A DNA stretch of 64,000 nucleotides, from contig CM119372.1 of the NCBI GenBank assembly GCA_051294905.1, positions 13,828,001 to 13,892,000 of the forward strand, written 5' to 3'. This document shows positions 1 to 64,000 of this stretch, one piece after another (position 1 is the stretch's first letter; each line of letters starts with the position of its first letter). Origin of the DNA: Botryllus schlosseri. Its lineage: Eukaryota. Below the pieces are notes generated by a model, which was not told the DNA's origin, made no database searches, and saw only the letters and a list, made by a program, of their open reading frames with translations. The translations under genes and the position numbers were made by a program.

Positions 1-1134
1 GTGTATCCTAATCCGGGTTTCTGGTATAATCCTGATAAATAGGCTGTTGTTCATGTCATAGCCAAACTCAAACTCAAAATGAACTGGAAATGTGACATAA
101 TAGCTGATCTTCCACCGCATGGCAGCTTTTGAAAATGATAGTAACGTTTGATGAGATTTCAGGTTTTTGCAGTAGTTTCAGAGTAAACATCAAGTTCTCA
201 AATCTGAAAGAGATGTGTGGCAGTTGAATATATTGTCGAATAGCTAAAAATACAATATGCCATCGCCGGCCGCACAAAATGTTCTCGCGGGCCACGTGTC
301 TGAGACCCCTGCTCTATAAGGTGCACCAAAATTGGTGTGCAGCCTTTATTTAGATGACCTAACAATGTTATCAAGAAGCCATTACAATTTTTTAAAAAGC
401 CATTTTTAAACACCCCTAACGTACAGTATTGTTCCACAATTGCACATTCACATAAGAAAACTACAGAGATTGTAGATTCTCTATAGGAAAGCTGTAGTAT
501 TGTTGGCAAGAACGACACTCTCGTCTTCGAAGTGGAAGCAACATCCGCAAAGAACAATCTTATTGCAACAGGGGAAGTGGAGTATTTTTTCCCGCATTGT
601 TCAGTATATGTAATTTTTGGGGTAGCTAAAAATGTTACCACGATAAACGGGGTCACAAGACAAAAATTTGGAGAGCCCTGGTGATCAGAGATGTTGATGT
701 CGAAAGTACCGAATACGGTTTACCAATCTTACATCCCCCTGAGCCTGCTGGTATCACCAGACGTGGTCGGTAACTTTTACTTTGTCCGGTTCTTAATTAT
801 GTTTATGAGCTTCCTAATCATGTGGTTATGGTTTTAGACTACTGCCACTTTACAGTTTTTAGAAAAAACACTTAGTTTTGGGGTTTTGGGTATGTTTGCA
901 TCACCTAAATAGGTGAAATTGTCACACGGTCCCACCGGCTGGACAAAGTAGCCCCTGTATCACAATAATTGAATATATTTTCGAAGATTTTATTTTTAGT
1001 GCTATAAATCATTCTGTGTTAGTCGAATAGATGCACCAATTGCAAAAGCAGTCATGTCCCGATGAACTACTAAAAGTATGTGACGAGGCAGTTACTGCCT
1101 TATCTGTACATCTCTAAATTTGTAACATTGTCAC

Positions 1135-2228
1135 CAGGGCTGTGGAGTCGGAATTTGGCAATTTTTCGCTTAATGGAGTCGGAGTCTCTTTTTACCACAC
1201 CCTGGAGTCGTGAAAACTATAGTGGCTGGAGTCGGAAATTGTGAAAATGACCCTGACTCCAAGTTGTTTATTATGAAAACAATTGCTTTCAAAGCTATCT
1301 TTAAATTACTAATAATAACCAGAATAAGATTTTTATACACTATCAATTCTGTATCATTAACGATATTGACATAATTGGATATTATTTGCAAATTGCAATT
1401 CAGTTGCATGAAGGAAGAAAATCGCAATTTTCGCGATGCAGTCACAAATTGATGCAATATTTGGAATTATACCATGATACTGTGACAGATTAAATACATC
1501 CTCTGGTTTTGTACAGTTGTTTAATTGGTGTAAATATAATCGAACGCTGCTTACCACTTGACAAAATCAAAAATATTTGTACTGTAGCTCAGCTGTTTGG
1601 GTCGAACAAATGATTAAGACTGTAAATCCTAGTCGTTGAATACTTGACCAAGTGCATGTAGGTAGATAGACGTATGCTATTTGACTACTTCTTAAATTTC
1701 GTTTGGGACGAGAGTGAGAGTGTGTGTGCTTGTAATCAGTACAGTGTCTAATGTGAAAATTGGTAAGTTAGTTGCTGACTCATACACAAGAGCTACACTT
1801 CCATAGTTTTATCTACATTTTAATGATTCAGGATTGGATCTATGTCATCGTTGAATGATTCATACATAATAGGGTATTAGAGAGTCCATGTCATAAAAAC
1901 TTATAAAATATGAATAAGGAAGATTATTTAGATAGGCATTCTTCCATGTTAATTGCATAATGAATAATTCTGTGGCACAGTGAAACAATTTTGCATGCTA
2001 TCATTAATGATATGTTTGCATATGTTAAATGGTTATATGATAGTCATTCAACCGTCACTGTGGCATATAATTTTCAAGTAAATTGGTAATACTGTTGAAG
2101 TCGGAGTTCTCTTAAGAAAATAGTCGGAGCCGGAGTCAGTATGTTTAAAGACTTAAGAGTCGGAGTTGGAGTCGGTATAATGAAAATGTCTGGAGTCGGT
2201 GGTAAAATCTACCGACTCCACAGTCCTG
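1135..2228. mobile_element. Non-autonomous hAT-type element in an SLC49A4 intron
   Basis: TIRs CAGGGCTGTGGAGTCGG...CCGACTCCACAGTCCTG, subterminal GGAGTCGG repeats, perfect 8-bp TSD ATTGTCAC (1127-1134, 2229-2236). Confidence 0.85.
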
Positions 2229-2240
2229 ATTGTCACTCAC

Positions 2241-5200
2241 CAGCCCATAACAAGACCGACAGCGCACCCACACAGAGACATGAAAAATCCGATATTCGCC
2301 CCCTCGTCCTGCGATACATAATTGAATAAAGAGGCATGAGATGGGAGATCAATTAGGCATCGTTCAAGTCTATTAATTTTCTAATTCGAGAACCTATATA
2401 TATTACAGACTTACCTTATTCAAATCTTCAACCCTACAACCACGAATTCCCCTTACCTGAGATACTCCTAACGGTTCCAGTATCACGTTAAATGCCCCGA
2501 TCCATCCGGATGCACCGCCGACAACTAACGAGAAAGTAAAAGCGACGATGAGAAACGTTTGTTGATGCCGAAGCCCCTTGATACCAGCCTGCTCCACAGA
2601 AAACGAATAAGGAGAATAATGAGAATATATTTTTATTGTACTCACCAGAAAGTCCATTCTCTTAGTACCTGCCGAGAGGCTAGGTGGTTTGGGCGGATGA
2701 CTCGGAAAATAGGCTAGCAATGACACAAAGATGAGTGTGCTAACGCCAAATTCAAAGTACATCAGGTTGGATATCCCATGCCTGCAATGATGGAAGGTTT
2801 CAAGTATGGAGCCCATTCAGCATCGTAATGAGAGCTATCTTAAGCAATGCGGAAAGGAACATTCATCACCATTTAAAATGCTACTATACAGTGGCTGCAA
2901 CGTAATGTGTACACTACGCAAATATCGACTTTGCACAAGTCGTCCACGGTAAAAATAGGTCTAGTCACACATGCATTATGTACATTGTAAAACGATTAGC
3001 GATTTTCATGCAACAAATATTAACTGATACTTAGGATACCGGTCAATTTGAGTTACACAACGAAGGCATATTCGCTTGTCTACCCGATCGGTTACCTTTA
3101 CAATAGCAGGAAATCGTACTTACCTTATGGATTCTCTTTCATGAAGATCATGACAGAACACAGAGTCGTTAGAGGAGTAATTGGCTGACGGCTGTTTCAC
3201 GAACGCAGGTCCGATAATGTAACCAAATCCCGTTCCTGTGAAAGCATATTACTATATATATGGCAGAGACTAAATGTCATGCTAGTCAAGATAAATTGAA
3301 TGCCATTCATCAATTCTAAATTTTTTGACAAGCCTTAGGAGGAATGTTCCCTCTAAGCTGCGCACGTGCGCAAATGCGCAGTGCTGAAACGGTCTCTGCG
3401 CACAGAAAATCTACGCTGCGCACAAAAAATCAGAAATGATGATTTTTTATATAGTTGTTGCGCACTGTTGTCCAATGGACCACGCAGGCGCGCAGATTCG
3501 TGAAAATTAAGATGGAACATTGCCAGGGCCAAATAGTGTTATCACTAAAGTCTGAAACCGAGGTACAAGTGCGCCCCGCAAAGGTAACTATTGCGCTCCG
3601 TGAAGAAATGAGAGTTCACAATCACGTGCGCCTCACGGAAGATATTTTTTTAGTATGGCCTCGTACACGTGAGCGATACTGATATCATTTCAATAGCGCA
3701 TTATTTTCTGGGAATGGCGAAATAACATGGTTTAACAAAGTTATAAATAACAATGGGCTAGCTCGGAGTTAATCTGTTAGAAACTAACGAATGATAGTCT
3801 TCTCCGCGTGGCATGAACATTGCCTAAGATTTACTCAGAACCGTAATTTTCGCACCCCAAACCCCCCAATTGGAGGGGCCGAGCTCGCAGGGGGTCCAAA
3901 ATTATTTCGAGAATTAACATAAATCATGGTGTATTTTTTGAAATATTTCAGGAATTTTTTTCGCACTACGCGCGTTTTATTACTATAAGATATCTGATTA
4001 TTGGGTACCCTTTCCAAACAAAAATTAGGCCTGCTCTATAGAAATGGGCAGTTGGGCGTAGGCCATTACCGCACCATGACGCGCCAAGACATATGAAGTT
4101 AAAGGCTATGCATATGCGAATCCAAGAAGTGCGCCAGAATGATCAGCAGCGAGAAAACCTTGGGCGAAAAAGACTGCCCCGGTGCTGACCGAAAACTTCG
4201 ATATATACAAATATATGTGTAATTGTCCATGTCCATGGGCGCCTAAATGGCTGGCGCCAAATGTTCCTGTCCTGGCGATCCGAGTCTCACAACAAGACAA
4301 ATGCCATATCGAGGGAACATTATTTTCCAGTTAAGAAATACCAATTTGAAATTGTGTACGTCTTTTACTTTAGTACGTTTTGGCGATTTCAATATCTTTT
4401 GATATAGCAGATAGGGGGTCACGAAATAGCATCATGTAACGAAGTCATTATATCAACGGGTACGCCCGAAGATGTTTTATTATTATTTAGAGGGCATATC
4501 TATTCAAACACACCTCACTGGATCAGCTCTACCGGTAAATCTGATTATGTGAGCAGGGAGAGGATAAAAATTGATAGCAATATATTATGCAATTCCCGAT
4601 CATATTGGCCGATGCAATTATGAATTATAGAATTTTTTTCGCGCTTGGCGCGTTTAGGGACGCTACTACTTAATGGGCACCCTATGTACATGATAAGTAC
4701 CAGTAGAAGCCTAGAGTCGTAGGGGGGTCTGGGGGGCGAAGCCCCCCAGTAGTTAGTTTTATCACCCTATTGGAGGGTGGTTGCGCACTGTTGTCCGAGG
4801 GCCTGCGCAGTTAGTTGGCGTGTTTGCGCAGACTCTTGAAAAATTAGAGGGAACATTGCTTAGGAGTGATGAACACATCACTATGTCCTCATCAGTACTG
4901 TGCTGGTCATGTTACAACACTTCTCATCAAACATCACCTACAACAAATATGACTATCCACGTAAATAGAAGATTATCGCAAAGATTTCGAACTATGCTTT
5001 CTACAGATCAGGCCCAAAGACCTGTGGATGGGAAAAGTGTGCATCGCGATTCGCGAAAGAGTACGCCATTTAGGTTAATTCTGAAACGGGGCAAAATCGA
5101 GTGCTTGGGTGATTCGTTTGAGTACTAAGCGTCCAGTCGCGTCTTCAAGTACCACCTGTTATGACAGCATACATGTCATAATGGCTTTCATTCATATTTT

Positions 5201-7985
5201 TGTGGCCAGATGAAAAATGTTGCCAGTTATACGTTATCCAAAATCGTTTCCTATTTCTGGATCATGACCATTCCATAATGCTTTGTGTCGATTTTTTGAG
5301 GCTAGATCACTACTTGACGGAAATGTAGTTTCATGAACATTCCTAGTATGTCACATGTGACATGTTTTTCGATGCTGAGATCACCTAACGAAGATTTCGA
5401 GACGTCAGCGGTGGCAATGGGTATTAAAATTATAAATTTTCTTGGTGTGAAGACGTACCTTTTCGCAACTCGAAAAAAAATAGACTCAAATGATTGCAAA
5501 TGATACTCGACTTCGATTTGAGCACTTGAATCATTGTGCACAGCCCTATTCAGTTCTACGCCAATAATCCTACAGAGCTTGTCATTTAGCAAACTTGAAA
5601 GATGACAACCCTAGCGTGAAAACAATGCTGACACCAGTTACCGCTTAAAGTACTATTGCTTGAAGGCACATCAATCGATTGCGCAACACGAAATTGATGT
5701 TGCGACTGAATTTCCTGCACTCGATTCTATTCCACCCAGCAACTATATTTGCACCCTGTTAATATTGCCAAGACACCATTCATTTTGCAAGGGCGTTGCA
5801 GAGCTGGACAATGTCCAATGTCTGTCACATTATGTTTCCTTGCCATGATAGAAGGGTATTGCAGTTACGGTCAATTCGGCATACATCATTCATAACTGTA
5901 CTGACCAAAGTAATTCAACAATGACGTGATGCTCGTAGCCGTGACTCTTTCTTCGGGTGGAAACCAGGAATTGGAGAGCATTGGAGGAGCGGCCATAACA
6001 CAACATCCAGCGATGCCATTCAGAAGTTGTCCGGCATGAATGAAACTGAAATAGGATAGGTAAGGGCATATCATAATAAGCAGTCGGCATAGGCCCACTA
6101 TAAAAGGAAATAATTCTCGGCGATTAACATATGAAATCACCCAATGGAACTGTACTTTTTCTGCTGCAAACAAGATACAAAACCAGCTTACTACTTCAAA
6201 ACATTTGGAGCAAGAGGAAGACATCGCAATCCGGTCCCCAAAGCTACGGCAAACGAGCTGATCACTGAAGGAAGTCGTAACCCCTTTCTGTCCATCTCCC
6301 ACATGACAATTGGCATAAAAATTAGAAACATGATTGGGCCCCAATTCGCCAGCAGCTCTATGTCACCTAGAAAAGACAGCATAAGAGGTTTTTTCATTGA
6401 AGAAAAATTGTTTTGAAAACAAAATTCTAAAATTTGGTTAGCAATAATTCTCAGTAAAATAAGCTAGTGTAGGTAGATAATATTTGCATGAATACATCTA
6501 AATATATATGTCTGTAATTTGTTCCAGTTATATTTTACAATTGAAATCCGATTGTAAAAACTGGTATGTTTAGATTGAATCCGAGTCATGCTCAATATAT
6601 AATGGTCTGATATGTAGCCTAACAATAAAAATTAGTTTAGGCAAGCAGTTTAGGTCCATTTAAATTCAACGGCTACCAACAACTTCCACCAACTCACAAT
6701 AGCAAAAATTTGATGGATGATTACGCTCAAGAGTATCAATAATAATAGTCAGAATTTACTTACTTGAAGTAAGACCCAAGGCACAGGCTGCAGACTCATT
6801 AATCGGACTCCAAGTATTCCATATAGCACCTTGCATGAGTCCAAACAATGAAAATATTACACAAATGTACCATCGGGAAATATATTTTGCAGTCTCAATA
6901 TGAGTTGTTGGTACCTCTTGGTCATCCTGCAAAATTATAGAACAAGGCGTCTCAAACTGTGCGTTGCGAAACATTTTTCGGCATGTCCTCTTCGTGAGGA
7001 GTACCCCTGTGATATATGTTGATGTAGTAAATAGTTCGTAAGACTTGTTTCACCATTATTGGTTTCCTATGCCAGTGTTCGGGATAACTTGGCTAATACT
7101 ATGTACACTAGTATAGGCCTACCATCAATATTGTTGAAGTAGGTATGTCATCACAAAAATGGCTTTCTTCAAACATTACATCACAGTCCATTTGGTACTC
7201 GTATATGCAACCAGGCTTGGGTGAACTTTGTCCTAAGAATGATTTTATCTGGCCAACAACGAGATTTTTATCTTGTGGAATTCAGCTTATCTTATGAGCG
7301 CGCCAGATGCAACTAACTGAGTGAAGATGCAGGCAGCATGTTGATTCAACATACGGCCGGCACAGAATTGTTTTGCGAATTCAAATAGGATACCATTCAT
7401 TTCCTTCCTGTTGACGGCAAAGGCGAGACATCAATTAAATTTGATAGGGTAAGTGTATATGACGAGCAGCTTCATGAAATGCAGCCTGTTACGTTATATT
7501 ACGCTAGTTCAGTGTTCATCACTTCCTTCAAGACAATCTTGAGTTACTTGTGGCTTATTGACTTGTAGAGTGGGCTGCCTTGAGATTCTCGCATGCTTGT
7601 GGTTGTGACTCGCAATCAACTCATAATGTCATCCCATAGGCACAGACAAAATGAAGTATCATTACGTGGCTTGCCTTGTTAGACCTTAAGAATATACCAG
7701 ACTAAACTAATGTAGCGAAAAGCACAATGTTTTAAAATAGGACATCATGGGTCGCACATTCTTCCTTTGCATTTATGGGCCTGGGCCACAGCTTCACATC
7801 CTTGGAATTAGTTATAATATTTTCGACTATATGCACACGTTTTTGGAGGATGAGAGTGAGAGTTAAAAACAGACAATCCAACAAATACTGACCTCTTCAT
7901 TTACCGGAAAACCTAAAGACTTGTACGAGTTTTCTTCATTGTCACCAAGAAGCAGACGCTTTTCTTCTACTCTTATATCAGTCAT
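2241..7985 (-). CDS. SLC49A4: SLC49A4/DIRC2-like lysosomal major facilitator superfamily transporter (FLVCR/SLC49 family), multi-exon, 3' part not found in window
   Basis: Phase-consistent GT-AG exons: 7893-7985 (MTDIRVEEKRLLLGD...), 6764-6926 (..YISRWYICVIFSLFGLMQGAIWNTWSPI..), 6192-6366 (DIELLANWGPIMF..DRKGLR..GTGLRCLP), 5906-6045 (FIHAGQLLNGIAG..APPMLSNSWFPPEERVTATSI), 3124-3235 (GTGFGYIIGPAFV), 2646-2781 (..AYFPSHPPKPPSLSA), 2457-2588 and 2241-2308. The motifs WNTWxPI, GQxLNG, WFPxxERxTAT and FPxxPPxPPSxSA are recalled as typical of DIRC2/FLVCR proteins. Confidence 0.9.
3342..4858. mobile_element. Non-autonomous hAT-type element carrying a degenerate family-X fragment
   Basis: TIRs (G/C)AATGTTCCCTCTAA...TTAGAGGGAACATTG, 8-bp TSD CTTAGGAG on both sides. 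Internal 3836-4770 resembles the element at 19611/52016. Confidence 0.8.
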
Positions 7986-10491
7986 TGTCTGAATCTGCAA
8001 TGCAGCATTCAACCCAAAAGGTTTTCACGTTCCAAAGAATTGTCAGCTGATTACCAATATTTTGCAAATATATGTCAGATGATCATGATCATCATCCAGA
8101 TCCAAGCTTTCTAGTTATATAGTTAACAACACACTGACCGACAAAACAGGTTTGAATAGAAATTGATACATTACCATAACAATCAAGCATACTGCATAAC
8201 ATAATAAACAGCTATTATGATCGACGACGGCACTAATGATATTACTATTAGCATGACCATTAACGCCGACGGCACCACCAATGCCCAGTGTTGCCAACTC
8301 TGACTGGACAAAAGCAGTGTTGCCAACTCCGGATGGAAGAAAATCGCTAAAACTGGTGTCAAAAATCGCTAGATGGCGCTAAATATTGAGAAAAAAGCGC
8401 TAAAAAATAGCGCTAAATCTGCAAAAGGTGCTAAATATGTTAAATTGAACCATTATATCGATATATTCTTCTCAGCTGTATTTTACTCGTCTGGGGCCAA
8501 AGTTACTCATCATATTTCTAGTTCATAATACGTAATAGTCGATCATATCTAAGCGGGACAAAACGGCAGTGCATTTCGATAAAACAGATCGTTTTTCGCC
8601 ACGATCGCTATATCCGTGAACAGTGACCAGGTTCGCAGACATAACCGCTTACTATATCAGCGTGCCTTACTCGATGCGTCCGTGAATACGTGATGCAATG
8701 TACCGTGGTTGTGCGCTTGACTTCTTCTCTAAACTTTGTTGGAGTTGGCCTACTTGAACACGACATGCGACTTGACATACGTGTACAGTGTACACGACAC
8801 GCGACTTGACCCGACACAACACGACATTGAAACGGGTTTGTTTGCCACTATAAGTAGAGACCTTAGTAAAATAATCCGAAGACCAGCCCGGTGTATGAAA
8901 TGTAATTAATCTGGTCTTAAACGAATGCCCAGACATTGGAGCGACCTCAAAACAGCCTCCGAAGTCTGGAAATCGGCATTGATAAGAACAATCGCTGGAC
9001 AAAATTGGTCATTGTTATGTTCATTGTGTTGCGGCGGTGCCATTGGAGCAATAATGCCGGTTTTCAGACTTTGAGGGCTGTTTCGGGGTGCATGGTTCCA
9101 TTGTCCGGACGAGATTTTATTTTCTATTTTCGAAATCACTGCGACACTATCTTTCGATCATGGCCATTGGCAAATTATATTAAATTTCAGCGTTCAGGTC
9201 GCCAGATGTAGCATTCCAACTATGCTACTTTAGATTACTCAGCAAGAAGACACACTGTTTGTCCATGCGTAACCGCCCGGAGTGGCGTATCTCCTACTAT
9301 CTATCGGCAGGTAGTAATCTATATTTGTATATCATCGGAGTCCGCACTATGGTGACCGGTATAGCCAATGCAGTCGTCAGCCAGAACTGATCTTTGATGG
9401 TTATTTTCGGTAAAAAAGCGCTAAATAATCGCTAAATACTTTTCAAAAATCGCTAGGTTTAGCGCTAGGCGCTAGATCCATATTTTTTGGCGCTAAACCG
9501 GATGTAAAATCGCTAGATCTAGCGCGAAAATCGCTGGACAAAAGTCGCTAAAACTGGTGTCGAAAATCGCTAGATGTCGCTAAATCTTGAAACAAAATCG
9601 CTAGAAAAAGTCGCTAAATCTTATTTTAAACCTGTAGTTGTTGAATTTAACCAGACGATCCATATATTCCATACACTTTTGTTAGCTATATGTTAATCGT
9701 CTGTTTCAAACGGCACTAAACATATTTCTAGTTTATAATACGCAAGAGTCATGTCAGTCAACTCAAAGCGGGACGAAATGTGCGGTACATTTCAACAAAT
9801 CATATCGCTCTGCCTGATCACTGACCAGGTTTGCAGTCATCACTCACTATATAGGCGTTACACAAGCTGCCGCTGAAGAGAATTTGAAGTGAAAAGCATC
9901 GTAGATATACAGGTGCCTTGCTCGATGCGTCCGTGAATACCCGAAACACGATCAATGATATATAATATACATTGATGCAATATAGGCCTACTGATAATTG
10001 CGGAAACGTGCTTGCCTTCCCTAAACTGGATGGGAGTACTTAAACACGATATGACTCTCACCGGGTTTGCCGGTCACCAGAAGTAGCGACGTGCACTTTA
10101 TACAATAATACTAGTGACTGATCAGTGATCATCCAATTATCTTTCTATTTTCCTATCATCCATCGAAAGTACGCAACGTAATTGTTTATTGTTTTGATTT
10201 ATCTTACGCGAATATGATATAAAACTGTGTTAGTGTGTATTCAAGCAATTTGGGGGAGGGCGATTTATTCTCATTCGTTGGATCTCGATATTGGTACGAA
10301 TAGTGTTATAGTACTGATTAGGACTAGGCACAATGATTCTAATACACGAATCTGAATCGAGTATAAATTTTAATGATTCGAGTCGAGTAGTAAAAGACGT
10401 TTTTTTCGAATACTGAAATTATGCGCTCATCGCCACTGAAAGTTTATTTATCAACGGGAATTGTAGTTTCGATACTTATTTTCCACTATGG

Positions 10492-10909
10492 TTGGCTTAC
10501 CATATTTTGGAAATCTAAAAAGAGGACACTTTTTCAGAAATTGGAGACTTGCAAAACCGGAGAAGAATTCTCAAAAACCGGTGAATTTTTCCCACTTTGT
10601 GATCGGTTGACTAAAAAAAGGTCATCTTTTACGCTCAGAGCTCAAAATGCCGTTTTTCTTTCCGCATTGCTAGGTGGATGACTAAAAAAAGTTCATTTTT
10701 TCCGCCCAGAGCTAAAATCACCGTTTTTCACTCCGAAATACCCGCCGGTGCGTCACTTCTGTGCTAATTTACGGCATATCACTCGCAATTTGCTCTATTT
10801 CTGTCCTAAATTTTCAAAAAAGAGGACAAAAGGGCGTCCGCCGAGGACACTTTCAAAAAAGTCAAAAAAGAGGACAAATCCTCTCAAAAGAGGACGTATG
10901 GTAACCCTA
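10492..10909. mobile_element. Family-Z hAT-type MITE (AAAAGAGGAC subterminal repeats)
   Basis: Ends ..GGCTTACCATA / TATGGTAACCCTA, TSD CACTATGG. Near-identical copy at 23872-24300. Confidence 0.85.
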
Positions 10910-11045
10910 CACTATGGAGGCCTTGAAACCGTGATTGGCCGTGTCGCAGCATACGAAACATATCGTGAAAAGCTACGGCAAATTAGAATAAGTAATGTTT
11001 CTCCAACTCCATCATCGCAGTCTGTTGAGACACTACACGTGATTA

Positions 11046-13285
11046 CAGTGGCGGCTCGTCCTATAGGGCAACTGGGGCATTGCCCCACCTAAAATTCTGT
11101 TCAATAACAATTTAACCATTTATAGACGCACAGCGCACAATATATACCGAGATCACAGCGAAACCCGCGTTCTTCTTGTGCTTTCGCTTGCAAATGCCCA
11201 TACATAGCGAAGTCTCTGCGAAAATCGAATTCTCTTCTGTGTTTTCGCTTTGTGAATGCCTAGCCGGGGCTTGCCCCGGTAGCGCTCATAACAAGCTTTC
11301 ACTATCTATTCTCTCAAAGCCGCGCACAATTAAGAAACGGTGATATACTCTCTCCTATTCGTAAAATGGCCGAGCAACCGGGGCATATATGCCTGTCGCC
11401 CCTAAGGTGTGATGTAACAATCGTATCTATGTCTGAACTCGGATACCGTGATATGCGCTGAGTCGACCTTTGCTGGTATAGGTCGATTTTGATGGTGTTT
11501 CACACCATGATAATTCTTGAAACTTAGTATGTCATGTCGTGATGGTGGTATTTAACACTGTCCTAAGTTTCAGGGTTTCTACTCAAAGTTTAGGGTAGTA
11601 ATTCCGTTTCCAAAGTCGAGTGTGTGCTGATCCGTCATGTATCGCAAACATATTTCACGCAAAGCCGGTATTGGTCTCCATTAATTTTAACGATGCTCCT
11701 TAGCTAGATCCGTCATGAGCTTTTACATGGTATGTCTTGATTTTAGTATCGAACGCTGTGCCAAGTCTCAAGGTTGGCACTCAATGATTAGGGCAGCAAT
11801 TTCGTTATCAAGTACGAGTATGGTAGAGATGTGCGCTGATCTGACACTTAGCCTACCTAACGCATTGCGGATTTCACGCAAAAGCCGGTGTGTGTTCCAT
11901 ACTGAGATAGGTGATGAGATGATGATATCATGAAACAGTTTACTAACATCCTCGGTTTGCATTCAAATATTTAGTTTTATTTTATATTCTCCAATGTCAA
12001 TTTCACCGTGGAATGGTGGCCTTCGGGCCATTTGCTCACAATTACAACCCCTGTCAAGCGCGATAGCTGTTTCGTTTTCGATGGCGGCTAACAGCTTATC
12101 GCTTGATCAGCCTATTCCTCAGTAAATTTTGCGCAAAATTCGGCGTTGATCAATTCGTATTAATTTTGACAGTGTACCATACCGAAAACGGTCATGAGGC
12201 TACTTCTCGATGATTTCATGTAACAGTGTACCAAGTTTTCGGCTTTCATCCACGTATTTATTCAGTAATATATTTTCCGAAGGCGATTTTGCAGCAGACA
12301 TATAGACAGTAGACACTATAGACCGTAAGCCGTATGTGTCGTGTGACAATCTCCAGCCTCAAGGTCAAAATCTCCCAAGCTGTACCGAGACCGAATTTCC
12401 GAGGATGCTATCCGTAGTTCTTCAGAATGATGTTTTGGATTCAATATGACATTTCCTTGTCCAATCTATGAGATAACAATTGCGTATGTGTCCGAACTCG
12501 TTGACCTTTCCAGTAAGGCATACGCAATCTCTCGATTTATAGTAATTTCCATTTCTGCAGATAAGTAGTCAGGTCAAGTGCGAACATGAATCGTGTTGAA
12601 TCTTTGCTCCGTACGCCGTTTAGCCAGCTGCCTTTAGAGCAAAAATTAGAGGTAAAGCGACTAGGTCCGTATCAGCCTAGAAATTGCCCATTGGTCCAAT
12701 CGTACGCCGGAGGAAAACGCACTCGTGCCTTTTCTTCAGCGCATTTCGATAAAAATGAATGGCTTACTTATGGCGAGGATAAAAACGCCTTGTTTTGATC
12801 GCTTTCGAGACGAGAATCCTACCATATACAAATCGGGTCGGAGGCGCTGCAGCACTTTACAGAATTGCTGAGCATGGAACGATTAAAACACCACAAGGTG
12901 TCATGCGAATGCTCTTTGTAGGTAGTTGGTCTGTGTATTTTTTGGTATAGTCTTACTCGGCGCTTGCGTAATCTCTACCACGAAATCATAACGCATGCTA
13001 CTAAGGATACCCTGATGATTGATTCGTGGCATGGGAACGATTCTTAGTTCGCGTACATTTTGTAAAATAATCATTTGAATAAAAAACAATGAATAAAACA
13101 TTTGTTACCGCACTTCAAGTCACGCCACCGGCAAACCTCTCGCAGCACCTACGTTAAAAATCATTGTTTACGGGAAATTCATGTGACCATCATGAACGTT
13201 GAAAAACGCTACTGTGACGTCATATTGATAACAAGTCGCCTGCGGCCCTTGCCCCACCACCCGATATTGTCACGAGCCGCCACTG
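11046..13285 (+). mobile_element. Family-V internally deleted hAT transposon retaining the transposase N-terminus
   Basis: TIRs CAGTGGCGGCTCGT...ACGAGCCGCCACTG, TSD CGTGATTA/CGCGATTA. Second copy at 42762-44662. Confidence 0.85.
12586..12798 (+). pseudogene. Truncated hAT (ZMYM1-like, TTF-type zinc finger) transposase N-terminal fragment
   Basis: MNRVESLLRTPFSQLPLEQKLEVKRLGPYQP...RAFSSAHFDKNEWLTYGEDKNALF* matches the recalled pattern RxFxxxWxxxxxWLxYxxxxxALFC of hAT transposases. It stops just before the zinc-binding cysteines and lies within TIR-bounded family V. Confidence 0.7.
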
Positions 13286-15186
13286 CGCGATTATGATCAA
13301 GTTACTGCTTGTAATTTGGGTATTGGACAGCATCTCTTATCCCATCCAGAATGTGCTGATCATTACAATGACAGTCAATTTTCTATAGTTGCTCGTGGCC
13401 GCTCTTTTTTTCATTTGAAGGTCCTGGAATCTACGATTCTCTGTCGCCAGACGGAACGCCGCTACACCCTTGGAATATTTCATTAATGTTGTGTGCTGTG
13501 TTCTCGGTTATTTATAACCGAATATGTGCTCGTTAACGTCTGTTTTGTATCGTTACTACCGTATCTTGCCCGTCTACTAGTTGTTTGTTTTTTGTTATTA
13601 TTACGTCATAGACGCAAAATAGCTCTTACATTTCGAATTTGAAAGCTACGACTGGAAATGACACATTTCAGAAGTCTTGATCATCTCAACAACTTTGTCA
13701 CAAAGTGCAGAAAAATCGATATGGTCGAAAAATACCAAAATATCGTTAATGTGATGGGTAACGGGCATTGTATTGTTTGTGATGGCAGAAAAGATGATAT
13801 GAATGACGGTATGATGGTATGAGTGATACTCGATTACTCGACTCGAAGCAAACTACTCGATTCAGAATCGAATCACTAAGGTGCTCGATTTCACCCAGAC
13901 CTAGTTACTGATACTGTTACGTCTCGTCGGGGATATCTAGAATTAGAAATCCCTAGAAGCGTGTAGGTGTCAAAAGTCTGATGCAAAATAGTTTTATCAG
14001 TTATCTTGTTACTCGCGATCTCGGTTGCAGAGGGATGGGGAACCCTCTCTTTGTCCGACGTCGGCATAAAGAATTAATTCACATATTGGAACTTGTACAG
14101 CAAATTTCATTAAGTGGGCATGATTGTGATTACTCGTAATGTATTGGTGGTCAATGGGTCTGGATCTTGACAAGTTCGGTGAATTTGGCGATTTTTATGG
14201 CTGGAAAAGTTATGGCCAACTTCGCTTCCATGACCAGGAAAGTCAGTTGACGTCCCCGTCCATTGTCCATGCACACGAACGCGACCTGAATGCAGATCGG
14301 CGATGCGTGCTGTGGTTTTGACGCGCATATATGATATGGTGAACGCTGAACGTGCATGATGTTTGCTGCTCAAAACTGATTGATATCAAATATTTTTGAA
14401 AAAAATCGCTCGAATATCGCTAAATATTTTTCATAAGTCGCTAGATTTATCGCTAGTCGCTAGATCGATATTTTTTGTCGCTAAACCGAATGACAAATCG
14501 CTAGATCTAGCGACAAAATCGCTAAATTGGCAACACTGCGTATGCCGAATTGCAGATCGAATCCGGCACACGATATTTTGCATGATGAACTGGTAAACAA
14601 AGAGTTGCCACACGAGGAGATATAAAAAGGATTATTTACCACCAGACGAACCAAATTGCGGCAAACAATAATGGACTACTGCAGACATGGGGTGATTACT
14701 TCATGAATGTAATCGATTGCGATTACGATTACTTCATAATCACGCGATTACGATTACAGCAAAATCAGGAAGTAGTCGATTACGATTGCGATTACATTGG
14801 AAAAGTAATCACGATTACTCACGATTACATTTGTTGTGCTTCTTATAGGACTATAATCTTAAAGGATATATTGGAAGACAATACAAGGATTGCGATGAAA
14901 AGACTTAATGAAATATCAACTCTCTTCATACATCATGCGTCATTTGCTTATTACGTCATAATATACCAATTGCCCAACTTTATTGGGATGATTTATCGCA
15001 CCCAACGATTTGCATGATTGCCCGGTCTTTACCTGCCGCACCCCAAATTCCTTAATAGGGTGGGGAGCATGCTCGAAGGGGACTCAAAAGTATTTCGTAA
15101 ACCAACATAAATTATAGAGTATTTTCGAGAATTTAATTAATTCTTGAAAATGTTCTTCGAGCTTCGCGATTCAAATGTCTCTAGTA

Positions 15187-16392
15187 CAGGGGTCACCAAC
15201 GCGTACCAAATGAGTCGCCCACGGTCGCTGTAGCAAATATTCAAATGAATGATTTGAAAGTTGAAGCTGGTTTCATATGAGCAGCAGTTGAACATGGGTC
15301 GGCCGACCCCAAGGAACATGCGAACGCAGTCGCTAGGGGCATTGCTTGTCTTCGCCCACGCGGCGGCTCAACGGGAATCTATAGTTAATATTCCCGAGTC
15401 TCGACGCAGAGATTAGCGCTTTGGCGCGCACTGCAGCAACGCTACTGAGCCCGGAGGAGTTGGTGTGAGTCCCGGCGAGTGAGCGTTTTTTGTTCTTGGT
15501 AAGGGGCGGAAACCCGGCTCAGTGCTCTGATTGTCTTACTCTAAGTCAGGGCCAGCCAACCCGTGGCCCGCGGGCCACATGTGGCCCGCGAGAAGGTTTT
15601 GAGTGGCCCGCGAGGTAATTTCCGAAATTGGTAATATTATCAAAAATGGATTGCACAGATTGTGAACTTGCAAGGCCAACCAAACATTTGATTAGTCTGG
15701 CGGCAACACTTCAGATGTGATGACTAAAATATCAGTTCCGACGCATTGGCAGATCCATGAGCTAGTCACATTTTGGTAGATATTCGTACACTACAATAAA
15801 GCAGAATAATTTGCGATAGATTTATCAAAACTAAACACTTCGCGCAACATGTTGTCACTCGATTTATTGCTTTTAATATTGTTACCCCTTTCTAAAAATG
15901 AAAGAACGCCTAATGTATCAGATTGAGTCTAACTATATTCGCGATTACGAGACAAAGTGTCGTTCAACATATGAGACCTTGCGTTTGCGCGCGCAGAAAG
16001 ACCGTCGACTAAATGAAACCAATAGGCACAAAATGATTGACGCATGTTAGTCGAAGCTTTCGATATCGATATGTCCAGGTGCAGAATAGTCCATTCCTTG
16101 CAACTGAGGCCAGCGATATACAGCAGGCCCGCAATATAGTCAAGTGACAATATTATTGACCTATGAACTTCGGAAAATTTTCGCGCTTGGCGCGGCTTGT
16201 GGCCCGCGCAATAGTTCGTCAATCAAATGTGGCCCTTTGGCTGAAAAGGTTAGCCACCCCTGCTCTAAGTGAAGTAATCCAACTGAGCACGGGTAAACGG
16301 CGGGAGTAAGTGGTAACTCGTCGGTCGTCGCAATAATCAGTACACACTACACAAGAAGTAGTTTTTTGTTTCAAAACGGTTGGTGACCCCTG
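15187..16392. mobile_element. hAT (Charlie/Buster-like) MITE
   Basis: TIRs CAGGGGTCACCAAC...GTTGGTGACCCCTG, TSD CTCTAGTA/CTCCAGTT (6/8). Confidence 0.75.
15547..16262. mobile_element. hAT (Charlie/Buster-like) MITE nested in 15187-16392
   Basis: TIRs CAGGGCCAGCCAACC...GGTTAGCCACCCCTG, GGCCCGCGGGCC motifs, perfect TSD CTCTAAGT. Confidence 0.85.
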
Positions 16393-17949
16393 CTCCAGTT
16401 GATAGCTGGGTTTGAAATGCATACCTCTCCCCCTCAAGAAAAAACATGCATAGGCTATTTTATGGGAACAGGCATTTCGGAGCCGGTCATTGCCGCGCCA
16501 CGATCCCACAACACACCAAAAGACATATGCAGTTTCAGCCAACACGCAACTCCACAGGATGTGATACCAAAGAAATACCTTGGCCGAAACTTAGGGTATT
16601 CGCCCATTGTCAATAGCCTTGCTGGGTGGGCGTGACTAATAATAGTCCTGTCCTTTCAATCTGAGCCCACAATGCAAATGCCACCCGACGCATCCACATA
16701 GGAATAAAGCCATGACAATTTGCGTGTGCGTCTCACGAAAGATATTCTAGATAGATATTCACGAAAGATATTTTAGTCTGCTACGTTTGGGCGAGTACAA
16801 TATCTTTTGATTAATCAACAGACTGGAGGTCACGAATTAACAACATACAATAAAGTAATTATAACAACATACCAGATGCTATAATTATATGAATTACGTG
16901 CCCCAGCTCTACAGGTAAATCTGACACTCGGGGCTGAGAGAGGTTAAAATGATTAGTAATCTAATGCAATGACCAATATTATTGACGAAATTCAGTTTTG
17001 AAAATTGACCAACGGTTAGACTGGGGGACGAATTGCTGTTGGTTCTGATTCTAGCTACAACCCGCGCTAACATGTCAGGCTATATAAGCGGATGGTTATG
17101 GCGGCAGGTCCTAATGTTGAGTAACCAACTGTGAAATAACGATTGGCGCCCGTTTCAAGTAGTTATATGAAAATAAGATATAGTGAACATAAAAATTCTT
17201 TCTTCAACTTAATACAGATACTGCGAGCTGCTGTTACGAGAAGCGGCTAAGCACGACTCGGTTATGATATATATCAGCAGCTGTTTATTTGTAATGATTC
17301 GTTGTGGAAACTGCAATGTTTTATTCGACGAGTACAAAATTCCGAATTTTTGTCAGCTGTACGTGCGTACGTAGGCCTACTGCTCGCCAAGCAGCAACGT
17401 TGAAACTACGTTTAACTAAGCACAACCAAGCATCAATACATAAGTTACTATTTGAAACTATAGGCAGCACGGTGATCAATATCCTGCTGCGAGGTAGGGG
17501 CTTCTGTAGTGTATTGATAACATGATATACACCACGGCGGATGTTCTTACAATCACACTACAATGTCCATCGAATGTCTGTTTACTATTGTGTGGATACT
17601 TATTACGCAATGACGAGCGGGGCTAATACTTCTGACGTAATAATGAATTATGGTGTTTGCAAATCAGACGTTTGTGCTATCGCTAACGTGGTATATCATC
17701 TCATTCTTGTTCACGAATATTCAGTGTATGTCATAGTCCTTGTACAAACAAAAAGTAATCGTTCTTTGACAAAGAAATCGATTAGATATGGGAAGTAGTC
17801 GATTACGATTACGATTACTTCGGATTTTTTTCGAATCATGTAATCGATTGCGATTACGATTACTTCAAAATGCTGGAATCGTCGTAATCGATTACGATTA
17901 CTAATCGCGATTACCCCATGTCTGGACTACTGTGGACTGGAGTCCAAAG

Positions 17950-18125
17950 CAGAGTTGGATCAATTACAATATTTTAATTCAATTTCAATTACAATTACAA
18001 TTACTTCCTTGCATGTTTCAATTACATTACAATTACAATTACTCGATGCTAAAAATATCAAATTACAATTCTAATTACTGATAAAAATGTAATAAATTAC
18101 CATTATAATTCCAATTCCAATTACT
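17950..18125. repeat. (CAATTA)n array at the left end of another TIR element
   Basis: CAGAGTTGGATCAATTAC followed by tandem CAATTA/CAATTC units. Confidence 0.55.
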
Positions 18126-18977
18126 TTTAAACAGGTAATTGATTCAGTAAAGAGGTGTTCTTTGACAACCGTAGCGACGTAACTAGCAACAATTTCAAGC
18201 TATTCATATTCCATTTCTGATATGTAGAATACCCTTTAATTAAAAAAAAACTCGAATGTATTCGAACTATTCCTAATCATGGGTAATGAAAACTATACAA
18301 GCACAGATAAATGTTTCAAGCGACTGCTAAGAACCACAGGTTTGAGCGACTAACAGCGAATAGGCTACAGGACAGTCAATGAAATGTAATCAAACGATTA
18401 GGCTACTCAGAGCTGAGTCATATTTTGTATTTGTAGAATGCTAATGTGCAATGAGAGATATGATATTCTTTTTTGCCTGCACCATCGAGATGCTTTGACG
18501 AGGGAGTTGTGATACGGCCGTTCGGCCGTAAGGTCATCTTGTCAGGATAATGAAATGTAATTGGTAGGGCGTCAGCAATAAGGATGATACCGATAAGTTG
18601 CGTAAAATGAAAATAAATGCAAGAGGGAAAGAGCCTCTCCTGATAACTAAGAATTGCAATATTTTGGTTCGCATTTACATTTTCAGTTGCTCGGAAACTG
18701 TTAGATTGCATATGATGAACATTAGGGTACGAAAAGTTTCTGGCTCCAGTAAATTAGGTCAAGATTGGACATATGGACAACCCCTACTCAGATTGGAGGT
18801 ATAAGATTGGGATAACATCTCTACAAATGCGTGATCAAGTTTGATGAAGCCTTGGTTGGAAACTTGATTTTTTTTGCTATTGTCGCAGCAAGTCTCGGTA
18901 CAGGTCAGAGATTTAAAAAAAAAACTTTGACCGTGGTGTATAGGAAAATGTTCAGCACAGGTTTCAGAAGAGTTTAT

Positions 18978-19225
18978 TTAAATAGTATATATTCATATTG
19001 AAATGAACCCGAATATTTTCGGCTGACACTCGTCAGGGGTAATCGTCAGCAACTAGTAGAGAATTGGAAAGAACATTGTATATCAACAATCGTATCACAA
19101 AATATGACGTCACGATTGTTGATATACAATGTTCTTTCCAATTCTCTACTAGTTGCTGACGATTACCCCTGACGAGTGTCAGCCGAAAATATTCGGGTTC
19201 ATTTCAATATGAATATACTATTTAA
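18978..19225. repeat. Near-perfect ~250-bp palindrome (fold-back MITE) bounded by TTAA
   Basis: Arms of about 115 bp are reverse complements apart from a 2-nt indel, with an ~18-nt spacer (atcacaaaatatgacgtc). Confidence 0.9.
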
Positions 19226-19610
19226 TTGTATATCGAAGTTCTGTACCTCCAAGAAGCTCTTCAAGAGTTTATTTGCTGTTCATCCATTTTTGAAATATTA
19301 GGATTTAGTTTAGCCCACTGGTTCCTTAACTTCTTTAGACACGCCCCCCTTAGTGAATATTTCGTGCCCCCCATTATCGTCATAGCACACAATGAAACCA
19401 GAAAGTTAGCAATCCTGACATATAGTTTGATGGTATGGAAGGTTACGACTGTTGATGAGAGAATTCTCCAATACGAAATTCAGACTATACACCGAGTAAT
19501 AACCATAAAACGGAGGCGAGTCGGGCCAAGCGCGGAAAAGATTTCAGTTCACTGGAGCGTCGCGCCCCGTTCAGATGCTTTCACCATATAGTGTCCTATA
19601 TGGTGTCGAC

Positions 19611-22275
19611 CAGGGCCGTAACTGCCGCACCCCAAACCCCCCAATTGGGGGGGGCGAGCTCGAAGGGGGCCCCCAAATATTTTGGTGAATTAGCATAAAT
19701 TATAGAGTATTTTTTGAAACTTTATGCAACATTTTCACAAATTTTTCGCGCTGCGCGCGATTTCAAGTTGCCAAATGTTATGATTATTGGGTACTCTCTC
19801 CGCTGCCTTCGATGTAATCGACCACGTTCTATTGGTGGAACGGCTCCATCATGTATTCGGAATCTCCGGCGTGGCATTAGAATGGGTAAAATCCTATTTG
19901 AAAGATCGAATGCAGTGCGTATCTGTGGATGGTGTCCGTTCGTCAGAGATTCAAATCGAATCAGGCGTACCACAGGGTTCTGTTCTCGGCCCATTGCTCT
20001 ACCTCATGTACACGAAGCCAGTTGGAGATATTTGCCGTCGCCATGGTTTCTTCCACCATTGCTACGCGGATGACACACAGGTCTACGGTCTTATGAAAAA
20101 TAGCAATGATTGGGAGAGCGTGTCATCCAAGTTGCAGCGATGTCTTATTGATATTGAGCTCTGGATGACACAAAATCGTCTCAAGTTAAACAAAGAGAAA
20201 ACTGAACTCATCATTTTTACGCCAACCAGACGCCCCATCGACCACAATCAATTCACCATCAGATTCGGACCAGACACCATCCAAGCCAAGACCTGCGTAC
20301 GTAACCTAGGTATTCACTTTGACGGCATGCTCTCAATGGAAAAACATCGACTATACATCAAAGATCTGCTTCATGTATATCCACAAGATCAGTCGAATCA
20401 GGAACTACCTATCTGAGGATGCATGCAAAGCCATAATACTGTCGCTGGTGATATCACGGCTTGACTATGGAAATGCTCTGCTTTACGGGGTAAACCAAAA
20501 TTGCATCGACAAGCTACAAAAGATCCAAAACATCGCTGCTCGTTTGGTAACTAGGTCAAGGAAGCGTGATCACGTAAAACCGATTCTTAGATCCCTTCAT
20601 TGGTTACCCGTGAAATTTAGGTCTGAATACAAGCTTCTTCTGTACGTCTTCAAATGCATGGAGGGAAGTGCACCAGCGTATCTTCGTGAGCTAGTGACAA
20701 TGTATAATCCCGGAAGAGCGCTACGTTCTCAGTCGCAAAAGCTCTTGTCCGTTCCAAGAGTCAGAACATCGACTTACGGCGAGAGAACCTTTTCTTCCTC
20801 GGCCGCCATTCTGTGGAACAATCTTCCAATTTCTATCAGACTATGTGACTCGCTATATGTTTTCAAACGCAAAATCAAGACGGTTTTATTCGCACGAGCG
20901 TTCGAACTAGAGTAGTGTTCATTCCGCCCTACAACTATGCACTTCGTCTTTTATACATATCCTTTACTTTTATATTTAATTGCCTTTTATGTACAGCGCC
21001 CTAGTGTAGTAATGATATATTGTTATATTCGGCGCTCTATAAATTATTATATTATTATTATTATTATTACTCTTACCCCAGTGAAAAATACACAAGATTT
21101 ATAGAAATGGGCATATCGGCGTTGGCCATTACCGCGACGTGACGCACCAAGACATATACAGTTTTAGGCCATGTAACACGCGACTCCAAGAAGTGTGCCA
21201 GAACGATCGGCAGCGAGAAACCTTGGCAGAAAGGACTGCCCTTATGGTGACCGAAAACTTCGTTATATAATAGGCTATAGGCTACGAACTACATATAGGT
21301 TTATTTGTCCATAGTCTCCTAAATGACTGGCGCCGAATGTTCCTGTCTTAGTAATCTGAACCTCATAGGACTGATACCATCCCGCAGCGAAAATTAGATG
21401 CCAGTGAAGAAATACCAATTTGAAATCGTGTGATCTTTTAGTTTAGTAGGCTACGTTTGGGCGATTCTATATTTTTTGATATAGCAGACAGGAGGTCACG
21501 AAATAACATCATGTAACGAAGTCATACCAATGAGTCCGCCCGTCAGAAGATGTTTAATTATTATTTACGAGCTCTACAGTTTCAAAGACATCTCACTCAG
21601 CTCTACCTGTAAATCTGATTTCGTGAGTAGAGAGGACAAGAAATTGATAGCAATATATATGCAATTCCCGATCTTATTGACCGATTTTATCATCAATTAT
21701 CAAAAATTTTCGCGCGTAGCGCTGGCTAACTGAACTGTACAACTGTAATTACGTGACAAACGCGAACAACGTGATTGGGGGGGGGGGGGATCGGTTTATC
21801 ACCCTATGGGAGCCCAAGACTCAAGTTTTTTAGGGGCCTGACGAAGTGTTGTTTCGTTCCTGCCAACGGGTATACACCCGGAGATGTTCAATTATTATTG
21901 AGGGGTCCTACCTTTTCAAGTACACTTTACTCAGCTCTACCGGTAAATCAGATTACGGGAGCAGAGAGAGGATAAAAATTGCTAGCAATATATAAGTATA
22001 ATACGCGACCATATTGACAGATTCAGTCATGAATTGTAGAAATTAAGCAAGCAAAGCTGACTCTCTAAACGGACACCCCATGTATAAACAGCGTCATATT
22101 GACGTATTCAGTCGTGAATTACAAAATTTTCTCGTGGACAACCACTGAAGAAACAGCGCACACCGTATGTAAACAGCGTATAGGCGGAGGCCCCCAGAAG
22201 TTAGGTTTACCACCCTATGGGGGGTCCGAGACCAACGTTTTGGGGGGGGGCTGACGAAGTGCTGTTACGGCCCTG
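19611..22275 (+). mobile_element. Family-X hAT-type non-autonomous element containing an L2 LINE insertion
   Basis: TIRs CAGGGCCGTAAC...GTTACGGCCCTG, perfect TSD GTGTCGAC. Uninterrupted copy at 52016-53197 on the opposite strand. Confidence 0.85.
19798..21067 (+). mobile_element. 5'-truncated L2-clade (CR1 group) LINE: RT C-terminal half, 3' UTR and (ATT)n tail
   Basis: LSAAFD..GVPQGSVLGPLLY..YADDTQ..LKLNKEKTE..RNLG, frameshift near 20340, then SRLDYGNALL..LQKIQNIAARL..HVKPILRSLHWLP..LWNNLP..FKRKIKT, stop at 20915. ATT microsatellite tail 21043-21067, flanking TACTCT duplication. Confidence 0.92.
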
Positions 22276-23470
22276 GTGTCGACACAAGCAAATCTCACGC
22301 CTCAGTGAAATTGTATCACGTCACAATTTCAATCTGGCTACAGGTAATTTGACGGTCATTTTTGACTGGCTTGACGAGCATTAAATTGGGTAAAACGAGT
22401 ATCAATCGAAAGCTGACTCTGCATTGATTACGAAAATATAAATTTTATTCCGCTCGTGTACCTGGAACTCCCACAATCAGCCTCGAATTTTTCATTGTTA
22501 TGAAGATTGGCATTGGGACGCAACAATGGTGGCTGGGTCTTTTTCTCTTGAGCTACTCTCTCGTTTCGCCAGACAGCATTGTTGCGTCCCAATGGCAATC
22601 TCCATAACAATGAAAAATTCGAGGCTGATTGTGGGAGTTCCAGGGCCACGAGCGGAATAAAATTTATATTTTCGTAATCAGTGCAGAGTCAGCTTTCGAT
22701 TGATACCCCTTTTACCAAATTTAATGCTCGGCAAGCCGGTCAAAAATGACCATCAAATTGCCTGTAGCCAAATGGAAATTGTGACGTGATACAATATCAA
22801 TGAGGCGTGAGATTTGCTTGTGTCGACACCATGCATATAGGACACTATGCTTTCACGCCGCCCAAGGGGGCACGCCCCTAGCCTACGCCGATGCGAGCTA
22901 GTCAATGCGGTGTCCGAACCCTGCCCTGGTGTTGAATATAAGAGGGCAATTAGTGATTGGACGATGGACGCGCGCTTTCCAATTTTTAATCATCAATTTT
23001 GTGTATTCATTCTTGTCTGCTTGATACACTCGTATTCCTGAATTGTCGAGCAATATGTCACTTGCGAGCTTGCAGTGTAATTGGTTACCGACTTGTACCG
23101 TGCACGGCGTTGAATTAAGTACTCAGATATTGATGCACCACCAGATTGTCAGTGGCACTAATTTCGAGTTTATTCGATTCGTTTGAAGGGGAACCTTCCA
23201 TCCATACTCCACTAAACTTGATCGACGACGAAAGGACTGGTAACGAGCACACCAATATCGAATTTGAAGCCATTGGGTATATTTGGTAAAAAATGGATTT
23301 CTGCCGATAAGGTCGCGACATGTGCTCATTTCTGCAGTTACATCTGAACAAATCGCACCATTTCAAGATTGAAGTGGACTGTATGGTTTGATATTAACGA
23401 GCGCTGTACCGGTATTAAAACATCACGTCACTGTTTTAATGCTGTACCATGTGTGCAATGTAGCCTACAT

Positions 23471-25143
23471 CAGTGCTCTTCAACCTTTTTCGACGTGGTA
23501 CACCCTTTTAACGTTTGCTCAAAACTCGTACACCCCTGTTCATTAGGGTCTTCAAAAATGACTTTTTATTTCTCAAATCGTACTGACTACTTGATAAAAT
23601 TGTTAGGTTACCTAATTTAAGCCTACACACCAAATTTGGTTCAGAAGAAAGTTTCTATTTATTTTATATAAATAAATAACGAAAAATTTGAATTTTTTCT
23701 GATCACCCCATGAAAGTATTAGGTTGTCTATAAAAACGATGTTCTTCAAATTTGGTTCAATTCCGACCAGTAGAAGCGGAGGTATTGCCGTCAAAAAAAA
23801 TGGATTTGAATAAAATAGTATTTGGTCACAGAGTCTATTCGCAGCCAGTTAGGCAGCCCGCCACGCAAATTTAGGCTTACAATATTTTGGAAATCTAAAA
23901 AGAGAACACTTTTTCAGAAATTTGAGACTTGCAAAACCGGAGAAGAATTCTAAAAAAGCGGTGAATTTTTCCCACTTGGTGATCAATTGACTAAAAAAAG
24001 GTCATCTTTCCGCTCAGAGCTCAAAATATCGTTTTTCTCTCCGCATTGCTAGTTGGATGACTAAAAAAGGTCAACTTTTCACTCAGAGCTAAAATCACAG
24101 TTTTTCACTCCGAAATACCCGCCGGAGCGTCACTTCTGTGCTGATTTACGGCATATCAATTTGCTCTAAATCTGACCTAAATTTTCAAAAAAGAGGACAA
24201 ATCTCAAAAAAAGAAGACAAAAGGGCGTCCTCCGAGGACACTTTCAAAAAAGTCAAAAAAGAGGACAAATCCTCTTAAAAGAGGACGTATGGTAACCCTA
24301 CGCAAATTGGAATTTATTTCGTGTCAGAGCAAAAACAGCATGATATAACGAACGATAATCAACCTAAATGTAACAGTATTGGGGGGAGAGTAGGTAAAGC
24401 TACTGCTGCAGAAGCGGTAATTCAGATCAGCGATGATAGCAGGCGCACCAGCCTACTGCGCATCAGGCCTGCCACACACCACACACAGTCGATAGTAGCA
24501 CATGGGCTGCCAGAGATGTCAGTAACCTCAGATCGTATGCCGCTATACACAGTCTATTGTCGCTAATTTACATCATTTATAACAAAATACTAGATTGCAA
24601 ATGTATGGCGAAAGATTGGACATATACAATCGGCATTTTAAAACAAAAGGGTTTCGATTTCAATATGGAAGCTGTTTCGACCCTGGCTAGCTAAGTCACT
24701 TCATTTATTTGCATTGCGGTATTTATTAGCGTCGGGTAGGAAGCACGGATTCAAAAAGTCTGAGCTATCGCGGCGGTTTCCTCACAAATCAATAAAATAC
24801 AAATGACTTGCTGAACACATGTTTGTTAACTGCATACTTTACAACACCAAACGGAACCATTGGTCTATTGCCGACGGCTAAATGAATAGAAGAAATATTT
24901 GCTTATGACATCACAATCAAGCGGTGTACAGTATTACACTTGAGATAACATTGTACCATATTGCTCGTTAACCTGTGCGTCAACCTGTCTGTACTGACCT
25001 ATAAACCGGCATTTGTGATAGCTAGCCATCGGCTCACTGTTACTCGGATCTGGTACTCCCCTGTACACCCCATCCGAGTGGTACACCCTTTGCGAATTCT
25101 GGTACACCCTAGGGTGTACGACCACCCCGGTTGAAGAGCACTG
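23471..25143. mobile_element. hAT-type element (GTACACCC subterminal repeats) hosting a family-Z copy
   Basis: TIRs CAGTGCTCTTCAACC...GGTTGAAGAGCACTG, perfect TSD GCCTACAT. Confidence 0.85.
23872..24300. mobile_element. Family-Z hAT-type MITE, second copy
   Basis: Highly similar to 10492-10909, perfect TSD CGCAAATT. Confidence 0.85.
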
Positions 25144-25386
25144 GCCTACATCGCTACATGCAATGGCATGGAGTAAATTGCGTTCTCGAGCGGATGTGAC
25201 GTCATCTAAAGACGACACGAAGTAATTATGACGTCACATGATTTTGCATACCCCTCAAAATGACGGATTCTTATGACGGCTACAAACGAACCAGTTGCCG
25301 GGGCATCAATGACCTCCGGAGCTAATTCATCACAGAAGAGAGCTCCGGAGCCGAAGCAGTATTATAATTTACTAGTCCAAAGCCCT

Positions 25387-25869
25387 GACTAAAACAACGC
25401 CACACACCAAATTTGACTCAGTTCCACCGAGTAGAAACGAAATTCTTGCAGTAGAAATATTTGAATTTATTACCCAAAAAATAAATAAAAAATTCAAATT
25501 TTCTGCGGATCCCATAAAATTGTTAGGTTGTCAGTAGAGTCGATGCATATCAAATTTGGTTAATTCCAACCAGTAGAAGCGAAGTTATTGCAGTAGAAAA
25601 CTTTGGACTTGAATGAGATAGTATTTATGGCGACTAGCTCCTTTACTTATTACAAAGCACGGAATTTTACTACTGTGAGCACTTCGCTTCTAGTGGTTGG
25701 AATTGAGCCGAATTTGGTGTGCATCATCTCTACGGACGGCCTAACAATTTGATGGCGTAGACTGAAATATTCTATCGTCAACTTTTTTATACAATAAATT
25801 CAAAATTTTCTGCGAGAACTTCTACTCGAGGGAACTGAGCCAAATTTGGTGTGCAGCGTTGTTTTAGTC
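25387..25869. repeat. Imperfect fold-back element built from repeated CAAATTTGG..AATTCCAACCAGTAGAAGCG modules
   Basis: GACTAAAACAACGC..CACCAAATTTGACTCAGTTCC is the inverse of GGAACTGAGCCAAATTTGGTG..GCGTTGTTTTAGTC. A related module is at 23620-23820. Confidence 0.55.
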
Positions 25870-26211
25870 AACATAATGATCGTATCACGTAGCCAGTAAA
25901 ATTTGAAAAAAACTATATTTGAACAGCCCTAATGTCGACTCTACATGTCACGGAACCACATTACTTCAGCGAAAATTTGCTTCGCCACCCATTTCCTCAT
26001 ATTACCACAGTCCCACTACTATACCCTCAAACAAACATTAGACTTAAATCCACATCAAGAATTCATTGCGAATGTCAAGTAATAGCTACTCGTATACACA
26101 TAATTCAGACACAAACATAATGATGACATACATGATTTTGTCTCGTCCAAAATAAGATATAGCACACGTTTATCGATTTAAGCTAATAAATATCCTTTAT
26201 TCAATTCAATC

Positions 26212-29200
26212 TCAATAAGGCTGGAATTTCTCTCTCTTGGTTTTTCTCTTCTCTTTGCCGTTTGGGGAAGCTTCTCCCGTGCCGGTAGAGTCGTCGTCAT
26301 CACAGTCAGATACTTTAGGTTCCTGTTCTTTCCTGGACGGAGGTCGCCTCTGGTGTCTCGAGCGACTTGAATGGTCTCTGTCCGAGTGACGCGACCGGCT
26401 CATGAACATATTACGAGCCGACTGCATTGCGGCAGTGAACGAAGCTGACGGGTTGATTCCCAGAGCACCGGGATATGGCCCGGCAAGTCCTTGCCTGCCA
26501 AAACTTACTGGCGACATATACCCCATTAACTGAGCAATCGGTATGGGCTTGTTTGATGGAGATGTATTTAAAGACATCAATGGCCGAGGACTGGAAGAGG
26601 TGGGTTCTTCGTCGGCGGGCGGTGTTGGCTTGGTTTCCTTTGTTTGGTGGGAGAAGAGCTGAATGCTGTGTAGTGGTTTGGACATTGAATGGAGTGTATG
26701 GAAATCCATCAAGCCGCACATCGACCGGGTGAGGAGTAGGCAATGGTGGTTGTTGAAGTTGTTTGGTAAGGTAGCAGGTTGGTACCGGGAAAGAAAACGC
26801 ACAGGTTAACAGGAGTAGTAGCGGGTGATAATTCGAGCTAGAGTATACAGGTGGAGCACGGGTTTAGTGATATTTGTCGACTGCCTTAGCATACCGCATT
26901 GCTTCATCAATGAGAATGAACAGTGAATCACAGAAAAACGCGTAATTTCAAGGCATTTTGAAGATAATGGCAGTAATCAATCCGAAGTGACGAGTAGAAA
27001 TTGAAATTTGACAGGCTTGGACCATATTCAGAATTTCTCGTTTTTTGCATTGGAAACACGCCAATTAGGTAGGGCAGTTGGCGGGGGGACTGAATTCCAT
27101 TCATTAAAGTTCCAATCACATTAACACGGTGCAGTGTAACAAGATTATTGTGTCAGGTTTATTCATCTCAAATACATTACTTCGTGAAAGCGTGCGATTT
27201 ACATTTGCAATTCATCTTGACTTTCTCAACAGTACACACACCATACCAGCACCAGGAGCCTCCTAATGGGATATAGGTAGCCACACAGAACTTGACTTTT
27301 TGGTCATAAAGAAACAGTATCACTTGTTCTAAGCGATAAGAATAGAGTGTACCCGAACGCTAACCACCTTCTAAAGTATCGATAGCTGTGCAACGCAAAA
27401 GAATACAATTTTACAATACAATTATGAGCTGCCGTGGACTGTGCTAGAGACGAATACAACAGGCTCTGTGGTGGAATTTCAGTTCGTTCAGTATTACTAG
27501 ATCACTGCTGCAGTCATTTGTCTGGTCTCGTGCACTATTGTTAGTGTCTTTAACGTAGCACAAGGCTTATCACCCGGGCATTGCCTCATTGATGAAGTAA
27601 TTTACTAATTTTGTGTATTTTCATATGAGCACCTAATATATTGTGGGTAAACGTAGCAATAATCCGGATTGCTACAAGGGTAAACAAGCAAAAAATCAGT
27701 CAAGAGCGGCTGGTACAGATGAATAGGGAGGAAAATGGGATAGCGTGATGTTATACTGATCAGCTGCAAAACAAAAAAGTATCTTGTAGCTTATGTCCAC
27801 CCAAGTAAGACACCAAACCTGGTATTGATTAAATATTGCGCGAGGCTGAGCTCCTCCGGACTTCCGATGATTGTTATCGTACGCTCCTTTTTACTGACTT
27901 TTTCTGTGCTTCTGTCGATGGATATCTGAGCGCCCGACATTGCACGGATTTCATTGATCCGACAGCCCATTTTTCCAATGATGCATCCAATCACCTAAAC
28001 GTAGAGGTGGTCAAAGTAGTCAGTGCTGGTACGCAAGTAGAAGTAACAATGTAATTTTCTATTTCATTGCAAGTAGAAGCAGCTATTTCTAAAACATGTC
28101 GAAACTAGCTCAAGTGGAAGCAGAAAATGCAGGTCTTGATGGTACTTAGTAAATAGTTTCACAAAGTTGATTCGGTAAGGGGTCGAATACTTTCAGCAGT
28201 TAATAAAGTGGGTGTCTGATCTCAAAGACTACTCCAAGTCGTATATTGCAGTCTTGTGGTGTTTTGGAATGATGAAATTTTAATAACTAGCTGAACTGCT
28301 AATTTTGGAACTGCAGGGACTAACGACACACAAATAGGTAAATTTGTCCAGTTCTGTGATGAAGGGGCTATTTTGAACAGTTATGAAAAATAAATTCATA
28401 TTAAGTGATACGAGCATACCCTAAAACTACTTTCTAGTTTACAAAATACAAAGTGTAAAAAGTAAATAGTTTTCCAAAAAATTGCATGTAGAAGTAGTGT
28501 AAAAACAACCACTTACTTGCTACTGACAACCTCCGCAGCAACGTCCAAAATATGAGATAGCACATAAGAGCGACATAAGCATATTTCAAAATCACTTTCT
28601 AGTTTTAGAGCAAAAGTGTTATGAAGTAGCTTACATAGTTTTTCAAAAAACTGTGAACTGTAGTGTAAAACATAATCACTTAATTTAAACATGCAACCAG
28701 GCAAAACCTACTTGGTATGTAATTGTATACCTGAATAGACGACAAAACGCGTCGCATGTAAAAATACATTATCGTTACCTCATTAGACACAGTCATTTCC
28801 TGGGTTTTCGCGTCGACAATTTTCGTGGGGAAATTCGCAAATCCCGATGAGCGTCTCTCCGTTTGCCCGGAGGACCTGTCAAAACTATTGTTATTCAAAT
28901 GAGTGAAATTGCCAAGCAGACTGCCCAGGGTGTCTTCTGTATACGAGCGCATCGTCGCTAAATGCCGCAACTTCGATATCTGCTAAAAAACATTGATTAC
29001 CATCACTACTTTGCACATTATCTCACAAATCACGAGTTTACATCAGGATTGGGCACTGCATAATTGCCTTGCAATGTGTACGCTTGACCCTGGTGATATA
29101 TAACAGGTGGAGTGGCAGGCTGCGGCTTGTAAGGTACTGTCGCGGATTTGGCAGGATACTTCAAAATTAGAAGCAATTAGAAGAATAAAATTGAAGGCAA

Positions 29201-30451
29201 CTTCGGTAACTTACCTGAATCATCACATCACAAAGCATATCAACACAGTGAGCTATGGCAGCTGGCGTGCCGTTCAACGTAACTGCCCTTTCGGTCGAAA
29301 ACGGAAGCATATCAGATTGCACTTGTATTGAACACGCCGAGGTCTATTGAAAATAATCACGTGTGAGCGTTTGTAGCTTGCCTGATACACGGAATCAATT
29401 ACGTCGCGAATTTCCTTGATTTTGCTGCCGCCGCGACCGATGATGGAGCCACATTGACCGGCTGGAACAATCAATTTTAATGTCACAGGAACTTTAGCAG
29501 TGCTTGATGCGGAAACATTTGCATTCATTTCCTGTAATGGGCCATTAGAATAAAGGACAGCACGAAACATAGCGTGAAATCTGCGCTTTACCTGCTCCAA
29601 CTTTTCTGTGATTAGCATAAATCCTTCTTTCACCTGATGCTGATGCCCGGTGATGGTAACGATCCTTTCTGGTGTTCCTGTAGAGCTGGGAATATTGATT
29701 TTCGCTCCGCATTTTTCACGGATACTCGCTATCACACTTCCACCCTAAACAAATTGAAGCGTGAGATGTTTGACAAGGTTTTAGACTTCACTTAAACAGA
29801 TCAAGGATTCCATTCATCCACACAAGTCATACCGTATATATTGTCATATTAATTGCCCAACGTTCACATCACCCACATAATTGACCAGACCAGTTCATAG
29901 CAATTCACCTGTTTCTCAAGTATTTGGGGTATCAATCTACAATAACTCAACATACAAATATGCCTGTAGCTACATTTGAATATTTAGTAATAAATCAAAT
30001 GCTGAATGCAGAAGTAACCCAAGCAACAGTATTCCCAGTCTATAGCATCCTATACCGATTGTATTTTACTCAGCGTTGATGAGTATATCAATCAATATAT
30101 ATAGTGCAAGCACATTTACCATTGCAAGTCTACTTTCCGATTACAATATCTCAATTACAGTGACCCATTTCCACACTCTATCATCAGTGATGGATGACTA
30201 ATGACTATAGCTAAATACACTATTCGGCATAATAACATTTGGCCTGTGTGAAGAAAACAGCATTCACTATAAGCACTAAAACGGAGTTCCCTATTCCACA
30301 GACAATGTCAGTACGATAATAAACAAACCCTCATATAACGTACACACACTTTACAAAGAATTGCATTTACCTTTCCAATTATGGCTCCGATCTCTTTCCC
30401 AGCCATCGACACGCGTATTGTTATGGTTACATCAGCTTCGCTGGTGGTCAT
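26212..30451 (-). CDS. PCBP: Poly(rC)-binding protein (PCBP / hnRNP E / mub-like), three KH domains, long PCBP4-like C-terminus
   Basis: Phase-consistent exons: 30371-30451 (MTTSEADVTITIRVSMAGKEIGAIIGK), 29592-29744 (GGSVIASIREKCGAKINI..PERIVTITG), 29403-29531 (VPVTLKLIVPAGQCGSIIGRGGSKIKEIRD), 29215-29343 (..QVQSDMLPFSTERAVTL), 29042-29158 (YPAKSATVPYKP..GQAYTLQGNYAVPNPD), 28779-28979, 27819-27994 (VIGCIIGKMGCRINEIRAMSGAQI..LSLAQYLINT) and 26212-26665 (..KREKFQPY*). Minus-strand AATAAA at 26196-26201. Confidence 0.93.
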
Positions 30452-31149
30452 GTTCAAGCATTGACTGCAGACCAGAGAATGCAAATTCTATTTAGTGCTA
30501 CTGGTACGCCTTATATCAGTATCGTCTGGGATGAATAATAAATAATTTACTGATGTACTGTTCAACTAGCATTGATTGAGATATACATGAAAATGTTGGC
30601 ATTATCTTCTGATCCACCGAGTATAATTTGGTATAGGTACCACATACCATTGTTAAAATTGTCCAGAGTCAAAATTGGTAGCCATAACTCCAACACATAG
30701 AATAAGAGGCAGATTATAGTGACTGTAGGTTGAATTATTTTTGTATTTTCAAATTTCGTGATAAAGAACACAATCGTACGAGAGGTGTGTTATATCTAAG
30801 GGGAGGAAAAACTCTCATTGATCAGAGAAATTGCTGTATGAAATTTTCCTTGATGAGACGCTTCAGATATTCACTCAATCCAAGTGTGTTGCTGACTTTA
30901 ACATCCACTAACAACGAATCTGGGGGAACAGATTCTTCGTGGGATTTAGTTCAGAAAAGATAACTCAGCATTAGCCAGTAGGTCCTTACATGATGGTCTA
31001 CAGACTTATAAAATGTTTGAATGTGTTTATGCTGTGCTATGCACTTTTAAACTTCTAGGCACTTCTTCGTTATTCCCCACACATCGAGAAGTGATCCCCA
31101 CGAAATCAATAAATGTTTCCCATGAACATGTGAAAATTTAGGAAAGTTT

Positions 31150-31485
31150 GGGTAGGGTAGACCGTATACGGATATTAGGGATGGGGGCGGGGTATTAGGG
31201 TTGGGTTAGGGTCAAGATTGGGGTTAGGATATCCTAAGATTAGGGTTGGGAAAAGGGGGTATCAGGGTCAAGGTTGGGGTTAGGATATCCTGAAATTAGG
31301 GTGGGTTAGGGTCAAGGTTGGGGTTAGGATATCCTAAGATTAGGGTTGGAGAAAGGGGGTATTTGGGTGGGTTAGGTTCAAGGTTGGGTTTAGTATATCC
31401 TAAGATTAAGGTTGGAAAAGGGGTTATTAGGATGGGTTAGGGTCAAGGTTGGGGTTAGGATATCCTAAGATTAGGGTTGGGGGTG
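31150..31485. repeat. G-rich tandem minisatellite with telomere-like TTAGGG motifs (about 45-70-bp units)
   Basis: About 5 copies of TTAGGGTCAAGGTTGGGGTTAGGATATCCTAAGATTAGGGTTGG..AAAGGGG. Confidence 0.85.
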
Positions 31486-33183
31486 AGGCTCAGTGAGCCA
31501 GGCCACATAACCACATTCATAAGCAAGCTCGAGGGAACCACGTGCAGCCCATAGACATGAGCACTGGGCAGCAGATCCACCACCACTGGCATGGATCTCA
31601 AATCATTGACACACAAACGGATCTTATCATTGGGATGCATGGAGGTGCAGACACAGATTCATTTCATTGGCTTATCAACGTTCAGTTCAAGTAGGATAAG
31701 TCACTCACAATATAAAGTGGAATTGGTGGCAACAGAAAACCCTGCAGAAGTTTACGTTTAGTTACCTGATTATCCTATGTAAAGAAACCCTTCGGCCACG
31801 TGCAAGTTATATTGCCGAAAACATTCACTATTTACAGACTGACTCACAATAACTGGTATCATTTTATATGACCGATCGTATATAAATTGTTACCTATAAA
31901 TAATGAGGAATTCAAATCACTCAATCAGGCAACAACAGGCAATTTGGAAAGCAATTATGTGACGATTAAGATGATGCATGAAGGGAAATATACTATAAAC
32001 TACCCGATGCGCACCGTAGTCCTGATGCAATTTCACAATGCTTAAGCTAGCTGGAACTTTAGATACGTAAGACGAAAACAAAGTAGTAGATTCATTGCAT
32101 TTTCAAAGGTTTCACCCACACGCCTAGGGCTTTCCTCGTTCAAAAGTCACTACGAACAAGTGCACAGTCACAAAACCACACTCCGGAGACTCCGCCGCCA
32201 GCGCATACTGCATAACTGCAGACTGCAGACGGGAGCTGAAATCAAACACTGAACCGATCATAGAACCCGACAAACGTTTCACGTCACTGCACACAGTGCA
32301 TGCTGCTAGTATTTTAACACCAGCTCGAAGCTCGCCACATAAAACTCGCCGAACGGTAGCAAAGTTGCCGCACTGGATCCGAAATTCGACGTTCGGGCGG
32401 CCTGATTTCGAATGAAACTTGTTTGCCGCAAAGCATAATAGTTTGTGTGACGTCAGATCTGTAGATTTGTAATGTTTCCCAAGCAACCGGCTGTGTGATC
32501 GGCTGCCTTCCTAGTTCAAGTAGTTAACATGACTACCTGAATCCGAACTTGGCACATGTCAGGAGGCAAAGGGCAGCTATTGTCAACTCGACATAGTTTT
32601 CGCGATGGTGAAGATTGGTAGGTCGAGGGGAAATGTACATGAAGTCCAAAAAGTCGTCAACGGAAATATTAGGTCCTGTGGCGCCGGCGACTCGGTAGAG
32701 GTAAGACAGCGAAGTCTCCAATACTTGGGTTAAATATATGCCAAATGCACAATACACGGCATTCATTGCCCGCTATACTTATTCCATGATTTTGTCCGCC
32801 TATAGGTAGATTTTTCGTTACTGTATTTAGAATTCGATTCGATTGGACTATAACTAGATCAGTGGTTCCAAACATTTTTCGACTCATCGCTCCCTTATCA
32901 ATTTCAACACAAATCCCCCACATTTATGGATCCATGAAAGCGTCATACGCCGAATAAGCCATCGTCACACGCATTTTCGCCGTTTTAATTGAATATATCT
33001 CACTGGACGTTCTAACATTTTCACCCCCTATCGCCCCTCTGGTATTTTCGCCCTCGTGTTTCTCAAAATCGTCCACTGGGGGGGGGGGGGGGGGGGTGAT
33101 ATCGCCCACATTAGCAGGGTGTTTTTCGGAAATGATATTGTTTTTCTCCAGCCTTGCGTTGATTGCATCACCATGTTCTCATA

Positions 33184-33470
33184 GGTGGCTAGATAGCGTA
33201 GTGGTATAATCCACAGCTACAACATCAATGGGTTGTGGGTTCGAGTCCGACCGAGGTCGACTCCAGAATTCCTACCTAAGTGTTGGAGGTTTATCTAGGC
33301 TCCTCCTCGCCATCTCATCCGCGCAAACGGTGTCTTAAAAGAACGGACGCGGGCCGTGCTACAGGTCGGCAGCTACGAAATCAAATAATAAGAAATATCT
33401 GCCCGTGTAAATGACCATTCTAGTCGACAAACACCATGAATACACCACGAACAAACAAGCAAACAAACAA
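33184..33470 (+). mobile_element. tRNA-derived SINE, full length
   Basis: A box TAGCGTAGTGG (33194-33204), B box GGTTCGAGTCC (33238-33248), (CAAA)n tail, 11-bp TSD ACCATGTTCTC. Homologous copies at 46891, 60881, 51436/53726 and 62300. Confidence 0.88.
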
Positions 33471-33571
33471 ACCATGTTCTCGAGTAACACGGATCGGATA
33501 ATTACATCTTCTTCACGCATTGGAGGTTACAGCCAGAGTAGGCTAACTTTCTTACACAGGTAAAAGCGACG

Positions 33572-36500
33572 ATGGATACTGGTGTGACCTCTGCTCGAAG
33601 CGTAGTTAGTGAAGACTGGTCCGGATCTACAATTACATATCCGGAGCTAATGGAAAACGCACTTTTGGAAGCTGACCGTGTGCTAACTAGGTAGGCCTAC
33701 ATATACTTTAACCTTGTGAATAAGGCTATACGAACAACACTACACTGAACGCAATTATGCACGGGGAATCGCATATTTCCGTTTTAAAGCATGAATTCCA
33801 AAGGATAACGGCCATGCAGAATAAAGTTGGAGCAGTGTCCCGCAGAAATGAATGGTTACGACAGTGACTTGGCCTATACGCGTATGTTTCGGTTCAATCC
33901 CCGAAGACCTGATAAGTAAAATTTATTTACGTGGCTTCTCATAAGTTCGGGGATAGCATGGAAGGGTTATGCAAGGCGTAGATAAAGCCTTACAAGGCAA
34001 TTTCTGTACCTTCCTTGTCCAGCGACATACGCACTCATCATGGCGATGCTATATTAGGATGCATGGGTCGGCGCCGCAAAAATATCAGGAACAAAAATAA
34101 AAACGTCTTATTCCCTACTGAGTTTTTTTTATGTTTTAATGCACATTTATTTGAAAGTAAAATTTTTTAGACCTGTATCTGTTGAAAGTATACGAATTTC
34201 TGAAATTATTGTAGTCCTTTCATATGTAGTTTCGTGGAAATCCAATAAGTGAAAAACGCTTCAAATTCGAATTCCTCATACAGTGAAAGTTTTTCGTAAA
34301 TATTCCTGCTAGCAACTATCTTTCATAAAAGCATCAGTAGCTTTAGCAATCGCAGGCCTTGTCCTGATACGCTACAACATATTTTCGCAGATACCTTCAG
34401 GTATTCAACAACAGAAAATCCACTCAGTCGACCAATAGTGTCAGAGCAAAGATCGTAAATTATCTCAAGGCAAGTATATTTTTATATCGTATTTGTAGAA
34501 TTTATCAATCTTTTATCATTAAATTATTTTCAGGATGCGATACAAATTTTGAATGACTACAAACACATCAAGCTCACGGAGTCTCTGAATCTCAAGCTAT
34601 GCAGCATACAAAGTAATTATAATTTGCGAATACAAGCAATTACTACTAAATGAATATTAGTCCCTCCTCAAGATTACAGGAACACGAGTGACCTATCGAT
34701 CTTGCCTTCCATGACATGCCACCCATTTCTTGTCGCTTGCTTTTTTCTATACTATCTTCTTTACTTTTCGTTCAGTGTGCATGCCTCCTCTTTACATCGC
34801 CTAGGCGAAGGTGGGTGTCTGATTCCATAGACTAGGCCTACTCCACTTCGACGCCTTCCTATCTTTTCATTGTATCGAATTTTTGTGGTGTATTGAACTG
34901 ATAAAATTGCTAATAAACCAACGATGATGATGATGATGAATATCTCCCTTTCTCTCTATACATATTTATTACACATATATAATTTTAAATATGATAGACA
35001 GTCGAACGGTTTGAAAATTGATGCTTTCTGCATCGTCCCGGGTTTCGCAAATATTTTTCGATTTCAATACCAAACTCACTGACAGAAGTCGCATGTAATG
35101 TTCAATTAGGGTTGTATTTAACATGTTCTAAACAAACGTACTCTCAAAATTATTTTCCAAAGTTCTATGAATATTTAATATTCGTCTGAATATTTCAGAA
35201 AAAACATGTTGTATGAACATTGACCATTCGAACGACTTACACTATAAATAGCCATATGCCACCTCATTTTGTCGCTTGCTTTTCATAATTTCCGGTTTAC
35301 TTTTCATTCAGTGTGCACTGTGCAGTGTGCATGCCTCTTCTCTACTTCGCCTAGGCCAAGGTGGGTGTCTGATTTCAAAGACTACTCCAAGTCGTTTCGA
35401 CACCTTCCTATCTTCTCATTATATCGCAGTTTTGTGGTGTTTTGAAATGATAGAAATATTATTAAACTGATACTGATACTGAATGATTGAAACCCTCGAC
35501 ATCGCCGTAGGTTCTGGTCCTGGTCAAAGATATTTTTGGGCCAGTGTACGACAGGGGTAGGGAACCTTTTTCGTCAAAAGAGCCACATTGGAACCTATTT
35601 AATCAATTGTATAACCCGAAGAGTCATATAACAGGGTCAGTCAACTGTGATTCATCAATTGATGATTTATTAGGACATGGGGCACAAGATATAAGATGGC
35701 TACATGGGATTCATTGTGTAGGCCCACGTCATGTGTTATAGAAACGAGTGTGATGTAATAGCACCGCATTATCCATAGATGTAGCCAGACTTCGTGGTGT
35801 CGTGGGGTGATCAGTACATTCGGCGACCTGACTGTCACAAATCCACTTCCCACTAAATACCCAACAGTTCAAACGGTTCGTTCCTTGTATTTTACACTCC
35901 CGTGAAATGGCGAACCTGATGAAGATGTATTACAGGAAATGGACGTCGACGAATAGGCAAGGCACCGTGCGACTGTTTTGAGTTGTGTGACTAAAAATCT
36001 AAAGACGGGGTTTAAAAGGCTATGTTTGAAACATGCTTGTTGTTCATTTTTTGTTGTTGTTGATGCAACCCTATATGCAATGCTAATGGCGTTAACGTTA
36101 CTATTACTGTGGCGGTACATCCACCTCGCGCTTGATTGGATGCCTCCACGGAATATATTGATCCTGGGATATCTAGATCTATTTTAGATATCCCTGCATT
36201 GATCACGCAATCACGTACCCGAACTCAACCGTTTAAAGTACCAGATATCTCCAACATATCTTATCAACGTAAGCTACATATTAGCTACAATCAATTGTTA
36301 CACCTCAGTCATCGCGCGGATTATACTCATCGCGGACAAATTTCTCAGAATTACATTTCCCTTGAAGTCGCTAAGATGAAATTCCGTCGGTTCTTGTCTG
36401 TGTTTAAATTACATCAATTCTGTGAGAGATATATAACATTTATGTTTCTCTTTCTGCGAGAGAGTGTTTGATCCGAGTGTCAGAGTTACCTCTCATCTAT

Positions 36501-39500
36501 AACTATTGCTTTACATATATATTCGGATTACTGTCGCCACGAGAACATTTTTCATATGTAATGTAAATTTCAAAACTGTTTCATCTCTTCAAAAGGTCCC
36601 GACGGCGAGAGATTGTATAGATTACAACAGATCATGGAGTTGAATGAATGTTCTGCGGACGCGATGACGAAATACATCATTCAAGCTACTGAACGGTTGA
36701 AATGCGACTTTGCGTGGCTTTCATCTGCGAAAGATACGAACTGCAAGCGATCGGGTCAACTGTATTCTAAAGTACCTACGGTACTCGTATTCGGTATGAT
36801 GGGTTGCTCGTCACTAGAGAGTGGGTAGGCCTATGCGAGTGAACTTGGACAAATTAACTCGAGAGAAGTGCAACATTCCTTGCTTACCCAATTTCAATTT
36901 CCCGATGACAGTGAATGTAATATACCAAACATCTTTAACATGCCGAATTCGATGCAATGTAGGCCTATATACCGCATTTGCACTGCATCAATTCCACAAT
37001 AAAGGATGTATAGCCGAATATACCAATTTGGGACAGAATAAGTCAACAATGAAGTGACGTCAGATATAGGCCTATATTTAGGAAGCAAAACTACCCTCTC
37101 TATATAAGCCTGCATCTAGGGTTGTATTTAAAACAAAAATCAATTCGAAACAAACATGTTTAAAACAAGGCCCTAATTTTAAACATGTTTTTTATGTTTT
37201 TTTTAAAAAAACGTGACGCCATGAACATTCATTTGTGACGTCATAGTGTTTTGACATTAACAATTGAAAATATAGGGTAAAAATAGATCCTTTGACGAAA
37301 TATATGTACTATTGCCGTTGAACCGACTATTTTGAGGGTTCCAGCCATCCTATATCGATATACGTCGGCTATATCGGGTGTTAATTGTATGTAGCCTCAT
37401 ACAACATGTTTTTTTGTAAAGTATAGACTCAATTATGGCATAATTTTACAACTAAAAAAAAAAAATTAATTTTTTTTTTTTACAACACAGTTTAAAAGAT
37501 GTTTTAAACAAAGTGTTTTAAAACACCGTTTGTTTTAAATGCAACCCTATCTATATCTTGGACTGTGTTGCCTAAAGTACGCCGCGCTTCTGCAACGACT
37601 ATTCCGAGAGGTTATCAGTAACGAAGTAGGCGTACTTGAGCCTTTTCCGAGTATTCAAGTACATTTTGCCTACATGAACTATACTTGACCAAAAGATTAT
37701 ATGTTTAGACTATTTCCACTTCTACATATATATTTTTACTTTTTTTCTTATTTGGGTAGCAACGCCACCCCTTCAAACACCCCTGGCTGCCACAAACGTT
37801 ATTTGCTACGCGTGTTTAACTTATGTGAGCACGTCTTTGAATTTCAAAACCAGTGACACGTCTCCTATATTCAGATACTAATCCAAGAGCCCTCACGTGG
37901 GCTAGTCCCGATCCTGACAAAGACTCTGTTAGTGACTCGATTCAACACAAGGGCAGCAAGACGTGCGAGGAAACCACCTTTACACGCAGTCGCTCTTGGA
38001 CGGAGCTTCTGGACGCGGACTGCGACAACTTTGAATCGCCGCGCGAGAGGTTCGCCCGAAAAATTAAAGAGCACGGCTTTGATTGCGACGGTCACGAGGG
38101 CGATAAGTCCAAGCACATAAGCACCGACGAATTGTCCACCAATCTGCTGGCGGCGATCGGAACTGTTCGGAGGAAAGTAAGAAAGGAGTGAGTTGGCTTT
38201 CTATAACTATGAGACTGATACGCGAGGTTTACGGACCAGAAATCTTGTTACCTATAACAGTTGACGCGAGTACATAGGCTATGTTAGTGGTTCCAAACCC
38301 AACATGGGCAATATCGCCCTCCATGCAGTGGGCGATTTTGAGAAACAGGGGGCTAAGATAACAAAGCGGCGATTGGGGGGCGAAAAAGTTCAGTCAGATA
38401 TACATAAATTCCCCGGTAACCGGATACCGGCACAAAAGACACGCGAAAAACGGGTTATTCTGGAACAACCGCGAAAGTTGACTGAATAAAGGTTTCTCGC
38501 ATCCGAAAATATGGGGGCGATAAATATATGTCGAGCTTGATATGGGGCAAAGGTTGGAAACCACTGGGCTATGTGATCGCTGGCACTAACCTGGACGTGA
38601 CTGGAGATAAATACAAGGCATTGATGAAATATCACTTTTCGTGAAATTTGGACCATATTATAGTTATGGTTAGATGTCTTGATGAAACCGTGAGATATGA
38701 TATCACTTTCACGATAACCCGATTGTGCCGGACCGATTCCTAATTGTGCATATAGTTATATCGGAGGAGTTGCAGAAATATTATTTCTATTCGAGTCTCG
38801 TTCATCTCTCGTTGAAAAGGTTTTTATTCCATACGGAAGTATGGCTCATAATTGCATGTCACAAAATCGATTTGAAAATCGACTATACTAAGTCACGTCG
38901 ACTCCTTCCTATCTTTATCGCAGTTTTGTGATGTTTTGAAATGATGAGCTTTATAATAAACTGCAAACCGAGCGAACGTGTAATGACTAATGAGCCAAAT
39001 CTAATGCGGTCTCGTACTCGACCAGCAGATGCTTGTATAGGATCGGAAAATTTGCAAGAACGTTGCAGATGCGATGTCTAAGCTGCCATTTCTAGTTTAG
39101 TGCGAATTCATCAATCGCTAGATTGCTGACTATATTGAGAAATTGCTGTAAATGAATAGAATGACGTTTATCATGGATTAATCTTCTGCAGGGTTTACGA
39201 CTCCTTGTCTCGCCAAGACAGAACTTTAGCTATGAGATTGGATCTAATGAAAAGCTTGCGTCCGCATCGATTAATACACATTCTCCTCCGTGCCGCGAGG
39301 CGGTTTTTGTCGAGAACAGATGGTAAACTTCTTTCTCCGTGCTCTTCAACGATGGCGGACATACTACTCGCGACGATGACATCCTATGGAGCAGAACACG
39401 TGAAGGCCTACCTCAAGGCGTGTGCAATTATGTGCGCATAAAACGACTTTATGACGCGTAATTTCGTCTTTTCTCCATTTTCAGAACGTCCTCGCAGTTT

Positions 39501-41731
39501 TCTTGGGCTCTGAGAAAGAGGCAGTGATAGCTCGTCAGGAATACTACGCTTTATGGACTTTCACCCTGCGAGATTCCAGAAAAAAATCTTCAAATCGATG
39601 GCGTACTTACGTGACCAGGCGAGTTCACCACTTAAACGTTGTGTAATTGCTTATGGGATTTACGTTTGTGTTTATGATGCACATTTGAGATTCTAATTCG
39701 TGAATAGATATCTCTGTTCTATCAGGATAACAACCCGACAAACTTTACGAAATATGAGCGCCATGAGCGGAGCCAGGTTCCCTTTTTTCGACATTTTCGG
39801 ATTCAGATCAACGCCGGATTACGAATTACTGGTTTATGATGTTCACATATAGTTTGCTTACTTTGAAGCTTACGGATTACCTTCGTACCAGCACGACAAT
39901 TTTTCCGGATATGGATCTTGAATTCGGATTCGGAAGCAGGACCCGGGTTGTGTCAAATTTAGTCACACCTTATTCGGACCGGAGTCCGACAAAGCGGTCA
40001 CACATAGGCTATATTCGTAACTGTATTTATCTGTTCTATAGGTTCGCCAGAGGAGAACAGGAATTTTCGCGGCTGATCGATGATATGAAACGAACTACGG
40101 GGTTGCTTTGTGAGCTACTGACCAACCGATTGATATCACAAACGCAATACAGCTGCGATGAGACCACCAAAAATGAAATAGCAATAATTTTAAAAAAGTA
40201 GGTATAGCAAATATATGGATCTATTTGTTTATCACGTCACGCTGGTAGGCAGCACATTACTCAGAGCTTCGCAACCGGAACCGGTGGGTCGCGAATCTAT
40301 TTCATATGGGTCGCGAAGACGTTCTAAATGTTACACTCTCGTATTCATTTTTCTAGATATTCCAAACACTTTATATGCTCAAGATTAGAAGAGTAAATGT
40401 GCATTCTCCTCCTCCAAATTAAATTGTTTGCGCCCATTGGCTGCCAATCCAATAAGTCGCTGCTGAAGAGATTCGGCGTCCTAAACATAGAAGATATGCG
40501 GAAACTAGAAATCGCCAAGTTTATGTATCAGTTTCACTGCGGTCGTTGCCCCGAATATTTCAATGACTTCTTTACCTCTGAATCAAAAGCGCACAAGAAC
40601 AACACACGCGCGTCCACGTCGTCCAAATATCATATGATCGACCGAAAAGATCATCGCTCTATCAAATATGCCGGACGTAATGTGTGGAACAGTATCCCGC
40701 AGTCGACGAGCGTGTCCACATTCAAGTCGAAATAAAAGCAATTACTACTAAATAAATACAGTCCATCTTCAAGATTACCGGACCACGACTGACCTATCGA
40801 TCTCGCTTCCCATGACATGCCGCCCTATTTCTTGTCGCTTCCTTTTTCTATACTATCTTCTTTACTTTCATTCAGTGTGCATGCCTCCTCTTTACATCGC
40901 CTAGGCCAAGGTGGGTGTCCGATTCCATAGACAACTCCTAGTCGCTTCGACATCTTCCTTTCATTTCATTGTATCGCATTTTTTGTTGTGTATTGAACTG
41001 ATAAAATTGCTAATAAACCAATGATGATGATGATGAGCGCCACAAAGCCACGTTGCCGTTTTCACAATAATCCGTGAGCCAGATATTCGTCACTGTCATA
41101 TTGATTGGAGCGTGAAATCTGAGAGTGCGTTATTGTGTAATGTGTATACGTGAGATTGAAATTCATTCTTTCCTCCAATGACTTCGCGAACGTTGATCGG
41201 GAAATCCAGCAATCCAGCCCGATTTGCCATTATAATCAGCAGACGATTGCCGACACGCAAGATACTCACTACTCATAACCCCTTTGTGTTCGACGTAATA
41301 GACGAATTTCTGATTGGATACACGCTTTCTCGTGTGTTGTTGTTTGTGGTATTCAGTGTTTGACCGAAGGCCATCATTAATTCGGGAAAATATTCTCGCT
41401 AGGTGGGGCCAGATAACCGTAAGGCACTGACAAAATAAAAGCTGGCGCCCACGAGAAGTGGTAGAGGATCTACACTCAAAAAATGGTGTTGCCTCAAATT
41501 GAATGGCAAAACGGAAAAAAAATTGGCCGCAGCCATTTTCTGCAGAACGCCACCGTAATAGAGCTGCAATTTATTGAAATTTCCGCAGGACCCTCACGCT
41601 CCAGCTGCCACGGCTGCGCGTCATTTCATAACTCGTTACATGGCACGATGTCTTCGCCGTCGCACTTGCTCGACGCGATTAGGCAGTCACGCAGAGAACG
41701 AACTTTAGATAGTTGTCAGCCGATGCTATGA
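33572..41731 (+). CDS. Uncharacterised multi-exon protein, possibly with death-fold (CARD-like) segments; 3' structure uncertain
   Basis: Phase-consistent exons: 33572-33690 (MDTGVTSARS..EADRVLTR), 34391-34469, 34534-34612, ~36188-36268, ~36597-36793, 37875-38187, 39192-~39417 and 39485-~39618. Further candidates are ~35674-35875, 39726-39831, 40042-40197 and 41589-41731, whose phases do not all reconcile. Confidence 0.6.
34640..34937 (+). mobile_element. 3' UTR fragment of a CR1/L2-group LINE with (TGA)n tail
   Basis: Near-identical to 40745-41036, which follows an ORF2 C-terminus. Ends AATAAACC..(GAT)n. Shorter copies at ~35255-35480 and ~38850-38960. Confidence 0.75.
37117..37549. mobile_element. 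MITE with TAGGGTTG(C/T)ATTTAAAAC TIRs
   Basis: TAGGGTTGTATTTAAAAC...GTTTTAAATGCAACCCTA. Partial inverse copy at ~58632-58930 and fragment at ~35107. Confidence 0.75.
38285..38566. mobile_element. hAT-type MITE
   Basis: TIRs TAGTGGTTCCAAACC...GGTTGGAAACCACTG, perfect TSD GGCTATGT. Confidence 0.82.
40410..41036 (+). mobile_element. 5'-truncated CR1/L2-group LINE (ORF2 C-terminus, 3' UTR, (TGA)n tail)
   Basis: LLKRFGVLNIEDMRKLEIAKFMYQF...HKNNTR...SIKYAGRNVWNSIP..TFKSK is the typical end of CR1-group ORF2. AATAAA then TGATGATGA tail. Confidence 0.8.
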
Positions 41732-41895
41732 AGGAAATATGTCTAAAGCCCTACAAAACAAGCGGGCTAAGCCAATCGATATCATAATAATCTGACATAT
41801 CCAATGCGAAAATTCGTAAGGCCCAAATGCATTATGTGGACCCAGTTCTACTCCTACAGGTCAAGGAAAGGCTAGTAATTAGGGCTGGGTAAAAT

Positions 41896-42457
41896 CATAG
41901 TGTCCTATATGGTGTCGACACAAGCAAATCTCACGCCTCAGTGAAATTGTATCACGTCACTATTTCCATTTGGCTACAGGCAATTTGACGGTCATTTTTG
42001 ACCGGCTTGCCGAGCATTACATTTGGTAAAACTGGTATCAATCGAAAGCTGACTTTGCACTGATTACGAAAATATAAGTTTTATTCCGCTCGCGGCCCTG
42101 GAACCCCCACAATCAGCCTCGAATTTTTCATTGTTATGGAGATTGGCATTGAGACGCAACAATGCTGTCTGGCGAAACGAGAGATTGGCCTTGTTGCGTC
42201 CCAATGCCAATCTCCATAACAATGAAAAATTCGAGGCTGATTGTGGGAGTTCCAGGGCCACGAGTGGAATAAAATTTATATTTTCGTAATCAGTGCAGAG
42301 TCAGCTTCCGATTGATACCCGTTTTACCAAATTTAATGCTCGGCAAGCTGGTCAAAAATGACCGTCAAATTGCCTGTAGCCAAATGGAATTTGTGACGTG
42401 ATACAATTTCACTGAGCCGTGAGATTTGCTTGTGTCGACACCATATAGGACACTATG
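41896..42457. mobile_element. Family-Y fold-back MITE, intact (P-element-like)
   Basis: Almost wholly palindromic 562 bp, CATAGTGTCC...GGACACTATG, 7-bp TSD GTAAAAT. Confidence 0.9.
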
Positions 42458-42761
42458 GTAAAATCGAGTACCTGAGTGATTCGATTCTGAGTTCTCGATT
42501 CGAGTAATCGAGTACCAACAATTATGACGTCATAACATAATGTTATGCGTCAAAGTTCAAATATGTACCGTTTATGCCACCACAAAGAATATAATGCCTG
42601 TTATCCATCTCATAAATGATACTTTGGTATTTTTCGGACCAAATCGATTTCATTCCACTTGGTGACAATGTTGTGAGATTATCATGACTTCGGAAATGTG
42701 CTGCGTCCAGTAACCTTCGTGGGTTTGTACTATATGTTTCGTATGCTACGATACCGCCAAG

Positions 42762-44662
42762 CAGTGGCGGCTCGTCCTATAGGGCAACTGGGGCATTGCC
42801 CCACCTAAAATTCTGTTCAATAACAATTCTTTACCATTTATAGACGCACACCTATCTATATAAACCGAAATCACAGCGAAAATCGTATACTTCTTGTCCT
42901 TTCGCTTGTAAATGCCCATATATAGCGAAGTCTATGCGAAAATCGAATTCTCTTCTGTGTTTTCGCTTTGCGAATGCCTAGCCGGGGCTTGCCCCGGTAG
43001 CGCTCATAACAAGCTTTCACTGTCTATCCTCTCAAAACCGCGCACAATAAGGAAACGGTGATTTACTCTCTCCTATTCATAAAATTACCGAGCAACCGGG
43101 GCACGATAGCTCTGTGCCCTTAAGGTGTGATGTAACAATCGTATCTATAGCTGAACTCTGTTACCGTCATATGCGTTTAGTCGACCTTTGCTGGTATAGG
43201 TCGATTTTAATGGGGTTTCACACCATGAAAACTCTTGAAACTTGTTATGTCATGTCGTGATGGTGGTATTTAACACTGCCCCAAGTTTCAGGGTTTCTAC
43301 TTAAAGTTTAGGGTAGTAATTCCGTTTCCGAAGTTGAGTGTGTGCTGATCCGTCATGTATCGCAAACAGATTTTACTCAAAAGCCGGTATTGGTATCCAT
43401 TGGTTTTGACGGTGTTCAATACTGAGATCGGTTATGACATTTGGCACGGTAAGTCTTAACGTTAGTATCGAACGCTCTACCAAGTGTAAAGTTTGTCACT
43501 GAACTGTGTTAGTGGTAATTTCGTTTCCTAATTCGAGTGAGAGCTGACTCGTCATTTATCGCTAACAGATTATACGCAAAGCCGGTATTGGTCTCTATTG
43601 ATTTTAACGATGCTCCTTACCTAGATCCGTCATAAGCTTTTGCACGGTATGTCTTGATTTTAGTATCGAACGCTGTGCCAAGTCTCAAGGTTGACACTCA
43701 ATGATTAGGGCAGTAATTTCGTTATCAAGGTCGAGTATGGTAAAGATGTGCTCCGATCTGACACTTTAGCCTACAACACATTGCGGATTTCACGCAAAAG
43801 CCGGTGTATCTGCGGTAACGTTAAGTGAGATGATGATATCATTCTCAGTTTGCATTCAAATATTTACTTTGATCGTATATTCTCCAATGTCAATTTCACC
43901 GTGAAATTGTGGCCTTCAAGCCATTTGCGTACAACCCCCCACCCCCCCCCGTCACTTGATCAGCCTATTCCTCAGTAAATTTTACGCAAAATTCGGTGTT
44001 GGTCTGTTCGCATTAATTTTGACAGTGTACCATACCGAAAAGGGCCATGAGGCCACTTCTCGATAATGTCATGTAACAGTGTACCAAGTTTAGGGCTTTC
44101 ATCCACGTATTTATTCGGTAATATATTTTTCAAAGGCGATTTCGCAGCAGACCTATAAGACAGTAATAAAAACGTATGTGTCGTGTTACAGTCTCCAGTT
44201 TCAAGGCCAAAATCTCTTATGCTGTACCGAGACCAAATTTCCGAGGCTGCTATTCTTAGTCCTTTACAATGATGTTTTGGATTCAATAGGACAGGCCCAA
44301 TCTATGAGATAACAATTGCGTATCTGTCCGAATTCGTTGACCTTTCCAATTAGGCTTACGCTATCTCTCGAGTTATAGTCATTTCCATTTCTGCAGATAA
44401 TTAGTCAGGTCTAATGCGAACATGAACCGTGTTGAATCTTTGTTCCGTACGCCGTTTACGCAGTTACCACACTTCAAGTCACAGCTCACCAGCGGACCTC
44501 TCGTGGCACATACGTTAAAATCACTGTTGCCGGGAAATTCATGTTACCGTACCATCATTAAGTTACTTGTTTACGTTGGAAAACGCCATTGTGACGTCAT
44601 CTTGATAAAAAGTCGCTTGCAGCCCTTGCCCCACCACCCGATATTGTCACGAGCCGCCACTG
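42762..44662 (+). mobile_element. Family-V hAT deletion derivative, second copy
   Basis: Same TIRs as 11046-13285, perfect TSD CCGCCAAG. Keeps only MNRVESLFRTPFTQLP of the transposase. Confidence 0.88.
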
Positions 44663-44999
44663 CCGCCAAGCAAGGTGTCAAGGCTTCAACAGTGAAAATT
44701 AGTATCGAAACTATAATTCTCATAGATAAATTAACTTTCAGTTGCTAGAAGCGCAAACTTTCAGTACTCGAAAAAATCATCTTTTACTACTCGACTCGAA
44801 TCATCAAAATTAATACTCGATTCAGATTCGAGTACTCGAATCATTGTGCCCAGCTCTACTGGTAATGTGTTCTCGCTTCTACCGAAGCGCCAATAGAAAG
44901 TATCAACATCGCAACGTTTTTCTGCGACGCGATTGCACTTCGCAACACAAGCTCATTGCCCTCATTCTCGCCACGCAGCCGCTCATTCGCCCCTGAGCT

Positions 45000-45294
45000 G
45001 CGGTCTCGTTTGACCAGACAGCATTGTTGCATCACAATGCCAATCTCCATAACAATGAAAAGTTCGAGGTTAATTGTGGGGGTTCCACGGCGATGAGCGG
45101 AATAAAATGTATACTTTCGTGATCAGTACAGCGGTAGCTTTCGATTGATATTCGTTTTGTCAAATTTAGTGCTCGACAAGCCGGTCAAAAATTACCGTCA
45201 AATTTCCTTTAGCCAAATGGAAAGTGTGACGTATAGACCAATCGCAATGAGCCGTGAGATTTCCTTCCGTCCACACTATATAGGAGACACTATG
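45000..45294. mobile_element. Diverged right half of a family-Y fold-back MITE
   Basis: Similar to 42190-42457, ends GAGACACTATG. Confidence 0.7.
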
Positions 45295-46890
45295 ATTTGA
45301 CTATCCTGGGCCTGGCGCGAGAGAATAGCTTCCTTTTCCACAACCACGTGACTGAATGGAACTATAGCTACCAGCTATTAAATTCCCCGGCGACGTGAAT
45401 CACGAGTTGCAATGGCTCGCCAATGCTCGAATACCGAAACCGATTATTGTTTTTCACCGCCATTTTGGTGAGCAACACATCTTCATGTTGACAAATGCAA
45501 TTATCCGACGTTACATAATGATGTGATGTAAAATTCCATGCCTAGAGAGGCATATGTCTTCGGTCCTCACTCCTCACTCAGCTTCGCGAAGTTCATATCT
45601 CCTTCAATATTGGAGTATTCATGCTAGTAAAAACCACAGCACGGTTATCAGTACAGTGATTACATAATGCGGTGTACGATGATATAATACAGCGAAAGGC
45701 GCACAATGTTCAAACGTTCTATGAAATCAGGCAATTTCAGGGTCATGAATCATAATTGTCAGTCATGACGTGATTTCCCTCGACTGATGATTGAACTAGC
45801 AATTATAATATGATATTTGCTTGCTGGAAAATGCGCACGGCATAACGTGATTGCTATGTAGTCCGGAACATATGGAATACGCAAATGCGAATGACTTCGA
45901 ATGACTATTGTTGTTCCGTTCATACTCTTGTGCTGACAATCCATAACACAAGACGCATACACATCAGATTTTGTATGTATTTCGCCAAGAATAGCATTTC
46001 TGCAACCATAATAGTTCGTTATCTATTCGATGTATCCATTTCAAAGTGTATTTTTCGAAGTTATTCGTGTTCTTGTCGAATATTGAGCCGTATTGAGAAA
46101 CAATGCAGCAGCAATGACAAAAATTAGTCAAAACAATATTCTGTTTCGACTTGAGTTAAGTGCAATATTGCATGAGGATTTCAAGGCTTCAGCGGTTGTT
46201 AAAACTTGAGTTAAAATTCATACTGAAAGTTACAAACGGTTACTCAGATTTCAGATTCAGATTTCAGATTCGAGAAAGTCTTCAATAGTTTCTTGGAATA
46301 GTGGCGCGCCAAATCTGGCGCAAGCCTTACGACACATCGCAACATCACCATACTTTCGTCCGGTCGCATACTCGTATATGAATCCTCGTAATGATTTATA
46401 AATTATTCCTCGCAGATACACCAGATACGTCATATCAATCTATACCCGATACCAAATCTTTCTCGTGGAAGCAGTAGGTGAACATTTTCTGGCGGCTCTG
46501 GCGTCTGGAAATGCTTCTATCTTCAGTGCCCAGGTGGTAAATGATAGTTATGAAAATATGTGTTATTTCTTTTAATTTCTCCGCCCGATGATTTCGTACA
46601 GATGCGTCTCATCGACGCGCCAGCCGGACTGCAGACTTTCCAAGACGCGTGTCTCAACTTGGTGGACGTGACGTTTTGGCGCACGAACGCATCGGGAAGC
46701 ATCCGGTCCAAGGAAGGTGCTGCCTTGATGAAGCATCTTGCTGCGCAAGGTATTGAAGGCAAATATAGGTCGGAAAGCTATGATATTAACTAGAATAAAG
46801 TGAAAATAATGAATATCCTGTATACATTCCGTCCTCAACAAGTCGGCAGAAACGGAATTCAAATAAAGAATATCGGCAAGGTGTAAATTG

Positions 46891-47160
46891 GGTGGCGAGA
46901 TAGCGTGGTATAATCCACAGCTACAACAACACCAATAGGTTGTGGGTTCGAGTGCGACTGAGGTCAACTCCAGAATCCCTACCTAAATATTGGAGGTCCA
47001 TCTAGGCATCTCATCCATGTTAGCTGCAGTCTCTTAAAAAATACTAGAAGTGGGCCATGCTACAAGTAGGCAGCTTCGGAATCAAAAAATAAGAAGTATC
47101 GGCCTTGTATAAATGACCATTGTAGTCGACAAACACCATGAATAACACAAACAACAATAA
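46891..47160 (+). mobile_element. tRNA-derived SINE copy
   Basis: Homologous to 33184-33470, B box GGTTCGAGTGC, 3' end AGTCGACAAACACCATGAATA. Confidence 0.8.
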
Positions 47161-47685
47161 AAGCATTAATAAATAATAATCAATCATGCTTCATTTATGT
47201 TCGTAACTTAGTCTACTGCAGTGGTTTCTAAAGTCATATTGTACACCACTTATCTATTATAATGCATTAAATGTGTAGTTCGATGATGTGTACTGTAGTA
47301 GATTTTTGTTTTTATGACTCAGCGAAAATTTGGGGTTCCGCGAAGGCTTGAAGATTAGCGTAAGTGTCCCGCGGAATAGTAAAGGTCAAGAACCACTGCT
47401 CTATAGATGGTGGAGATGTGTAATAACCAGCAAGATCGTCGCATTATCCCACAGTAGCAGTAGGTATTAGCAGGTGGACGTGTATGTGGTTTGACAGTTT
47501 GTCAGACAACGGATTAAGCGGCAATTTGTCCCAGTATACTCATATATAGAACCAGGTTATTGCTCACTATCGAAATCAAGGCTTGCAAGATACTAGAGTA
47601 GCGGAATTAATCCAACCGTTGCAGACATTGTCTCGTATCTTGATATGTAGGAACACATCTGCTAGTATTGTACATGACTATAGGG

Positions 47686-48608
47686 CAGTGGTCGGGAACC
47701 CATCGCTCGCGAGCCATATATGGCTCTTTTGGGTACAAGATATGGCTCTTTGCCAAATATTTATTTTTGTACTGAATTGATCAATATTGCAGAGACTTGT
47801 TGATAAATTTTCATCACGGCCCGAATAATTATTCTCGTGACAGTATAAACATGTATTTGAGAGGTAAAGACAATGTCATCTTCATGTTCAGGGGCTCGAT
47901 CCCCCTCTTTTCAAAATCATAAAATTTAAGTTACTGTCACGCCGGCAGTCAATACCACTGGCAAATTCTGGGTACTCGACTCGAAATCTTGAATTGTGCG
48001 ACACGTTGATTAATCAAAGAGCATAGCAGACATGGTTACGCCCATTTCAAAACGCAGTTTTCAAATATACATTGTCTTCCTGATCTACGGCGCGAAATGA
48101 ACTGCCGTGAACGTGACATTCACAATTACAATCTCGAATTACAAGCAACGCCATAGCTATCCACGTTCTTGATTGGTAAGTATAGCTCTGTAGTACCGGC
48201 GATAAAATGTATGCATGCAGCGCAACGCTATGTTACCGTCGAATATCTTGACAATTGAGAAGTATTTAAACTTTCGGAATCAGTGTGACAGTTACATTCG
48301 AATAATATCAGTTATATTAAATTCTAAGCTACTTACAATGAATTGCGTTATCAATGGTGAGGCTTGGCCCGTCTGTGCCATACCTCTTGTTTCGAGCTTT
48401 ATTTTCGAACAATACATACCAGTTTTTACAGAGAAAATATGGCGCATATGAGGAATCTCATGTATTGAGTTCGAATTACTGCTACCATGACGTGACGATT
48501 TTTCAATTGTGACGTAACAGTAGAGTGACATGAATGACTCTTTGGGAGTTGAGATGGAAAAAATAGGGCCAATATGGCTCTTCGGACAAAAAAGGTTCCC
48601 GACCACTG
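47686..48608. mobile_element. hAT (Buster-like) MITE
   Basis: TIRs CAGTGGTCGGGAACC...GGTTCCCGACCACTG, perfect TSD CTATAGGG. Confidence 0.88.
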
Positions 48609-48861
48609 CTATAGGGCATTAGGTCGAGGTAGATCACGTGGATGTCCGTTTAAAAGACCGTACCTGGTCGTTCAGCATCCTGCTATCTGTTCATTACATC
48701 GCATTATGTCTTATCACATTGTACATTGTGTATGTTTTGATCAGAAGAAAATATATTCTGACGATTATTATTCTTGATGGTAGATACTGAATGGTGTCAA
48801 TATATCCGAATGAGTAATTAGAAGATTCGTAGATGATTTCCAGGACATTAACACATGCTGG

Positions 48862-49905
48862 CAGAGGTGGTCAAAGTAGTAAAGAAAGCTACTCAAGTAG
48901 AAGTAGAACTAGAACTTTTAAAAGCAACCTAAAACTGCTTGAAGTAGAGTTAGAATTTCCTGACTTTAAAATCGACTCATGTAAGCAAGTAATTATGAAA
49001 ACGGTCATAATTCGGTTGCGCGGACGGTCAAAAGCTGCAAATTGAGCTATGTGGAAGGTGTAGAGAGCTTGATTCATATTGATGCATCCCAGGAGGCATC
49101 AATTTTCGACAGAATAAGCATTCGTCCTCATCATGGCATGGCGCCCTCCCCATGTTATAAGGCCCGTAGTTTAGTCGAAGAGCAATACGGTGGAGTGGTA
49201 TCGGATACGGTGTTAACACTTTGCGCGAATAATAAACGTTAATAAAAAATATGGCGGATCGTAAATATTCCATATAGTGTTCAACATATATGTTCTCCAG
49301 ACAAAAGAACTGAAACTAAGTAGAACTCAAAGCATGACACTAGGAATTGAGAAAAAAATACAAATACTACTTCTAAGAAGTGGAAAATATATTTCATGTC
49401 TTTTGTTCAGAAAGTTTCAACCTTGGTCTGCTAAAATAAATCTAACGCTCAATCCACTCAATCCACATTTCCAGATTAGGACACGGGACGGGTTGCTAGA
49501 TTACGATGTGATAGGTAATTGCTAGATTGAGAAATAGTAGTTTCAAACGTTATGGTGGGCCATATTTGTTGTGATTTCATATGGGCGACAATGCGGTGTG
49601 AACGGAACCACACAACCCGCTACCCGCTACTAAGCGCGGCGAAAATTCTGGTCTTTACCTAACTTTTATGATAATCAAATGTTGGTAATCCGTGAAAACA
49701 GCCCCGAAATTATTCAGGCTATCTTTCTGATTAGAGGATTAAACTGCTTCTGCTGAAAATAGCGAAAAGTAAATAAGTAGATGACATAATTTGACGAAGT
49801 AGAAGTATCCGAAATTTTATTTACTTGATTAAGTACCGCAAGTAGCGGAAAACTACTTGAGCACTTCGAAAAAGTAGAAGTATACTTCGTTACTGACCAC
49901 CTCTA
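48862..49905. mobile_element. hAT-type MITE with AAGTAG subterminal repeats
   Basis: TIRs CAGAGGTGGTCA...TGACCACCTCTA, perfect TSD CATGCTGG. Confidence 0.85.
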
Positions 49906-51497
49906 CATGCTGGTCGGCAAGCACTATCAACAGATGTCCAAGTGATGACTTATTTGCCATTTTGAAAATCACGACGGTATTTCCTATCACACTCATCTAT
50001 CTATCCTCGGGGCGTGTCAGCACACTCAGTTCTCTCTTGCCAGTTGCAATCTTCGGTTTCGACGTCATCTATAGGGCTATTCGAAGACATCACACAACAG
50101 ACTTCCTATTTGATGCTGCTGTATCAGTACGCCTAAATTTACGAGAAACCGATGGGTAGTGTTAGATAACGCAGCCTGCAGCAACTTTTGCCTTTGTATT
50201 TTAGTGTTGCTGCTCTCAACAAAACGCTTTTTGCAGTCATCGTTCAAGTGTGCAGACTCCTTGATTGCGTCCGGATTGTACCAGGGACTCCAGATAACTG
50301 ACATGATGAGGTTATGTCACGGAAACTGCTGTCCATTACATTGACATCAGAGCTGAAGTCAAACCCATCCCAAACTTTGCCAATATGATCAGACATAGAC
50401 ATGCAGTGTTAGCCTACAGATCCAACAATTTCCAAATATGTACATTGTACAAGTTTTCTTTAAAATATTTGAAGCAGTGACCGTATGTTCTATATATAGT
50501 TCTGCGCATTTACAGGCATCACGCAGGTGCACCCGACACCGACACGCTCGATTTTGGTGTAAGTGACGCCGTCGGCCGTTGTGACACGGAATTGTCTTGT
50601 CTCTGTCAATTGGGACGGTATCAAATTAAAGTTTGGACTTTTCGTAAGGGGGTCGGTGCAATAGGTTGTCTGTGCACACCTTCGATCCTCGCGATATTGT
50701 TGCTGTCTGGAACACAGAGACGAAGACTGTTAAATACAATCCAGCTTTATGTTCGAATATACGTATGACCCTACACTACATATCCATACACAAAAATTAG
50801 TACATCAAAAAGAAGAAGTACTTCGTTACTGACCACCTCAGCCCAGGGCTCCCCTGGAGGTCTATCTCCTATATTTATAATCTCTTTTGCAATTAAGCAG
50901 TTATTATCACGCTACTGCGTTTCGACGGAATAATACGATGTCACTTTCCAATGGAAAAGCCTCGTATTTCCTAACTAGTATCTGAAAGGGAACAGAAGAA
51001 GTCGCACTGATTTGCAAGAAATACTCATTATACTGCTTTGGTTTCGTGTGAAAATCATCTTTGAATGGTTTTGTTCTTTTAAAACTATGTTGACTTGATA
51101 CACATTGAACAGTTCATTTTGCGCACCTGTAATCTATAGTAATGTATATTTTCGATGATCATTGTAGTAGTTATTTGTTTTTATGACTCAGGGAAAATCT
51201 GGTGTTCCCCAGGGTACGGGTTGATAACCACTGTTCTGTAGTCATTGCTCCAAATGACAGAGTTTCATTCAAAATATCACACAGAAATGCATTCAAAGCC
51301 ATTAAGCAACCAGCAATGAGAATCCATACTTGATTACAGACGATGGTATTATACGTCACTGATCTTTCAAACAAGTTTTACTGTCAAACTATACTCAAGT
51401 AGATTCTGAATTCCTACATTATAGATCTACTTTAGAATTGCTACCTAACTGTTGGAGGTTTATGTAGGCTCCTCCTCGCCATCTCATCCGTGTAAGC

Positions 51498-53725
51498 CAG
51501 AGGTTCTCAAAGGGTGGGCCACAGGAGTAATTTGGGTGGGCCACAGAGGTATTTGAAAAATTGTAGAATTCGTGAAGTTTAGTTGCATTTTTCTTTTGTT
51601 CATATATTTAAAAAATATATCGATGTTATCGAATTATCCGTATGCTACATTAAGCTTTTCACCTGACTCTGGCGAGACTTAGTGGTACGTATGGAGTCAC
51701 GAATGTACCAGTCGAAATGGGTGGGGATACGGCGGCTTTTGTACCCCCAGCTATGACAACCTCCGGCCAACAGCAACGAAAATAATTTCGAATATTTAAT
51801 AACTGAAAGTTAATGCTGAAATATCCAAGTATTCCGGCTGGGTCAAAATGGATTGAGGAGTTGGCACAGCACATTAATCTTCGGAGTCGGCCTAAAAATG
51901 TCCGGCCTTGAAATCATTGTACATAATGTAAGAGTCACATGAATTGGTGGTATCATTGGATTTAATGTTATTACATCGTAACTTCAAAAGGTACAGGACA
52001 TATATTAGGTAGGACCAGGGCCGTAACAGCACTTTGTCAGCCCCCCTCCCAAAAAAAACGTTGGTCTTGGGCCCCCCATACGATGATAAATCGAACTTCT
52101 GGGGGGGGGGCGTTAGCTGAATCAGCTTTACTCGCCTGCACGCGCGAAGCGCGAAAAAATTATATAATTCATGATTGAATCGGTCAATATGATCGGGAAT
52201 TTAATACATATTGCTATCAAATTTTATCCTCTCTCTGCTCACGTAATCAGATTAACAGGTGGAGCTAAGTGAGGTGTGTTTGAAAAGGTAGGCCGTCAAT
52301 AATAATTAAACATCTTCGGGCGTATACCCGTTGGCAGGAACGAAACAGCACTTTATCAGGCCCCCCAAAAGACTTGGGTCTTGGGCTCCAATAGGGTGAT
52401 AAACCTTCCCCCAATCACTTTGTTCGCTTTTACCGCGAAATTTTTGATAATTCATGATAAAATCGGTTAATAAGATCGGGAATTGCATATATGTTGCTAT
52501 CAATTTCTTGTCCTCTCTGCTCACGTAATCAGTTTTACCGATAGAGCTGAGTGAGGTGTTAAGGAAACTGTAGGGACCGTTGGTATGATGGTATTTCGTG
52601 ACCTCCTGTCTGCTATATATCAAAAATATAGAATCGCACAAACGTAGGCTACTAAACTAAAAGATGCACACGATTTCAAATTGGTATGTTTTCACTGGCA
52701 TATAATTTTCCCTGCGGGATGGTATTTGTCTTGTGAGGTTCAGATTGCCATGACAGGAACATTCAGCGTCTGTCATTTAGGTGCCTTATTAAACCTATGT
52801 GCATTTTGTATATATAACGAAGTTTTCGGTCATCATAATGGCAGTCCTTTTCGGCCAAGGTTTCTCGCTGTCGATCGTTCTGACACACTCCTTGGAGTCG
52901 CATGTTACATGGCCTAAAACTCTATATGTCTTGGTGCATCGTGGCCCGGTAATGGCCAACGCCGATATGCCCATTTCTATAAATCTTGCGTATTATTTCT
53001 TGGGGGAAGAGTACCCGAAAATCAAGATACTTGGCAACTTCAAATCACACGTAGCGCGAAAAGTTTTTGAAAAAAGTTGCATAAATTATCAAAAAATACT
53101 CTATAATTTATGCTAGTTCACGAAATAATTTTTGGCCCCCTTCGAGCTCGCCCCCCCCCCCAATTGGGGGGTTTGGGGTGCGGCAGTTACGGTCCTGGGT
53201 AGGACTACATTGTATTCTTCACTTCTGTTTAGTATCCCATTCAACAAAGAATTGTTTGAAGCGGGCCCAGAATGGGTATAATATTCCCCACCAGAGTGGA
53301 ATTAAACCCCCCATCACACAGTGAATGCGGGGATCGGATCATTGGGTTTGGCGACTTGAGTGGAACAGAGGATGTACGCAAGAGTTGTACGATATTGCTG
53401 GGCCGTAACTTTCGCACCCCTCACCCACAATTGAGAGAGCTCTAAGTTGCTAATAATTATTTCGTTGGTTGTCTGTTGGAGATTTATTTACCTTGAAAAT
53501 TTTCGTCGCGCTTCGCGCGATTTCATGTTCCCTCAGATCGACATTTAAATATGAACACTGAACAGTAATAAAAGCAAAATGCGTATACTAAAGAGAAATA
53601 GCCATATCGGCGGCGATTAGCATACCACACAACACATTGAAATGCACCATGACTTAAAAAGAGGTGGGCCACAGAACATTTTCAAACCGGAAAATGGGTC
53701 ACAGCCAAAAAATGGCTGAGAACCC
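51498..53725. mobile_element. hAT-type MITE inserted into a SINE and itself interrupted by family X
   Basis: CAGAGGTTCTCAAA...TGAGAACCC, TSD GTGTAAGC. SINE halves at 51436-51497 and 53726-53830. Confidence 0.75.
52016..53197 (-). mobile_element. Family-X hAT-type element, uninterrupted copy
   Basis: TIRs CAGGGCCGTAAC...GTTACGGTCCTG, perfect TSD GGTAGGAC. Reverse complement of 19611-22275 without the LINE. Confidence 0.88.
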
Positions 53726-54838
53726 GTGTAAGCGGTGTCTTATAAAAGCCTTGAAGAGGACCGTGCTACAAGTCGGTAGCTGGCGTATACAGCCAAAGTA
53801 GTCGACAAACACCATGAAAATACCACAAACAGCAGCAACTCCAGTAGCTATGTCTTTAGGCCATCTCCCACTTCACTTCAACATAGTTCTTTTCGATAGC
53901 CGAAAAAGTCATTGTTTATGGATGGCATAACGTAATAGACTAGTGAAATCGTCGTAACCATCGGGAAAATCCCCCTATATTTCCGATCACAAAGCATACA
54001 GTGATGTAGGGCTATTGGCTTGGTATAGCATCGTTCATGTGTTATTCATCGGTAAGCAACCACCAGGCTATTGGAAAATAATATGCTAGGTCATATCGTC
54101 CCAACTACTCGGATACATTTTCGACAGTTTGTACTTATACTTTAAACACATTTTAGTCGATTGTCTGGTTGTCGACTGTCTGCATGTACAATTGTCCAGC
54201 CAAGCATATACTTCCATCTGAGAAGCAACAGTGACGTGGCCATTTTATAACTACTGTTAAAAATGAATAGGATCTGTCGATAATGTCGTGTACAGCACCA
54301 GGCAAAGGCCTTTGACTCGAGCGAGCATTAGCATATGTGATCAATATCACAATTTCCAAGTCCGGCAACCAATAGAAAGTGTATTTCGAATTGGCTGCAT
54401 ATCGTGACATCCGGACGTAGAAGAAGATGACTTTATAATGGTAAGGTATAATGTCGCTTTGATTAGTTTGAAACCAAATTTGAACAAAGGCTCCTTGGCA
54501 TACTGTCACTAATGTACAGAAACTACACTAATTGATTAAGCATTTTCGTGAGACAGTTAGCGTTGATTTGGCTTTTGATAAGGATATAGGCTTTGGACAC
54601 TGTGTTTACAAAACCTACACAATGTCCTTCACATGTAAAGCATCCGGTCAACTTTTTTCTGGAGTCGATGCCGCCGCTGATTTGGGTTTCACAGCAAGAC
54701 GGTTTCAATAGTGCCATTTATATCGATGCGTTGGGTAATCCCATCCACCGCTATGACTATACACTATGTCTAGTCCTAAAGTTCCAAACGAAGCAAGTCA
54801 CCTGCTATGATTCCTGTGTATATGTTGAAAAACCTCGG

Positions 54839-54973
54839 TGTAGTGGTAGCTCTATGGCGCCACTAGGGTGTGACGACATCGCAGGTGCTTCGGTGCTTGG
54901 TCGTCACTGAATACATGGCTGCTTGAGAACTCACGTCTCGTATATTAGACAGACCGTCAGTCACGTTACTACA
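54839..54973 (+). mobile_element. Short (135-bp) LTR of a Gypsy-type retrotransposon
   Basis: TG...CA ends with terminal inverted repeat TGTAGT/ACTACA, internal AATACA, immediately followed by TGGTGGCAGC (tRNA-Leu primer-binding site). Confidence 0.7.
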
Positions 54974-55017
54974 TGGTGGCAGCAGTGGGATTCGAACCCA
55001 CGCCATCGAAATGACTG
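54974..55017 (-). other. Reverse-transcribed 3' half of a mature tRNA-Leu (extended primer-binding site); not a functional tRNA gene
   Basis: Minus strand reads CAGTCATTTCGATGGCGTGGGTTCGAATCCCACTGCTGCCA-CCA: 3' anticodon stem, long variable arm, T arm, acceptor strand, discriminator and CCA. No 5' half. Confidence 0.8.
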
Positions 55018-57957
55018 TGACACTATGAAATATGCGTCAATCGAGTCAGTAGATGTTGGCCTATTTTACTGCGCAATACTTCTACTTTTTCTACATACTA
55101 AAGTAGGTTTTACCAACTTGAACTTCTTACTTTAACAGTTTTTAGGCATTTTTACATATAGGATTTTGAAAAGTAGAAGGTAGTTTTGAGATTAGTTGGC
55201 ATCAATTTTCTGTGTGAAATCGTCCTAAGAACGGTGCGAACTAGCCATCAAATGAATTGCCGAATATAGTCTCGAACATTGTGTCTATTTGTAGCGAAAT
55301 TAGTTATATTGCGTTAGTCGCGAAGAAGAATTTTGCAATTTCAAAAGTATATACAGCCCCACATCGATTAACCGCCAAAAGTCTGCGAACCTTTGACCAA
55401 ATATATTTTTCTACTCCATACTTGAGTGCTTTTCAGGCTTTCCGTTTCTACTGCCAATTGAATTATTTTGACACGTTTTGGAAATCGCTAGTTTTACTTG
55501 TACTAGAGTAGAAGTTTACGGCGTTAATTTTATTTCTACACTCAAGTATCAACGGTGGCTATACCTTAACAACTTTTGGTTCTTCAAAGGTACAGGATCA
55601 CGCGTGAATTTACGATTACGTAGGCTGTGGTCATATTCAGGGTAAAAGCAGCCTCCAACAAGAATATTGCCTTAACAAAGGCGTTTGTGACTCCATGTTC
55701 TGCTGCACAACAAAATAGCCATCCAGCGGTAATGTCATATTACTGCGCACAGCCACAACTGTGCGTCTGAAGCGAAATAATTTCTGGACTAGAGCGTAAC
55801 TTTCCCCAATTAATCTCACCTTAAGGACTTGTTTAGTTCTACGTGACTAACAGTCAGTATCATTAGTCTGATTTGGCGTAATTACAACATTATATTTATG
55901 TGTAAAAGGTATTGGGATTCAATCTCTATTTATTGCCGTTCTTCTAAGAATTGTTGCAGATCTCGCACATGCCACTGTCAAGCTAATGACAATAGGGCCG
56001 AGCAGAATGATTCGAGCAATCGTGATGATGAGTGTTGAGTTGTGCGAGAAATTATTCCGGTATTAAAATTATACGTCCTTCCCACTAACAGTTATGTTAA
56101 CAAGGGAACTATAGATTCGATAGCTTTTTTCCCATTGTGAAAGCCTGAAACCTCGATTGGTCGCATCAAAGTATCACAATCACAATTCACAAACATGTAG
56201 TACAAAGCTAAGTTAACGAAAATGATATTCCTGTGAAGTCATGTTCAACCCACAGCATTGTCACAAACAGTCATGGTAGAAAAACATAGCAAATTATTAT
56301 CTTAAATGTTCTGTATGGCATTACTTTCTTTGCGTTCGCATATTTGAAATTTCCACATCATCTTTACACGTATGACGCCATAGTGAATGATACTCGACTC
56401 GAAGCCTAATATACGCGATTCAGAATAGAATAACTCGTCATTTACTCGATTTTGCCCAGCCCTTACAATATGACATAGACAAAAGGCGGGAAAACTATAT
56501 ACCGTCCGTAAAACTTCTTGTGCGACCAGCCAAATCTTCAGGTAACAACTAGAAATGTTGCCTGAAACTTTTCAGAATATATTTCGTCGTTTTCGTCCAG
56601 TGGTTCCGAAAAGGAGCGATTTTGGGAGGCGCGGCGCGAAATATACAATTGGGGCAATTGGGGGCAGAAAATGTACGAAGAGGGGATATGGATGGCGAAA
56701 ATGCCAGGACTTTCAGTTATTTATATTCAGTTAATTATTTATTCAGTACCACGGAATTTTATCAGGGGTTCTCTGTGAACACGACTGTGAGCACGAACTT
56801 CTATCGCCATGTGACGTAACATGGATAATTCCAAGCAAATGTACCATTTCCGTCTCACCAGACGTAGATATCTTTATACTAACGCGTGGATATATACATA
56901 CCTATAGGCCAAGCACGTAGCAGTGACGGAAGCCAGTCATTTTATTATTAACAACTTTCAAGTAGTGTGATATGTCAAAGGAAATTCTCAAAACACGGTG
57001 TAATTTGTTACGCTACAAGCTTCCTGTTAGTTTTGTGTTGAATTTCCTTTGCTGTCATCGTGAAATCCCAGGACGTTTGATCATTGATGTTAAGATTGCT
57101 GGAATATACTGGCATTTAAAAATGTTTACAGGGCAGATATTCCCCGGGCGAACGCGAACTTCTGAATAATCTAGGTTCTCACACCGAACACGAACGTGCG
57201 GAACCGAAAGTTCAATGCATTCCCACTGCCGGTTAAGGTTTATTGAGTATTATAATTACAACTTTCACAACAGTGCATGTTACCTTTCCCATCAATAGTG
57301 ATGCAAAATCACACATTTAAAAGACCGCTTCTGGTCATGTCATATGTAGGCCTACAAGACTAATCAGTTAGCAATATTAGATAAATCAGGTCTTTACCCC
57401 CTTTGCGAATAGATGGAGCGCATTAAATAGAACATTTGTGAAAGATCTAGTCATAGTTGGAAACTAATATGCGTATCTGAGAATGTAAGACTTGGTCGCG
57501 TGAAAATATTCGACAATACTTTTCAAGACTACAGTGGTAAAAGAGAACACGAGAGTATATGTTTTATCAGTGGTTCCCAACCTGGGGTCCATGGACGCCT
57601 TGGGGGTCCGTGATTACCATGGTGTTTTTTTTGGGAAAACGAAAAGCGGTATTTTTACCATTATTTTAATTTGCTGGCATGACAATTTGTGTCACCTTTT
57701 TATTTATATCCCCGAAGAAAACGGATAGGCGACGGGTGAATATGACCTAACAGTGCGAGGGTCAACTCCCACTAAAATCCTCTGGCCCCCTTCGCCTGTT
57801 GTGCAGATGTAGCGAGTTGGTCGTCAGCCTATCTTGTGTTTATTTATATATATTTCCCTATTTTAGTATTAGGCCAATGTCAATTGATTATTTAATTTTA
57901 TGCCAATGGTGTATTCAAGTTTTGTTCTTTCGTTCAATCCGTTGTTTTTCTTTCTTT

Positions 57958-58000
57958 AACAACAACAACAACAACAACAACAATAACAACAACAACAACA
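57958..58000. repeat. (AAC)n microsatellite, probably a retroposon tail inside a MITE (57568-58158)
   Basis: About 14 AAC units. Flanking CAGTGGTTCCCAACC...GGTTAGGAAACACTG TIRs. Confidence 0.75.
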
Positions 58001-59261
58001 AATTGACAGCCACAGTACATTAGTTGACTATAGCATAATTATTACAATAGTCAATATTATGTTAATCGAGTTTCAGGCAAAATTTATACAGGGGTCCGCA
58101 GAATTAATAATAACTTGTCTAAAGGTGTCTGTGCCAACAAAAAGGTTAGGAAACACTGTTATAGTATATAGCTATATCGTCGCTGTGGAATGAAAGCATC
58201 AAATGTCCATTTTACACATTGTAAGAAAATTAACGTTGTGTAAACTTTCTTCAATTTCTTGGCCAAGATTAACTTTAAACAACGCAATAAACGTAAACAT
58301 GGCTATGATATGACCGAAAAAATATGAAAATTTTACATAAAATTCATTTTCTATAAGATAAAAATGGACACGAGTTACTTTGATTCCACCGCAACGATAT
58401 TTCTAATTATCCATTCACCCACCCATATACCTCCATACATATAACAGTTCTACAAAAAGTTACGTTTGTTACCTGTCAGGACAATAAACTTCGTACTTTG
58501 TCACCGGCGACCAAGAATTCCTCCATTCAATTCCTAAGTATGTTTCCGTACATGGCCTCTCATCGGAATATCTGTAGAAATTGGCAACATAATCACTATA
58601 ATCGTTATAGTGCGACGACTGACGTATATAACTAGAGTTGCATTTAAAACAAACGGTGTTTTAAAACACCAAGTTTGAAACATGTTTTAAACAAAGGCCT
58701 TTATTAAAAAAAATCGTGTTTTTAAGTTGTAAAATAATGCCATAATTGTGTAAATACTTTCCAAAATACATGTTGTATGAGCCTACGGACAATTACCGTC
58801 CGATTTAGCCGACGTAGAACCATATGGGATGGCTGGAACCCTCAAAATAGTCGGTTCAACAGTTATAGTGCAGATATTTCGTTAAAGGAGCTATAGTTAC
58901 CTCAATGTTAATCCATTATGACGTCACAAAAAACGCTTAAAACGCTTCGGAGTTGGACAAGAGAGCCAAATGCGTTGGCTTTCTTTTCTGAAAGTATGAC
59001 ATCAGCTGAAAGGATCTAATACATTAGCCTAACTAAGATTACTGTTGCACAAAATGAGCTGTGCATCATCAGAGTGTTAAGATAACAAAACCATTAAAAT
59101 AACATTTTCAGACAAAGCGAAAACATTATAATAAATGTCTTGCTTCAGTTAGGATATTGCGATACGTTGAGTATAACACCATGTCAACCTATTTGATTCC
59201 ATTTGACCGTTCATGATTGACAATGAGCAGACAATGGGCCGTCTACAACGGTTGGCCTATA

Positions 59262-60487
59262 GCAGGGGTGGGCAATTATTTTCCTCCGGGGGCCAAATGA
59301 GAAGCATATGTTGGCGGGCCGAGAAATTTTAGCTGTATTCTCCAGCGTATTGATATTGAAATCATCAAAGCGTACCGTACCAAACTATAAGACGCACGCG
59401 ATTCCCAATTGATATTTCTTCACTGGAAAATATTGCATAGTGACAATCGGACATCGTGGTTTTTGGTCAACATGGGAGCAGTCCTTTTGGGCCAAGGCTT
59501 TCTCGCTGTCGAGCTTATACGTAGTTAATTTGATCAACAGTTGAAATTGGACTGCCTTCTCAGAATCCCGTCTTGGCCTAAACTTCATATATCTTGGTAC
59601 GTCGTGGCGCGGTAATGGCTGACGCCGAAATACCCAATTCTATAACCATTGATCTTGAAATCGCGCCTAGCGCAAGAAAAATTTGAAAGAAGTTGCATAA
59701 ATTTCCAAAAAATACTCTATAATTTATGGTCATTCACGAAATAATTTTGGGCGCCCTTCGAGCTCGCCCCCCAATTGGGGGTTTGGGGTGCGGCAGTTAC
59801 TGTCATGGTATTGCTTTAAAGCTTATTGTCTTGGTAGCTGGTTTCCGAGAAGTGTGCAGCTTGCCGAAATGGCCTTGTTGTTAAGCCAAGCTTGCAGTTA
59901 TTCCGAAATTCGCCATCCCTTGATCGAGTGTAGGCCCTATGTCTTCGTGCTTTTGACATGGAACTGACTTGAATAATACTCCTTGAACACGGCGACGTGC
60001 TCGGCATTAACTACTAAAAAGACTGGTAATAATCAAATATTTAGTCCTCCGAACCATCTTTGAATTTCAACTTTCGGCTTTCTTTTTTGACATCCTTTAT
60101 GGGTGGTGATATACTCAGAGAAATCACGGACAGTGAATGACTTGTTAAGGATTTGGAAACACAGACCGTGCAATTCGTAATGTGACAATGGCAACAAAGA
60201 AGGTTTGGTGACTTCTTGTGACTTTAATTGTAACGGCATAATTTGCTACGTTGACTTTACTTTGAATCTAAATTCGGCACGTGAGGTGCGTATAGGCTGC
60301 GTAATTGCGGCATGTTAATGAACTTGAACATGCTTGATAGTAAACGAAATTCCGGTTCAGATAATACATCCTATGGTTTTAGTCCACGCAGCAACATTTA
60401 AAAGTAGGTTTTATATCTTCAATTTCAAGCAATCTTTCGCGGGCCGCACAGAATAGCTCCGCGGGCCGCACTTTGCCCAGGCCTGGC
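59262..60487. mobile_element. hAT-type MITE containing a family-X fragment (~59470-59805)
   Basis: CAGGGGTGGGCAA...TTGCCCAGGCCTG, GCGGGCCG motifs. Confidence 0.65.
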
Positions 60488-60880
60488 CTGGCTACGAGAT
60501 GTAAAATATCGAACGAAGTTCATCGACAGTGCAAAGATCTACGATACAAAGGAAGTGCAGCTAGCAAAAAAGTTTTTGACTTTGTAAACAATTTTGACTA
60601 TTTTTTGACCTATAACGCTTCAATTTTGACAATATATTTTGACTTTTTTGCAATGTGAAAATAAAAATCGCCTTACTTATAACTGAACCTATAGAAATAT
60701 TGGAGATTGGCATTTCAGAACGACGGAGTTTCGATTTCGAACCCAAACCTCACCTGCGTACGCCACTACACATGCGCGCGACTTATACCACCATAACAGT
60801 CACAATTCGACTCCTGAAGGAGCCTAATTAACTGCAACCAATGATGACCAAGACGGGAGTATCGTTACAATTCATCTGTA

Positions 60881-61162
60881 GTTATTTGTTTGTTTGCTTC
60901 ATGGTGTTTGTCGACTACTGTGGTCATTTACACCAGGCCGATACTCTTCATTTTTATTCCGTAACTGCCGACTTCTAGACACGGCAGACACGGCCCATTC
61001 TTCTAGGCTTTTTGTAAGACACCGTTTACGCGGATGAGGTGGCGAGGAGGAGCCTAGATAAGCCTCCAACCCCTAGGTATGGGAATTCTGAAGTCGACCT
61101 CGGTCGGACTCGAACCCGCAACCCATTGGTGTTGCAACCGCGGACTGCGCTATCCCGCCACT
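60881..61162 (-). mobile_element. tRNA-derived SINE copy, full length
   Basis: Reverse complement of the 33184 family, B box GGTTCGAGTCC, 13-bp TSD ACAATTCATCTGT. Confidence 0.87.
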
Positions 61163-62895
61163 AACAATTCATCTGTGTGAGTTGAATGTCTTGACCTCCA
61201 GGGACCCCCACACACTGTCTCAGAGAACACCTGGTGTTCCATGGAGAACCGGTTAAAAACCATTGTGTCATTGAAGAGTGGCCCTGTTGCAGATGATATT
61301 TATCTACTCGAAATGCAGGATAACAACATTCACACTACTGTAAGTGTAGCAGATAGATAAATCGCGCGCGCCTTGTTTATCTCTATGATCCAAATTTCGT
61401 GAATAGGAGACAATGTATTACCGTTTAGCTGGCTTCGTCAAACCACTTCCATAAGATATTATTCGAACAGACGGCTCATCTCTTCGCGGGGAAAACGGTC
61501 CTGATGCATGCTTCAGTAAAACGACCAGGACACAAAGCTGTGCTAATCTCCATGTCATGATAAAATCCTCCCTTGCTTACACGGACAGTTACTAACCACA
61601 ATGCGGTCGCTTCCCAAATGATAACGTATCGTGAGAAATTTTTTCACCTTCAATCTATCTATTGATAGACTACTTACGTTGGCAGAGTAACAAATCGTTT
61701 ACTCGACGTATGTATTTCATGACTATTAATTTAGTCACGTTTATTTGACGAAATGTTTGTTATGTCCGCTTGCCTGTCAGGTTTTGGCACGGGCTTGGTA
61801 TTGCTGTCTGCTTCGTCCTATAATTCTACCTTTACGATGTCCGCTTTTGTTGGCATATTGGAAGTGAAACGTACTACAAGCAGAGGCAGACCGCGTATAG
61901 GCGATTGCATTACATAACTGAAACATGTCTGCCTTGCACGCGACATTAGCAGCCATCACAGGATAATTAGTTTACGATAATTGCTCCCAGTCTGACACTA
62001 TCACATGTCGCATACATGGATTGACGGAAAGAAATATGTGTCTGGACAACAGTTTGAATCAAACCCATCACGAAACAAATGTCCAACAAGGAGTTGAGTG
62101 GCTCAGCTTGCGTGAAATCAGTTGCGACTTCATACAGCGTAGTTATACACACAATTTTTACTACTGGTACGGTCTGTTACGCGGACTGAGTTCAGCATAC
62201 TGCATTCACCAGTTCATGGTGCCATACAATACAATAACAACGTTTCTGTCATGATTGAAAAAGTGTCTATCACCAATGAATTAAATAGCTGATTGCTGTT
62301 AGTGGTATTCATGGTGTTTTTCGACATAGTCATTGGTCATTTACACCAGGCCTGTATGCTAGGCCTTTTAAGACATCGCTCACGTGGATCGGATGTCGGA
62401 GAGGAGCTCCAAGAAACCTCCAACACTGATCTTTGATTAATGACAAAACATAAAATAGAAAATTTCGCAATAATGCTGACACCTCCGAATAGAACCTATA
62501 ATAAGTCTCCGTCACATCACGGATAGATTATGAATAGCATTGGTTCTCCCTATGGCGTTGTGAAGTCACAAATTTATATCTTCACTTTTTGCTCTTCAGA
62601 TTTCCTGTTTTCTACTGGCAATGGATCTTCGTTTTACCTAAGAACTAGAAACTGCGTGAGCGAATAACTTGTATATCCCGCTTTCAACCACAGTGCGATG
62701 AAATTCAAGTCAATGTCATTTTCCATTACTATAGGATTTATGAATCCATACAGATTGATATAAATATAAATGGATCACCTACAACCTTATATAGGATACC
62801 ATATACATGTGGTTAGTTATGTTCTACATACTTGCACAATATGAAGCGTACAATGTGCAGCATGTACTATCTGTTGTACATGTACAATTGTATAT

Positions 62896-63741
62896 CAGGG
62901 ATGTCAAACTCAAATTGCGTCGCGTGCCGGATTCCAGCCTTCAAATCGCTCGCGGGCCGGACCAGTCAACTGATTCCAAAATGTTACCTCGTGCACTTGG
63001 TTTTCACTTGAATACCTCAAAAGCATATATAATAGATAATACACGGATCATAAGGTTTTTAAAGTAGCAAGTCGCGACACTTTTATTCGCGAATAATGAA
63101 ATTGGCAAAAATACGATGATTGTCCAGTTAAATACAGTTCAGAACTGCTAAAACAGTGGCGGTAACAACGATAAAAATTGGCATATTCTATACTCCCTTT
63201 GATTTAGCCGTAATCTGGCGTTAGCTCTGCATATGCGATGTGAGAATTACAATATATTTAATTGCAAACGCGGACGTTGCAATTTGGTTTATTATTATTA
63301 CACCGCGAGTCCGATTTCTCTCATGTCAGGAGATCTATTGGGTCCAAAGTGACACAGCAGTACAACTCTAATGACTAGAGATATTTCAATTATATATTTC
63401 TGCAACTAATGTATTTTCGATCTAGACCGCATATAACGGCTTCGCATTGGCGTTTTCGCTTCTGTGAAGTACTACTTTTTGGTCCATATTTGTGCAAAAC
63501 TCTGAACTTCAGTGTGTACCTATAACTTTCTTGAAATTGGATGTCAATTTCACAGATTTGTTGTTACTATTGGTAACTAGAGTGAAACCACAGCCGTCGT
63601 CGGGTGGTTATAATGGTGCCTATTAACAATGGAGGTATTTCCTGCAACAAATCTCAACATTTGTTACAAATGTGCTGGAAAATATAAGGATTTTTCAATC
63701 TACTCAGAATTGCTTCGCGCGCCGTATGTTTGACACCCCTG
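62896..63741. mobile_element. hAT (Buster-like) MITE
   Basis: TIRs CAGGGATGTCAAAC...GTTTGACACCCCTG, TSD TTGTATAT/TTGTACAT. Confidence 0.82.
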
Positions 63742-64000
63742 TTGTACATTGTACAACCTGTGGAACTTAATGAGTTTTACCGATGTCGTCATTCTAGCGA
63801 TGTATAAGTTGTGGAAGTTGTGATTTCTCTTATATCCCTTATTAAGGGCACAGTAGGGGAGCACATATTGTGTCTTCACGTCAAATATCAGGTGCGCGAT
63901 ACATGCACGTTCACCGGTTATCCAATTAATAACCTCTATGACCCAATCAACAATCTTTCGAATGCCTTCATTGGCAAGCATGAGTCAATTGAAACTGCAT

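What the first reader, a model, noticed from the sequence alone, without database searches (positions are those of the whole stretch)
54839..55017. Lone LTR fused to a 44-nt copy of its mature tRNA-Leu primer (read-through past the normal PBS)
Seen: a 135-bp TG..CA unit with TGTAGT/ACTACA ends is followed directly by the complement of CCA, the acceptor strand, T arm, variable arm and 3 nt of the anticodon stem of a tRNA-Leu. No gag/pol, second LTR or obvious TSD follows. Established: eukaryotic tRNA genes do not encode CCA, and plus-strand strong-stop synthesis normally halts at m1A58 after 18 nt, which limits the PBS length. Inference: this may be an integrated plus-strand strong-stop intermediate in which RT read through A58 and stopped near the anticodon loop. 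That would record a hypomodified primer or a 3' tRNA half used as primer. Alternatively it is a small LTR-tRNA chimeric element family.
Basis: partly seen in the sequence, partly recalled or inferred. Interest (0 to 1): 0.7.

Follow-up and report, generated by a model that had tools for sequence, protein, structure and literature searches.

The report
Retrotransposon end fossilising its tRNA primer
A lone end of a young jumping gene, in a probable sea squirt genome, is joined directly to a backwards 44-letter copy of a mature leucine tRNA, likely a dead-end product in which reverse transcriptase ran past its usual stop on the primer; it is a replication accident rather than a new kind of element.

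Summary
A 135-bp TG..CA unit (54839-54973) is followed with no spacer by 44 nt antisense to the 3' part of a Leu-type tRNA, CCA included, which is 26 nt beyond the 18-nt primer-binding limit. Public reads show the unit is a real, young, many-copy LTR: sharp left edge, a polypurine tract before TG in other copies, and a candidate capped start inside it. Here there is no TSD, second LTR or coding interior. Contigs of two samples leave the flank exactly at TG, as an empty allele would. Best reading: a plus-strand DNA that overshot A58 on its primer, ended near the anticodon stem and was inserted without normal two-ended integration. Not tested: the family's normal PBS length, the host tRNA-Leu set and the letters of the empty allele. 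One copy cannot show primer hypomodification or a tRNA-half primer. Overshoot is known for HIV-1 in vitro and in cells. My searches found no paper on genomic fossils of it, but this scan has noted them before, in this genome (e1-7804496) and in others (e1-8648906, e1-8610053). Modest interest.

The parts
54839..54973 (+). 135-bp LTR of a young, many-copy LTR retrotransposon family; 6-bp terminal inverted repeats
   Evidence: 563 contigs of run X2 laid on the stretch, 376 of them 99% or more alike; one X6 contig with a purine tract before TG is identical over 127 of 127 nt
54839..54905 (+). likely U3 (67 nt)
   Evidence: inferred from the candidate RNA start at 54906
54906..54973 (+). likely R-U5; candidate capped Pol II start at 54906 in a C-A initiator context; weak AATACA hexamer at LTR nt 72
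   Evidence: 6 X23 reads start here behind template-switch-oligo-like letters with one extra G (oligo identity recalled)
54974..54991 (+). 18-nt primer-binding-site length of the copy (tRNA positions 76-59)
54992..55017 (+). 26-nt overshoot: complement of A58, rest of the T arm, variable arm and about 3 nt of anticodon stem; A58 copied without a mismatch
54400..54838 (.). single-copy left flank; contigs of two samples follow it to 54838 and go on with other letters (likely empty allele)
   Evidence: tables 2 and 8 (X2 record 3, X5 record 13)
55076..55535 (.). old diverged dispersed repeat in the right flank, unlike the interior of a young family
   Evidence: 59% over 486 columns to 28035-28509 and 74% over 54 to 49830-49883

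Best explanation
The locus is one complete LTR fused to a reverse copy of the 3' 44 nt of a mature tRNA-Leu, and is likely a dead-end plus-strand cDNA of an LTR retrotransposon that was inserted once, recently, without normal two-ended integration. Shown: the family has a PPT abutting TG; the unit is the whole LTR from its first base; the tail starts at the CA, includes CCA and passes A58; there is no TSD or interior. Inferred: (1) tRNA-Leu is the family's primer. (2) PPT-primed plus-strand synthesis copied U3-R-U5, read through A58 and the T and variable arms, and stalled near the anticodon arm, perhaps at modified G37 with about 3 nt lost on joining. (3) The 26 extra nt could not pair in plus-strand transfer, so the molecule was a dead end. 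(4) This LTR-length DNA was joined cleanly at its U3 end (integrase on a double-stranded U3 end, or precise capture at a break) and by host repair at its tRNA end, which explains the missing TSD.
For: Anatomy. True LTR with PPT in other copies: 15 RNA reads in X23 and a contig in X6 end in 11 purines before TG. Youth: identity over 127 of 127 nt to that X6 contig, and contigs of X2 and X5 that leave the flank exactly at 54838. A young insertion with a 135-bp LTR has had little time or homology for LTR-LTR recombination (inference). The right flank from 55076 is an old repeat. Precedent for each step: HIV-1 minor products stopping at position 37, and read-through when m1A58 is low (PMC13191261 section 10; PMC8599865 passages); dead-end plus strong-stop DNA accumulating in Ty3 particles (PMC5371799 section 2.2); Ty1 3' LTR cDNA pieces captured at breaks, 40 of 56 with cDNA-only letters (PMC11372161).
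Against: The PBS length of normal family members was not seen, so the tail is not shown to be copy-specific. No listed contig in X2 or X5 crosses the flank-LTR junction, and depth at 54800-54819 equals that of the single flank contig; the tool warns that such holes prove nothing, but the insertion allele is not independently confirmed. The letters that follow 54838 in those two contigs were not shown, and each has 2 unlisted differences. The end near position 41 is not a known RT stop. A58 is copied as A, with no misreading signature. The host tRNA-Leu set was not available.
Confidence: 0.55

Rival explanations
1. The same overshoot happened at the right end of a full-length cDNA. The U3 end was integrated normally, the tailed U5 end was joined by repair, and LTR-LTR recombination or truncation later left one LTR plus the tail.
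For: An exact TG left end is what integrase leaves. Primer-derived single-stranded tails at cDNA ends and TSD-less, truncated insertions are reported for Tf1 and HIV-1 (PMC11042837, passages and Discussion). The final product would look identical.
Against: It needs a second event in a copy that looks very young and has only 135 bp of LTR homology.
Confidence: 0.2
2. The long match is inherited: a family or subfamily fixed a 44-nt PBS after an ancient overshoot, and this copy is a 5' LTR that lost its interior, 3' LTR and right TSD by deletion.
For: Not excluded; reads over the tail were not examined. An unchecked note of this scan reports such a family in another genome (e1-10321918).
Against: It needs a deletion that ends exactly at the end of the tRNA match. 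No coding or young interior sequence follows, although the first 55 or so bases after the tail are unassigned.
Confidence: 0.12
3. A normal cDNA annealed by its single-stranded PBS tail to a pre-existing, 5'-truncated, CCA-bearing tRNA-Leu retrocopy (Tf1-type integrase-independent insertion), so most of the tail is older than the LTR.
For: PBS-homology-directed insertion with truncation is shown for Tf1 (PMC11042837). A CCA-bearing tRNA-Gly copy was found next to an HIV 3' LTR in one cell clone (PMC12220202, section 14).
Against: It needs a rare retrocopy exactly here. No other tRNA remnant lies at the locus. The LTR's left end is intact.
Confidence: 0.05
4. The primer was a 3' tRNA fragment of about 44 nt (a tRNA half), copied to its end.
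For: The copy ends a few bases from the anticodon loop. 3' tRNA fragments can prime RT in vitro (18-nt case, PMC11251516 passages).
Against: Halves end in the loop (about positions 32-37, recalled), not in the stem. A half would still carry m1A58. HTLV-1 uses the full-length tRNA.
Confidence: 0.04
5. The join is an assembly or library artefact.
For: No junction-crossing contig was listed in X2 or X5.
Against: A DNA library has no ready route to a CCA-bearing tRNA copy in exact PBS geometry. Short low-depth branches into a very high-depth repeat are easily dropped from contig graphs (inference).
Confidence: 0.04

Closest known systems
Over-extended plus-strand strong-stop DNA of HIV-1 (products P1 and P5; PMC13191261 section 10; PMC8599865 passages)
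   Same: U3-R-U5 followed by a copy of the primer tRNA that passes A58 and ends near the anticodon arm; unable to complete plus-strand transfer
   Different: There it is an unintegrated product of a retrovirus, described as unable to integrate. Here it sits in a chromosome, comes from an invertebrate retrotransposon and ends near position 41 rather than at 37.
Dead-end plus strong-stop DNA of Ty1/Ty3 and capture of Ty1 cDNA pieces at double-strand breaks (PMC5371799 section 2.2; PMC11372161 section on Ty1 cDNA)
   Same: LTR-length replication intermediates that are displaced, accumulate and can be inserted without a TSD
   Different: Ty3 copies only 12 nt of its primer. The sections read do not describe a long tRNA tail on the captured pieces.
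Integrase-independent Tf1 insertion through PBS/PPT tails (PMC11042837)
   Same: A primer-derived single-stranded tail at the right cDNA end decides the junction; no TSD; truncation
   Different: Tf1 is self-primed and its tail is the element's own PBS. Here the tail is host tRNA beyond the PBS, and homology to the target was not testable.
Helenus / TRIMp3 (PMC10886601)
   Same: Short LTR next to tRNA-derived sequence; tRNA-Leu PBS occurs in some animal families; a box-A-like motif lies at LTR nt 9
   Different: In Helenus the tRNA-like part is inside the LTR with boxes A and B. Here there is no box B in the LTR, the tRNA copy is outside it and antisense, and the candidate RNA start looks Pol II-like.
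Classical solo LTR
   Same: One complete LTR without interior
   Different: No TSD, and a 44-nt primer copy is attached.

Membership tests
LTR of an LTR retrotransposon | TG..CA ends with short inverted repeats | tested here: met
   6-bp perfect terminal inverted repeat
LTR of an LTR retrotransposon | Dispersed many-copy unit with a sharp boundary | tested here: met
   summed contig depth 11 on the flank against 13,000-44,000 on the unit in X2 (not a copy number); loose ends with mixed flanks before 54839 in 4 of 4 runs. The right edge was seen in only one X2 contig.
LTR of an LTR retrotransposon | Polypurine tract directly before a 3' copy | tested here: met
   11 purines before TG in 15 X23 reads and 1 X6 contig
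LTR of an LTR retrotransposon | Pol II start inside the LTR | tested here: inconclusive
   6 reads in one run start at 54906 behind oligo-like letters with one extra G; an extra G marks capped RNA (PMC7370879 passage); the number of distinct molecules is unknown
Ty3/Gypsy superfamily | RT phylogeny and pol domain order | not testable with these tools
   No genome held; no loci from collection scans. Gypsy is only a guess from the spacer-free tRNA-Leu PBS (recalled).
Classical solo LTR (LTR-LTR recombination of a normal insertion) | 4-6-bp TSD on both sides and no primer-site sequence | tested here: not met
   No TSD at the LTR end or the tail end; 44-nt tail attached
Over-extended plus-strand strong-stop DNA | Starts at the first U3 base, whole LTR, then the complement of CCA and more than 18 nt of tRNA | tested here: met
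Over-extended plus-strand strong-stop DNA | Tail longer than the PBS of normal family members | not testable with these tools
   No intact 5' LTR junction was seen; reads over the tail were not examined
Over-extended plus-strand strong-stop DNA | Tail absent from the pre-insertion allele | tested here: inconclusive
   Two contigs leave the flank at 54838 and run on 412 and 94 letters, which were not shown
Over-extended plus-strand strong-stop DNA | End point at a modified base that blocks RT | tested here: inconclusive
   End near position 41, about 3 nt short of a stop before 37; host tRNA unknown
Helenus (TRIMp3) | tRNA-like sequence inside the LTR with box A (TRGCY..YGG) and box B (GGTTC) | tested here: not met
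   Box-A-like motif at LTR nt 9 (694 of 20,000 shuffles also have one); no GGTTC on either strand; no Rfam tRNA match on the LTR at E<=10
Helenus (TRIMp3) | Two LTRs, short interior, 4-bp TSD | tested here: not met
   One LTR and no TSD at this locus; elsewhere the family's interior is at least about 280 nt (X6 record 18) and otherwise unknown
tRNA gene or tRNA-headed SINE | 5' half of the tRNA with box A, complete cloverleaf | tested here: not met
   ARAGORN 0 genes; Rfam matches only the T arm

The most novel reading that the evidence does not exclude
This young, expressed family routinely pairs with, or copies, 44 nt of tRNA-Leu, through a fixed long primer site or a 3' tRNA-half or A58-unmethylated primer pool in the germ line. 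Its LTR-plus-tRNA mini-cDNAs would then be a mobile class of their own, whose end points map primer modifications in the host.
Probability: 0.12. Interest if true: 0.65.

Novelty: new variant of a known kind. Interest (0 to 1): 0.35.

Why it matters
Over-extended plus-strand DNA is described as unable to integrate (PMC8599865 passages). A chromosomal copy suggests that such dead ends do reach the germ line through non-standard joining. Collected genome-wide, their end points and misreadings could report tRNA modifications and RT stops from assemblies alone. One copy by itself has no likely function and cannot establish a modification state.

Tried and rejected
No whole genome was held, so copy counts and PBS lengths could not be measured. 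Exact-pattern scans for the family found 0 loci: viral contigs, metagenome contigs and prokaryote genome contigs. No RNA holder of 53800-56200 was listed; its small-share rows were not used as evidence. A look-up of the LTR sequence in earlier findings found 0 look-alikes, and 0 notes lay near the window. The 179-nt unit has no unusual fold (z -0.69). Fold-back priming was rejected: the last 6 nt of the tail pair with U5 at 54958, but the sequence after the tail does not continue as inverted LTR. Helenus was rejected (no box B). Insertion beside a tRNA gene was rejected (no 5' half). Pfam scans covered 51 of the 59 ORFs of 60 aa or more in 50000-64000 (49, 2) and gave one sub-threshold DUF hit and no retroelement domain; 8 ORFs starting before 55245 were not scanned. 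Searches that found no paper on chromosomal LTR-plus-overshoot fossils (listings only, open-access library). No supplements were read, and those of PMC11372161 or PMC11042837 could hold tRNA-tailed inserts.

Full report
1. Observation. The sequence is as described. 54839-54973 is a 135-bp unit with TG..CA ends and a perfect 6-bp terminal inverted repeat. It is followed, with no spacer, by 44 nt (54974-55017) antisense to the 3' part of a tRNA. Numbered from the 3' end, the copy has CCA at 74-76, discriminator A73, a T stem with 5 of 5 pairs, T54-T55-C56, A58, and 15 nt 5' of C48. A long variable arm with A73 means Leu rather than Ser (established knowledge); the isoacceptor was not determined. 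Taking 12 of the 15 nt as the variable arm (recalled architecture) puts the end near position 41. The copy therefore runs 26 nt past the 18-nt limit set by m1A58, and A58 is copied without a mismatch. There is no 4-6-bp TSD, no second LTR in the window, no tRNA gene, and no Pfam hit in the 35 ORFs of 60 aa or more that start after the tail.

2. Host. The window is animal DNA of about 40% GC, rich in dispersed repeats. The nearest named relative of a KH-domain exon is a Styela clava protein at 54% identity (11 hits, the two best unnamed), which suggests an ascidian. No genome was held, and five collection scans returned 0 loci.

3. The unit is a real, young LTR. Four public runs of the same species label were laid on 54400-54973. 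Summed contig depth is 11 on most of the flank and 13,000-44,000 on the unit in run X2, and 59-286 against 25,000-52,000 in X5. The tool says these are not copy numbers, but the step is sharp at 54839. Of 563 X2 contigs laid, 376 are 99% or more alike. Loose ends before 54839 are mixed in X2 and X5 (agreement about 0.5), as expected for many insertion sites. In 15 RNA reads of X23 and one X6 contig they end in 11 purines directly before TG, a polypurine tract. That X6 contig is identical to the window's LTR over 127 of 127 nt and has about 280 nt of upstream interior. Six X23 reads begin at 54906 (LTR nt 68, a C-A initiator context) behind letters that look like a template-switch oligo (recalled) plus one extra G, a mark of capped RNA (PMC7370879 passage). 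This is a candidate U3/R boundary from few reads. The family is transcribed in at least one run (46 reads laid from about 6% of the run).

4. The insertion looks recent. X2 record 3 and X5 record 13 follow the left flank to exactly 54838 and continue for 412 and 94 letters with other sequence (table 8). That is what an empty allele would give, but the letters were not shown and each record has 2 unlisted differences. Against my reading, no listed contig crosses the flank-LTR junction, so the filled allele is not independently confirmed. The right flank from 55076 is an old repeat, 59-74% like two other places in the window, not the interior of a young family; the 55 or so bases between it and the tail are unassigned. 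Reads over the tail and right junction were not examined, so the family's normal PBS length remains open.

5. Mechanism. Plus-strand synthesis starts at the PPT, copies U3-R-U5 and then the primer tRNA. In HIV-1 the major product stops before m1A58, minor products stop at 55, 54 and 37, and unmodified tRNA is copied fully (PMC13191261, section 10). Products that run past 54 cannot pair in strand transfer and are described as unable to integrate (PMC8599865 passages; PMC11251516 passages). In Ty3 the tRNA-copying plus strand is displaced and accumulates as a dead end (PMC5371799, section 2.2). Ty1 3' LTR cDNA pieces are captured at double-strand breaks, 40 of 56 with cDNA-only letters (PMC11372161). 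Tf1 can insert without integrase through primer-derived tails (PMC11042837). The locus matches such a molecule base for base: first U3 base, whole LTR, CCA complement, overshoot, then host DNA with no TSD. I commit to a one-off LTR-length dead-end cDNA joined cleanly at U3 and by repair at the tail (0.55). Rivals are the same overshoot on a full-length copy later reduced to one LTR (0.2), an inherited 44-nt PBS with deletion of the rest (0.12), annealing to an older tRNA retrocopy (0.05), a tRNA-half primer (0.04) and artefact (0.04). Overshoot of a mature primer underlies the first three. The end near 41 is about 3 nt short of a stop before position 37. The next four bases, read as positions 40-37, would place a G at 37, which is a one-in-four coincidence unless the host tRNA confirms it. 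Hypomodification cannot be inferred from one copy.

6. Comparison. It works like an over-extended plus-strand strong-stop DNA. It fails the test for a classical solo LTR (no TSD, tail attached). It also fails the test for Helenus/TRIMp3 (PMC10886601: abstract, Results part 1 of 2 and section 3.6 read): a box-A-like motif lies at LTR nt 9, but 694 of 20,000 shuffles have one, GGTTC is absent, and the tRNA part is outside the LTR and antisense. Placement in Ty3/Gypsy could not be tested. A CCA-bearing tRNA-Gly copy beside an HIV 3' LTR in one cell clone (PMC12220202, abstract and section 14) is a related junction, but not of the primer tRNA.

7. Novelty. Nine searches of the open-access library (listings only, except the papers named above) gave no description of chromosomal LTR-plus-overshoot fossils. 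Subscription papers and supplements were not seen. This scan has noted the same phenomenon before: a 55-nt tRNA-Leu copy in this genome (e1-7804496), a solo LTR with a 39-nt tRNA-Pro copy (e1-8648906) and others. These are unchecked notes and I could not test them. This locus adds one young example with good evidence that the unit is an LTR, without the genome-wide counts that would make it informative. Verdict: real, a new variant of a known replication by-product, interest 0.35.

Noticed in passing
window 54906 (+): Candidate capped transcription start inside the LTR: 6 RNA reads begin here behind template-switch-oligo-like letters with an extra G, in a C-A initiator context.
   Followed up: partly
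window 54847-54857 (+): Box-A-like motif at LTR nt 9 without a box B; about 3.5% of shuffles have one. A long G+C-rich hairpin follows at about LTR nt 32-69.
   Followed up: partly
window 54958-54963 and 55012-55017: The last 6 nt of the tRNA copy are complementary to U5; probably chance, though it could have favoured stalling at this point.
   Followed up: partly
window 33184-33343, 46891-47033, 51423-51495, about 61009-61116: Dispersed repeat family carrying a T-arm/box-B-like motif at 33238 and near 61116; candidate tRNA-derived SINE. Further motif hits at 23754 and 33891.
   Followed up: no
window 18988-19217: Perfect inverted repeat of 106-nt arms with 18 nt between them; likely a very young MITE.
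   Followed up: no
window 22274-22832 and 41896-42457: Two copies of a fold-back element with 260-280-nt arms, 92-96% alike, and a partial third copy near 45004-45277.
   Followed up: no
window 31151-31481: Degenerate array rich in TTAGGG-like units, period about 65-100 nt, in the middle of the window.
   Followed up: no
window 19784-20915 (+): Non-LTR-type reverse transcriptase fragment split over two frames (RVT_1, E 3e-19).
   Followed up: no
window 29274-29744 (-) and 5886-6362 (-): Exons of a poly(rC)-binding KH-domain gene and of an MFS transporter.
   Followed up: partly
window 54400-54838: The left flank is highly polymorphic: run X5 shows two haplotypes with 16 listed substitutions and several indels against the window.
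   Followed up: no
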